DNA from: an archaeon | GTDB taxonomy: Archaea; Thermoplasmatota; Thermoplasmata; JAJSAE01 | Assembly (NCBI GenBank): GCA_024281315.1 | Contig: JAJSAE010000069.1 | Coordinates: 1-50,156 of the forward strand | Length of the DNA stretch: 50,156 bases | Reading direction: 5' to 3' | Shown here: positions 1-50,156 of the stretch, in pieces | How positions within the stretch are numbered: position 1 is the first letter of the stretch | Layout of the letters: every line of letters starts with the position of its first letter | Translations under genes and position numbers: made by a program | The notes under the pieces: model-generated | What the model was told of the DNA's origin: nothing | Databases searched by the model: none | What the model saw: only the letters and a program-made list of their open reading frames with translations

Positions 1-113
1 AGGAAGTTTCTGATATACAATATGATGCTAAAACTGTGAAAAACAAGAGGTTTCACACGGTTAAAAAAACGATGGGGTAGAAATAGGGAAGGTGAATAAG
101 CGCAGTCTCTAAC

Positions 114-761
114 TCAGAATGGAGTTATGCAACAGAGCACACCGGACTCAACGGAGGGACCGTGGCCGGGATAGAGGGCTTTTACATCCAGAGTTCGGAG
201 GAATTCTATGCTTTTTACCAATTCGGACAGGCTGCCGGTGGGCAAATCCCAGCGCCCCACGCCGCCATTGGCAAAGACCGTATCGCCCGAAAAAAGGAAG
301 CCGCTCTTCCGGTGAAAGAGAACGATGCTGTCCTCGCTGTGGCCGGGAGTTCTAAGAATCTCGAAGCCTTCCAGAAATGGATAAAGAGATGAATCCTCAA
401 TCTGCAATTCTTTCACGCTCATGGAAGGAAGAGGGATGCCGAACAATGCGGCTCCTGTGGAAATCTTGTCGCCATAGTTGAGGGCTCTGGCCCCGCTCCT
501 CTCTGCTAGGATTGGTATCTCTCCGAATATTCTTTTTATAACAGGTACGCCGGCAACATGGTCTATGTGTCGATGGGTGAGAATGATGGCTTCCGGTGCA
601 GGAAAATCATTTTTCCGCATATCTTCCGCGGCGGCCGCAGCCGTTTCCGCCATTCCCGCATCCACAAGAAAGGCATGCGGGCCATTTTCTACCAGAAAGA
701 TGTTGCTGGACTCAAAACCTCCGTAAAATGCGGTTACATGAAATGAATGTGGGATTGACAT
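114..761 (-). CDS. MBL-fold metallo-hydrolase (glyoxalase II-like)
   Basis: THRHIDH metal-binding motif, TPGHS, SGDT and YPGHG motifs; starts 1 nt after the stop of the upstream GTPase gene. Confidence 0.9.
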   Translation of the reverse strand: MSIPHSFHVTAFYGGFESSNIFLVENGPHAFLVDAGMAETAAAAAEDMRKNDFPAPEAIILTHRHIDHVAGVPVIKRIFGEIPILAERSGARALNYGDKISTGAALFGIPLPSMSVKELQIEDSSLYPFLEGFEILRTPGHSEDSIVLFHRKSGFLFSGDTVFANGGVGRWDLPTGSLSELVKSIEFLRTLDVKALYPGHGPSVESGVLCCITPF

Positions 762-762
762 C

Positions 763-1578
763 TCACTCCGGCCTCTTTATCATCAGTTTTCTGCGGGTCC
801 GATTCTGTCTTGCGGCCTCCTCACCCTTTACATCCACCTCGGCATCATAGAGCAGAAGGACGAACTTCCTAAGAGCCAGCTCGGTGGGGGCTTTCACATC
901 CAGCCCGACCTCCTCCGCTTTTCTCCGCACTATCGCCATCCCCATATCGTAATCGCCGTACTGGGCGCAGAAATCCTGAATGATGGAATCAGTTGCCCTG
1001 ATAAGCCAGTTGCCCGCCTCCACAACCTTTCCTGCGGAAATTACAGGTGATTCGGGGGCCTCTCCGAGTACCGCCCTGCCAAGGGCTTTAAACATGTCCT
1101 CCACATTTTTGCCAGTCTTCGCACTTGTAAAGAAGTAAGGGGAGCCGTACTTATCAGCAAGAGCCTTTATGTCGGATTCGGAAATGCGGCACTCCAGATC
1201 GGACTTGTTCACGGCAAATACGAACGGCACGCCGCCCACCACGGAAAGGGCCTCGGGAATCCAGTAGCCCTCAAGGCTCTTCAGGGTCTCCGGTCGTGTC
1301 GCATCGCAGACGAATATGATGCCCTCGGCCCCCTTGTAAGAGGAACGCTGTATGCCGGTATATCCCTTCTGGCCCAGAATGTCCCAGAGCATCATGGTTA
1401 ACTCCACCGTTTCAGCCTTCATGCGCAGCTCGATGACCTTCTTGGTCACCTTGGTGCCGATGGTGGTTATGTACTTATCGTCGAATTTGTCCATGACATA
1501 CTTTCTGACCAGAGATGTCTTACCGACCGCCCCGTCTCCCAGCAGAAGGGCCTTCCGCTTCACTCTTTTGAACTGCAT
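763..1578 (-). CDS. Ras/Rab-like small GTPase with ~90-aa C-terminal helical extension
   Basis: G1 GDGAVGKTS, G2 YITTIG, G3 WDILGQ, G4 NKSD, G5 SAK; GGTGA just upstream. Confidence 0.9.
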   Translation of the reverse strand: MQFKRVKRKALLLGDGAVGKTSLVRKYVMDKFDDKYITTIGTKVTKKVIELRMKAETVELTMMLWDILGQKGYTGIQRSSYKGAEGIIFVCDATRPETLKSLEGYWIPEALSVVGGVPFVFAVNKSDLECRISESDIKALADKYGSPYFFTSAKTGKNVEDMFKALGRAVLGEAPESPVISAGKVVEAGNWLIRATDSIIQDFCAQYGDYDMGMAIVRRKAEEVGLDVKAPTELALRKFVLLLYDAEVDVKGEEAARQNRTRRKLMIKRPE

Positions 1579-1605
1579 GTCACCGAACCTGAAAGAGGAT
1601 GGTCA

Positions 1606-1640
1606 TATAAAAAGTTTTAAGAATGAGGAAAATCTTTTAT
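1606..1640. promoter_or_regulatory. Divergent archaeal BRE/TATA promoters for the GTPase (-) and adenosine-kinase-family gene (+)
   Basis: Minus strand AAAACTTTTTATAT; plus strand GAAAATCTTTTAT; each ~30 nt upstream of a start codon. Confidence 0.5.
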
Positions 1641-1671
1641 CCATCCCTCCCCATCTCCTTCCGGTGATAAC

Positions 1672-2154
1672 ATGAACATCGAAGAGATAAAGATAGAAAA
1701 GGATGCGTAAACCAATGTGATAATCGGCCAATCCCACTTCATGAAGACTGCGGAGGACCTGTACGAGGCCTTGGTGAATTCCGTGCCGCAGATGAAGTTC
1801 GGACTTGCCTTCTGCGAGGCATCTATGGAGAGGATGATACGGTCGGAGGGGAACGACGAGGAACTTCAGAGACTGGCGGAGAAGAACGCCCATAAAATCG
1901 GAGCGGGCCACTCCTTCGTCATAATGATTAAAGACGCATACCCCATAAACATCCTGAATGCTGTCAAGAATGTGAGAGAGGTCTGCACAATCTTCTGCGC
2001 CACCGCCAACGATGTGGATGTCCTTGTGGCCGGCAACGGTCGGGGCAGAGGCGTAATCGGGGTGATAGACGGGGAGCCGCCTCTGGGAATCGAGAACGGC
2101 GAGCAGAGGAAGAAGAGGCGGGAGTTTCTCAGAATGATAGGCTACAAGAAGTAG
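1672..2154 (+). pseudogene. Adenosine-specific kinase family (DUF355) protein interrupted by an in-frame TAA at 1708-1710
   Basis: GGTGA at 1663-1667, ATG at 1672, reads MNIEEIKIEKDA*TNVIIGQSHF; family motifs GQSHF, FGLAFCEAS, GAGH, IFCATAN, GRGVIGVIDG, IGYK; ORF track starts only at GTG 1717. Confidence 0.75.
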
Positions 2155-2155
2155 T

Positions 2156-5100
2156 TCAGCGTCTGTAGGCCCTTTCGTAGTAGTCCGTTATCTCCCAGTC
2201 TGACATCTCCCCATCTCCCTGCTCGGAGAGAGTTAGGCCGGAGCGTCTTGCCGCAAGTCTGGCCACTCTGGGAAGCCTTGAAGAGCCCTTGAACGAAGTA
2301 ATGATCAGTTCACCTTTATGAACACGGCCGGAGAATGTGCCGATTATCTTTCCCCCGTCAAGAACCAGGGATGCGGCCCCCGTATCCATGTACTGCTTCA
2401 AAAAATCGGCGAGATACAGCCTTGTCACCGAGTCCTGATAGATTATGAGCGAGTCTTTCACCTTTACCTTGGGAAGTTTCTTTATGTCCTCCGAGGGAAC
2501 CCAGAATATTCTGTCCTCATTCGTCAGGAAGAAGCCCTTAACCATCTTCCCCTCTGCCTCCATTTCGCTCAAAACCGCCCTTACTTCTGAATTGCTCATT
2601 GCAAAGCCGGAGAATGAAGAAAGATGAGAGGGATTTACGAGGCCAAAAATACTTATCCATGCCTCCACCAGCATCCTCACCGCTTCTTCCCGGCCCATCT
2701 CCGGTATCTCCGGCACCACATAGCGGCCGCGGAAGTCCTTGAACGCAAGTCCCGAGCGGAAGATGCTCTTGAGGGCACTACTTGCGCTTTCCTCGCCCAT
2801 GAGCGGGCTGTTCTTCACCTCCCCTGCCGAAAGTGGGGCATAGTTCCTTATAAGTTCCAGAACCTGTTCCTCCTCGTGCGTCAGTTCCTTTTTTCTCAAC
2901 AGAGAGATAAGGCCTGCGCTTTCCGTCTCTATGTAAGAGAGATACGGAGGGATGCCATATCCTTTCAGCACCTTCCCCTCTTTGTGCAGATAATCAAGGG
3001 GATACATCCTCCTGACGCGCTGGCCAATCTCCGGACCAGAACGGAGCGTTATCTGAGATTTTGCCAGCTCCGTGGTATCTCTATGTCTCCTGTCTTTCGA
3101 GAAACCGGCCCTCCACAGCATGTAATTCAGGGCCTGCTCCCATGAAACCGAGACGGGAGCGATATTTCCATATATCAGAGAACCGTTCATCTCCATGAAT
3201 CCGTGTTTCTTCAATTCCCTGACATCCATTCCTTCCGGTATCTTCTGGATGCTGGCAACAGTGAGGCCAAAGAACGAGTAGTAGGCCATCAGTTTTTTCA
3301 ACGCATTCCCGAACTCCTCCGGACCGACTCCGGGAAGATCGATATCTCTTATGTCTATGCCGCCGTTCAGTGGCCAGTCTTCTATCATCCCCAGAAGCGA
3401 GCCGCCGCGTATCGCTGGGTGCATCCATCCCTGCCCGTATCGCGCATATAGTTCCCTGCGAAATGTTGCGGCCATGGGGCCATAAAGGGATACGAATGTA
3501 AGAGGAAGCATGATATTCCCATCGGAGGAAACAGGGTTTTCCAGAAGGTGAAGGTCCTCTGGCATCAGGTAAAATTCCGTATCGCCGCTCCCGGTTATCA
3601 CTGCCTCCGCTCCGATTCTTTCCAGAGCTCCTCGCACCTCCATTCCAGTAAAATCCGTCTGATACCTTATCTCGGAAAGGGGGGCGGGACCAGAGGATTT
3701 CAGATATGTTTCGACAATCGCCGCAATGGCTTTCTCTCTCTCCGGCAATTTCGTCTCGTTTGTCTCCAGAAGCGAATACAGATTTCTCCTCCCCCATAGT
3801 TCCCTCCCCGTAAATTCCCTTACGATGTACATGTTCTCATCCAGAATGCGGAGAGCGGGCCTCAGTTTATCCGAGGGTATTCCGGTGTGAGCGGAAAGAT
3901 CGGATACGCCCATAGGGCCTTTTTCAAGCGCCGACAGTATTGTTCTCTCGAAAGCGTCCAGATTGCCGGGGTGGTGCGTTCTATATGCGCCTATGTAAAG
4001 AGGCACCTTCTCTCTCCGAACATAATGGACCCTTCCACTGATAAAACGGCCCCGCAGCAGCTCTCCGCTCTGCCTCAATTCGTCCCACTCATCCATTTTG
4101 AAATCCGGGACCCTATTATAAACATCCAGCGGGTCGCCGGCATGGCCGAATGTCTCGAAGTAATCATCTATGCTCTCGAAACTTCTGGTCAACTTCCACC
4201 CCTTCAGGGCACGCACCGCAGCCGCGGAATGGACCCTCTCCCCCCTAAGAATGCTGTGATAATCCTCCGACAGAATGAACTCGTTATCGTGGTGAAAACT
4301 CCCGGAAATAACCGCTCCGGCGTGCTTCATCTCCTCCAGCGTCGACAGCACATGATGCTCCGGCGTGCCCAGCCTGTGGGCCAGTTCCTGCACCCCCATG
4401 GGGCCGTAATATGAAAGGAGAATCCGAATGCCGCGCTCCACTGCGGCGTCCTCCGCATGCACCATCTTTTCTCTATCAATCCCGCGCCATTCCTCTCTGA
4501 CAAGATGAATGAGGCGGAGTTTTTCCAGGCGGTTAAGAAGGGCGAGGGACTCTTTTTTATCCCCTCCTGTCTGTTCGGAGATTATATCAATTGCCGCACC
4601 TCTTTGCACACCCTCAAGCGTAGCCGCAAGCTCCCTGTCTCTCTCGTCATAGGCCGTCTCCGGCGGCATTGCCATGAGAAGTTTGGCCAGTTTCACGGAG
4701 GCGAACATTCGCTGAGACATGTAAACAGAGACTATCCTCCAGCTGTCCTCCAGCGGCTTTGCCGCTCCCTTTACCTCCTCGAATCGGGGGCGCATGGCCG
4801 GAGGCAGCCCTGTTTCATTCTCCGGGTTAATGGGGATGTTGTCCATGAGGTCCAACAGATGCTCGGGAGTTATCTCCTCCGCTAGACGGAACTTCCTCTC
4901 GAAATGCTCCTTCAAGCGCTCTGGTTCTATTATCGGACCGCCCGGCGTGGCGGTAACTCTGCTGAGGATTCTGGTGTGCAGTTCCTTCAAAAGAGCGGTT
5001 CTATCCTCCATAAGCACAATGTCGGAGATCCCGCTGAGGACGATGCCGTAGGAAAAGGGAGAGGGGGAATCGGTGTAATCCTGGTGCTTGCAGACCCATT

Positions 5101-7558
5101 CGCCGGAGCGGATTCTGGAAAGAACATACTTTGCGCCGTCCACATCCATGACAGACCTCAGAATCTCCCTGTATGTCTCCTTTATCACCGGAAAATTCTC
5201 TGCCGCATCTATGTCGGCCAGAGCATCAAGTATCTGGGCCGCCCTTCTCTGCTGCTTGCTCACGGATATGCTGTGACCGAGGTAACTCCTGAGAACAAGA
5301 AACGAGCGGCCGGCACAGTGTCGGAATCGCTGCCTGAAAAGTTCGGTTCCGCGTATGGCGGTGCCGAGAATTTGCTCCACCTCATCGGGAGAAATGATAT
5401 TCTCCAGACCCTCTAGGTCCACACGAACGGGCGAGGTTATCATAAATGCGTCATCGCTTATGGAAATACTGACACCCCTTTTCACCTCTTTAGCCAGTGC
5501 GGCGGCGTATGCCCTTGAAAGAGCGTCGTTCACCCTCCTGCCGAAGGGGAAATGAAATATTATGTTCCAGAGGCCCTGCATGTCCCGGTATCCCTCCACA
5601 AGAAGCTGCTTTTCCCCCGGAATTCCGGCGACAATGGCTTGCTCCCTGAAATAACTCAGGAGAGAGCGGGCCGCACCGGAATCCAGATGATAGGTCCCCG
5701 CAAGATACGCCTGCATCTCCTCTGCGCGCCGCTTCCCCTCTTTGGCGGTTATATCCTTGTACCCTCCTATATTCTCCCTCATGAAATCCCTGAACTCCGC
5801 CACCGCCAGCGACAGGTCGAAGGAACGCGGAAGCATCTCCCCACTCCATGACGGCACCGTGGGCTTCTTCCCCCCTGCGGACTTCACCAGAACCGTTGTT
5901 CCTCTGGTCTTTATGAACTCGTAACTCCTGCCCCCCAGAACAAAGACATCGCCGGGAGATAGCTTTTCCACAAATTTCTCTGATAACTCACCGGCAGGCC
6001 CGGCCCCCATAACTATGACCCTGTAATTTGCCTCGTCGGGTATTGTTCCGAGATTGAGGTAGTAGATGGTCCTGCTCCCCCTCTTTCTGCCGAAAATCCC
6101 CTCTTCTGGGTCGTACCATATCTTGGAATATATGCCCTCGTGAGAGCGGCCCCCCAGATACTCGAGGACGGAGATGTAATCGTCCCAAGATAGGGTGTGA
6201 AATGTGTGGGAGCGGCGAACAAGGTCGTATGCCTCCTTTATGTCCCATCTGTCATTCAGAGAGAGAGAGACTATTCCCTGCGAGAGAACATCAAGGGGAT
6301 TCTGCGGTATGCTCACCCGGTCTATGTGGCCTTCCGCCGCCTCCTTTGCAAGTACCGCACACTCCACCATGTCGTCAAGGTCGAAGACGATGAAACGGCC
6401 TTTTGCGGTCTTTCCCACCGAGTGGCCCGCCCTTCCGATTCTCTGAAGACCCTTTGCCACCGATTTCGGGGAGCCTATCTGAACAACGAGGTCCACATAG
6501 CCTATATCTATTCCGAGTTCAAGGGATGTTGAGGTAACTACACAGCGGAGTTCGCCATCCCTCAGTTTCGCCTCCACATCCAGCCGCGTTTCCCTGCTTA
6601 AACTTCCGTGATGGGCGGCTATGGCCTCTATACCTCGCTCCCGCAGTTTGTAGGCCACGGTCTCCGTTGAACTCCGGGTGTTCGTAAAGATAATCGTGGT
6701 GCGGTGTTCTTCAATCATCTCAACGAGAAGGTCGTACATTCTCGCGTTTACGACATCATAGGGGACCAGTGTCATATCCTCCACTGGGGAGATTACCTTC
6801 AGGTCCAGATCCTTCCGGCCTTCGGCCTCGACAATATTCACCGGTCTTTCCACAGGTTCTTCGTCGATTATTTTGAAACCCCCGAGATATCTGGCAATCT
6901 CTTCAATCGGGGCCTGTGTGGCCGAGAGCCCGATTCTCGTTATGTCAGGACTCATGTTCTGGAGAATCTCCATGGTGAGGGATAGGAGGGAGCCGCGCTT
7001 GCTGTCCGAAATCTCGTGTATTTCATCCACAATCAGGTACTCCACAGAGTCGAATCTCTGCCGGAACTTCGGGGTGGAAAGAACCAGAGCAAGAGATTCT
7101 GGTGTGGTGATGAGGATATGCGGCGGTCTTTTCACCATCTTCTGCCTTTCGTACTGGCTGGTGTCACCCGAGCGGACCGCAACCCGTATTTCCCGCATCC
7201 CCGGATTCTCTTCCAGCATCTCGGCAAGAGGGCGCTTCAGATTCTTATCCACATCGTTAGCCAGGGCCTTGAGCGGCGATACATAAACCGCATATATTCT
7301 GTCCTCAAGCTCACCCCGCTTCCCTTTCAAATAGAGCTCATTTATTATGGCGAGAAAAGCGGTCAAAGTCTTGCCCGAACCGGTGGGGGAAGAGACGAGA
7401 ACGCTCTCGCGGTTATGGATAAGAGGAATGGCGTATGCCTGCGGCTCTGTCAACTCGTCAAAGTGCGCCCTGAACCATGAGGCCACGGGCGGTTCCAGCA
7501 TCTCCATGACCTCGTCGAATGTGTATCTCTTTTCCGCCCTTTTTATCCTGCCGGACAT
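2156..7558 (-). CDS. lhr: Lhr-family ATP-dependent SF2 helicase, large form (~1800 aa) with winged-helix-rich C-terminal half
   Basis: SPTGSGKT, SPLKAL, TTPESL, DEIH, SAT, HHGSL, LELGID, QRIGRAGH, GTIPD, PSW motifs; start at ATG 7558 preferred because a TATA-like element lies at ~7599-7606. Confidence 0.9.
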   Translation of the reverse strand: MSGRIKRAEKRYTFDEVMEMLEPPVASWFRAHFDELTEPQAYAIPLIHNRESVLVSSPTGSGKTLTAFLAIINELYLKGKRGELEDRIYAVYVSPLKALANDVDKNLKRPLAEMLEENPGMREIRVAVRSGDTSQYERQKMVKRPPHILITTPESLALVLSTPKFRQRFDSVEYLIVDEIHEISDSKRGSLLSLTMEILQNMSPDITRIGLSATQAPIEEIARYLGGFKIIDEEPVERPVNIVEAEGRKDLDLKVISPVEDMTLVPYDVVNARMYDLLVEMIEEHRTTIIFTNTRSSTETVAYKLRERGIEAIAAHHGSLSRETRLDVEAKLRDGELRCVVTSTSLELGIDIGYVDLVVQIGSPKSVAKGLQRIGRAGHSVGKTAKGRFIVFDLDDMVECAVLAKEAAEGHIDRVSIPQNPLDVLSQGIVSLSLNDRWDIKEAYDLVRRSHTFHTLSWDDYISVLEYLGGRSHEGIYSKIWYDPEEGIFGRKRGSRTIYYLNLGTIPDEANYRVIVMGAGPAGELSEKFVEKLSPGDVFVLGGRSYEFIKTRGTTVLVKSAGGKKPTVPSWSGEMLPRSFDLSLAVAEFRDFMRENIGGYKDITAKEGKRRAEEMQAYLAGTYHLDSGAARSLLSYFREQAIVAGIPGEKQLLVEGYRDMQGLWNIIFHFPFGRRVNDALSRAYAAALAKEVKRGVSISISDDAFMITSPVRVDLEGLENIISPDEVEQILGTAIRGTELFRQRFRHCAGRSFLVLRSYLGHSISVSKQQRRAAQILDALADIDAAENFPVIKETYREILRSVMDVDGAKYVLSRIRSGEWVCKHQDYTDSPSPFSYGIVLSGISDIVLMEDRTALLKELHTRILSRVTATPGGPIIEPERLKEHFERKFRLAEEITPEHLLDLMDNIPINPENETGLPPAMRPRFEEVKGAAKPLEDSWRIVSVYMSQRMFASVKLAKLLMAMPPETAYDERDRELAATLEGVQRGAAIDIISEQTGGDKKESLALLNRLEKLRLIHLVREEWRGIDREKMVHAEDAAVERGIRILLSYYGPMGVQELAHRLGTPEHHVLSTLEEMKHAGAVISGSFHHDNEFILSEDYHSILRGERVHSAAAVRALKGWKLTRSFESIDDYFETFGHAGDPLDVYNRVPDFKMDEWDELRQSGELLRGRFISGRVHYVRREKVPLYIGAYRTHHPGNLDAFERTILSALEKGPMGVSDLSAHTGIPSDKLRPALRILDENMYIVREFTGRELWGRRNLYSLLETNETKLPEREKAIAAIVETYLKSSGPAPLSEIRYQTDFTGMEVRGALERIGAEAVITGSGDTEFYLMPEDLHLLENPVSSDGNIMLPLTFVSLYGPMAATFRRELYARYGQGWMHPAIRGGSLLGMIEDWPLNGGIDIRDIDLPGVGPEEFGNALKKLMAYYSFFGLTVASIQKIPEGMDVRELKKHGFMEMNGSLIYGNIAPVSVSWEQALNYMLWRAGFSKDRRHRDTTELAKSQITLRSGPEIGQRVRRMYPLDYLHKEGKVLKGYGIPPYLSYIETESAGLISLLRKKELTHEEEQVLELIRNYAPLSAGEVKNSPLMGEESASSALKSIFRSGLAFKDFRGRYVVPEIPEMGREEAVRMLVEAWISIFGLVNPSHLSSFSGFAMSNSEVRAVLSEMEAEGKMVKGFFLTNEDRIFWVPSEDIKKLPKVKVKDSLIIYQDSVTRLYLADFLKQYMDTGAASLVLDGGKIIGTFSGRVHKGELIITSFKGSSRLPRVARLAARRSGLTLSEQGDGEMSDWEITDYYERAYRR

Positions 7559-7649
7559 CTTATCACTATCGTTAAACCAAAACATATTGCAACGGTGGTT
7601 TAATAGTTTTTGTATGTGGACAGAAGTGGGTATTTTGCCCTCTTTGAGA

Positions 7650-7666
7650 GAAAAACTATTTATATG
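7650..7666 (+). promoter_or_regulatory. BRE/TATA promoter of the giant surface protein gene
   Basis: GAAAAACTATTTATAT; AGGAGTGA RBS-like sequence before ATG 7748. Confidence 0.55.
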
Positions 7667-7747
7667 GGCACTATCATGTTGCATAAAATAGGCGGTGGCT
7701 CCGAATGGGAATGGGGCAGTTGCCTGTAGACACATAGGAGTGAGTAA

Positions 7748-10700
7748 ATGAACGGGAAAAACGACGGATTAAAGAAAGGAGTGGCAGTTCTGCTGGTCCT
7801 TCTTATGGTTAGTAGCGGCTTTTTTGTCATAGTGACGGATAGCGCGGCGGCAAAGAGCAGTGACATGAGCGGCACCGCAAACCCCGCAGATATGGGGCCG
7901 GTGCAGGAGAAGACGGGGACAAATAGTGGAAGCGATAGCGCAACCAGCACAGGGAGCGATGTGAACTCGAATGCAGCAGGAAATGGTGCAGGACAGGCCA
8001 CTGTGCCCAATGATGCTGGCGGGCGCGGCCCGAGAGAGAAGAACACCGCACAAAAGGATGTGAAAACACAGGCCGCACACCCACAGGTTACAAAAACGGG
8101 CATGGATACAAATACAAAAAGATCGAACGAGAGGCGCACTTCGGAGAACAGGGAAACCGTGAATACTGCGGAGAATCCGGTTTATGCCGCATCCGTTTCC
8201 GGCAACCCTGCGCCGCCCATATCATCAAGCTGGAAGATTGGTACAATCTCTGATGTTACAGCCGGAAGCGGCGCACAGCCGGCGGCAGTCGGGCCCGTTG
8301 TGGTTGTGTATGATATGGATACGAATAAAACATACGCCAGCATTCAGGATGCCATAAACAACGCAACCTCCGGAGACCATCTGATAATTCGGGGCATGGC
8401 CTTAGAGAACATCTCCGTGGATGGAAAGACGATACAGATAGTCAACTCATCGTTTGACCTCATCGGAGACATTAGTGTAAGGAACGGCGGCTCTTTGCTT
8501 GTAGACCCGTCATGGGTCAACATGTCCGGGAACTGGTACATAGATGCGGGGGCGATAAATGTAACCGACAACACGATTGTCCAGTTCAACAACTCCTTTG
8601 ACGGTGAGTTTGGGATACAGGTGAACAGCACGGGCACCCTCATCATCCAGAACGGCAGCAAGATACAGTCCAACGGAACAGCCCAGTACTGGTTCCATGT
8701 CCTGCCGGGAGCCAGCCTTTTCATCAACGACAGCGTAGTAAAGAACTGCGGCTGGAACGACAGCGACCCGGGGCCGATGATACAGGCATCTGGCCTTTAT
8801 GTGCACAATGGCACATTCACCGAGAACGGAGCGGGCCTCATCCTTTTTGATGTGGACGGTGCCATCGTAGAGAACAGTACATTTTACAACAACTTTATGG
8901 GCGGAATCGGACTTATCGATGGAGCGGATGGGAATTACATAGCCAATAACAGCTTCGACGGGGCAGAGGGAATTCACATGGAAGGCAGCAGGAACAATGT
9001 CATATCCGGCAACCAGATGTCAAACACAACATATGGTATATATAATCAGATGTCCAACACAACATACGGCACATATAATTCATATTCTCCGTCCAACCTC
9101 CTCCAGAATCCGGGAGCGGAAACCGGCGACCTTTCCGGATGGACAATCGATGCGAACGGAGGAGCGGGGTGGAATGTCGTCGATGGCGGAGGCCGGGACA
9201 GCAGGTATTGCTTCGTGACCTCGTACGATTGGGATATAAAGCATCAGGAGATTGACCTGCTAGCCGCAGGATACACACCGGCGTTCCTTGACTCATCTCC
9301 GGATATAACGGCTTCAGAATGGTTCTACAGCAGAGTAGACCAGACCGGCATGTATGAGCTGAAAGTTGAGCTTCGCAATGCAACACATGCGGTCATCGCC
9401 AGCTGGGATACCGGTGTAAAAGACGCTCTTCCAAGGACTACATGGATACTGGAGAACCACACCTTTGCAGGATATCCCACCGGCGTCAGATATGTCTATT
9501 TTGAGGACCGTGGCAAGGATACAAGCTACTGGAGCAATTGGTATGGCGCACGGATGGATGACGCATCGCTAACTATCAAAGGATACGATAGAAATATCAT
9601 AGAAGGCAATACCATAAGCGGTCCCGGCTACGGCATATATCTCGATGGCGTATCATATAGCACCATCTCCAACAACAGCATCACATCATACAGCGGCATC
9701 TACATGAACAATTCGGATAACAACACGCTCTATAACAACGATATTACCTTCGGCAACAACAAATACGCCAACCTTGTAGCATACTGGAAGATGGATGAAA
9801 GCCAGTGGACAGGAGTCTGGGGCGAGGCAAGGGATTCATCCGGAAACGGACATAACGGATATGCACGGAATGGGGCCAACACCAATGCGTCCGGTTATTA
9901 CGGAAGGGCCGGAGACTTTGACGGGGTAAATGACTGGGTCTACATCTCGGATGGCGGCAATGCCCTAGACCTAACAGGGGACATGACCGTGGAGGCATGG
10001 ATAAATGCCCGGAGTTTCGGATGGTATGATGGAATCGTGAGCAAGTACCAGAGCTGGGGTGCAAATGGCTTCACCCTCCGACTTAGCCCTGTCGCACCAT
10101 ACAACACCATAGACTTCTGCGGCCGCACAGGAACCATTCCGCTGAATGCGAACGAGTGGTACCATGTGGTCGGGGTCATGCAGGGAGGCACGGCTAACAT
10201 ATATGTCAATGGAGTTCTAGACACTTCGGGAGCACCGGCGTATACCCGCGTCGCCAACTGGAATCCCGTATCGATTGGAGGAGATTATGTATATAGCGGA
10301 GGAAGATACTTTGACGGTCTCATCGACGATGTTCGAATATTCAATAGCGCCCTCAGTCCCGAGGAGATAAATCAGACATACAACAGCGAGTTCGCTTACG
10401 GTATTTACATGAAAGATTCGGCGGACAACAATATTTCTTTCAATCCTTCCATCAGCGATATTTCCGGATACGGGGATGCGGCAATCTATCTGGACAACTC
10501 CAGTCCAACCATATCATACGCAAACATGGACAACTCACTACAAGGTCTTGTTTGTGTTAACGGTGCGTCGCCCCTGATGGTCAGTTCCCAGATCTTGGGC
10601 AATGTGGTGGATGATGTTTATGTGAACGGGAATTCGCACCCCATCCTGTTGAATACGACATTCAATAAAGATCAGGGATATGTGATCGATTCTTCCAGCA

Positions 10701-13700
10701 ACCTGACGGTGGAATGGTATCTGGATGTCTATGTCCGGGATGCCGGCGGAGTGGCGCTTCCGGGAGCATGGGTCAATCTCACAGACAGACAGGGCAACTA
10801 CATCCCTGCCGGAACAACCGACGCTTCCGGGCATCTGGGTCCGCTTGTTCTTGTGGAATATGTCCAGAACTGGACAGAAAAGGATTACTACGCCCCATAC
10901 AATGTATACGCTGACGACGGGACTAACTACGGCTCGGAACCCGCACTGCTCGATACCTCCATGAGCGTTTACATCACCGTCGGCCTTCAGTATGTTCATA
11001 ATATCGAGCAGGACACATGGTATCCGGGGATACAGCCTGCCGTAATCATGGCCAACCCCGGAGAGCACCTGGAGGTCTATGGAGGAACGCACAACGAGAG
11101 CGCTCTCGTGGACAAAGAGGTGCACATAGCAGGCGTCGGTTCACCCCTGCCGGTCGTTAACGGGAACGGGGCCGGGCCGGCATTCTATATCGATGCGGAA
11201 GGCGTGGAGATAAGCGACCTGAACATTACGAACACCGGAGCGGCGGCCAATGAGTACGGAATCTATGCCGACACGGGCGGATTCGACATACATGACAACC
11301 TGTTTCACACCCAGAATTCCGGGGTCTATGTGGACATATATCACTACAACGAGGGCTCGATGAGTATCGGAGACATGAGCATATATAACAACAGGATGGA
11401 AGGAAACGGAATATATTTTAACCGCATCCAGTTCGACCACCCTCTGAGGGATTCCACAATCACCGTGGGGCAGATTGCCATAGACAACAACTGGATAAAC
11501 ACCACATTCGGCAGCGGTATCGAAATAGATATTGAATACACACAATACCTCTATGGCAGTACGTCTGTGGATATGGCAGGTATCGTAGCAACGGGAAACC
11601 ATATCAACAGTTCTTCGGAGTCGTTCTATCTCTATATGGACTCTGTCGGGTATTATATGTACGACACCTCCTCTTTCGCTTTCGGCGACATCGACATCAG
11701 CAACAACGATTTCATATCCGAGAATTCGGATGTCATCTATATCGATATCGGCGATAGCGGCTATTATATGTACAACTACAGCAGCTGGTCGCTAGGCACC
11801 GTGAACATCGCTGACAATACCATTGTTGCTAGAGGTCCATGGTCATCTGGCGTTGAGACCTATATTTATGACTGCGCTGAAGAAATGTACGGAAATTCCT
11901 TCGCCACCTTCGGCCCATGGAACATCCTCCGGAACGACATCACCGCCAGATATGGAGTATACACCGGACCGGAGTACTGCGGCTATGATATGTATGATAA
12001 TGCGGAACTGGTTTTCCATGACTGGAACATAATGTACAACAACATCGATGTCACCGGGACAGGGCTGGAATTTGACTATTATGACATTGGTGAGGAGATG
12101 TACGACAACAGCAGGGTAAGCGGCGGAAACAACAGGATAATGTACAACACGGTAACTGCGGAGGCCAACGAGGCCTACTATCTTTACTACGACTACATCG
12201 GATACGACATGTACGACAGCAGTTATGTTTCCGTCGGCTGGACGAACACCTCTTATAACACATTCCATTCGAACACAAGTTATGGAATGTATGTAGAGAT
12301 ATACAATCTCGGAGCATACATGGAAGGCAGCAGTCAGGCACACATCGGAGACTTCCTCTTTAACGACAATGATGTTCTGTCGAACACGAGTTATGGCATA
12401 TATTTCTATGGATGGTATGAGAACGGATATTATAACAGTGGAAACAGCTATGTTGAGTTCGGCGATGTGCTGGTGAACGACAACCGGATAACAACTAATG
12501 AGAGCACGGGGAGTTATGGAATATATCTTGAGGACTGGTACGACAACGGGGCATACCTGATGGACTTCGCAACCGTCGTATTGGGAAACTTCGAGGTCAA
12601 CAACAACACCATAAATTCCGGAAGCAATGGGATATATGTGGGCAGTTGGTATGGTTGGGGATACTATCTTTCCTATGATTTCAACTCGGGGACGCCGCAG
12701 CCTGCTTCCTGTCATGTCTCTGTAGGCCATATGCAGTTCAACGGCAACATAATAAACTCCTCGGGCGACGGGATTTATATCTACTACTTCGAAGAGATGG
12801 GCGAAGAGATGTACGGCTCCTCCACTTTCACCATGAAGAACTTTGAAGTGCGCGGGAACACCATGAATACACAGGGTTATGGAATCTATGCATATTATAT
12901 GGGGTACTTTGGATATGACCTGTATGATCAATCCGCAGTTACCATAGGTGATTTCCTCTTCAATGACAATATCATATACTCCGGGGATACGGGAATATAT
13001 ATCTCTTACTTTACTGACATAGCAGAGGAAATGTACGAATACTCCCAGTTCGGTATGGGCAACTTCGAGATGTGCCACAACACGGTCAATTCCTCGAGCT
13101 CTGACGGCCTCTATCCCGATGAGATAGAATACCTCGCTTACAATATGTACGACAACTCCCGTGCCACATTCGGCGACTTCCTGTTCAACTGGAATACGGT
13201 GACCAACGCTTCCGGCTATGCCTTCTACTCCGACTACATAGACTATCTAGCCTATGAAATGTATGACAACTCCATAGCGGTCTTCGGAAACTTTGAGTTC
13301 AACAACAACATAATGCACTCCACGGAGGCCGGAGTCTATGTCTATAACGAATACTGGGGCTACTCCATGTACGACTCCTCACAGGCATATTTTGGCCATA
13401 CACAGATGAACGACAATACTGTGAACACCACCGGAAATTCGCCTTGGGTCGTGGGTATAGAGATGGATTCGATGTATGAATTCGCCTATGAGATGTATGA
13501 TAACTCCTATTTCGAGATGGGTAATGTGGAGATATGCAGGAACACCGTGAAGACCAACACTTCCGGCAGCGGCAATGGCATAGAGGCGGACATATATAAC
13601 ATAGGATATAATATGTATGACAGCAGCCGTGCCGTCTTCCATGACTTCTTGTTCAACGACAATAATATAAGCGCTGGCGGCGAGGGCATATATTTCGAAG

Positions 13701-16700
13701 ATTTCTCTTATATCGCATACTACATGTACGACTATTCCAGTTTCAGCATGGGGGATGTGGACATGAACGACAACATCATAAGCGCCGGCGGCGATGGCAT
13801 ATATTTCGTGCCATACGAGGTAGGTGCATACATGTACTACGGTTCATCTGCCAGTATCGGAAGCAACCACATAATCAACAATAACATCACATCTGTGAAT
13901 GACTACGGGATATATTCGTGGTGGTGGTATGATTTCGGATACGAACTCTATGAGAATGCCCATCTGGAGGTCGGTAGCTCCATAATTACCAACAACACGG
14001 TATCGGCGGATGTGGATTCCGCTATCTGCACCGGCCCTTACGAGGCAGGATACGATGTTTATGACTCATCATCGGTGGTCTTCGGCAACTACATTGTTTC
14101 GAACAATACGGCCTTCTCGAACCAGAGCATGGGAATAGTGTTCTATAATTATGAAGTGGGACTTTATCTTTATGACGGCTCGTACTCCTACTCCAATAGC
14201 AGCGTGACAGTAGGGGATATCGAGATAGAGGGCAACGATGTAACGGCCCCGCAGGACACGGGTATATATTTCTATTCCGGGGATGTGGGGTATGATGTGG
14301 AATATGATTCCCGGGTAATAACAGGTGACACATCCATCAGGAACAATGCCGTAGATGCGTACGACGGGCTTTACCTTGAGGTGGACCGCATGGGATATGG
14401 AATCTACGATGATGCCGTGGCGAGCCTTGGAAGCCTTGATGCCGGAAATAACACGATAAACGCCAACACCTCCGGTGGATACGGTCTATACCTGAGGATG
14501 TATCGGGTGGCATACAACCTGTACAACGACGGCCGCTTCACGGCGGGCGATGTTTATCTGCACGACAACACCGTACTGGGATCTGGCACCGGAATGTATA
14601 TTGGGTACGCAGATTGCGGAGCAACTTACAATAATGCATACGGAGAGATTCCCGGCACCCATGCCTACAACAATGACATCACCGCATCTGACTGGGGGCT
14701 GCGCCTTGTCGGGTCCCGGAACCCGTACGCATACACGGGCGGAACACAGGTCTGGGGGCCGGTCAAGATATACGATTCGACCATCAATTCCGGCAACGGA
14801 ACATATATTTATTCGGATGCGGCCAGTACAAAGCCGGATGTCCGGATAAACGATGTCACATTCACCAAGACCGGAGCTTCAGGTCCCGGCAACGGAATCG
14901 CCGCATGGAACGGGGCCGCGACATTCGAAGGGTGCAGTTTCAGCGGATACTCACAGGGCATATATGCCAACGGCACGGACCTGACCGTTGGAAGCAGCAG
15001 TTTCAGCGGAGTGACCGGATGGGACATAAACATGACCGATGCGGCCCATGTGTTCATGGTGGACGACACCTTTAACAAGGCAAATGTTCTCTTCCAGGAT
15101 AATGCATCCATACTGGACATAGGCTGGTACATCACAATCAATGTGATAACACAGACAGGAAACGGAGTGCCTTATGCGGATGTCACCTATACATCCAATG
15201 TCTCCGCTCCTACCGTCTTTACAAAGAGTCTTGTAACCGATGGAAACGGGCAATACCTCGATATGCTGAGAGAATACAGACAGAATATAACGGGAATTAT
15301 AGAGCAGTATAACAATTACAACATGACAGGGACCAAGGCCGGCCTCACCGGATGGCTGGTTCCCGACCCGACGCCCATAGATGCGAGCAAGAATGTTTAC
15401 ATCGTTCTTACGGATACTGACCCGCCGATTCTTGGCGCAGATACATCCGATACCGCGGGAACGACGGGAGATCCGTTCACATTCCGCGTTGATGCCACGG
15501 ATACTATCGGGATGGACTATGTGACCGTTTATTACAGATACGGAAGCAGTGGCGCATATACCAGTGCAGTTATGAGCAGTAGCGACAATATCAGCTGGGT
15601 ACATACCATGAGTCTGCCCTCCAACTTCATCGGGAACATGGAGTACTACTTCATCGCAACGGACCTTGCGGGCAATACAGACACATCTGGAACAGTAGCG
15701 GTACCTATAACTGACAATGATGCGCCGTACGGGCTTGTCGATAACTCACCAGCGGTTGCATACGGCCCGACATATGAGTTCAACATGACCATAAGCGATA
15801 ATATCGATGTTACTTCCGTAACCGTAACATACTGGTTTGATTCCGAGAATCACACCACCACCCCGATGAACGGCGCAGGACCCTGGACTTACACAATAGA
15901 CCTGAACTGCTCGTGGAACAGCACCCTTCACTACTACTTCACCGCAAGCGATGCGGCAGGAAATGTCTTTACCGGCCCCACAACTGATGTACCGGTGAAT
16001 GATAACGAAGCGCCTGTGATTACCGCGGACAATTCCGATACTGCTGCGACAACCGGCGATGAGTTCCATTTCAGTGTGGACGCAACGGACAACTTCGAAA
16101 TCGGCTCCGTTACGGTAATATACTGGTTCGGAAACGGAACACATTCCAGCACGATATTGACCGGCTCGGGAACATACGCCGGAAGTATAGTTATTGATAG
16201 CGGCTCCATCGACACCCTACACTACTACTTCAATGTCACAGATGCAGCGGGAAACTATGTTATCAGTGATACCGTAGATGTTAATGTCGTGGATAACGAC
16301 CTGCCGGTAATCGCAGACATGACTGTGGGTAACCCTGTGAAGGGAAATAACTTCATAATCCTCGGAGAGGTGACCGACAATGTGGGCGTTTCCGGTGTTT
16401 ATCTGGAGTACTGGTTCGATGATGGAATACACGCCAATGAATCCATGCTGGGTGTCGGCGACATCTGGATATTCTCCGTAAGCATGCCGAAGGATGCGGT
16501 GCAACTGCATTATATCTTCCATGCGGGCGACGGAACGGGATGGAACTCAAGCTCTGAAACAATACTGGACACACAGGAGCCCATAGATAACGAGGCCCCC
16601 GTGGTGGTGGACTCCACGACAGCCGTACCGATAACAGACAGGGACTTCACATTCTCGGCTGCAGCTAGCGACAATGTAGGTGTTGCCGGAGTTTATGTCG

Positions 16701-17848
16701 AGTACTGGTTCGACAGCGGAGACCACAGCAATATATCAATGACAGAAGCGGATGCACACTGGGAATTCACCATGAGCGTTCCAGCAGATGTCACGGAACT
16801 GCACTATGTCTTCCACGCCGTCGATACATCCGACAACTGGGCCAGCACGGCAGAGGCAGCGCTCACCGTCGAGGCAACGGCCAGCGACAACGAACCGCCT
16901 GCAATAACGGACAGCACCACAGGAGTGCCCCTGAGCGGAATGGCATTTACATTCTCGGCCGATGTGACCGATAATATCGGTGTTGCCGGAGTTTATGTCG
17001 AGTACTGGTTCGACAGCGGAGACCACAGCAATATATCAATGGCAAACACAGGTAGCGAATGGGAGTACAGCATGATTGTGCCGGCGGAGGTAAGCAGGCT
17101 CCACTACATCCTTTCGGCCAGAGATACCTCCGGTAACTGGAACTCCCTTGCGGAGAAGGAACTCAATGTGCCAGCCCTGATAATCGATACCGAAGACCCG
17201 GTAATCGTATCCATACATACAAGCGAAAGTGCAACGGAAGGGGCGGACTTCTCCTTCACCGTAACTGCCACGGATAATGTTGGTGTGGGAACTGTCTATG
17301 TGGTCTACTGGACCGATGAAAATGAGCAGGCCATGGCTCTTCTGACCGGTGAAAACGGCACATACTCCGGCACCATCGCAGTACCTCAGGGCTCGCAACT
17401 GCACTTCTATCCCGTTGTAAAGGACCTTGTAGGCAACACGGCGCAGGGCAACCAGACCGACATGGACATCACGCCGGCCAGCGGCGGCGGAACCATCGCA
17501 CCGTCAAGCCTAGGGGGAACGAACCTGCTCCTGATAGCCATAATCGTTATCCTCCTTCTGATGGTCATCTACCTAGCGGCCACAAGGAACAAGGGCGGAA
17601 AGGGCGGCACTCCCAAAGCAGCAGTAGAGGAAGCACAGGAAGTTGAGGAACCTAAAGAGGAGGCCGTGGATGAAATGGAAGCGCCGGCACCTGAAAACAC
17701 AGAAGCATCTGAAATGACTGAAGAAAACTCGGAGCCAGAGCAGGCAGAAGCACAGGAAGAGGCAGGAGAAACATCAGGTGAGAGCGCGGAGACCGAAGGA
17801 GTGCCGGAAGAGGAAAAGGGCGAGGTTCTGGACCTCGCTGACTTCTGA
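7748..17848 (+). CDS. Giant secreted, C-terminally membrane-anchored surface protein: beta-helix repeats, FBA lectin domain, LamG domain, Tyr-rich solenoid, 7 Ig-like repeats, TM helix, acidic tail
   Basis: N-terminal KK plus hydrophobic signal peptide; NosD/PbH-like 'NNxIxxNxI..GIY' repeats; LamG motifs LVAYWKMDE, MTVEAWI, WYHVVG, FDGLIDDVRIFNSALS; D(N/T)xxP-headed ~100-aa repeats; TM LLLIAIIVILLLMVIYLAA; many NxS/T sequons. Confidence 0.9.
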   Translation: MNGKNDGLKKGVAVLLVLLMVSSGFFVIVTDSAAAKSSDMSGTANPADMGPVQEKTGTNSGSDSATSTGSDVNSNAAGNGAGQATVPNDAGGRGPREKNTAQKDVKTQAAHPQVTKTGMDTNTKRSNERRTSENRETVNTAENPVYAASVSGNPAPPISSSWKIGTISDVTAGSGAQPAAVGPVVVVYDMDTNKTYASIQDAINNATSGDHLIIRGMALENISVDGKTIQIVNSSFDLIGDISVRNGGSLLVDPSWVNMSGNWYIDAGAINVTDNTIVQFNNSFDGEFGIQVNSTGTLIIQNGSKIQSNGTAQYWFHVLPGASLFINDSVVKNCGWNDSDPGPMIQASGLYVHNGTFTENGAGLILFDVDGAIVENSTFYNNFMGGIGLIDGADGNYIANNSFDGAEGIHMEGSRNNVISGNQMSNTTYGIYNQMSNTTYGTYNSYSPSNLLQNPGAETGDLSGWTIDANGGAGWNVVDGGGRDSRYCFVTSYDWDIKHQEIDLLAAGYTPAFLDSSPDITASEWFYSRVDQTGMYELKVELRNATHAVIASWDTGVKDALPRTTWILENHTFAGYPTGVRYVYFEDRGKDTSYWSNWYGARMDDASLTIKGYDRNIIEGNTISGPGYGIYLDGVSYSTISNNSITSYSGIYMNNSDNNTLYNNDITFGNNKYANLVAYWKMDESQWTGVWGEARDSSGNGHNGYARNGANTNASGYYGRAGDFDGVNDWVYISDGGNALDLTGDMTVEAWINARSFGWYDGIVSKYQSWGANGFTLRLSPVAPYNTIDFCGRTGTIPLNANEWYHVVGVMQGGTANIYVNGVLDTSGAPAYTRVANWNPVSIGGDYVYSGGRYFDGLIDDVRIFNSALSPEEINQTYNSEFAYGIYMKDSADNNISFNPSISDISGYGDAAIYLDNSSPTISYANMDNSLQGLVCVNGASPLMVSSQILGNVVDDVYVNGNSHPILLNTTFNKDQGYVIDSSSNLTVEWYLDVYVRDAGGVALPGAWVNLTDRQGNYIPAGTTDASGHLGPLVLVEYVQNWTEKDYYAPYNVYADDGTNYGSEPALLDTSMSVYITVGLQYVHNIEQDTWYPGIQPAVIMANPGEHLEVYGGTHNESALVDKEVHIAGVGSPLPVVNGNGAGPAFYIDAEGVEISDLNITNTGAAANEYGIYADTGGFDIHDNLFHTQNSGVYVDIYHYNEGSMSIGDMSIYNNRMEGNGIYFNRIQFDHPLRDSTITVGQIAIDNNWINTTFGSGIEIDIEYTQYLYGSTSVDMAGIVATGNHINSSSESFYLYMDSVGYYMYDTSSFAFGDIDISNNDFISENSDVIYIDIGDSGYYMYNYSSWSLGTVNIADNTIVARGPWSSGVETYIYDCAEEMYGNSFATFGPWNILRNDITARYGVYTGPEYCGYDMYDNAELVFHDWNIMYNNIDVTGTGLEFDYYDIGEEMYDNSRVSGGNNRIMYNTVTAEANEAYYLYYDYIGYDMYDSSYVSVGWTNTSYNTFHSNTSYGMYVEIYNLGAYMEGSSQAHIGDFLFNDNDVLSNTSYGIYFYGWYENGYYNSGNSYVEFGDVLVNDNRITTNESTGSYGIYLEDWYDNGAYLMDFATVVLGNFEVNNNTINSGSNGIYVGSWYGWGYYLSYDFNSGTPQPASCHVSVGHMQFNGNIINSSGDGIYIYYFEEMGEEMYGSSTFTMKNFEVRGNTMNTQGYGIYAYYMGYFGYDLYDQSAVTIGDFLFNDNIIYSGDTGIYISYFTDIAEEMYEYSQFGMGNFEMCHNTVNSSSSDGLYPDEIEYLAYNMYDNSRATFGDFLFNWNTVTNASGYAFYSDYIDYLAYEMYDNSIAVFGNFEFNNNIMHSTEAGVYVYNEYWGYSMYDSSQAYFGHTQMNDNTVNTTGNSPWVVGIEMDSMYEFAYEMYDNSYFEMGNVEICRNTVKTNTSGSGNGIEADIYNIGYNMYDSSRAVFHDFLFNDNNISAGGEGIYFEDFSYIAYYMYDYSSFSMGDVDMNDNIISAGGDGIYFVPYEVGAYMYYGSSASIGSNHIINNNITSVNDYGIYSWWWYDFGYELYENAHLEVGSSIITNNTVSADVDSAICTGPYEAGYDVYDSSSVVFGNYIVSNNTAFSNQSMGIVFYNYEVGLYLYDGSYSYSNSSVTVGDIEIEGNDVTAPQDTGIYFYSGDVGYDVEYDSRVITGDTSIRNNAVDAYDGLYLEVDRMGYGIYDDAVASLGSLDAGNNTINANTSGGYGLYLRMYRVAYNLYNDGRFTAGDVYLHDNTVLGSGTGMYIGYADCGATYNNAYGEIPGTHAYNNDITASDWGLRLVGSRNPYAYTGGTQVWGPVKIYDSTINSGNGTYIYSDAASTKPDVRINDVTFTKTGASGPGNGIAAWNGAATFEGCSFSGYSQGIYANGTDLTVGSSSFSGVTGWDINMTDAAHVFMVDDTFNKANVLFQDNASILDIGWYITINVITQTGNGVPYADVTYTSNVSAPTVFTKSLVTDGNGQYLDMLREYRQNITGIIEQYNNYNMTGTKAGLTGWLVPDPTPIDASKNVYIVLTDTDPPILGADTSDTAGTTGDPFTFRVDATDTIGMDYVTVYYRYGSSGAYTSAVMSSSDNISWVHTMSLPSNFIGNMEYYFIATDLAGNTDTSGTVAVPITDNDAPYGLVDNSPAVAYGPTYEFNMTISDNIDVTSVTVTYWFDSENHTTTPMNGAGPWTYTIDLNCSWNSTLHYYFTASDAAGNVFTGPTTDVPVNDNEAPVITADNSDTAATTGDEFHFSVDATDNFEIGSVTVIYWFGNGTHSSTILTGSGTYAGSIVIDSGSIDTLHYYFNVTDAAGNYVISDTVDVNVVDNDLPVIADMTVGNPVKGNNFIILGEVTDNVGVSGVYLEYWFDDGIHANESMLGVGDIWIFSVSMPKDAVQLHYIFHAGDGTGWNSSSETILDTQEPIDNEAPVVVDSTTAVPITDRDFTFSAAASDNVGVAGVYVEYWFDSGDHSNISMTEADAHWEFTMSVPADVTELHYVFHAVDTSDNWASTAEAALTVEATASDNEPPAITDSTTGVPLSGMAFTFSADVTDNIGVAGVYVEYWFDSGDHSNISMANTGSEWEYSMIVPAEVSRLHYILSARDTSGNWNSLAEKELNVPALIIDTEDPVIVSIHTSESATEGADFSFTVTATDNVGVGTVYVVYWTDENEQAMALLTGENGTYSGTIAVPQGSQLHFYPVVKDLVGNTAQGNQTDMDITPASGGGTIAPSSLGGTNLLLIAIIVILLLMVIYLAATRNKGGKGGTPKAAVEEAQEVEEPKEEAVDEMEAPAPENTEASEMTEENSEPEQAEAQEEAGETSGESAETEGVPEEEKGEVLDLADF
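9011..9076 (+). repeat. Imperfect 33-bp tandem duplication (NQMSNTTYGIY/NQMSNTTYGTY)
   Basis: aaccagatgtcaaacacaacatatggtatatat then aatcagatgtccaacacaacatacggcacatat. Confidence 0.9.
16679..17041 (+). repeat. Two identical 63-bp copies (16679-16741 and 16979-17041) exactly 300 bp apart
   Basis: ggtgttgccggagtttatgtcgagtactggttcgacagcggagaccacagcaatatatcaatg occurs twice. Confidence 0.95.
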
Positions 17849-17864
17849 AAGCAACCCAAAAACC

Positions 17865-17896
17865 CTTTTTATTTCTTCTATTTTTTTATCTCTCTT
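17865..17896 (+). terminator. Archaeal oligo-T terminator
   Basis: T-tracts (tttttatttcttctatttttttatc) just after the stop of the giant gene. Confidence 0.6.
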
Positions 17897-18042
17897 GTGG
17901 TAGCAAATGATAGAATGAACTGCACGGAATGCCGGAAAGAGGCGGGAGAAGGCTGGCGAGCGGAAGATAGGAAACGCATAAAAAGCATGGACACATATTG
18001 GCCTCATCGAACAGATGTGTAGAAAAGAGGACGGTGAATGAT

Positions 18043-18555
18043 GTGAAAAGAGATTTTGTCGGGACAGACCCGAAGAATACGCTGAAACTGATGCCGCTTC
18101 CCGTGGTGATAGTGAGCGCAAGAAAGGGAGGGGAAATAAACGGCATGACTGCAGCGTGGGTATCGCAGGTCTCGGCCGAGCCGCCGGTTATCATGGTGGC
18201 AATAAGGAGTGAGAGGTACACCTGGGAGATGATGAAGGACACTGAGAATTTCGGGATATCCGTTCTCGGAGAGGGGCAGGAGAAAATTGCGGGGCTCTTC
18301 GGCAGCGTCAGCGGGCGTAACAAAAACAAGTTCAAGGAGGGAAATATTGAACCGATCGTGTCCGATGACGGCCTACCGCTCATACCCGGTTCCGTTGCGG
18401 CCTTTGTCTGCCGAAAAACGGAGGTTGTTAGTATCGGAGACCATCTGGCGGTCTTCGGAGAGATTCTGAAGAGCTGGAAGGGGGAAGAAAAATACCCGCT
18501 GATCTGGTACGGGTGGAATATATCAAAACTGGGAAACGGCTCCCGCCCGGAGTGA
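18043..18555 (+). CDS. Flavin reductase family protein
   Basis: PVVIVS, NGMTAAWVSQVS.EPP, FGISVL, GDH..FGE, PLIWY; GTG 18043 follows GGTGA at 18033-18037. Confidence 0.88.
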   Translation: MKRDFVGTDPKNTLKLMPLPVVIVSARKGGEINGMTAAWVSQVSAEPPVIMVAIRSERYTWEMMKDTENFGISVLGEGQEKIAGLFGSVSGRNKNKFKEGNIEPIVSDDGLPLIPGSVAAFVCRKTEVVSIGDHLAVFGEILKSWKGEEKYPLIWYGWNISKLGNGSRPE

Positions 18556-18578
18556 GAAACACCTTTTCCGCTTAATCG

Positions 18579-18598
18579 TGCGGATACCCGCATTTTTT
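18579..18598 (+). terminator. Short hairpin plus T-tract after flavin reductase
   Basis: TGCGG-ATAC-CCGCA followed by TTTTTT. Confidence 0.45.
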
Positions 18599-18714
18599 CG
18601 TTTATAAGCGTTTTCGGCAGTGAAGGTTTTGGCTGCGGACCCACCCCTTTATTTCCTGTGGAGATTGTGTGAAGGAAGGGAAGGGACAAATAGTTCCGAC
18701 GCATTGGGGGTTAC

Positions 18715-19262
18715 ATGAACTGGAGAAAAGATTCGCATGGAATATTCGTGAAATTGGACAGAGGAGAGGAACTGTTTCCGTCTCTCGAAGAACTGGCGGA
18801 AAAAGAGCTTCATGGCGGGGGGTGATTGTCATGGCCATAGGAATGCTTAAGGATTCCGTCGTTGGTTACTACAACGGAAAAGAGTATGAGAAGAGGGTAT
18901 TTAAAAAGGGCCACGAACTACTCGGCCTGCACGGAAGCATACGGATTCTCAATAGCACGGGAGAAGGGGATCTGAAGGATGTGGAAAGATCTGGAGGGGG
19001 CGGACAGGCGAATATAAAGACGACGGAAGAGGGAGAGAAGAAAGAGAGAAGGATTGGCCTGCATATACACTGCATGATGGCTAATGACAGGCATGAGGTT
19101 GTGGGAGGGCATCTCTTCTCAGCCACCGTCGACCCGCTGGTTGAAATGTTTATAGTGCCTGCGGAAGAGGCGCATCTAACGGTTAAGTTTAACGAAAAGA
19201 CCGGACTGGATGAAATGAAGATAGAATCGAAAATGAGTGAATATCTGGAAAACAAAGAGTAG
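18715..19262 (+). pseudogene. PPC/DUF296 domain protein split by a frameshift, most simply placed at the G6 tract 18817-18822
   Basis: ATG 18715 gives MNWRKDSHGIFVKLDRGEELFPSLEELAEKELHGGG* (typical DUF296 N-terminus); other frame continues GVIVMAIGML...ELLGLHGSI...LHIH...GGHL...VEMFI. Confidence 0.75.
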
Positions 19263-19401
19263 TCAATGGTATAAAAAAGGGGATGTAGAGTACGGAAATT
19301 ATTTCGTCAAAGTTTAAAGAGGAAAGGAAAACGGGGGAGACGAAAAAGGGAAAAGTGTCAAAAAGGAGAGAGTATAGAAAAAGGAAAGAAGGAAATAGGA
19401 T

Positions 19402-20799
19402 ATGCCGGAAAAAAAGAGAGTAATCCTCTTTACCATAAAAGAGGAACAGGGAGAAATACTGAGTCTCATAGACACGATTGGGTATGAACTCGTAAAGGTC
19501 TTCTATCAAAAGAGAAGGAAGCCAGATCCGAATTATTTTCTTGGAAAAGGAAGATTTGAAGAGGTCCAGGAGTTTTTGGGAGTTAAGGATGAGGATGAAG
19601 AAGACAAGGAACTGAGAACGATAGTCGAGAAGATTGAGGGAAAAAAGAAGGAAAAGGAGAGAAAGAAAAGGAGAGAGGAAGCGGACATCGATGCGGTCAT
19701 TGTGGATGCCTCCGTAAGGCCGGGCCAGCACTACAGGCTAGAGATGGGTCTGGAACTGGAATGTATAGACAGAATCGGTCTCATCCTAAGCATCTTTAAA
19801 GAACACGCACATACAAGAGAGGCGAAACTCCAGGTGGAACTTGCAAGACTTCAGTATCAACTACCTCTTATAAAAGAATGGGTTCACAGGGGAAAGGAGG
19901 GGGAAAAACCCGGATTTATGGGCGGTGGCGCCTACGATGTGGATGTATATTATCTCATGGCAAAGAGGAGAATAAGCCGCATAAAAAGGATGTTTCAGGA
20001 TATTGAAAAAGATAGGGAGGTAAAAAGAGAAATAAGAAGGAAGGGGAATACAACGGTTGTTGCCATCGCCGGTTATACCAATGCCGGAAAATCAACGCTT
20101 CTGAGGACTCTGAGTGGTGATGATAATGTTTATGTGGACGATAAACTCTTCGCAACACTATCTCCGGTTACGAGAAGGGCAAAGGATAGAAGAAGACCCG
20201 TTCTCTTTACGGATACTGTGGGCTTCATAGACGACCTTCCCACCGAAACCATAGAGGCCTTCATGTCAACATTGGAGGAAATTTTTACAGCCGATCTTGT
20301 GCTTTTAGTGATAGATATAAGCGATTCTGAGGATGAAATAAGAAGGAAATTAAAGGCCTCTCTGGATATCCTTCTGCCGGATGTGGGAAACGATAGAATA
20401 ATCTATGTAGCCAACAAGACGGATACACTTTCCGAGAGAGGAAAAGAAAGAAAGATAGCTTTTGTTATAAATAATATAGGAAATGACACGATTTTTATTT
20501 CCGCTCTTGATGGCGATGCGAGAACAAGGGTTATGAGAAAGATATACTCCAGAGTCAAGAAAGGGAGAAATAGAGTATTCATAAAATTACCTGCGGAGAA
20601 AGAGGAGACCTACAGAGCCATCAATGAGATAAAAAGAATAGCTATTGTCTCTTCCATGGATTTTAAGGACGAACGGCTCGAAATTACGGCCTATGTTCTC
20701 AGAGATAAGATCGATCATCTGGAACACATTGTGAGCGGCCTTAAAGGTGAGATTATAGTCTTCCCGGAAAAAGATGATGATGTTCCATTATATGCCTGA
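19402..20799 (+). CDS. hflX: GTPase HflX
   Basis: YFLGKG, DRIGLILSIF..HA.TREAKLQVELA.L.Y, GYTNAGKSTL, LFATL, DTVGF, NKTD, ISA. Confidence 0.93.
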   Translation: MPEKKRVILFTIKEEQGEILSLIDTIGYELVKVFYQKRRKPDPNYFLGKGRFEEVQEFLGVKDEDEEDKELRTIVEKIEGKKKEKERKKRREEADIDAVIVDASVRPGQHYRLEMGLELECIDRIGLILSIFKEHAHTREAKLQVELARLQYQLPLIKEWVHRGKEGEKPGFMGGGAYDVDVYYLMAKRRISRIKRMFQDIEKDREVKREIRRKGNTTVVAIAGYTNAGKSTLLRTLSGDDNVYVDDKLFATLSPVTRRAKDRRRPVLFTDTVGFIDDLPTETIEAFMSTLEEIFTADLVLLVIDISDSEDEIRRKLKASLDILLPDVGNDRIIYVANKTDTLSERGKERKIAFVINNIGNDTIFISALDGDARTRVMRKIYSRVKKGRNRVFIKLPAEKEETYRAINEIKRIAIVSSMDFKDERLEITAYVLRDKIDHLEHIVSGLKGEIIVFPEKDDDVPLYA

Positions 20800-20926
20800 A
20801 TGATGAGAAATAGATGGATGGTAAACGGATTTAAATTTGAGTATTTAATGGATGATTAGTGGATAGTACTAATGACTAGGGTTGGAAGGTAATTGTATTA
20901 ATGAAAAATCGGTGATGATAATGGAT

Positions 20927-21316
20927 TCACATCTTAATTCTGAACTCGTCCATCTTCTCCAGAACCATGTCCTCGTATCTCTGGGGCAGGCTCCATCCGA
21001 GATATTGAACATCTTCAATGTTCCTTATGAACTTTGACTTGCTGTTTTCGGTCAGATATTTCTCCAGTTTCTTCACCTTCTTGAAGTGGTCGTAAACCCA
21101 CCATGCTCCGAGTATCAAAACAGCAGGCGATAGGAGGAGAAGCCAGAGATTCCAGTCTCCGACTTGTGTAGCTACTGCAGAAAGACCAGAAAGGAGGGAC
21201 GGAACATTATTCTTGAAAAAGACACCTACCGTTGCTATGAGCGTTCCTATTCCGCCGACAACCGAAAGAACGGCTCCTATTTCCATTCTGTATTCCACGC
21301 TGAACTTCTTTGCCAT
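20927..21316 (-). CDS. Small two-TM membrane protein (DUF3198-like)
   Basis: GAGGTGA RBS then ATG 21316 (MAKKFSVEY...); two hydrophobic segments, then SKSKFIRN...L.W.LP; the longer ORF-track start overlaps the tRNA. Confidence 0.7.
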   Translation of the reverse strand: MAKKFSVEYRMEIGAVLSVVGGIGTLIATVGVFFKNNVPSLLSGLSAVATQVGDWNLWLLLLSPAVLILGAWWVYDHFKKVKKLEKYLTENSKSKFIRNIEDVQYLGWSLPQRYEDMVLEKMDEFRIKM

Positions 21317-21358
21317 TTTGCTCACCTCTTCTTGTATTGCCTCGGTGGGTTTATTGAG

Positions 21359-21432
21359 TGGGCCCGTCCGGATTTGAACCGGAGACCTCCGCCATGTCAA
21401 GGCGACGTCATAACCAACTAGACCACGGGCCC
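21359..21432 (-). tRNA. tRNA-Val(GAC), intronless, CCA not encoded
   Basis: GGGCCCG TGGTCTAGTTGGTTATGAC GTCGCC TTGACAT GGCGG AGGTC TCCGG TTCAAAT CCGGA CGGGCCC A folds into a full cloverleaf. Confidence 0.97.
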
Positions 21433-21444
21433 TTCACTTCATTC

Positions 21445-21648
21445 AGGGCCCTAGGCCGTAAACATCCTCCGGAGTTTACTCCTCACGGGCCCTTTATCCT
21501 ATTTATTTGGCCCTAGCTTCCGACTATCGTCGGTCACCACGGACCTTTTCAGTTTATTCAGGCTCAAGCACTTGACTCTTTCCGGTTGCGGCGAGCCTTT
21601 ATACAGTTTTTCCAGTCCACCCCCTAGTTTCGTATCATTCAGGTGGTG
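21445..21648 (-). ncRNA. Candidate ncRNA array: four related stem-loop units upstream of tRNA-Val
   Basis: Closing stems CCACC/GGUGG, AGGCUCG/UGAGCCU, GGUCC/GGGCC, AGGGCCC/GGGCCCU; A-rich linkers; CUAGGG x3 and CCUGAAU x3; G-U pairs favour the minus strand. Confidence 0.55.
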
Positions 21649-21671
21649 TTTTTATGGCTGGTATGACGGGC

Positions 21672-21685
21672 TATAAACTTTCTCT
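21672..21685 (-). promoter_or_regulatory. BRE/TATA promoter for hairpin array and tRNA-Val
   Basis: Minus strand AGAGAAAGTTTATA, ~24 nt upstream of the first hairpin. Confidence 0.6.
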
Positions 21686-21796
21686 ATTTATACCTTATCT
21701 TTAAATGAGGTATCTGTAGTATCCCGAAATCATTTAACGCTTCAATCAATGAACAGGGACGGGGAAGTTTTTTTATCCATAGAGAGATACGCCCTC

Positions 21797-22819
21797 ATGC
21801 GTGTGAAAATAGACGGAGATAAGAAAGAGATCCGCTCGGTATGGTTTGAGAAGGGTAGAGTACTTATGATAGATCAAAGAAAACTCCCTCTTTCACTGGA
21901 AATAAAGGGGTTGGGGACGGTGGATGAGGTGTGCATATCAATAAGGGAGATGTGGGTAAGGGGTGCGCCGGCAATAGGAATAACCGCTGCGTACGGAATG
22001 GCTATTGCTTCATTAACAGGTGAGGATGTGAAATCGGCGGCAGAGAAGCTTAAGGCCACCAGACCAACCGCTTTCGATCTTTTCTATGCTGTTGATTACA
22101 TGCTTGAGAAAATAAACATAGGAGATGATCCTGTTGTGGCCGCCGAGGAGTACGCCAATATCATAATAGAAAAGTGTCGTTCCATAGGAAACGAAGGGGC
22201 CCCCCTCATAAAAGACGGCTTTCGAATTTTGACTCACTGTAATGCCGGCGCCCTTGCTACCGGAGATTACGGAACATCCCTGTCGCCTATCCGCACAGCT
22301 TTTTCAGAGGGAAAAATAATCTTTGTTTTTGTGGACGAAACGAGACCGAGGCTTCAGGGTGCGAGGCTTACCGCATGGGAGTTGTATCAGGAGGGAGTCC
22401 CTCACGCGGTGATAGCGGATAATGCGGCCGGCCATTACATGAGGACCGGACAGATTGATATGGTCATTGTGGGGGCGGACAGAATTGCCGGTAACGGGGA
22501 TTTCGCAAACAAAATAGGAACATATGAAAAGGCGGTTATTGCAAAGGAGAACGGCATACCGTTCTATGTGGCCGCGCCGGCGAGCACATTCGATCTTTCT
22601 CTTCCCGGCGGTGGAAAAATTCCCATAGAGGAACGGGATGAAAAGGAGGTTCTGGAGTTTGGGGGTGTGAGGATAGCCCCACATGGCTCGTCGGCAAGGA
22701 ACCCCGCTTTTGATGTTACTCCTGCCAGATATGTTACCGGTTTTATTACGGAGTACGGAGTATTCACTCCGGAGGAACTGCCGAGCCTTATATTAATCAT
22801 TAAGGGGCGAGGAGAATGA
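21797..22819 (+). CDS. mtnA: S-methyl-5-thioribose-1-phosphate isomerase
   Basis: IDQRKLP, VRGAPAIG, RPTA, LTHCNAGALAT, ETRPRLQGARLTAWEL, VGADRI, NKIGTY, NPAFDVTP; ATG 21797 probably leaderless. Confidence 0.93.
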   Translation: MRVKIDGDKKEIRSVWFEKGRVLMIDQRKLPLSLEIKGLGTVDEVCISIREMWVRGAPAIGITAAYGMAIASLTGEDVKSAAEKLKATRPTAFDLFYAVDYMLEKINIGDDPVVAAEEYANIIIEKCRSIGNEGAPLIKDGFRILTHCNAGALATGDYGTSLSPIRTAFSEGKIIFVFVDETRPRLQGARLTAWELYQEGVPHAVIADNAAGHYMRTGQIDMVIVGADRIAGNGDFANKIGTYEKAVIAKENGIPFYVAAPASTFDLSLPGGGKIPIEERDEKEVLEFGGVRIAPHGSSARNPAFDVTPARYVTGFITEYGVFTPEELPSLILIIKGRGE

Positions 22820-23304
22820 ATGCGGGGATGTCGGATATTGAGCAGGGAGATATGGCCCCGGATTTTCTATGCCCGTTCTGCCGCACGGGAACCATGGTGC
22901 CCGCCGATAATGAGAGTGATGTTCCGGCCTATGTGTGCCCTGTTTGCGGCTCCTATCACGGCGAATTCCTTCATACCGGAAAAATTTTCTACTATACGTC
23001 GCTCCATCTTCGGGTGGGAAGGGCAATTATTGCGCGCAATGGCCTCGGAGGGCCGCACAGCATCCCATCGCTATCTGTGGAACTTTCTCATGAGATTGGG
23101 GGCGACACTAGTGCCGAGGATGTGGCACAGGCAATAGTCTATCTGGAACGGAATGGAGTGCTTGAGGTAAGGGACGGCCGGATATATGCCGCGGATAGCG
23201 TGGAAATCCCAGCTAAAATCGCCCCCAACAAGAGAACGAAATCGAAATCAGGAGAAACAGACGGGGCTGGTCGGCAGAGTGACATGCCGGGAGAGGTGAA
23301 TTAA
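22816..23304 (+). CDS. Hypothetical protein with N-terminal Zn-ribbon and possible winged-helix segment
   Basis: CPFC...CPVC; 'EDVAQAIVYLERNGVLEVRDGRIY' resembles a wHTH helix-wing; ATGA overlap with mtnA and abuts nop5. Confidence 0.65.
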   Translation: MNAGMSDIEQGDMAPDFLCPFCRTGTMVPADNESDVPAYVCPVCGSYHGEFLHTGKIFYYTSLHLRVGRAIIARNGLGGPHSIPSLSVELSHEIGGDTSAEDVAQAIVYLERNGVLEVRDGRIYAADSVEIPAKIAPNKRTKSKSGETDGAGRQSDMPGEVN

Positions 23305-24498
23305 ATGGCCAAATATCTTGTTACAAAGTGGTTCGGAGTCTTTCTATGTGAGGGGAGAAAGGTGTCCAGATTTCTTGTCTTCCCGAAAGATCCGCAGAAG
23401 ATTGCAGAGAGAATAAGGACTATACAGATGGGGGATATCCTTGACGAGGAAAAGGAACTTTCGTTCCGGGGAATTCTATTTACGGACCCCCGCATGTCCG
23501 ACATGGGAAAAGTCGTGGAGTTTGATTCCGAGTTTATCTTGCCCCATGACTACGGATTTTCCGATGACCTTCTCAGGGATGCCATGCTTCTGGCTGCACG
23601 GATGGAGATGTCATATACAGTCCCGTGGGACCGGCTGATAATTCAGGCTGTTGAGGCTCTCGATGATCTTACGGGAAAGGCCAATCTTCTGGCCGAGAGG
23701 ACGAGGGCATGGTATTCCCTGTACTTTCCGGAATTCCCGTCCTTGTGTAGCGGCGAGGAGGAGATGGTTAAACTGGTGGCCGAATACGGAGTGCGCGAGG
23801 AGATACTGGCCGCCCTGGTCGATAAAGGAGCGCAGACGGAGGAGGAACAGGGCGTTTTTGACAGAAAAATCTCCGATGAGGACCTCAAAGCAATCCAATC
23901 TCTTGCAAAACTGGCATCCGCCACCTATGACGAAATTGCCTTAATCTCCGCATACATAGAAAAGAGCATGGAAGAGGTCGCACCCAATCTCTCTGCGCTC
24001 ATCGGTCCCATTCTGGGAGCAAGGCTCATGGCTCTGGCAGGCGGCCTGAGACGGCTGGCAATACTCCCTGCCGGAACGGTCCAGCTTCTGGGTGCGGAGG
24101 CCGCAATGTTCAGGCACATAAAGGAGGGGAGCGATGGCCCGAAGCACGGAGTCATATTCCAGCACCCGATGCTTCATTCGGCCCCGCCGTGGCAGAGGGG
24201 GAGCATAGCAAGGGCCGTAGCCGGGAAAATAAGTATAGCCGCGCGTGCAGATGCCTTTGGCGGTGCGGACATATCGGATAGGCTGAAGGTGGAGCTGGAG
24301 GGCCGGCTGGCAAAGATAAGAGAGAGCAAGAAAGAGGCTCCGCTGAGGAGGAAGGGGAAGGGGGGAAGGAAGAGAGAGGGCGCCAGGGACGGAGGAAAGG
24401 CCGGAAATAATCGCAAGGGGAGAAAGGGCCGCAGTGAGGGAAAAAACCGTGATTCCGGGGGAAGTCGCCGCTCAAAAAGTCGACAGCGCAGGGGGTAG
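23305..24498 (+). CDS. nop5: Nop5/Nop56-58 family box C/D RNP scaffold protein
   Basis: WYSLYFPE, APNLSALIGPILGARL..AGGL..LA..PA.TVQLLGAE, PKHGVIFQHP, RG.IAR..A.K.SIAARAD; basic K/G/R tail. Confidence 0.9.
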   Translation: MAKYLVTKWFGVFLCEGRKVSRFLVFPKDPQKIAERIRTIQMGDILDEEKELSFRGILFTDPRMSDMGKVVEFDSEFILPHDYGFSDDLLRDAMLLAARMEMSYTVPWDRLIIQAVEALDDLTGKANLLAERTRAWYSLYFPEFPSLCSGEEEMVKLVAEYGVREEILAALVDKGAQTEEEQGVFDRKISDEDLKAIQSLAKLASATYDEIALISAYIEKSMEEVAPNLSALIGPILGARLMALAGGLRRLAILPAGTVQLLGAEAAMFRHIKEGSDGPKHGVIFQHPMLHSAPPWQRGSIARAVAGKISIAARADAFGGADISDRLKVELEGRLAKIRESKKEAPLRRKGKGGRKREGARDGGKAGNNRKGRKGRSEGKNRDSGGSRRSKSRQRRG

Positions 24499-24573
24499 CC
24501 AATTCCCCAAATCTGTCCAACAACCTATATATAAACCCCACCCGCTTTTCAACCATCATATTGTGGTGATATC

Positions 24574-25899
24574 ATGGAGACCATTCAAAACCGCGAATAC
24601 AAGAAGGAGAAGATGAAGGAGATGCTCATGAAACTCCAGTCCGGCCAGGGCCCGGAGGAACTGAAGCATGAATTCAAGGCCCTTTTGAAGAGCATATCTC
24701 CTCTGGAAATCCCCATCATTGAGCAGGAACTCGTCAAGGAGGGTGTAAAGCCCAGGGAGATTGCAAAGATGTGCGACATTCATGTGGAACTATTTAGGGA
24801 AACGGTTAGCGGGGCCAGTGATGAGGAGGAAGAGGGCCTCCCGCGTGGTCACCCCCTCGATCTATTTTACAGGGAAAATAAGGAAATAATCAAGGATGCG
24901 GAGCTTCTCGGCCTTTACGCCTCCTCTCTTTCCACAGCCGGGGACGAGAAGACAAAGTCCGACCTTCTGGATGTGGTGGACGATATTGCAAGCAGGATTC
25001 TGAAAATCGGTTTTACACACTACAACCGCGAGGAGATGCTTCTCTTCCCGTACATAGAAAGGCTGGGCATATCTGCGGTTCCGACGGTTCTGTGGACCAA
25101 GCACGATGAGATAAGGATAAAGATGAAGCAGTTTGCGGGCCTTCTGAAGGGCTATGAAGGCACGGGCTGGAGCGAGTTCTCGGCACAGGTGAAAGAGAAA
25201 GGGGCCGAGCTGTCCAGAAAACTGGTGGACATGGTCTTCCGCGAGGACAACATCCTCTATCGCGCCGCCCACATTCTTCTGCCAGAGGGCGCGTGGGTTG
25301 CCATAAGGGAACAGAGCGATGAGTACGGGTATTACGGTCTGAAGCCGGAGGAGTGGCACACCGATGCGCCCCCCCTCCTCCCACACGAGATAACGGAAGG
25401 CCTTTCCGCTGACGATATTCTTTCCCTGCCTCCAGATGTACAGAGGCTCGTAAAGGCCACAGGAACGGAAAAAGACGATTATGTGCTTGTGAGAGACGGC
25501 GATATGGATATGGAAACGGGCTTCATGTCTCCCGAAGAACTCATAAAGATATTTTCGAGGCTTCCGGTGGACACAACATTCATAGACCGCAACGACAGGG
25601 TGCGCTTCTTTTCCGGTGGGGAGCGAGTCTTTCCGAGGTCCAAGAACATACTGGGCCGGAAGGTGCAGATGTGCCACCCTCCAAAGAGCGTCCACATAGT
25701 CAACCACATACTGGCCGATTTCAGGGCGAAGAAGAGGGAGAATGCGGAGTTCTGGATCCAGATGGGCCCGAAGTTCATACATATCACCTACTATCCGCTA
25801 TGGGATGATAACGGGGAGTACATGGGGACACTGGAGGTCTCCGAGGATGCCGCGCATGTGAGGTCGCTGGAAGGGGAGAAGAGGCTGCTGGATTATTGA
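24574..25899 (+). CDS. DUF438 domain protein with hemerythrin-like and C-terminal PAS domains
   Basis: EI..IEQEL..EG...MCDIH, GHP...EN, HYNREE.LLFP, LW.KHD, MVFRED.ILY, LPVD.TFID, CHPPKS, Y.GTLEV. Confidence 0.88.
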   Translation: METIQNREYKKEKMKEMLMKLQSGQGPEELKHEFKALLKSISPLEIPIIEQELVKEGVKPREIAKMCDIHVELFRETVSGASDEEEEGLPRGHPLDLFYRENKEIIKDAELLGLYASSLSTAGDEKTKSDLLDVVDDIASRILKIGFTHYNREEMLLFPYIERLGISAVPTVLWTKHDEIRIKMKQFAGLLKGYEGTGWSEFSAQVKEKGAELSRKLVDMVFREDNILYRAAHILLPEGAWVAIREQSDEYGYYGLKPEEWHTDAPPLLPHEITEGLSADDILSLPPDVQRLVKATGTEKDDYVLVRDGDMDMETGFMSPEELIKIFSRLPVDTTFIDRNDRVRFFSGGERVFPRSKNILGRKVQMCHPPKSVHIVNHILADFRAKKRENAEFWIQMGPKFIHITYYPLWDDNGEYMGTLEVSEDAAHVRSLEGEKRLLDY

Positions 25900-27326
25900 T
25901 TATAATTTGTGTCAGGGACAGCCCATATTTCTCTTCTTTGCAGGAACTCCACACTAATAAGCACACCCCCAGAAATCCCCAGCCCCACCACTCCTACAAG
26001 CAGGCCGAATGATGGTGCATATTCCGCACTGGCCAGAAACACATAGGCCTCTCCTGCCAGAATTGAGATTATTGCCGATATCGGCCTCATATTCTTCAGA
26101 TAAAGTGCGCCGAGGAATGCCGGTGCCAGAACCACGAGCCCGGAAAATGCGGCCCCTATGAGGAACAGCATTATGCCCTGCCCGGACCGGAAGAAGTAGA
26201 AGATGTAGAGAATGGAACCAAGGGCTAGAATCCATGTGATTGCTATGCTCCTCCTCACTTCGTTCGTTTTTTTATGGGAGCCGGTGTCTTTTACGGTCAT
26301 GGTTGATATGGCAAACAACTGCGAGTCGGCCGTGGACATGAGGGCCGAAAGTGCGCCGACCATTACAAGATAATAGACCCAGTTCGGCGTGTATCTCTCC
26401 ACCATAACGAGCATAACGGTGTTTGTTCCCGCCTCGACTCCGGCACCGTGGGCCCAGACGCCCACCAGAACGGGGATGAGGAACAGGAAGGAGATGAGGA
26501 ATGGATAGAGGGTCATGCTGGTCTTCAACGATTTCTCGCTCTTTGCTGTGTAGAACCTCGTGAAGAGCTGGGGGAACATAGGATCAACGAAAATCCAGAG
26601 AACCATGAAGGAGAGCCAGATGCTCGGGGTGAAGAAGCCGCCGGCACGGGAGAACAGCCCCGGGTCAGCGGCAAACGCTCTTTCTCCTGCCGCCGCAAAG
26701 CCGCCCAGCGCCGATGAGATGAAGAGGCCCACAAGCAGCATTGCGGTGAACATGAGAACTCCCTGCACCACATCGGTCCAGCCGGAGCCGCGCATTCCTC
26801 CGAGAGAGACATAGGCCGCAATGACTATCACCACTACAACCGCCCCTGCCGCCGGATCAATACCCACAAGGCTCTGGAGGATGTATCCCGCACCTGAGGC
26901 CTGCACGGCGAGATAAGGCAGGGTGAACAGAATCATAACGAACATGGTCAGCCACTGTAGTTTCCTGCTTCCAGTCTCCCCGCCGATAAGTTCGGGAGCG
27001 GTGGTGTATCCCCTTTCCTTTCCCAGTTGCCAGACTTTCCTTCCGATAATATAGAACATGATCGGCATGAAGGCCGTTCCGAGAGCCATGACTCCGTACT
27101 CCCCGAAGCCGTACCTGTATGCGGCATCCGAGAATCCCAGAAAGAAGAAGGCCGAGAAATTGGTGGCCGCCATGGTGAAGAACAGTAGAATCGGCTTAAA
27201 TGAACGGCCCGCAACGAAATACTCCTCCCCTCCTCTCTTTTTGCCTCCATATCTGTGCGCAAGCAGGCCGAGGCCGAGCAGGAACGCAAAATACAGCAGA
27301 ACCACAGCGATTGCAAAGGCGTTCAT
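25893..27326 (-). CDS. Sodium:solute symporter family protein
   Basis: EYFVAGR, AT.FSAF.FLG, Y.SLGGMRG..WTDVVQG, PQLF.RFY, ALMSTADSQL; ~13 hydrophobic segments. Confidence 0.92.
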   Translation of the reverse strand: MNAFAIAVVLLYFAFLLGLGLLAHRYGGKKRGGEEYFVAGRSFKPILLFFTMAATNFSAFFFLGFSDAAYRYGFGEYGVMALGTAFMPIMFYIIGRKVWQLGKERGYTTAPELIGGETGSRKLQWLTMFVMILFTLPYLAVQASGAGYILQSLVGIDPAAGAVVVVIVIAAYVSLGGMRGSGWTDVVQGVLMFTAMLLVGLFISSALGGFAAAGERAFAADPGLFSRAGGFFTPSIWLSFMVLWIFVDPMFPQLFTRFYTAKSEKSLKTSMTLYPFLISFLFLIPVLVGVWAHGAGVEAGTNTVMLVMVERYTPNWVYYLVMVGALSALMSTADSQLFAISTMTVKDTGSHKKTNEVRRSIAITWILALGSILYIFYFFRSGQGIMLFLIGAAFSGLVVLAPAFLGALYLKNMRPISAIISILAGEAYVFLASAEYAPSFGLLVGVVGLGISGGVLISVEFLQRREIWAVPDTNYNQ

Positions 27327-27536
27327 TCAATCCCTCCAGATATGGCGGGAGAAGAGGATATAGTAAATCCCTGTAAGTATCACAATTATAATATGCCAGA
27401 TTACCCAGACAGGCAGGCCGTGAAGAAGGGTGTTGCCGCCCCAGTTCCAGACATCCATAGCCGATATTACAAGCAGCACGAATCCCGCTGCAAATACGAT
27501 ACGCTTCCGTTTTTCGGGCAGTTCGTCGAACTTCAT
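27327..27536 (-). CDS. Small two-TM accessory protein of the symporter (DUF3311-like)
   Basis: GGAG then ATG 27536; D.WNW...GLPVWV.WH; abuts the symporter start. Confidence 0.7.
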   Translation of the reverse strand: MKFDELPEKRKRIVFAAGFVLLVISAMDVWNWGGNTLLHGLPVWVIWHIIIVILTGIYYILFSRHIWRD

Positions 27537-27651
27537 TAAATCAACTCCTGCCCGTTTCCTGGTTTTTCGAGCTGGAAGCGGGAAAACAGTGCTCGGAAGA
27601 ATGCAATGAAAAGTACTATATGAATATTTCCGAGTTTTTCCGCCCCGCTCT

Positions 27652-30600
27652 TCACTCATCCATCTTCAGCACGGCCCCACGCCCGGAATTTCCGTTAACG
27701 CGCACTTCAATGGCGTTTTTCAACTGCAGATGAACCACATGCTCCGTTTCGGTTAGCGGCCTCTGGGCCTCCAGCCACTCCCAGTCTATGAATCCTTCCG
27801 AGGCCTTTCCGGTAACGGTGAGATACGGGATGTTCAGGCATGCTATGTTGTGGAGAAAGTGCGAGCCCTGCGAGTATTCGACCTTTATGTCGCCCATGGG
27901 TGTTTCCACCATTGTTCTGGTGTTGGATATCTGCTCCCATTCCACGGGAATACCCAGCCATCTATCCTTTGTCCCCCAGCGTCCCGGGCCGATAAGAATA
28001 TACGGCCTCTCATCCAGTGTCTCGTTAATCCGACCTATCTCTTTGGCAATCTCAACGGTCTTCCCGCGGTCAAACCTCTTTCTATCTACAAACACGATGT
28101 CCTTTATGTTTGAGAGGACGCCGTTTCCCAGCGATTTGGTGGAGTATATCAGGTATTTTTCCCTGTTGCTCGCATTGAAATCCTCCACATCTATCTGCCT
28201 TTTAATTGTGAGAAGAGGACGAATCTGCAGGATGTGGAGCTCAGGTCGGCCGTTTTTGTTAAGGTGTGCGGCAAACTCTATTTCCACCGCGCCTCCCATT
28301 GCCATCTGGCACAGTGCCAGCGTATCTCTCAGAATCTCCGGGAGTGGATACATATCGTACTTGAGGATGTGCGCAAAGGTGATTATTCGGTAGCCGTCGT
28401 AGTCGCTTCCGTCCCTCAAGATGTCGTTCTGCGGGTCGTATATGCTGCCCACCCACTCCATTACGCCCTTGTTCGCCTCCGCCTCCGAGACATATAGTTT
28501 TCTTATGGTACTGCCCTCTCCCTCGCCCAGGTCAAAATCCTCTCCCGTCATGTCTAGGGCGTAGAATATGTTCTGGGAGTTCTGGAGCATCTCCTTTGTA
28601 TTCGAGAAACCGAGAATGGCCTGAGGCCGCCGGGGCGAGAATGTCAGGAAGTTCTCTCCCTCCACCACTATTTTTCCGAGGCCCATAGCCAGATTGACTA
28701 TGCCGTCCTCTCTCTTCAAGGGGGGTTGTGGGTAGAAATTGTAGGATTGGGCCACGCCGGAAAAGACGGGATAGAAGACATCTCCGAAGCGATTGCCCAC
28801 GAGTTTCTGAATGACAACCGCCATCTTGTCGTCCTCCGTGGTGTGCAGGGTTGTTTTTATGTATGCTCTGGTCCGTTTGAAATATGTGGAGGCATAGACG
28901 AGTTTTATGGCGTCGGAAAGGTGTTTCAGCCTCAAATCATCGCTTTTTTCGTTATTGGGAAGGAGGTAGGTGGAGTATATCCCCGCAAACGGCTGGCTGT
29001 ATGAGTCCTCCAGAAGGCTTGAGGAGCGTACCGCTATCGGCTCAGTTATAAGACTCAGATATTTTTTCAGGGCATCCTTCAGTTTCTCGGAAATCCTGCT
29101 GTCGAGAAAGACTTTTATTATCTCTCTGTCGGTAAGGCCCTTATTTCTTATGTCTCCCAGTCCGTTTTCCTCTATGAATGTATCGAACTCATCCGTGGCG
29201 ATTATAAAAGCTGAAGGGACATTCAGGCCGTATTCCTCGTATTTTTTAGGGAATTCCGTCTTCTGGAAAAGGTATGACAGAAATGCGATCCCCCTCCCCT
29301 TTCCTCCAAGGGAGCCGCCGCCGAAGCGCGTGATTGTGTTCTCGTAGGCGAAAGCCTCGCTGCTGGAAAAGTCGGATATGACGCCCCTGCTCTTGTTCCT
29401 CTCTATCTCCTCAAAAACATCGATGAGGTATGTGCGCATCTCTTCTCCGTCTCGAAAATCGGAGATCTTCTTCGGTCTCAATTGGCGTGCAAATTCAATC
29501 TCTCCTCTGGCAAGGAGCCAGCCGGAGAACTGATTTTTTCTACCGTGGTATATGACGGACTCTGGCGGCACGGTCTTAATCATCTCTATGAATTCTTTTA
29601 TATTGGAGGCCTTTCCGACAACCTCTCCTCCCGGAAGTTTGAAGACGAAGGGGCCGAATCCGAGTTTTTCCTTCAGAAAGTGCCGAAATTCCGAGATAAG
29701 GGTATCCGAATTCTTGTCCGCAAAGCTGACTCCGAACTCCTCCGCTTTTTTTCTCTTATCCACCTGTGTTGATTGAACAAGAACAGGGATATCCGAGTCT
29801 ATGCTGGATATGAGGTGGAAGCCCGCATTTTCGTCCTTTTCTCCGTTTCTGGGGTAGGCCACATCGGTTATCACGCCTATAATGTACTCTCTGTAGTTCT
29901 GGTATATGGAAAATGCATCCTCGTAGGTCTCCGCCAGAAGGATTTTCGGCCTTGCCCTCTTCCTCAGCATTTTCTCCTGCTCGTTCACGCTCTCTTCCAT
30001 AAGCGCCTGTGTCTGTCTCACAATCTCCTTGTACATCAGAGGAAGGAAGACGGAGTAGTACTCCGGCGAGTCCTCCACAAGGAGCATTACACGAACCCCG
30101 CCGTATCTTGTATCGTTCTCCACATTCCGTAGGTCCTCGAAGAGTTTTATAATCGCCAGAAATATGGCGGAATCGCCGTTCCAGAAGAAAACGCGGTCAA
30201 TACCGTTCTTTTTACCCGGCTCGTGATAACGCCGTATCTCTCCAGCATCCGTTACCAGAAGCACTGTCGGCAGTCCCGGCTGTATCTTCTTTACCAGTTC
30301 TCCGAATTCCAGGGGGTCCGAGTCGAAGAGGTGGGTCATGGTGATTATAAGGTCGTATTTCTTCCTGTGAAGTTCCGCAAGGGCGTTTTCGGCCGACGCC
30401 ACCAGTTTGACGCGCGGGGGCGATGTTATGCCGAGGCTGAAAAACTCCCCGAATATTTGCTCGGAGAGGCCCCTGTCTTCCTCCAGAATGAAGGCATCAT
30501 AGAGGCTGGCCACCAGAAGAACATTTCTTATTCTGTACTGCATCAATTCCTGTGCGGGAGAAAAGATATCCTCCACATGGTTCATGATTCCCTTATCAAG

Positions 30601-30660
30601 AATCTCCTTTATTCCTGCCAGATCATCATTTTCGGGGAGAGCATCCCTCTTCGAGGCCAT
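27652..30660 (-). CDS. PEP/pyruvate-binding (PPDK_N-like) domain protein with N-terminal receiver-like domains
   Basis: GSLGGKGRG, PIAVRSSSLLEDS..PFAGIYSTY, MAVVIQ, SGVAQS, GLGK.VVEG, EIEFA, LQIRP, GPGRWG, SQGSHF; no phospho-His or C-terminal PEP-utilising domain seen. Confidence 0.85.
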   Translation of the reverse strand: MASKRDALPENDDLAGIKEILDKGIMNHVEDIFSPAQELMQYRIRNVLLVASLYDAFILEEDRGLSEQIFGEFFSLGITSPPRVKLVASAENALAELHRKKYDLIITMTHLFDSDPLEFGELVKKIQPGLPTVLLVTDAGEIRRYHEPGKKNGIDRVFFWNGDSAIFLAIIKLFEDLRNVENDTRYGGVRVMLLVEDSPEYYSVFLPLMYKEIVRQTQALMEESVNEQEKMLRKRARPKILLAETYEDAFSIYQNYREYIIGVITDVAYPRNGEKDENAGFHLISSIDSDIPVLVQSTQVDKRKKAEEFGVSFADKNSDTLISEFRHFLKEKLGFGPFVFKLPGGEVVGKASNIKEFIEMIKTVPPESVIYHGRKNQFSGWLLARGEIEFARQLRPKKISDFRDGEEMRTYLIDVFEEIERNKSRGVISDFSSSEAFAYENTITRFGGGSLGGKGRGIAFLSYLFQKTEFPKKYEEYGLNVPSAFIIATDEFDTFIEENGLGDIRNKGLTDREIIKVFLDSRISEKLKDALKKYLSLITEPIAVRSSSLLEDSYSQPFAGIYSTYLLPNNEKSDDLRLKHLSDAIKLVYASTYFKRTRAYIKTTLHTTEDDKMAVVIQKLVGNRFGDVFYPVFSGVAQSYNFYPQPPLKREDGIVNLAMGLGKIVVEGENFLTFSPRRPQAILGFSNTKEMLQNSQNIFYALDMTGEDFDLGEGEGSTIRKLYVSEAEANKGVMEWVGSIYDPQNDILRDGSDYDGYRIITFAHILKYDMYPLPEILRDTLALCQMAMGGAVEIEFAAHLNKNGRPELHILQIRPLLTIKRQIDVEDFNASNREKYLIYSTKSLGNGVLSNIKDIVFVDRKRFDRGKTVEIAKEIGRINETLDERPYILIGPGRWGTKDRWLGIPVEWEQISNTRTMVETPMGDIKVEYSQGSHFLHNIACLNIPYLTVTGKASEGFIDWEWLEAQRPLTETEHVVHLQLKNAIEVRVNGNSGRGAVLKMDE

Positions 30661-30699
30661 GGAGCCTGATATGGTGGTAGGATATTAAATGTTTGTCAT

Positions 30700-32016
30700 T
30701 CAGTCCTTTTGCACCCCTTTCACGAACTCTCCGACTCTCTCCATTCCTTCCTTAATCTTATCATGGTCGTTTATCAGGGGGCCATAGGAGATTCTCACGC
30801 CGTTCTTTATACTCTGGCCGAATCCTCCGCCGGGTATGAAGAGAACGCCGGTGTTTTTCAGCACCTCAAGCATGAATTTATCGGCATCCATTCCCGCATC
30901 CATCACGGTGTAGAGGCCTCCCTGCGGCACCAGCCTCCTCATTCCCAGATGCTCATCTATGGCCTTCAGGGTGATATCGGCCGTGGCCTTGTATCTGGAC
31001 CTCACATCGTTCAAATACTTCTTTAACTCTCCAGAGGGTATTGCCTCCTGCAGATACTCCTTTATGGCCATCTGATGGAGCGTATCGGGGCAGAGTATGG
31101 AGCACTGCTGCACCCGTTCCATCGCAGCGACCACCCTCGGGTGTGCCTCTATCCAGCCCAGCCTTCTGCCGAGTCCTCTGGCCCACTTGGAATTGGAATG
31201 CATCGCTATCATGTGCGGGTACTCGTTGGGGGACCACGAGAAGTACTCTGGCGGCTTTTCCGAGAAATATTGTGTCTTGTATGCGAAGTCCATCATCACG
31301 AATACCCCTTTATTCTCGCACATCTCCATTATATTCCTTACAAGGCGGTGTGGCATGATCTGGCTGGTGGGGTTGTCCGGGGACGGGATGATAATAATTT
31401 TCGGGTCATAGAGTTTTATTATGTTTTCGAGGTCTTCCATTACTTTATCTTCGTCCGGCAGGTATTTCCACTCCACGGGGTCGAACACATTCAGATGCAC
31501 GATCTCAGCGGCAGGTACCACCGGGTTAACTCCCGTGGGGTTATGTATTATTTTTGTGTCCGTGAGTGCGAAGTCTATCTGCCCCCCGTAATTTGCGTAT
31601 GTCGGGTCGAGAAGGACGACATCCTCTCCCGGATTCGCAAGCGAGACAAAGAGGTCGTGTGTGAGCTGCGTGGAACTCTGGCCGACAATTATGTTCTCCG
31701 GTCCGATCTCTTTTACACCGAAGACATCCTGCTCGAAGAGGGCCAGTTGCTCCCTGAGTCCAAGTTCTCCCGGGGTGGGGCTGTATGCGCCGCTGGCATG
31801 GAACCTTAGCGGGTCTTTTGCAATCTCGATATACTTCTCCCTCATGAGTTCGGGAACTTCGTGATTCACCCAGCCTCCGCCGAACGATATCACATCGTCC
31901 GGATTCAGCCCCATTTCGATTATGTTCTTCCTCTCCGCCATCTTCATTATCTGCCTGATGGGGGAGGGCCTCTTCATTTGCTCCTCGATTATGTTTGATA
32001 GTCTGATATATGCCAT
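30700..32016 (-). CDS. PLP-dependent aminotransferase, class I/II
   Basis: ISFGGG, DPTY, SPDNPT, DFAY, SNSK...G.RLGW, PQGGLY, GVLFIPG, VRISY. Confidence 0.9.
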   Translation of the reverse strand: MAYIRLSNIIEEQMKRPSPIRQIMKMAERKNIIEMGLNPDDVISFGGGWVNHEVPELMREKYIEIAKDPLRFHASGAYSPTPGELGLREQLALFEQDVFGVKEIGPENIIVGQSSTQLTHDLFVSLANPGEDVVLLDPTYANYGGQIDFALTDTKIIHNPTGVNPVVPAAEIVHLNVFDPVEWKYLPDEDKVMEDLENIIKLYDPKIIIIPSPDNPTSQIMPHRLVRNIMEMCENKGVFVMMDFAYKTQYFSEKPPEYFSWSPNEYPHMIAMHSNSKWARGLGRRLGWIEAHPRVVAAMERVQQCSILCPDTLHQMAIKEYLQEAIPSGELKKYLNDVRSRYKATADITLKAIDEHLGMRRLVPQGGLYTVMDAGMDADKFMLEVLKNTGVLFIPGGGFGQSIKNGVRISYGPLINDHDKIKEGMERVGEFVKGVQKD

Positions 32017-32040
32017 TATGTCACCTTCTTTTGTTTTTTA

Positions 32041-34665
32041 CTACTTTTCTATCAGGATTACAACTCCGTTTATACTGATGCTGTCCACATCTACGCCGTG
32101 AGAAACAAGGGTTCTTTCGAACTCCACATGTTTTTTCGTTATTTCGCCGGTCTCGCCGTCAGGGAACCGTATTGTTATCTTCCCTGTCTTCAGGGCCTCT
32201 CGCAATTCCTCAGGATCGCTTTCAGTTATGAACTTCACGACATCCTGTGCGTGCTGCCTGAATTCCGGTCCTATCGCTGCATACACCGGCTTCGCTCCGC
32301 TAATCCTCTCCTCCGTGTGCCCCCTCTTTTCCAGGATGATTCTGGCGGCCTTCACCGTTGCGGCGATGTCCCTCTCGCTCCCCAGAAGGTACTCCGCCTT
32401 TTCCCCTATGATTTCCACTGTCTTCACTTCCGCACCCAGCGCCATCTTCCTAGAGGCCTTCCACGACCTTATCTCCGAGATAATGTCCTTTACCAGTTCT
32501 CCCTGCTCCTCTGCGTCCGGGTCAATCTCTCTCGCTTCCGGCCAAGGCGAGATATGAACGCTCTTTATTCCTTCCAGCTCAACATAATGCTCCTGATAGA
32601 CCGATTCCGCAAGGTGGGGCATGAAGGGAGCCAGCAGTTTTGTCATGCCGAGGCCGATGGTGTACAATGTGTACTCCAGAGCCTCATCGTTTCCCGCATA
32701 TATCCTGTGCTTCACCATTTCCAGATAGTGGTCCGCAACCCTGTGCCATGCAAAGAATTCCAGATCCTTCATGGCCCTGTCGAACTGGTAGTTATCCATG
32801 CTCTCGGTCATCTTCCCGACGAGCCTGTTGAAGGAACTGAGTATCCAGCGGTCGGTTATGCGAAGAGTCTCCGGTTCCTCCCTCCTCTTTTTAATGCCCT
32901 TGCTCATGAGGTTCTGCATGTTCCAGAACTTCTGCATGAACCGGGTCGCATGCTTTACCTCCTCCAGCCGGAATGCGTGGTCCGTTCCAAGAGAACAGGT
33001 GGAGGCGTAGTATCTCATGGCATCTCCTCCGTACTCATCCAGAATAGGCAGGGGGTCGATAACATTTCCCGCGGATGCGTGCATGGGCGTGCCGTCCGGG
33101 GCCATTATGAATCCGTGAATCATGATGTTCTCCCATGGTTTTTTTCCTGTAAGCAGGTACTCCCTCAGAATCGTGTAAAAGGCCCATGTCCGTATGATGT
33201 CGTGCCCCTGCGGCCTCAGGCTCATGGGGTACAGTTTTTCGAATCTCTCTTCATCTCTGAGATAGAATGTATTATAGAGGGGCGAAATCGAGGAATCCAT
33301 CCATGTGTCGAACACATCGGTGCAGCCCTCCAGTTCTCCGCCGCACTTGGGACATTTCTCCACGGGCGGCTTATCCAGCGTGGGGTCCACATAGCAGTCT
33401 TCTTCCTTTGCGGGGACGATGTGGCCGCACTCCTTGCAGTGCCAGACCGGTATCGGCGTTGCGAAATACCGCTGCCTCGAAATTACCCAGTCCCAGCCGA
33501 GGGAATCGGTCCATTCGTTGAGCCTCACTTTCATAAACTCGGGGAACCAGTTTATCTCGTCCCCGATTCTCTTTATGTCCTCCTTGAACTTTGTGGTCTT
33601 GAGGAACCACTGAGGGACCTGAAGGAACTCTATGGGCGTCTTGCACCTCCAGCAGAGGCCCACATTCTGCTCGTTGTCCTCCTGTTTTATGAGCAGTCCC
33701 TCCTTTTTCAGGTCTTCAATTATCGCCGCTCTTGCCTCCCCGATGCTCATTCCGGCGTATTTGCCGGCGTTCTCCAGCATCTTCCCTTCCTGATCTATGG
33801 CCATTTCTATGGGAAGGTTGTACTTGTGCACCCAGTTAAGGTCTTCCTTGTCCCCTATGGTGCATATCATAACGATTCCGGTGCCGTACTCCGGGTCCAC
33901 CGCCTCATCCGCAATAACCCTTACTTTTTTCTCGAATATGGGGGTTATCAGCATCTTTCCTACGAGGTGTCTGTTCTTCTCGTCGTCCGGGTGCACAGCT
34001 ATCAGCTGGCAGGCAGGCAGGAGCTCCGGCCTCGTGGTGGCGATGGTGGCAAACTCCTCCTCTCCCTCTATCAAAAATCTCACATAGTTCAGTTTCGTCA
34101 TGTTGTGTTTGTACTCCACCTCGGCGTCGGCCAGTGCGGTCATGCAGCGCGGGCACCAGTTAATGGGGAACTCCCCCTTGTAAACCAGCTCTTTCTCCAG
34201 CATTTTCAGAAATGTTATCTGGGTGATTCTGCGGTAGTACTCCGCGTCGGTCTGGTAGTAGAGTGAGGGATCCATGCTCTCGCCGAGAATCTCGAACTGA
34301 TGCGTCATATCCCCGATATGGCGGCTGGCGAACTCCCGGCACATCTCGATGAATTCATGCCTTTCAACATCCAGTTTCGTAATCCCTCTCTCCTTCTCGA
34401 CCTTGACCTCAATGGGCGTTCCGTTGACATCAAAACAGAGCGGGAAAAAGACATTATCTCCCTTCATGCGGTGGTATCTGGCCGCAAAATCTATGAGCGT
34501 GTAGCCGGTGGCATGGCCCAGATGCAGGGCCCCGGAGGCATACCTCGGAGGGTTGTCTATGCTGTACACCGGCCGGTCGGAGTCGAAGTCGAACTTATAG
34601 AGTTCCCACTCCTTCCACTTCTTCTGCCAGCGTGCTTCCTGCTCTCTGATGTCGTATTCGCTCAT
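32041..34665 (-). CDS. valS: Valine--tRNA ligase (archaeal type)
   Basis: DNPP..SG.LHLGH, WCPRC.TALA.AEVEY, ATTRPE, GTG.VMICT.GD, WDWVISRQRYFATPIP, DVFDTWMDSS, QGHDIIRTW, DHYLEMVK. Confidence 0.96.
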   Translation of the reverse strand: MSEYDIREQEARWQKKWKEWELYKFDFDSDRPVYSIDNPPRYASGALHLGHATGYTLIDFAARYHRMKGDNVFFPLCFDVNGTPIEVKVEKERGITKLDVERHEFIEMCREFASRHIGDMTHQFEILGESMDPSLYYQTDAEYYRRITQITFLKMLEKELVYKGEFPINWCPRCMTALADAEVEYKHNMTKLNYVRFLIEGEEEFATIATTRPELLPACQLIAVHPDDEKNRHLVGKMLITPIFEKKVRVIADEAVDPEYGTGIVMICTIGDKEDLNWVHKYNLPIEMAIDQEGKMLENAGKYAGMSIGEARAAIIEDLKKEGLLIKQEDNEQNVGLCWRCKTPIEFLQVPQWFLKTTKFKEDIKRIGDEINWFPEFMKVRLNEWTDSLGWDWVISRQRYFATPIPVWHCKECGHIVPAKEEDCYVDPTLDKPPVEKCPKCGGELEGCTDVFDTWMDSSISPLYNTFYLRDEERFEKLYPMSLRPQGHDIIRTWAFYTILREYLLTGKKPWENIMIHGFIMAPDGTPMHASAGNVIDPLPILDEYGGDAMRYYASTCSLGTDHAFRLEEVKHATRFMQKFWNMQNLMSKGIKKRREEPETLRITDRWILSSFNRLVGKMTESMDNYQFDRAMKDLEFFAWHRVADHYLEMVKHRIYAGNDEALEYTLYTIGLGMTKLLAPFMPHLAESVYQEHYVELEGIKSVHISPWPEAREIDPDAEEQGELVKDIISEIRSWKASRKMALGAEVKTVEIIGEKAEYLLGSERDIAATVKAARIILEKRGHTEERISGAKPVYAAIGPEFRQHAQDVVKFITESDPEELREALKTGKITIRFPDGETGEITKKHVEFERTLVSHGVDVDSISINGVVILIEK

Positions 34666-34789
34666 ACCGGCGGGAAAGATAATGGGGGATAAAAGAGTTT
34701 TTGTTGGTCCGGATAGACTTCTTAGCGCTCCTCCCTCTCAATACAGGGATAAAATTAATAAGGGGCGGGCCTATTCCCTCTGGAGGTCA

Positions 34790-36394
34790 ATGAACGAAGT
34801 ACAGGTCATCGAAGCGTTTGCAGCCATAGGAATCATCATACTTCTGGGTTTCCTCGGCTCTCTTCTGTTCTACAAAACAAAGATACCGGATATTGTCCTG
34901 CTCATACTTCTTGGAGTCATCATCGGGCCGCATGTTCTGGGTCTCGCCTCTCCGGATGTAATGCATGCCATCGAGGTATTTTCCCCGTTCTTCATGGCAA
35001 TCGCACTTGTCATAATCCTCTTTGACGGCGGTCTCAATCTGAACTACCAGAATGTTCTTGACAGCATCGGTAAGGCAACACTGTTCACGGTCCTGAATTT
35101 CGTGACCTTCGTATCTCTGGCAACAGTGGTGGCCTACTACTTCCTTGGGATAACAAACTGGACGATAGCCATGCTTCTGGGGGCCATTCTCGGAGGTACG
35201 AGCAGCGCCATAGTCATTCCTATAGTTTCCAAGATGAGCATCGGCGAGGATGCAAAAAACCTTCTCATACTCGAATCAGTCATTACCGATGTGCTCGTTA
35301 TCGTTACGGTGGTCTCTATGGTTCACATCATGCTGACAAACACCAGCGACATGACCGTTGCAAGTAGCAGTCTTGCCAATGCATTTCTGGTGGCCATGGT
35401 AGTCGGCTTCCTCTTCGGAATATTCTGGCTGAAGAGTCTCAAAATACTTAAAGGAAAGCCGTTTTCTTTTATGATTACGCTGGCCATACTTTTCATACTC
35501 TATGCTGTGGTGGAAGGGGCACTTCATAGCAGCGGTGCCATTGCGGCCCTCATATTCGGCCTTGTCCTTGGCAATAAGGACGAGTTCGCCCGCATTTTCA
35601 AGAAATCACCCGAGGATTTCGTGTTTGACGAGCATATAAAACAGTTTCACTCCGAGATGTCATTCATGGTCAAAACATTCTTCTTTGTCTACTTGGGCAT
35701 TATATTCAATCTGAACGTCCTGCTTTCATTTCCCATAATGATAGTCTCTTTAACCCTTTTTGCTGTTGTCGTGCTGGCACGGTTCCCCATTGCAAAAGCG
35801 GTAGGGCGTATTTCTCACATGACTCCGCGGGAAACAGAGGCAACATTCATAATGTTTCCCCGTGGACTCAGTGCTGCTGTCCTTGCCACCTATCCGTACA
35901 TGATGCTCAGAAGCGCTCCGGTCTGGGACACTCTGAGTGCACATACTCAGGATTTTCTCCAGAATGATGTGGTCAATGTGGTCTTCGTCGTACTCGTGCT
36001 TACTGCCGTGGCGGCATCGGTGGGTACCATAATCATCGAAAGAAAGGTTCCCGCAGACGAGAAGCGGAAGGAGGAGGAAACGGACATGGACCCGACCACT
36101 ATGTGGTATCAGACACATAACCCGAATATACGCAAGAGAAAGGTGGCCCGGAATAAAAAGGCCGAAAAAGCGCCTGGCGTTTCCGCCAAGGACATAAAAG
36201 AAGTAAATGCCAAGAAGGAGTACAAAAAGGCCGAAAAGATAAAGAAAACCCCTGCGACTCCCATCACGAAAAAGGCCGAAAAGGCGGAGCCGAAGAAAGG
36301 CGGAAAAGAGAGGGGGAAAAAACCGGAAACCCCAATAAAGAGCACAAAGAAATCTGAAAAGATGAAACCCGCCGCAAAAAAGAAAAAGGAGTAG
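34790..36394 (+). CDS. Cation:proton antiporter (NhaP-like) with Lys-rich C-terminal tail
   Basis: GGAGG then ATG 34790; IILFDGG, LGAILGGTSSAIV, LESVITD, FFFVYLG, PRGLSAAVLA. Confidence 0.88.
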   Translation: MNEVQVIEAFAAIGIIILLGFLGSLLFYKTKIPDIVLLILLGVIIGPHVLGLASPDVMHAIEVFSPFFMAIALVIILFDGGLNLNYQNVLDSIGKATLFTVLNFVTFVSLATVVAYYFLGITNWTIAMLLGAILGGTSSAIVIPIVSKMSIGEDAKNLLILESVITDVLVIVTVVSMVHIMLTNTSDMTVASSSLANAFLVAMVVGFLFGIFWLKSLKILKGKPFSFMITLAILFILYAVVEGALHSSGAIAALIFGLVLGNKDEFARIFKKSPEDFVFDEHIKQFHSEMSFMVKTFFFVYLGIIFNLNVLLSFPIMIVSLTLFAVVVLARFPIAKAVGRISHMTPRETEATFIMFPRGLSAAVLATYPYMMLRSAPVWDTLSAHTQDFLQNDVVNVVFVVLVLTAVAASVGTIIIERKVPADEKRKEEETDMDPTTMWYQTHNPNIRKRKVARNKKAEKAPGVSAKDIKEVNAKKEYKKAEKIKKTPATPITKKAEKAEPKKGGKERGKKPETPIKSTKKSEKMKPAAKKKKE

Positions 36395-36397
36395 ACG

Positions 36398-37636
36398 GTG
36401 AACAGCATGGTTCTGGATGCATTGACTCAAATATTTATCATTTTTCTTGCCGCCAAGGTAATGAACGAAATATTCGTGCGAATTAATCAATCACCTGTAA
36501 TCGGTGAATTGCTGGTGGGCATTATACTCGGGCCATCCCTTTTGGGAATAATAGGACACTCGGAAGTCCTGGATGTTCTGGCCGAAATAGGCGCCATTGT
36601 CCTTCTCTTTATGGTCGGCCTTGAAACAAGCGTTGAAGACCTTAAGAAGGTAGGAAGGATTGCGATTCTTGTGGCAATACTCGGTGTTATCCTGCCGTTC
36701 GGCATGACATACCTGACTATTATTGTCCTTGGCTATCCGCAGATTGAAGCTCTCTTTGTCGGAGCGGCAATGGTAGCCACCAGTATCGGAATAACCGCCA
36801 GAGTTCTTGCGGATATGGGGCTTCTGGATACGAAAGAGGCAAAACTTATTCTCGGCGCTGCCATCGTGGACGACATTCTCGGAATGATAGTGCTTACCAT
36901 GGTCAGCGGAATGGCACAGGGAAGTTTCTCCATGTACAACACCGTCGTGATAATCATTGAGGCTGTCCTCTTCATCATTGCCATACTCTACTTCGGAAGA
37001 AAGATGCTCAGTCGCGCGACAGGGCGGCACGAAGTGGAGCAGTACCGTACAATAGAGGGAGATGTAACCCTGAAGTACAAGACAAAGGTGTACCGGCAGG
37101 ACAGTGTTGTGGACAGGCTCCGGCAGAAAGATGCGCCGTTCATCATAGTTCTGCTGGCATGTTTCGGCATATCCGCTCTCGCACAGCGTTTCGGTCTCGC
37201 TGCGATAATCGGTGCCTTCTTTGCCGGAATGCTCTTCACCGATACGAAGGGTAGTTACGACGTGGAAGAAAAAATGCACTCCGTTTATGTCCTTATGACT
37301 CCGTTTTTCTTTGTGGTCATGGGGGCTAAGGTGGACCTCGGAGGACTTGCATCCTTCGGCATAGCGGGTCTGCTGATTCTCCTCTCCGCCGTTGCAATCA
37401 TCTCGAAACTGCTCGGAGGCTATCTGGGTGCCCTGAAAATGGGGACTCAATCAGCTCTGATAGTGGGAGCGGGACTTGTTCCTCGCGGTGAGGTTGGAAT
37501 TATCGTGGCAGCCGTCGGTCTGAATCTCGGAACAATTGATTCGGAGATATACTCGGTGATAGTGATGGTCTCCATAATAACAACACTATACGCGCCGCCG
37601 CTGATAAGAACCGCATACGGAAAGAAAAGCGTATGA
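36398..37636 (+). CDS. Cation:proton antiporter (CPA2, NapA/KefB-like)
   Basis: VIGELLVGIILGPS, LFMVGLE, ATSIGIT, AAIVDDI, IGAFFAG, PFFFV..G, SKLLG, PRGEVG. Confidence 0.9.
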   Translation: MNSMVLDALTQIFIIFLAAKVMNEIFVRINQSPVIGELLVGIILGPSLLGIIGHSEVLDVLAEIGAIVLLFMVGLETSVEDLKKVGRIAILVAILGVILPFGMTYLTIIVLGYPQIEALFVGAAMVATSIGITARVLADMGLLDTKEAKLILGAAIVDDILGMIVLTMVSGMAQGSFSMYNTVVIIIEAVLFIIAILYFGRKMLSRATGRHEVEQYRTIEGDVTLKYKTKVYRQDSVVDRLRQKDAPFIIVLLACFGISALAQRFGLAAIIGAFFAGMLFTDTKGSYDVEEKMHSVYVLMTPFFFVVMGAKVDLGGLASFGIAGLLILLSAVAIISKLLGGYLGALKMGTQSALIVGAGLVPRGEVGIIVAAVGLNLGTIDSEIYSVIVMVSIITTLYAPPLIRTAYGKKSV

Positions 37637-37653
37637 TAAAGCTCTGCGCTCCG

Positions 37654-38382
37654 TCATTCCATCATTATTTCAAGAAAGCGCTCCAGATGCAGGGCAAGAG
37701 ACGGGTCATCGGTATATCCGCAGGCACTCAGGTCCGGTGCGGCCAGAAGGGCCACCTTTCCGTCGGCAACCACATCTGTTGCGATGAGACCTTTTCTTCT
37801 TACCACCTTTGTGTTCGGAGGAGTTTTAAGCATGGGGGCCGTTATAACCACCACTTCCACACCGCGTTTCAGAGCATTCGAGAGATTTTTCCTCAATTTT
37901 TTTCTTATTTGGCTTATAGCTGGCGTGGAGATTATAACTCTCACCTCGGCCATATCCATTACCTCTGCCAGTTTTTCCATGACACTGTCTTCTCCCATAA
38001 GAGTATAGACGAGCTGCGGCACACCCCTGAATTCCACGATGTCTCTGAGAAAGGCAATACGGTCGAATACGCTCTCTATCTCTCTGACAAAGTCTGCCGA
38101 GAGTTTTTCCGGGGGTTCCGCCGTATACATGATAGGTCTGCTCTCCGTACTCCTCACGAAACTTCTGTCTTTCAGCGACTCCAATACCTTGTAAGCGGAA
38201 GTTCTAGGTATCTTTGCGGTTCTGGCTATATTGTCAGCACTCCCCTTTTTAATGACAACCAGAGCAATATATGCTCTTGCCTCATAGGATGACAGCCCGA
38301 GTTTTTCCAGCCCGTTTATCAGCGAGAGGAACTCCTTCATCACATCCTTCCCTTCCATATCTGGAAAATTTTCCATATCCAT
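37654..38382 (-). CDS. TrmB-family transcriptional regulator
   Basis: LGLSSYEARAY..L, A..IA....IPR...Y.VL.SL...; C-terminal PLD-like effector domain. Confidence 0.9.
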   Translation of the reverse strand: MDMENFPDMEGKDVMKEFLSLINGLEKLGLSSYEARAYIALVVIKKGSADNIARTAKIPRTSAYKVLESLKDRSFVRSTESRPIMYTAEPPEKLSADFVREIESVFDRIAFLRDIVEFRGVPQLVYTLMGEDSVMEKLAEVMDMAEVRVIISTPAISQIRKKLRKNLSNALKRGVEVVVITAPMLKTPPNTKVVRRKGLIATDVVADGKVALLAAPDLSACGYTDDPSLALHLERFLEIMME

Positions 38383-38455
38383 TCTATCACTTTGTCGCAG
38401 AAACGGCTACAAAACATTTAAGTCTTTCCCTTGGTATTCCCTCATAGGTGAAATT

Positions 38456-40120
38456 ATGTCGATGGTAATAAAACCAACGATACTCAAGAAGGGGCTACCA
38501 AAGGAGACAAAATCTCTCTGCCCCGAGTGTAAAAAGGTAATTCCTGCGCTCATGTACGAGGAGAACGGAAAGGTGATGTACAAGAAAACATGCCCGGAGC
38601 ACGGGGAGTTTGTGGATATATATTTCGGTGATGTGAAAGCATATCTCAGAATGGAGAAGTGGGCCGTTGACGGCGTGGGCGTGGAAGATCCAGTTGCCGA
38701 GATAGTGGACGGCTTTCCACCGGCTTGCGACGGCTGCCCCTCTCACTTCAGTCATACCTCCCTTGCTAACATAGACCTTACAAACAGATGTAATCTGACA
38801 TGCCCGATATGCTTTGCCAATGCGAATGCGGCCGGTTTTGTCTATGAACCGGACCTCGAAACACTGCGACGGATGATGGTAGACCTGAGGAGCGAAAGAC
38901 CGGTTCCCACCGTGGCGGTTCAGTTCGCCGGCGGAGAGCCCACGGTATATCCGCAATTTATGGAGGCAATAAGCCTTGCCAGAGAACTGGGATTTGCACA
39001 GATACAGGTGGCGACAAACGGCATAAGACTCGCTCACGACCCGAACTTTGCGCAGGAGATGGTGAATCACGGAATGCATACCATTTATCTCCAGTTCGAC
39101 GGTTTCAAGGAGCAGACATATATGACCGCCAGAAACAGGCCGCAATTTCTGAAAGAGAAGCTGTTAGCAATAGAGAACTGCAGGAATGTTAGGCCGAAAC
39201 CGCTCTCCGTTGTTCTGGTGCCGGTGGTGGTAAGAGGCGTGAATGACGACGAAATAGGAAATATTGTTAAATTTGCGCTTGATAACCTTGACACCATAAG
39301 ATCTGTCAATTTCCAGCCCGTCTCCTTTGCAGGCAGGATAAGCCAGAAAGAGAGGATTAACGGGAGATATACCACCGGCGACCTCATAAGGGACCTGAGC
39401 GAACAAACAGATTTCTTCAACGGGCCGGAGGACTTCTTCCCGATTCCGGCCGGTGCTATTCTCTCCGAGATGATTTCACAGATAACGAACGAGCCGAAAC
39501 TCGCCTTCACCACGCACCCAGCCTGCGGCTCTGCAGCCTACCTGTTCAGGGACAAGTCCACGGGAAAGATCATCTCCATATCCAGATTTCTGGATGCCGA
39601 CGGAGTTCTCGACGAGGCCTACAACCTTGTCATGAGCGGAGAACTGGAGAAGATGGGCAAGGTGAGGGGAGGGCTAAAGGCCTATAACCTGCTTAAGCGG
39701 CACATAGACAGGGAGAAGGTTCCCGAGGGTCTGGACATTCTGAGAACACTAAAGGACATATTCGTGCAGGGTAACAAGGCCGCCGTGGGCAAGCTGCAGT
39801 GGGAATCTCTTTTCATAGGCTCAATGCACTTTCAGGACCTATACAACTATGATATCGACAGGACAAAGAGATGCGTGATACATTACACTACACCAGACCA
39901 CAGAATCATACCCTTCTGCTCATATAACACGGGACCCGAGTACAGAACCGAGGTGGAGAAGAAGTTCGGCATAAGCAAGGAGGCTTGGCATAAGAATAAT
40001 CCAAACGGTCACATGATGGGCTTTGACCTCTATCCGGAAGGCGGGGAAATGCCCGCTAATATGAAGTTTCCTGAGAAGACAGAGGAGATATACAGAAAGC
40101 ACAGCATCCCTCTCGAGTAA
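38456..40120 (+). CDS. tes: Radical SAM tetraether lipid synthase (Tes / GDGT macrocycle synthase, MJ0619 family)
   Basis: N-terminal SLCPEC...KTCPEHG, ANIDLTNRCNLTCPICFANA, QFAGGEPT, ATNGI, NFQPVSFAGR, HPACG, MHFQDLYNYD..R..RCVIHY..PD..IIPFC. Confidence 0.88.
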   Translation: MSMVIKPTILKKGLPKETKSLCPECKKVIPALMYEENGKVMYKKTCPEHGEFVDIYFGDVKAYLRMEKWAVDGVGVEDPVAEIVDGFPPACDGCPSHFSHTSLANIDLTNRCNLTCPICFANANAAGFVYEPDLETLRRMMVDLRSERPVPTVAVQFAGGEPTVYPQFMEAISLARELGFAQIQVATNGIRLAHDPNFAQEMVNHGMHTIYLQFDGFKEQTYMTARNRPQFLKEKLLAIENCRNVRPKPLSVVLVPVVVRGVNDDEIGNIVKFALDNLDTIRSVNFQPVSFAGRISQKERINGRYTTGDLIRDLSEQTDFFNGPEDFFPIPAGAILSEMISQITNEPKLAFTTHPACGSAAYLFRDKSTGKIISISRFLDADGVLDEAYNLVMSGELEKMGKVRGGLKAYNLLKRHIDREKVPEGLDILRTLKDIFVQGNKAAVGKLQWESLFIGSMHFQDLYNYDIDRTKRCVIHYTTPDHRIIPFCSYNTGPEYRTEVEKKFGISKEAWHKNNPNGHMMGFDLYPEGGEMPANMKFPEKTEEIYRKHSIPLE

Positions 40121-40159
40121 AACCTTTAAATCCAAACCCATTCCATTTACGGTGATAGA

Positions 40160-40333
40160 ATGATCAGGATAGATGTTTCGAAGTGTATGCACTGCGGGGC
40201 CTGTGTGGGCACATGCCCGGTAAACGCCATGTTCCTGAATGATGCCGCTCTTGAGGTCTATGACAATTGCATAGACTGCGGTCTCTGTGTGAAGGTGTGT
40301 CCCGTTGCGGCTCTGACAATGATTAAAAAATAG
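40160..40333 (+). CDS. 2x[4Fe-4S] ferredoxin, 57 aa (below ORF-track cutoff)
   Basis: GGTGA, then MIRIDVSKCMHCGACVGTCPVNAMFLNDAALEVYDNCIDCGLCVKVCPVAALTMIKK*; two CxxCxxCxxxCP motifs. Confidence 0.93.
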   Translation: MIRIDVSKCMHCGACVGTCPVNAMFLNDAALEVYDNCIDCGLCVKVCPVAALTMIKK

Positions 40334-40342
40334 GTGGTAAAA

Positions 40343-41533
40343 ATGGAGGAGTTTGATGTTGTTGTTGTAGGTGCGGGGCCTGCCGGGAGCATAACCGCCA
40401 AGTATGCGGCCATGGGCGGGGCAACCGTATTAATGCTGGAGAAGCGACAGGAAGTGGGCTCTCCGGTAAGATGCGGAGAGGGTATTGCGCGGAAATGGAT
40501 AGATGAGGTGGGCATTAGACTGGATAAAAGATGGATCGCTCACGAGGTAAAAGGCGCAAAGCTTGTTTCCCCCGACGGCACGGAGTTTCGCATAGACGAA
40601 GAGCACGCGGGCAGCGAGGTTGGGACCATAATTGAGAGAGACATCTTCGATAAGGCCCTTGCGGAGGATGCGGTTAAAGCTGGAGCCGAATTACGCCTCA
40701 AAAGCGCCGTGCGCAGCCTGACTTTCGAAGAATCCGGGAAAGTGAATGGAGTAAAGGTGGAGTCGTTGGAAGGGACCTATGAGGTAAAAGCAGGAGCAGT
40801 GGTAGGTGTCGATGGTTTCGAGTCACAGATTGGGCGCTGGGGAGGCATCAACACCAGCATCAAGCCCAATGATATAACCTCGGCGATTCAGTACAGGATG
40901 GTGGATATCGAACCGGACCCGGACTATGCCGAATTCTTCCTCGGAACCACATGGGCCCCAGGCGGATATGTCTGGATATTTCCCAAGAGCGAGACATCCG
41001 CAAATGTGGGTGTGGGGATCCTTCTCTCCAATGTGAATGAGCCGGGGGATGCCAGAAAATATCTTAATAAATTCATAGAAAACAGACCATATCTCAAGAA
41101 GGGAAAGGTGATAGAGATTGTGTCCGGAGGGGTTCCTGTTTCCGCACCTCTCGATGAAACCGTGAAAGACGGGCTTCTTCTTGTGGGAGATGCTGCGAGG
41201 CAGACCAATCCTCTGACTCGCGGCGGTATCGCCAACGGCTGTATTGCCGGAAAGATTGCCGGCGAGACCCTCTCGGAGGCTGTGAAAGAAGGTGATTTCT
41301 CCAGTTCGTTCCTGATGAGGTATGAAAACGGATGGAGGGAACGGCTTGAGGAGGAACTCTACCGGGATTGGATGGCCAAGGAGAAGCTGATAGGCCTGAA
41401 CGACGATACTCTGAACAAGATGATAAGCGTGCTCTCCGAATCTGACATAGACGAACTGTCAGTCTACAGGATACTGGAGGAAATAAGGAAGAGGTACCCG
41501 GAACTCGTCAGGGAAATAGAGGATCTTCTTTGA
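40343..41533 (+). CDS. Digeranylgeranylglycerophospholipid (geranylgeranyl) reductase
   Basis: VVGAGPAGS, PVRCGEG, PGGYVWIFPK (PxxYxWxFP), ANVGVG, GDAA; ATG 40343 after GGTGG. Confidence 0.92.
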   Translation: MEEFDVVVVGAGPAGSITAKYAAMGGATVLMLEKRQEVGSPVRCGEGIARKWIDEVGIRLDKRWIAHEVKGAKLVSPDGTEFRIDEEHAGSEVGTIIERDIFDKALAEDAVKAGAELRLKSAVRSLTFEESGKVNGVKVESLEGTYEVKAGAVVGVDGFESQIGRWGGINTSIKPNDITSAIQYRMVDIEPDPDYAEFFLGTTWAPGGYVWIFPKSETSANVGVGILLSNVNEPGDARKYLNKFIENRPYLKKGKVIEIVSGGVPVSAPLDETVKDGLLLVGDAARQTNPLTRGGIANGCIAGKIAGETLSEAVKEGDFSSSFLMRYENGWRERLEEELYRDWMAKEKLIGLNDDTLNKMISVLSESDIDELSVYRILEEIRKRYPELVREIEDLL

Positions 41534-41592
41534 GAGGCAATAGAAACATTTATCAAATAGGAAATAATACGGCATGGAGAAAGGGGAATTTC

Positions 41593-43206
41593 ATGGAAGA
41601 CGCCGAAGAGAAACTCAGCAGCATGACGGTAGCCGAATTAAAAGAACTGGCCAGAGAGAAGGGGATATCTCTTAAGGGAATTAAGAAAAAAAGGGAGATA
41701 ACGGCCGCAATATTGGAATCCACCAGTTCCAGCGAACTGTTCAATCAACAGTCTGCAGCGGAAAGGATGACAGAGGACCTTGATGATGTGGAAGAGAGCA
41801 TCAACGAAATAATGGCCGACACTCAGGAAGCAATCGCTATCGTGGAGAGCGACCGGCTGGTGGACGAGGAGAAAATCTCCGAAAAACTCGAGGATGCGCG
41901 CAACAGTATGCTTGATTTCAATACCCTCCTTCAATACCTCGAAACCCTTCCCAAGACATTTGACAAGAAGGATTATGCCCTTGCTCTTTATCAGGTGATG
42001 GCGGCGGAGCGCATTTCGGAGCGGGTATTCTCAGGCTGGTATTCGTGGACGGTAGCATGGATTATAAGTGCGTCGGAGAAAATGATTGAAGAACTGGAGA
42101 GTACGGGTTACGATATGAAGGAACAGAGACATCTTATGAAGATTGCCAAAAGGGCCTTCGGAGATGGTTTGCAGGAGTCAATGAGAGAGAGTGCTTTGGC
42201 CCTTCAGAAGTCGGTCAGTGCGGCCTTTGAAGGTAGAATGTCGGATGTGGACGAGCGTTTGACTATGTTGGAAGGCGAAATTGCAAAGATAAGCGAAATC
42301 GGTGCAAATATCTCTGATGCGAGCCAGCTTCTCGTATCTGCCAGAAACATGCTTCTTAAATACGACCATCTGGGGGCCGAAAAAAGAATTTTTGAGGCGG
42401 AGAGCAGCATAGAGATGGCAAAAACAGAGCGCATACAGCAGATAAACGACTACTTTCCCCGGGTGGAATCTTTGATAGAGGATGGGAGAAGCCTCGGTGC
42501 GGATATGTCTGAAGCCGAGCATCTTCTGAAACTGGCACGGGAATCATTCTCAAGAGAGGATTATCTGATGACCAGCGAACTACTCGGCAAGGCCGAGGCC
42601 GGTGCGCTTGAGGGGCAGGAGGAGCAGATAAAGAAGGCAATGAACCTTCGCAGGACCCAGATTGCCAAGGCCACGGAGATAATAAACTACAACGAACCGT
42701 TTGTCAGGGAAGCAGTGGCATACGGGCTGGATATAGGACAATCCTCGGAATCTATCCGACAGGCAAAGACGGCACTTTCGAGAGATGATTATGTGGAGGG
42801 ACTGAGGCTGGCCAACGAGCTGAAAAGATTTGTAGCAGGACTGAAACCCGAAATAATGGAGATTAGAGCTAGAAGGGGCATAACGGTCCCTGAAAAAGGC
42901 ATTTGCAGCAAATGCGGCTCGGACAAGCTCGCTTTTTCCGACAATGGAACCGGCGTTTGCGAGGCCTGTGGATATGGTTTTATATGGCTTCGCCTTCAAC
43001 CGATCGCTCGTGCTCCGGCACCACCGCAGTCAGCACCTTCTTCGAGCACAGTTCCTGCAGGAAATACGGCCATGAATACCTGCCCACAGTGCGGCACCAC
43101 ACTGAATTTTGTGGAAGGCGTCGGTATGGTTTGCCCTAACTGCGGCTTCACCCGAGCGGTAACCGTAAAAAAGAAAGCGGCAAAGAAGAGAAGCATTTTC
43201 CACTGA
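41593..43206 (+). CDS. Hypothetical helical-repeat protein with N-terminal helix-extension-helix motif and two C-terminal Zn-ribbons
   Basis: LSSMTVAELKELAREKGI...K.EI..AI (Rho-N/SAP-like); repeated GxDxSEAxxLL helical units; CSKC..CEAC and CPQC..CPNC. Confidence 0.75.
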   Translation: MEDAEEKLSSMTVAELKELAREKGISLKGIKKKREITAAILESTSSSELFNQQSAAERMTEDLDDVEESINEIMADTQEAIAIVESDRLVDEEKISEKLEDARNSMLDFNTLLQYLETLPKTFDKKDYALALYQVMAAERISERVFSGWYSWTVAWIISASEKMIEELESTGYDMKEQRHLMKIAKRAFGDGLQESMRESALALQKSVSAAFEGRMSDVDERLTMLEGEIAKISEIGANISDASQLLVSARNMLLKYDHLGAEKRIFEAESSIEMAKTERIQQINDYFPRVESLIEDGRSLGADMSEAEHLLKLARESFSREDYLMTSELLGKAEAGALEGQEEQIKKAMNLRRTQIAKATEIINYNEPFVREAVAYGLDIGQSSESIRQAKTALSRDDYVEGLRLANELKRFVAGLKPEIMEIRARRGITVPEKGICSKCGSDKLAFSDNGTGVCEACGYGFIWLRLQPIARAPAPPQSAPSSSTVPAGNTAMNTCPQCGTTLNFVEGVGMVCPNCGFTRAVTVKKKAAKKRSIFH

Positions 43207-43245
43207 TTCCAAAAGCCTTTTTTAGAGCGGCACATATCACCCTCT

Positions 43246-44466
43246 ATGAAAGTCTATCTTAGAGAGTTCCGCAATTTTGAGGATCTGATTGCATGCTTTC
43301 GCGAGATTGGCCCCGACCCTGTGGGGGAGGAACTGATGAGGGAGAAGGCCGGGAAATACAGTTTTTTCATCAGAGATGTCCGTTCCCCTGTGGCAAACAT
43401 CATGAAGCAGGAAATGCTGGCCTCGGGAGGGGATGCCGTGGTTTCAAGAGGTGCTGTTGTCTGCTCTGAAGATAACGCTCCTGTCCTTCTGATGGGAAGT
43501 ATAAAGGAGCTCAGGAGAGGGGCAAAGCGATTTAAGAGGCAGTACTTCGGTCTTGGGCCGTTGGGGGTGGAAATGGAGGTGATGCTGGATAACATCTCGA
43601 AGAGGCAGACACCAATGGAATGGAAATGGAATAGACATTACAGGCTTGATTTTGATAGGCCGCTCATCATGGGCATACTGAATGTAACACCAGATTCTTT
43701 CTCGGACGGGGGGAGATTTCTTGATGCGGCTACTGCCGTAAAGCGTGCGGAAAGAATGATTGAAGAGGGGGCAAATATAATTGATGTCGGCGGCGAGTCT
43801 ACGCGCCCGTTCTCGGAGCCCGTAGGTGCGTCGGAAGAAATTGAGAGGGTCATTCCAGTAATAAAGGAAATTAGCGGAATTTCGGATGTTCCGATTTCTA
43901 TAGACACCTCGAAGCCGGAGGTGGCCGAAAAGGCCCTTGATGCCGGTGCATCCATGATAAATGATGTTTACGCGGCGAAAGGAGAAGGAATGACCGAACT
44001 GATTGCGGATACGGGCACCCCCATAATTTTGATGCACATGCTCGGAGAACCAAAGACCATGCAGGAAAACATAAACTACACCGATGTGATGGACGATATA
44101 GCGGACTTTTTCAGGGAACGGATCTCTCATATGCAAGAAAAGGGTGTGAACAGGAATAGAATAATAATCGACCCGGGAATTGGCTTCGGAAAGACTGCAC
44201 GGAATAACCTTGAAATTCTTGGCCGCCTCGGAGAAATGAGGATATTCGGCCTCCCCATTATGGCTGGTCCGTCAAGAAAGAGTTTTATCGGGGCTGTCAC
44301 AGGTAGAGAAGTGGACGACAGGCTGTATGGCAGCCTCTCTGCCGCTATTGTGTCGATGTTAAACGGGGCGAATATTTTGAGAGTACACGATGTAAGCGAG
44401 ACAAGGGATGCCCTTCTCATGGCGGAGGCCCTGCTGAAAAAGAGGATGCCGCAGAGTAATCTTTAA
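43246..44466 (+). CDS. folP: Dihydropteroate synthase with N-terminal extension
   Basis: IMGILNVTPDSFSDGG, IDVGGESTRP, ISIDT, INDV, LMHM, DPGIGFGKT, SRKSFIG, RVHDV. Confidence 0.95.
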   Translation: MKVYLREFRNFEDLIACFREIGPDPVGEELMREKAGKYSFFIRDVRSPVANIMKQEMLASGGDAVVSRGAVVCSEDNAPVLLMGSIKELRRGAKRFKRQYFGLGPLGVEMEVMLDNISKRQTPMEWKWNRHYRLDFDRPLIMGILNVTPDSFSDGGRFLDAATAVKRAERMIEEGANIIDVGGESTRPFSEPVGASEEIERVIPVIKEISGISDVPISIDTSKPEVAEKALDAGASMINDVYAAKGEGMTELIADTGTPIILMHMLGEPKTMQENINYTDVMDDIADFFRERISHMQEKGVNRNRIIIDPGIGFGKTARNNLEILGRLGEMRIFGLPIMAGPSRKSFIGAVTGREVDDRLYGSLSAAIVSMLNGANILRVHDVSETRDALLMAEALLKKRMPQSNL

Positions 44467-44497
44467 TATGGTGGGGCCATGAGCAGACGGCGATATA

Positions 44498-45466
44498 ATG
44501 AACAAAAAAGATGTCTATGAGAATGTGGCCACCGTACCGGTAGAGGATATGAAACTGGAGAAAGATATGACGGTTGCCGAACTGGTGGATGAGATGTACC
44601 GTTCTGGAGGATTTACCGCAAAAAAGGTAGGCATCGCCGCCGACATTCTACGGAGGATGTTTATGGACAAGGAGAGCGTTAATTTCCTATCGTTTCCCGC
44701 TTGTATAATATCCACCGGAACCCGAGGGATAATAAAGGAGATGGTGAAGAGAAGAATGGTGGATGTCATCATAACGACATGCGGCACACTTGACCACGAC
44801 CTCGCAAGGATATGGAAAGACTATTATCACGGCGATTTCCTCATGGACGATGTGGAACTGTACCATCACGGTGTGAACCGACTCGGAAATATCCTTGTGC
44901 CCAATGAGAGCTACGGCCTCATTCTGGAAGAGAAGCTTATCCCCATTATCAACGAGGTATACAAAACGGGCAGACATGTGTTTTCCACCAGCCAGATAAT
45001 AAAAGAGGTCGGCCTCCGCCTTAACGACAAGGACTCCATAATCTATTGGGCCGCAAGGAACGAGATACCAGTCTATGTTCCCGGCATAACCGACGGTGCA
45101 TTTGGATCCCAGCTCTGGATGTACAGACAGGATCATAAGGACTTCATGATAGACCTTCTCAGGGATGAGCAGGAACTGGCAGACATAGTCTTCCCGGCAA
45201 AGAAGAGCGGCGCCCTTATGATAGGCGGCGGAATCTCCAAGCATCATACCATCTGGTGGAACCAGTTCAGGGACGGCCTCGATTATGCGGTCTATCTGAC
45301 CACTGCAGAGGAGTACGATGGGAGCCTTTCCGGTGCCAGAGTACGGGAGGCTGTTTCATGGGGTAAGGTGAGAGAGAACGCCCGTTATGTAACGGTGGAA
45401 GGCGATGCGACTGTCACGCTCCCTCTTTTAATGAACGCCGTGCTGGGAAGCCTGAAAAGGGAATGA
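44498..45466 (+). CDS. dys: Deoxyhypusine synthase
   Basis: GGFTA, ISTGTRG, TTCGTLDHD, NRLGN, PGITDG, IGGGISKHH, DGSLSGA...EAVSWGK, GDATV.LP. Confidence 0.95.
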   Translation: MNKKDVYENVATVPVEDMKLEKDMTVAELVDEMYRSGGFTAKKVGIAADILRRMFMDKESVNFLSFPACIISTGTRGIIKEMVKRRMVDVIITTCGTLDHDLARIWKDYYHGDFLMDDVELYHHGVNRLGNILVPNESYGLILEEKLIPIINEVYKTGRHVFSTSQIIKEVGLRLNDKDSIIYWAARNEIPVYVPGITDGAFGSQLWMYRQDHKDFMIDLLRDEQELADIVFPAKKSGALMIGGGISKHHTIWWNQFRDGLDYAVYLTTAEEYDGSLSGARVREAVSWGKVRENARYVTVEGDATVTLPLLMNAVLGSLKRE

Positions 45467-45493
45467 ATAAAAAAAGAAAAGGTTTCTTGGGGT

Positions 45494-46279
45494 TTATAAC
45501 TGGCTACCCGGTCTGGGTGCGCCGCACTTGGGACATGTGTGCATGTATGGCGGTATCTGTGTCCCGCAATTGGGACAGATAACGGTTCCGTCCATTCCTA
45601 TTGCCTGTGGTGCCGTACGCTGTTGCTGGGCAGACACTGGCTGTGGCGGCGCCTGATACTGTTGCTGGGGCTGTTGATATGCGGAGGGCGGGTTATACTG
45701 CGGCTGAGGGGTAGGTTGCGGCTGTCCGTATGGTGGTTGTTGTGCCGGCTGCTGATAGCCCTGCTGTGGTGCTGTCTGCTGCGGCTGTTGATAGCCGGGC
45801 TGTTGTTGTCCGTAGTTGTATTGTGCCGGAGGGGCCTGACCAGGGGCAGCGTATTGCGGGGCAGTTGTAGCTTCGTCCATCTTGGTCTTCGATATGAAGA
45901 GCAGAATGCCGGGGATGAGCCCGAACACTATGCCCAGAATCATCCACAGTGTGATGTCGCTCTTTGCCTGTGCAACCCTGTTCTGGTCTATTGCGTTTAT
46001 TATCTTTCGCTGGATGTTAAGAGCTATAAAGACCAGTATAAAGGCCCCTGCAAGGTCATATATAACTCCAAACCATGTCCAAACCCCAACACCCCATGCA
46101 GCCCATGTCAGGGCCCACAGAAGATTCCCGAGTCCGACAAGTAGCATAAGAATTGCAAAAATGGCAGATATCAGTTTCGCATAGTATGCCATCTCCCTTG
46201 CTTCTTTCAACGGTCCCGAAAGCCATGGAGGGGCAGTCCCTCCGCCTGTGAGTTCTTCGATTATGTCGGTCATGTTCAA
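45494..46279 (-). CDS. Three-TM membrane protein with Gln/Pro-rich linker and C-terminal Zn-ribbon
   Basis: Three hydrophobic segments, YQQP-type low-complexity stretch, CPNCG...CPKCG; GGAGG upstream (start 46279 or 46273). Confidence 0.8.
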   Translation of the reverse strand: MNMTDIIEELTGGGTAPPWLSGPLKEAREMAYYAKLISAIFAILMLLVGLGNLLWALTWAAWGVGVWTWFGVIYDLAGAFILVFIALNIQRKIINAIDQNRVAQAKSDITLWMILGIVFGLIPGILLFISKTKMDEATTAPQYAAPGQAPPAQYNYGQQQPGYQQPQQTAPQQGYQQPAQQPPYGQPQPTPQPQYNPPSAYQQPQQQYQAPPQPVSAQQQRTAPQAIGMDGTVICPNCGTQIPPYMHTCPKCGAPRPGSQL

Positions 46280-46476
46280 TCCTCCGATTGTTGTATTCTG
46301 TAAGGGTATAGGTTCTTTCCTATTTATCCTTATCGTAAATCGCTCTGAAGCACCGGGGATGGTTTAAAGAATTATTTCACAAAACATGAAGTAATGGCCA
46401 AGACTTTATATAAGAGGATGTTCATTCCATATTCTGCGGCATTGGTTTACGCTAAATCAAGTAATCAGGGATTGAC

Positions 46477-47037
46477 ATGAGCAGAGAGAGAGAAATGTGT
46501 GCCCTTCTGGGGAATCAGACGGTTGCGGACATTCTTCGCTTTATTGCGAGAAAAGATGCGGTGACGGCCAGCGAGGTAGCCCACAGCCTGCAAATACATG
46601 TGGCCACTGCGGTAAAGTATCTCTCCGCCCTCTACGACTTGAATGTTTTGAATAGAGAAATACGGAAGACGGGACGGCGTCCCGCCTATGCCTACCATTT
46701 AGAGTCGGATATTATAAGAATAGAGTTCAGATTTTCCGACGCTAGCGGGGAGAGCGGATGGCCCTCTCTTTATTCTCTGTTTGAAACGGTGAGACAGTTG
46801 TACGGTTCGAAACTGCCGGAAGAAACTCCTCTTCTGGAATGCCTCGATTTAGGCAGAGAAAAGGGCTTTCTGAGGTTTGGAGAAGACGGTTGCGGAGATG
46901 ACGAACTGGAACGGGCCGAATCCTATCTAGTGGATTTCGCCCGGAGAAATTTCGGAACACGAACAGCGGAGTTAATCGTTAGAAAGGTGAGAAAAAATCA
47001 TACGAAAAGAGAAAAAGGTGAAATATATGAGAGTTAA
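46477..47037 (+). CDS. Winged-HTH (ArsR-like) transcriptional regulator
   Basis: LGN....IL..., TASEVAHSL..HVATA.KYL..L, GRRPAYAY.L; BRE/TATA-like AAGACTTTATATA upstream. Confidence 0.8.
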   Translation: MSREREMCALLGNQTVADILRFIARKDAVTASEVAHSLQIHVATAVKYLSALYDLNVLNREIRKTGRRPAYAYHLESDIIRIEFRFSDASGESGWPSLYSLFETVRQLYGSKLPEETPLLECLDLGREKGFLRFGEDGCGDDELERAESYLVDFARRNFGTRTAELIVRKVRKNHTKREKGEIYES

Positions 47038-47701
47038 AACAGGAATTCCGGGGCTTGACGGAATGATAGAAGGGGGCTTCACCCCTCACTCGGTAAATCT
47101 GATAAGTGGCCCTCCCGGCAGCGGTAAAAGCCTTTTCGGCATCCATTATGTCTCACAGGGGGCGGATGCCGGAGAAACAGGGATGTACATCACTCTGGAG
47201 GAGGAAGCATCGAGTATATCCTCTGCAGCCTCAAGATACAGTATGAATGTGGAGAGAAAGGGGATATCTCTTGTGGACTTCGGAGATATCAGGCAGGAAG
47301 AAACAGTCAGCTTCGGGGCGCTCAGGGAGTACCTTGAAGGACGCCTCGAGAACATGCCTATCAAGCGTCTTGTAATAGATTCCATCTCCTCGATAAGCGT
47401 CCAATACGAGGATGCGAATGCCCTTCGGAGGGATCTGTTCGCCTTCTGCCGTTTTCTCAGGAAGAGCGGCCTGACTTCCCTTCTTGTGGCTGAGAGTGAC
47501 GGGGGCATCGGAAAGGACCTAAGGGTGGAGAATTTCGTGACCGATTCTCTGGTATTTTTGGGCTATGAAAATCACAAGGGAGAGTACAGGAGAACGGTTC
47601 TGGTCCAGAAGATGAGATTGACGAAGCACGACCCCTATAAACATCCATTCCTGATAACCTCACGCGGAGTGGAGATATATCCGGAGGAGACACTGTTCTG
47701 A
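47027..47701 (+). CDS. KaiC-like / RAD55-family single-domain ATPase
   Basis: RVKTGIPGLD.MI.GG, Walker A GPPGSGKS, YITLEE, Walker B RLVIDS, VQKMR.T.H, F.I...G. Confidence 0.92.
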   Translation: MRVKTGIPGLDGMIEGGFTPHSVNLISGPPGSGKSLFGIHYVSQGADAGETGMYITLEEEASSISSAASRYSMNVERKGISLVDFGDIRQEETVSFGALREYLEGRLENMPIKRLVIDSISSISVQYEDANALRRDLFAFCRFLRKSGLTSLLVAESDGGIGKDLRVENFVTDSLVFLGYENHKGEYRRTVLVQKMRLTKHDPYKHPFLITSRGVEIYPEETLF

Positions 47702-47712
47702 GAGGCAAAAGA

Positions 47713-50156
47713 ATGAAAAAGACGGAGAAAGAGGAAGAAAATGACTCACCGGAGGAGGTGCGTAGCATCCTCCTTACCGGCAGACACAAAGAGCGCAGGC
47801 ATTCCGTTCTGTTCGCCCAGATTTCTCATACCATTGAGAAGGGAGAGACCGCCATTATTGTACTCGGCGATATGACGCCCGCGTATTTCGAAGAGGGAAT
47901 GAAGGACCACGGCATATCTCCCTCAAAAGCATTGAAAGGCGAAACACTCATAATTATAGATTGGCACTCTTTCGATAGCAGAATGGTCATAGGGGTGGAG
48001 GAAGAGGACGGACTTCTTCTGTGTGCTCGCGACCTTCTTAATGTAAGCATTGCCATAAACAAGGCCCTGAAGAGGAAAAAAGGCAGGTGCATGCTGTTCA
48101 GTGATATGATACCGCGGGCCGAGCGCATATACGGGATAACGGAGACCGCAGCGTTCCTGCAGATCACTCTGTCAAAAATGAGGAATCGCAGGATTTCATC
48201 GCTGTTTCTGGCAAATAATGAGAGACACGCAGAGATTTTCGACACGGTCATTTCCTCCGATACCGGTTCAGATAGCGAAGCAAAGGAGAATTTGGACGAG
48301 GGACCGGCCCCTGTTGACATATGTCCGTCCTGCGGTGCATTTGTTCCCGGCGGCTCGGACGAATGTCCGACTTGTCATGCAGGAGTGGCACGGAAACCGG
48401 AAGAAGTTGAAGAGGGGGCGGAGGACGAAAAAGTTGTTATGTATCTGTGTCCCGTATGCGGCGCTTTCATATCTCCAGACGCAGACCGCTGCCCGTCCTG
48501 CGGGGCCGTCTTTGAAGAAGGAGAAGAGGAAGATAGCACTGCTCCAGTCCCAGGAGAAAGGGCGTACTTGGACAAAGAGGTTGAGGCGATAAATATCTGC
48601 CCGTCCTGCGGAACCTTCGTTCAGGCCGATACCAACATCTGCCCAGTTTGCGGCAGCGAATTTGCTTCGGGTAAGGAGGATATTCCGGTGGCAGACCCTC
48701 TTGAGACCGTTAAAGGACTTAAAATATGCCCGAATTGCGGCGCTTTTGTTGCTGCGGGGCGCAAACACTGCCCCCTCTGTGCAACGGAAATCCCCGATGA
48801 TGCGGATACAAGAATCTCCGGGAAGGATCTCTTGGAAACCAGCGGGAATCTCAAGGTTTGCGGGGGATGTGGTGCTTTTCTCGGCAAGAATATGGCCGCC
48901 TGCCCTGTGTGCGGGACTCCATACGCGGAAGAAGCCGGGGAAAGGCCTATCATAAACAAACTGGAAGAGAATCCGTACCTGCCAGATGTATGTCCGAATT
49001 GCGGCGGCTTTATTCCATATCCCGGAGCCAGATGCAGTGCCTGCGGTTACAAGGAAGGAGAGATAATATGTTCGAACTGCGGGGCGCTGCTGGGCGAAGA
49101 GGACAGTATATGTCCGGTATGCGGCCACCTCTTTTCTGAGAGAGAACAGGGGCTGAAACCGGAAGAACCAGAGACTTTAACCCATATGAAAGATATGCCC
49201 GTTTTTGCAGAGGAGGGGGCAGAGCAAAAGGAGCTCCCGCCAAAGAAAACGGAGGATAGAGGAGAGGATCAGGACGAAGGGGCGCTGCTGGAAATTGACA
49301 TGTCTGCCGAGGACTTCCTTGAACTCGCTCGGGAAGGGAGCTTTGATCATGAGGAAGCAGAGGGATTGGACGAATTTAACGAACAGGATATTCAGCGCTG
49401 GGCCGAAGCCGAACTTCTGTCGAAGGCGCCCCCCTCTATAGCGGCAAAAGATAGCATCATCGACAGCACTGAAGAAAAACCCCTCTCCGATGATGATATC
49501 GCCGCCCTTCTGGAACTGGAGGAGATGTCGGCCAGTGATTTTAATGAGGAGGATTTCACAGATGATCTGGTAGGAGACATTGATGAAGCGGGTATAGAGG
49601 AAATTGACATTGAATCCATAGAGAGGGCCGGAAGAAATAAAGAAGAATTTCTAGATGACGGAGAGATCCTCGGCCTCTCCGAAAGCGAGGCGGAAAGTGA
49701 AGAGGTCATGGATGAAGAGTTCGAATGTCCCGTGTGCGGGACGCTTCTCGATGCCGATGTCATGGTCTGCCCGGCCTGCGGTGTGCAGTTTGTAGAGGAA
49801 GAAGTCCCAGAAGATAGGGAAGGCTCCGCTCTCCACAGAGGACTTACGAATGGCAGAGGGCTTGTGAATGGTAATGGCCTCACCAATGGAAACGGGTTGA
49901 TAAACGGTAACGGGCTAGCGGGTGTTCTTCGCAAAAAAGGCCTGGTGAATGGAAACGGATTGATAAACGGTAACGGCCTTACGAATGGAAACGGGCGAGC
50001 GTCTCGCGGGCTGATAAATGGTAACGGCATAGTAAACGGCAACGGTCTCCTTGACTCCCGTGGCAATCTTCTGCGTCCTCCGTCTTACGGTGGCGGTTTC
50101 TGGGCCAGCAACCGTTCTGTTATTGCCGCTGGCCTAATCCTCGTCCTTCTGATTCC
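47713..50156 (+). CDS. Partial (3'-truncated by window) multidomain protein: degenerate KaiC-like domain, 8 Zn-ribbons, acidic linker, GLxNGN repeats, start of TM helix
   Basis: Frame read manually from ATG 47713 is open to the window end (814 codons), hence absent from the ORF track; 16 CxxC motifs; ends ...NRSVIAAGLILVLLI. Confidence 0.88.
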   Translation, partial: MKKTEKEEENDSPEEVRSILLTGRHKERRHSVLFAQISHTIEKGETAIIVLGDMTPAYFEEGMKDHGISPSKALKGETLIIIDWHSFDSRMVIGVEEEDGLLLCARDLLNVSIAINKALKRKKGRCMLFSDMIPRAERIYGITETAAFLQITLSKMRNRRISSLFLANNERHAEIFDTVISSDTGSDSEAKENLDEGPAPVDICPSCGAFVPGGSDECPTCHAGVARKPEEVEEGAEDEKVVMYLCPVCGAFISPDADRCPSCGAVFEEGEEEDSTAPVPGERAYLDKEVEAINICPSCGTFVQADTNICPVCGSEFASGKEDIPVADPLETVKGLKICPNCGAFVAAGRKHCPLCATEIPDDADTRISGKDLLETSGNLKVCGGCGAFLGKNMAACPVCGTPYAEEAGERPIINKLEENPYLPDVCPNCGGFIPYPGARCSACGYKEGEIICSNCGALLGEEDSICPVCGHLFSEREQGLKPEEPETLTHMKDMPVFAEEGAEQKELPPKKTEDRGEDQDEGALLEIDMSAEDFLELAREGSFDHEEAEGLDEFNEQDIQRWAEAELLSKAPPSIAAKDSIIDSTEEKPLSDDDIAALLELEEMSASDFNEEDFTDDLVGDIDEAGIEEIDIESIERAGRNKEEFLDDGEILGLSESEAESEEVMDEEFECPVCGTLLDADVMVCPACGVQFVEEEVPEDREGSALHRGLTNGRGLVNGNGLTNGNGLINGNGLAGVLRKKGLVNGNGLINGNGLTNGNGRASRGLINGNGIVNGNGLLDSRGNLLRPPSYGGGFWASNRSVIAAGLILVLLI
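49840..50049 (+). repeat. Nine degenerate 18-bp repeats encoding G(L/I)xNG(N/R)
   Basis: GLTNGR GLVNGN GLTNGN GLINGN ... GLVNGN GLINGN GLTNGN ... GLINGN GIVNGN. Confidence 0.9.

Follow-up and report, generated by a model that had tools for sequence, protein, structure and literature searches.

Tandem hairpin cassettes matched to the neighbouring tRNA upstream of tRNA-Val(GAC) and at other tRNA genes in Thermoplasmata

Archaeal tRNA leaders are usually treated as short throw-away sequence. Repeats that re-use part of a tRNA gene are known from E. coli, in which the tRNA-linked repeats (TLRs), e.g. those downstream of tyrT, re-use the tRNA 3' end. The kink-turns of C/D and H/ACA RNAs bind L7Ae; in C/D RNAs, the C box (RUGAUGA) and the D box (CUGA) pair into a K-turn by the terminal stem, and there are also C'/D' boxes and guides of 10-12 nt. 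The t-elements are reported to be tRNA-like structures that serve as signals for processing by RNase P and RNase Z, e.g. in plant mitochondrial mRNAs (PMC1920247), and a Haloferax volcanii t-element located upstream of 5S rRNA was used in PMC4326828. A third report describes hairpin model substrates of RNase P, such as the pAaT series, in which acceptor stem and T stem are stacked and the 5' side carries a small bulge (PMC12439589).

The locus studied here belongs to a window of 50,156 nt (the whole stretch of DNA that was analysed), and the coordinates of its features are listed in Table 1. A first-pass annotation had described four related RNA hairpins between a promoter and tRNA-Val. The BRE/TATA element that it placed upstream of the hairpins was confirmed by reading the sequence. 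This putative promoter segment is 92% identical in a sister species, G001 (query positions 1-50), and a TATA-like motif was also found upstream of every other array in the genome (G000). A second TTTATA, at about 21686-21691 on the plus strand, would serve the divergent IF-2B-family gene. A TTTAC at -30 to -26, within the 3' half of unit 4, was considered as an internal promoter and discarded, since it is far weaker than the TTTATA upstream of the arrays. Folding of the 228-nt leader gave a predicted minimum free energy (MFE) structure with exactly four hairpins, starting at 21648, 21597, 21545 and 21492, i.e. with the spacing of 51, 52 and 53 nt and the A-rich linkers annotated previously. 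The MFE was -72.3 kcal/mol, as compared to -56 ± 4.4 for 200 shuffled sequences, none of which did as well (z = -3.73). As had also been noticed, CUAGGG and CCUGAAU each occur three times, and units 3 and 4 share one geometry (stem, 7-nt left strand, inner hairpin, 6-nt right strand, stem) and begin like the tRNA.

Table 1. Features of the tRNA-Val(GAC) locus, with positions in the window
Feature	Position	Strand	Basis and remarks
BRE/TATA-like element (purine-rich BRE + TTTATA)	21672..21685	minus	Read from the sequence; putative promoter
Unit 1, hairpin	21617..21648	minus	MFE fold; at predicted transcript start; not a detectable family member
Unit 2, decayed short-type cassette	21561..21597	minus	Outer stem kept, both GA dinucleotides lost
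Unit 3, intact short-type tandem-GA cassette	21509..21545	minus	5-bp upper stem, GAUA loop
Unit 4, intact long-type tandem-GA cassette	21446..21492	minus	R1 71.9 bits, R2 65.4 bits
Purine-rich linker UGAAUGAAGUGAA	21433..21445	minus	Between last cassette and tRNA +1; conserved
tRNA-Val(GAC)	21358/9..21432	minus	ARAGORN; Rfam tRNA 65.3 bits; nt 1-9/10 copied at starts of units 3 and 4

The hairpins were compared with covariance models of the family to which units 3 and 4 belong, a conserved one that apparently lacks an earlier description. Going inwards, unit 4 has GGGCCC/GGGCCC as its outer stem, then a bulged G, a helix of 4 bp, a G.A/A.G pair with G.G at one position, and an upper stem of 9 bp that contains one bulged U and is closed by a triloop. 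Unit 3 scored 14.3 bits against the family model R2 (E = 0.0028), and its short-type relatives precede tRNA-Val(CAC) in G000 and both Val tRNAs in G001. Unit 2 aligned to the short-type units and reached 7.4 bits (E = 0.12) through its outer stem alone, while unit 1 had no match to R2 and no alignment to the short subtype. Both of these units are absent from the orthologous locus of G001. Thus, the four hairpins are real, but the annotation of all of them as related holds only for units 3 and 4 as intact family members: the array is made of two intact cassettes (units 3 and 4), a decayed one (unit 2) and an unrelated hairpin (unit 1). The linker that separates unit 4 from the tRNA has near-identical counterparts (YUGAAYGAAGUGAA) ahead of Val(CAC), Pro(GGG), Pro(UGG) and the Arg locus in G000, and in four places in G001.

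In the family as a whole, the 5' strand of the outer stem repeats nucleotides 1-9/10 of the adjoining tRNA and the 3' strand is complementary to this copied end. Inside the outer stem are one bulged base, a 4-bp helix and a near-invariant tandem G.A/A.G pair, topped by a stem-loop of 5-10 bp. In an alignment of 14 copies, 94.4% of the cells pair, as compared to 87.0% in shuffled alignments (none of 500 reached the observed value) and 26-50% when the strands were slid, and four pairs change on both sides. With 39 copies from at least four families, in an alignment that was fitted to the covariance model, the proportion was 91.2% versus 78.5%, and double-sided changes were seen in 14 of 18 pairs. 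The order to which the genome belongs comprises only two genomes, and related copies are not independent. The S:S' pair was GC in 7 and CG in 6 of the 14 copies, and CG in 25 and GC in 11 of the 39. The paired cells of the larger alignment comprise 46 G.U/U.G as against 6 A.C/C.A, and each of the four GA positions is conserved in 38-39 of the 39 copies; because of this G.U excess and of the conservation of the GA positions, we conclude that one of the two strands folds. Together, the covariation, the one-strand G.U excess and the tracking of tRNA position 7 (see below) support a selected single-strand fold.

Parts of the leader matched six other places in the genome by BLAST, and model R1 gave 11 matches (E ≤ 0.03) in G000. 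Ten of these precede six tRNA genes (two Val, three Pro and one Arg) on the same strand, about 200 nt upstream or less; the tRNAs listed for the matches were Val-GAC, Val-CAC, Pro-GGG (three times), Pro-CGG, Pro-UGG and Arg-UCU (twice). The eleventh lies in the mRNA leader of a VWA-domain gene. Divergent cassettes were seen by eye before two Gln genes, one of which gave a 14.4-bit match. A second, unrelated module of the same build precedes about seven tRNA genes of G000, one of which also has GA cassettes. Leader cassettes are thereby found at about 14 of some 40 tRNA genes (six with tandem-GA cassettes by model, the two Gln genes and about seven with the second module). Model matches were also obtained in the sister species and in 22 of 151 genomes of the class. 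The covariance models were used instead of a hairpin descriptor script of our own, most of whose 29 hits were spurious and which failed to pick up the majority of the true copies; an exact-pattern scan of contigs for the AAAAUUCC-type core found six stretches in two Thermoplasmata MAGs, the pattern being too strict for mapping the distribution. With Rfam at gathering thresholds, only the tRNA was found in the whole window, and at E ≤ 10 there was no match on the array within 21300-21800, only chance-level ones outside it; at the other loci of the family, only tRNA and 5S rRNA were matched. Full-text searches of the literature gave no account of archaeal hairpin repeats matched to tRNA ends.

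The match between cassette and tRNA was followed in four genomes, where most hairpins share 8-10 of the first 9-10 nucleotides with the adjacent tRNA. The first 9 nucleotides of unit 4 are identical to nucleotides 1-9 of the tRNA, and the U5 of the Arg hairpins is compensated by an A in the 3' strand. All 24 hairpins agree with the adjacent tRNA in the base at tRNA position 7 (G or A), and the foot of the helix resembles an acceptor stem that is bulged on its 5' side. Since the duplicated tRNA 5' end is flanked by the core and a complementary 3' strand, it is locked in an autonomous rod-like helix.

This acceptor-like stem, carried by a short structured RNA that would lie beside another RNA in one transcript and is plausibly seen by tRNA end-processing enzymes, is what the cassettes have in common with t-elements. 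They differ from these in having no T-arm or T-loop, in copying the neighbouring tRNA, in standing in tandem before real tRNAs and in their invariant tandem G.A core; a T-arm-like stem-loop was sought, and the upper stems (5-10 bp) end in tri- or tetraloops without T-loop consensus. The RNase P model substrates are similar in their 6-7 bp acceptor-identical stem, single 5' bulge, continuing helix and single-stranded purine-rich leader. They keep, however, a T-loop and a 12-bp stack, while the cassettes have about 20 pairs followed by a triloop, and the likeness is structural only. With the E. coli TLRs, the cassettes share the tandem direct repetition of a tRNA end beside the gene: 10 of 39 tRNAs have their own first 8 nucleotides repeated within 400 nt upstream (about 0.24 expected), and none of the 39 has its own last 8 nucleotides repeated downstream. 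The closest to TLRs are the 3'-end units of families f10 and f13 (see below). In contrast to TLRs, the cassettes pair the copied end around a covarying hairpin core, copy the 5' end upstream in this genome, and are kept across several archaeal families.

Since the units start with nucleotides 1-9/10 of the tRNA and end in an acceptor-like 3' strand, and units 1 and 2 look decayed, the array could be read as functionless, decayed tandem duplicates of the tRNA (pseudo-tRNAs), one of the possibilities raised by the first-pass annotation. Its tRNA part stands as far as the first 9-10 nucleotides are concerned. The inner core, however, bears no relation to the local tRNA and is maintained by compensatory changes; one and the same core precedes Val, Pro and Arg tRNAs, and it also lies beside Ala, Gly and His tRNAs in other lineages. 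Furthermore, neither ARAGORN nor the Rfam tRNA model scored any unit, the real tRNA being the only one found in the window. We regard pseudo-tRNAs as very unlikely.

The annotation had also proposed guide RNAs of an atypical H/ACA or C/D box type. In keeping with this, the units have an outline of stem, internal loop and stem, GUGAGGA and GUGGUGA are one mismatch away from a C box, and the Nop5 gene said to lie nearby was confirmed at 23305-24498 (Pfam Nop, 2e-55). The ANA reported at about 14 nt from the top of the pocket does exist after unit 3 (AAA/AUA, 12-16 nt after the upper stem), but no A-N-A is found at 13-21 nt after the upper stem of unit 4. The strands of the internal loop, taken to be an H/ACA pocket, are paired to one another and covary; the upper stems are closed by plain tri- or tetraloops, and there is neither a 3-nt bulge nor a K-turn or K-loop. 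Like the kink-turns of C/D and H/ACA RNAs, the cassettes have tandem sheared G.A/A.G pairs beside a stem and a C-box-like RUGASGA string; unlike them, they are devoid of a 3-nt bulge, and the pair beside the G.A is Watson-Crick and covaries. With Watson-Crick pairs adjoining them on either side and no 3-nt bulge, the tandem G.A pairs do not form a K-turn. Moreover, the C-like strings pair with GAS'YUA rather than with CUGA, which follows units 2 and 4 only, outside the stem, and no D box is placed to pair with them. The supposed guide letters are the most conserved part of the family, and the GA dinucleotides, being near invariant in the 39 copies, are not variable guide sequence. The proposed search for bipartite targets in the genome gave no exact match, and 2 and 1 matches under relaxed rules, which is at or below the approximately 3.3 expected. 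No Rfam guide family, C/D families included, matched at E ≤ 10. Guide RNAs thus appear extremely improbable, and what persists of the earlier interpretation is its generic part, a structured multi-unit element of tRNA-like minihelices between promoter and tRNA, of which units 3 and 4 belong to a conserved, covarying, tRNA-tied family. Two further readings of the GA core were rejected by eye, a BHB motif (no pair of opposed bulges) and a hammerhead (no helix I or GAAA).

Cassettes differ in order and number at the same loci between G000 and G001. In contigs from four metagenome runs (one contig each), the tRNA and the promoter side are kept (at least 80% for the promoter segment), and 208 other letters replace the 214-nt array. 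Among the sequencing runs listed for the locus, DNA runs or contig runs of unknown type matched 6-13% of its words, and no RNA run was found. The family, its fold, its link with tRNAs, its self-matching and its rapid turnover are established by these comparisons. A few core subtypes are common to many loci and to both species, and the upper stem hardly differs in sequence from one locus to another, even across families (AAAAUUCC/GGAAUUUU). The GA strand of families f10 and f13 runs antisense to the tRNA, and of their 10 loci with a tRNA call, 9 have the units on the 3' side of the tRNA. Read on the GA strand, the f10 units open with sequence that is the reverse complement of the tRNA's 3' end; on this strand, TATA-like motifs stand upstream of the f10 arrays and each hairpin is followed by a T-run. 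The unit layout before the intact gene (tRNA-end copy, core, rest) is observed at the 5' end in f1 and f16, and reversed at the 3' end in f10, f13 and f16.

The motifs of f10 point to the possibility that the cassettes are genes of their own for small stable RNAs, which would act via a protein reading the invariant tandem G.A core, or through pairing between their tRNA-matched strand and the 3' acceptor strand of the adjoining tRNA or of its precursor. Such RNAs would be excised from tRNA-linked transcripts or, in f10 and f13, transcribed convergently to the tRNA. The near invariance of the GA positions, the upper stem conserved between families and the sharing of few subtypes by many loci of both species are consistent with this, as is the finding that, in both orientations, every unit starts on the GA strand with sequence complementary to the tRNA 3' acceptor strand. 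In f1, however, the matched strand is fully paired within its own hairpin, and no partner protein or K-turn was identified. Free change of copy number and order between sister species and strains would furthermore be unusual for dosage-sensitive RNAs. We consider this explanation, drawn from sequence comparison, as unlikely.

The layout of the units, at 5' or 3' gene ends according to the family, would also fit a DNA-level element, in which the hairpins would be sites of single-stranded DNA recombination or transposition, belonging to a small mobile cassette that is non-autonomous and targets tRNA gene ends. The copied tRNA end would then be a target-site duplication or att core, and the RNA fold a by-product. 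This would account for near-identical cores at different loci with locus-specific outer stems, for the shuffling of cassettes among relatives, for the second, unrelated module built alike, and for the partial tRNA-Ala copies of genome G053, which carry an inserted GA hairpin. Against it, no candidate enzyme was found: the Y1 transposase (PF01797) was not found in G000 (91% complete) or G001, and was found in none of 3 f13 genomes, 1 of 7 f10 genomes and 54 of 151 overall. A link with Y1 transposases (REP or IS200-IS605 type) was rejected, PF01797 being common in families without the hairpins. In addition, the 3' strand complements whichever tRNA end adjoins, which a fixed mobile sequence would not give, and the G.U excess (46 versus 6) fits RNA at least as well as single-stranded DNA. 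We regard a DNA-level element as unlikely. Rather doubtful, too, is the idea that GA cassettes and second module together represent a novel type of small genetic element that homes to tRNA gene ends by base pairing, has its stem re-templated on the tRNA end beside which it lands, and spreads between tRNA loci and across Thermoplasmata families; its RNA may pair with the 3' acceptor strand of the tRNA next to it and so provide the cell with a tRNA-specific handle on precursor processing or turnover.

The reading that we prefer, with a probability of about 0.45, is that the tRNA-Val(GAC) precursor has this region as its 5' leader, with co-transcribed cassettes that would be removed along with the leader by RNase P and would have spread by duplication and recombination. 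Transcription would start about 25 nt downstream of the TATA at 21672-21685, and the cassettes would fold one by one on emerging. RNase P, whose archaeal RNA gene is present in the genome (186.8 bits), would cut at tRNA +1 and possibly also at the acceptor-like base of each cassette, resulting in removal of the cassettes. By folding, the cassettes would keep their copies of the tRNA 5' strand out of competition for the tRNA's own 3' acceptor strand. Multiplication of the cassettes and their movement between tRNA leaders would proceed by duplication and by recombination between the repeated tRNA-end copies. The 5' strands would stay identical to the local tRNA because of this recombination, and selection would restore the complementary 3' strand. 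Transcription, processing and benefit of the cassettes are what we infer from the sequences compared.

Cleavage by RNase P at the base of the cassettes is proposed by analogy with the hairpin model substrates, since the cassettes have no T-loop. The leader reading does not by itself cover the whole family, because the f10 and f13 units, with their antisense fold strand and their position 3' of the tRNA, cannot serve as tRNA leaders. The near-identity of upper stems across families points to sequence-specific recognition or to a recent transfer, and less to hairpins that simply fold out of the way. One copy precedes a protein gene, which also counts against the leader reading.

The cassettes are conserved and covarying, each is tailored to its own tRNA, and the same core is found again, in a mirrored arrangement, in several Thermoplasmata families. 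The covariance model can be used to annotate such regions, which may be mistaken for guide RNAs or pseudo-tRNAs. If the cassettes are mobile, they would be a new tRNA-targeting element; if they are processed or bound, they would represent an unrecognised layer of tRNA biogenesis in thermophilic archaea.

The tRNA-Val(GAC) gene of the window is preceded by four hairpins, numbered here units 1 to 4, with unit 4 nearest the tRNA. The 228-nt leader (21660-21433) was predicted to fold into exactly these four hairpins, with an MFE of -72.3 kcal/mol, compared with -56 +/- 4.4 for 200 dinucleotide shuffles (z = -3.73), none of which was equally stable. Rfam gave no match on the array at gathering thresholds and none at E <= 10. 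A second TTTATA is present on the plus strand (window 21684-21694), back to back with the leader promoter, and would serve the divergent IF-2B-family gene.

Features of the tRNA-Val(GAC) neighbourhood, and loci with other leader modules in the same genome (G000)
Feature	Position or locus	Strand	Contig	Basis
Purine-rich stretch, then TTTATA	21685-21672	minus		sequence read
Four inverted repeats (units 1-4)	starts 21648, 21597, 21545, 21492	minus		sequence read
tRNA-Val(GAC)	21432-21358/9	minus		ARAGORN; Rfam tRNA 65.3 bits
Small DUF3198 protein	downstream of tRNA-Val(GAC)			
IF-2B-family gene, divergent	21749-22819	plus		
Nop5 gene	23305-24498			Pfam Nop, 2e-55
Second module	L111:134-221, L112, L113, L114, L117, L118, L119	minus (L111)	C84, C53, C16, C99, C15, C87, C22	
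GA-type hairpins before tRNA-Gln	L115:207-258, L116	minus (L115)	C40, C98	

When the leader was searched by BLAST in the genome it comes from (G000; 1.75 Mb, 107 contigs, 91% complete), unit 4, and partly unit 3, recurred at six other places. One to three similar hairpins, always on the tRNA strand, were found upstream of tRNA-Val(CAC), tRNA-Pro(GGG), tRNA-Pro(CGG) and tRNA-Arg(UCU), and similar ones also precede an intron-bearing tRNA-Pro(UGG). We call these hairpins, which combine an outer stem copying the tRNA 5' end with a tandem-GA core, GA cassettes. A covariance model of the family (R1), built from 14 copies (nine from this genome and five from its sister species, G001), gave 11 matches in G000 at E <= 0.03, ten of them upstream of six tRNA genes and one in an mRNA leader. 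Because about 40 tRNA genes, each taken with its 200-nt upstream region, represent roughly 0.2% of both strands, this placement is not due to chance. With another model of the family, R2, unit 4 (65.4 bits) was recognised as an intact cassette of the long type and unit 3 (14.3 bits, E 0.0028) as an intact one of the short type. Unit 2 (7.4 bits) matched by its outer stem only; it aligns with the short subtype, both GA dinucleotides being gone. Unit 1, an unrelated hairpin, had no R2 match, and units 1 and 2 are missing from the orthologous locus of the sister species.

The intron of tRNA-Pro(UGG) measures about 90 nt and occupies the canonical position (L005:1563-1740, plus strand, contig C90); the gene was missed by both ARAGORN and Rfam, and its orthologue in the sister species (L040) has no intron. 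The copy in the mRNA leader belongs to a VWA-domain gene: the GA cassette stands in the 5' leader directly after a TATA-like motif (L004:1498-1543, plus strand), and a half cassette (GGGCCGGUGAGGAG, L004 1561-1579) overlaps the ribosome-binding site and start codon of that gene.

The cassette starts with a 6-7 bp outer stem, followed inwards by a single extra 5'-strand base and a helix of 4 bp (in order U-A, G.U, R opposite Y, and S-S'); next come a tandem pair with 5'-GA-3' on both strands and an upper stem, which has 9-10 bp and a triloop in the long type and 5 bp and a tetraloop in the short type. In the 14-copy alignment, 94.4% of the cells were paired. Column shuffling lowered this to 87.0%, with none of 500 shuffles reaching the observed value, and pairing dropped to 26-50% when the partner was slid by 1-3 columns. 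Four pairs changed on both sides, including S-S' (GC 7, CG 6) and the outer stem's fifth pair (CG 7, UA 5). A 39-copy alignment (G000, G001, G017 of family f16, and several genomes of families f10 and f13), which was fitted to the model and is biased in its favour, had 91.2% of its cells paired versus 78.5% after shuffling, and 14 of its 18 pairs varied on both sides. Its paired cells comprised 46 G.U/U.G versus 6 A.C/C.A, and the four GA positions were G, A, G and A in 38, 38, 39 and 38 of the 39 copies, respectively. The pairing, the excess of G.U/U.G and the conservation of the GA positions therefore indicate that one particular strand folds, as RNA or single-stranded DNA, rather than that the element is a duplex protein-binding site.

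The first-pass annotation had raised the idea of guide RNAs. The Nop5 gene that it placed near the array is indeed there, and an ANA follows unit 3 but none of the other units. The strands taken for an H/ACA pocket pair with each other, covary and are the invariant letters of the family; the hairpins have neither a K-turn nor a K-loop, and a search of the genome for the proposed targets gave 0 exact matches. Against a C/D guide, the partner of the C-like string is GAS'YUA instead of a D box, and a 3-nt bulge is absent. It is thus very improbable that the array encodes guide RNAs.

On its 5' strand the outer stem, together with the next two or three bases, reproduces the first 9-10 nt of the following tRNA. 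At position 7, the G000 tRNAs have G, as do tRNA-Pro and tRNA-Arg of the sister species, and tRNA-Val of the sister species and of G017 has A; the hairpin carried the base of the adjacent tRNA in 24 of 24 cases (G000, G001, G017 and G155). Hairpins before tRNA-Arg carry the tRNA's U5, with A and not G opposite, which shows that the 3' strand is matched to the tRNA-end copy rather than taken from the 3' end of the tRNA itself. In a model-free test on the 39 ARAGORN tRNAs of G000, ten had a second copy of their own first 8 nt in the 400 nt upstream (about 0.24 expected), and none had a second copy of its last 8 nt downstream. Such likeness might point to decayed copies of the tRNA, but the tRNA-derived part stops after those 9-10 nt and the core is identical beside unrelated tRNAs, and we hold this origin to be improbable.

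Four of the ten tRNAs with an upstream self-repeat had no GA hairpin detected by the models. A second module was found in this genome, in which the copied tRNA 5' end is longer, reaching about nt 14-18, and is followed by a different conserved module (GGCGCAC...GUUGCGCC hairpin) and then the complement of the copy. It precedes Ser(CGA), Ser(UGA), Leu(CAG), Arg(CCU) and also Arg(UCU), as well as, by blastn-short, Leu(GAG), Leu(UAA) and, weakly, Lys(CUU). Two Gln tRNAs are preceded by divergent GA-type hairpins with an outer stem copying the tRNA AGCCCCGUA; R2 matched one of the two, with only 14.4 bits. Rfam had no family for the second module or the Gln hairpins. Self-matched structured leader cassettes thus occur at roughly 14 of about 40 tRNA genes of G000. 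At tRNA-Arg(UCU), an 80-nt piece that starts with the first 18 nt of the tRNA and carries the second module separates the GA cassettes from the gene, and is kept in both species (L006:1341-1435, minus strand, G000 contig C59; L039, which includes a masked run of N, G001 contig C19).

We tentatively propose, with a probability of about 0.45, that the array belongs to the primary tRNA-Val transcript, in which autonomously folding cassettes would sequester the duplicated tRNA 5' ends and be removed with the leader at the RNase P cut. The RNase P RNA gene is present (186.8 bits). RNase P might also cut at the acceptor-like, 5'-bulged base of each cassette, by analogy with the hairpin substrates described in PMC12439589.

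The GTDB order comprises only G000 and G001, both of which have the family. In the class, R2 matched 22 of 151 sampled genomes at E <= 0.01 (f1 1/1, f10 7/7, f16 1/1, f13 2/3, f3 4/5, f12 1/1, f2 1/3, f9 1/8, f15 3/17), with no match among the genomes sampled from f4 (0/16), f6 (0/16), f8 (0/10), f11 (0/15) and f18 (0/12), among others; these counts are samples, in which not found does not equal absent. Among 151 genomes sampled from the whole phylum, only two from outside the class matched at E <= 0.001. One of these two, G155, carries a GA hairpin that precedes an intron-bearing tRNA-Arg and copies its first ten bases. Public records with the exact core pattern were titled as Thermoplasmata archaeon MAGs. 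G187, from another class, has GA hairpin arrays with no tRNA called nearby (L107:1390-1560, plus strand; L109:1440-1620, minus strand); their outer stems are UUCCCC/GGGGAA and UUCCAC/GUGGAA, and the sequence past one array begins with the same outer-stem letters.

G017, like G000, has its hairpins upstream of the tRNA and on the tRNA strand, plus an extra reverse-complement copy just downstream of tRNA-Pro and tRNA-Val that ends like the tRNA 3' end. Of the ten f10 and f13 loci with a tRNA call, nine have the hairpins on the 3' side of the tRNA (Ala, Gly, His, Ser) and one has them on the 5' side; the folding strand is antisense to the tRNA in all ten. No ARAGORN tRNA was found at 9 of the 22 loci examined for this comparison, one of which holds, by eye, an antisense intron-bearing tRNA. 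On the folding strand, the first segment of each f10 unit is the reverse complement of the tRNA's 3' end, and a T-run follows each unit; TATA-like motifs lie upstream of the arrays. The folding-strand layout is thus always a tRNA-end-like segment, the GA core and the complement, repeated, and then the segment continuing into the gene. These antisense, mostly 3' hairpins make the leader-only explanation incomplete; it does not extend to f10/f13, which is the main result against our preferred reading. We consider it unlikely that the hairpins are stand-alone small RNAs whose GA core is read by a protein or which pair with the 3' strand of the tRNA. In G053, partial antisense tRNA-Ala copies are split at the junction of D-arm and anticodon stem by an insert containing a GA hairpin (L079:345-470, plus strand), and many short contigs of this MAG end in interrupted tRNA-Ala repeats.

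Before Val(GAC), G001 has a long-then-short order and G000 a short-then-long order plus two extra hairpins; at Val(CAC) and Pro(UGG), too, the two species differ in the number of upstream cassettes. G000 and G001 are 92% identical over the promoter segment. Four metagenome runs each gave one contig matching the tRNA and 21649-21800 at 80% or more, in which 208 unlike letters replace the 214-nt array, and in one short contig the last linker is joined to a short-type core. Thus the flanks, including the whole segment 21649-21800, stay conserved in relatives, and the array between them is reshuffled one cassette at a time. A mobile or recombination cassette acting at the DNA level would also fit this turnover; set beside the matching of each hairpin to its own tRNA, it seems to us unlikely. 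A REP or IS200/IS605-type element was rejected: a Y1 transposase gene was not found in G000, G001 or f13, occurred in one of seven f10 genomes and was common in families without hairpins. In our preferred reading, arrays may grow, shrink and swap cores through recombination between the repeated tRNA-end copies.

Full-text literature searches gave no description of such elements, and a sequence look-up returned nothing resembling this array. Among the nearest known things are the E. coli tRNA-linked repeats and the hairpin substrates of RNase P. The t-elements (PMC1920247 and PMC4326828) also belong here. The cassettes may benefit the cell. We would place them with tRNA-linked repeats or tRNA-like leader elements, as a family with an unusually well-defined and conserved core.
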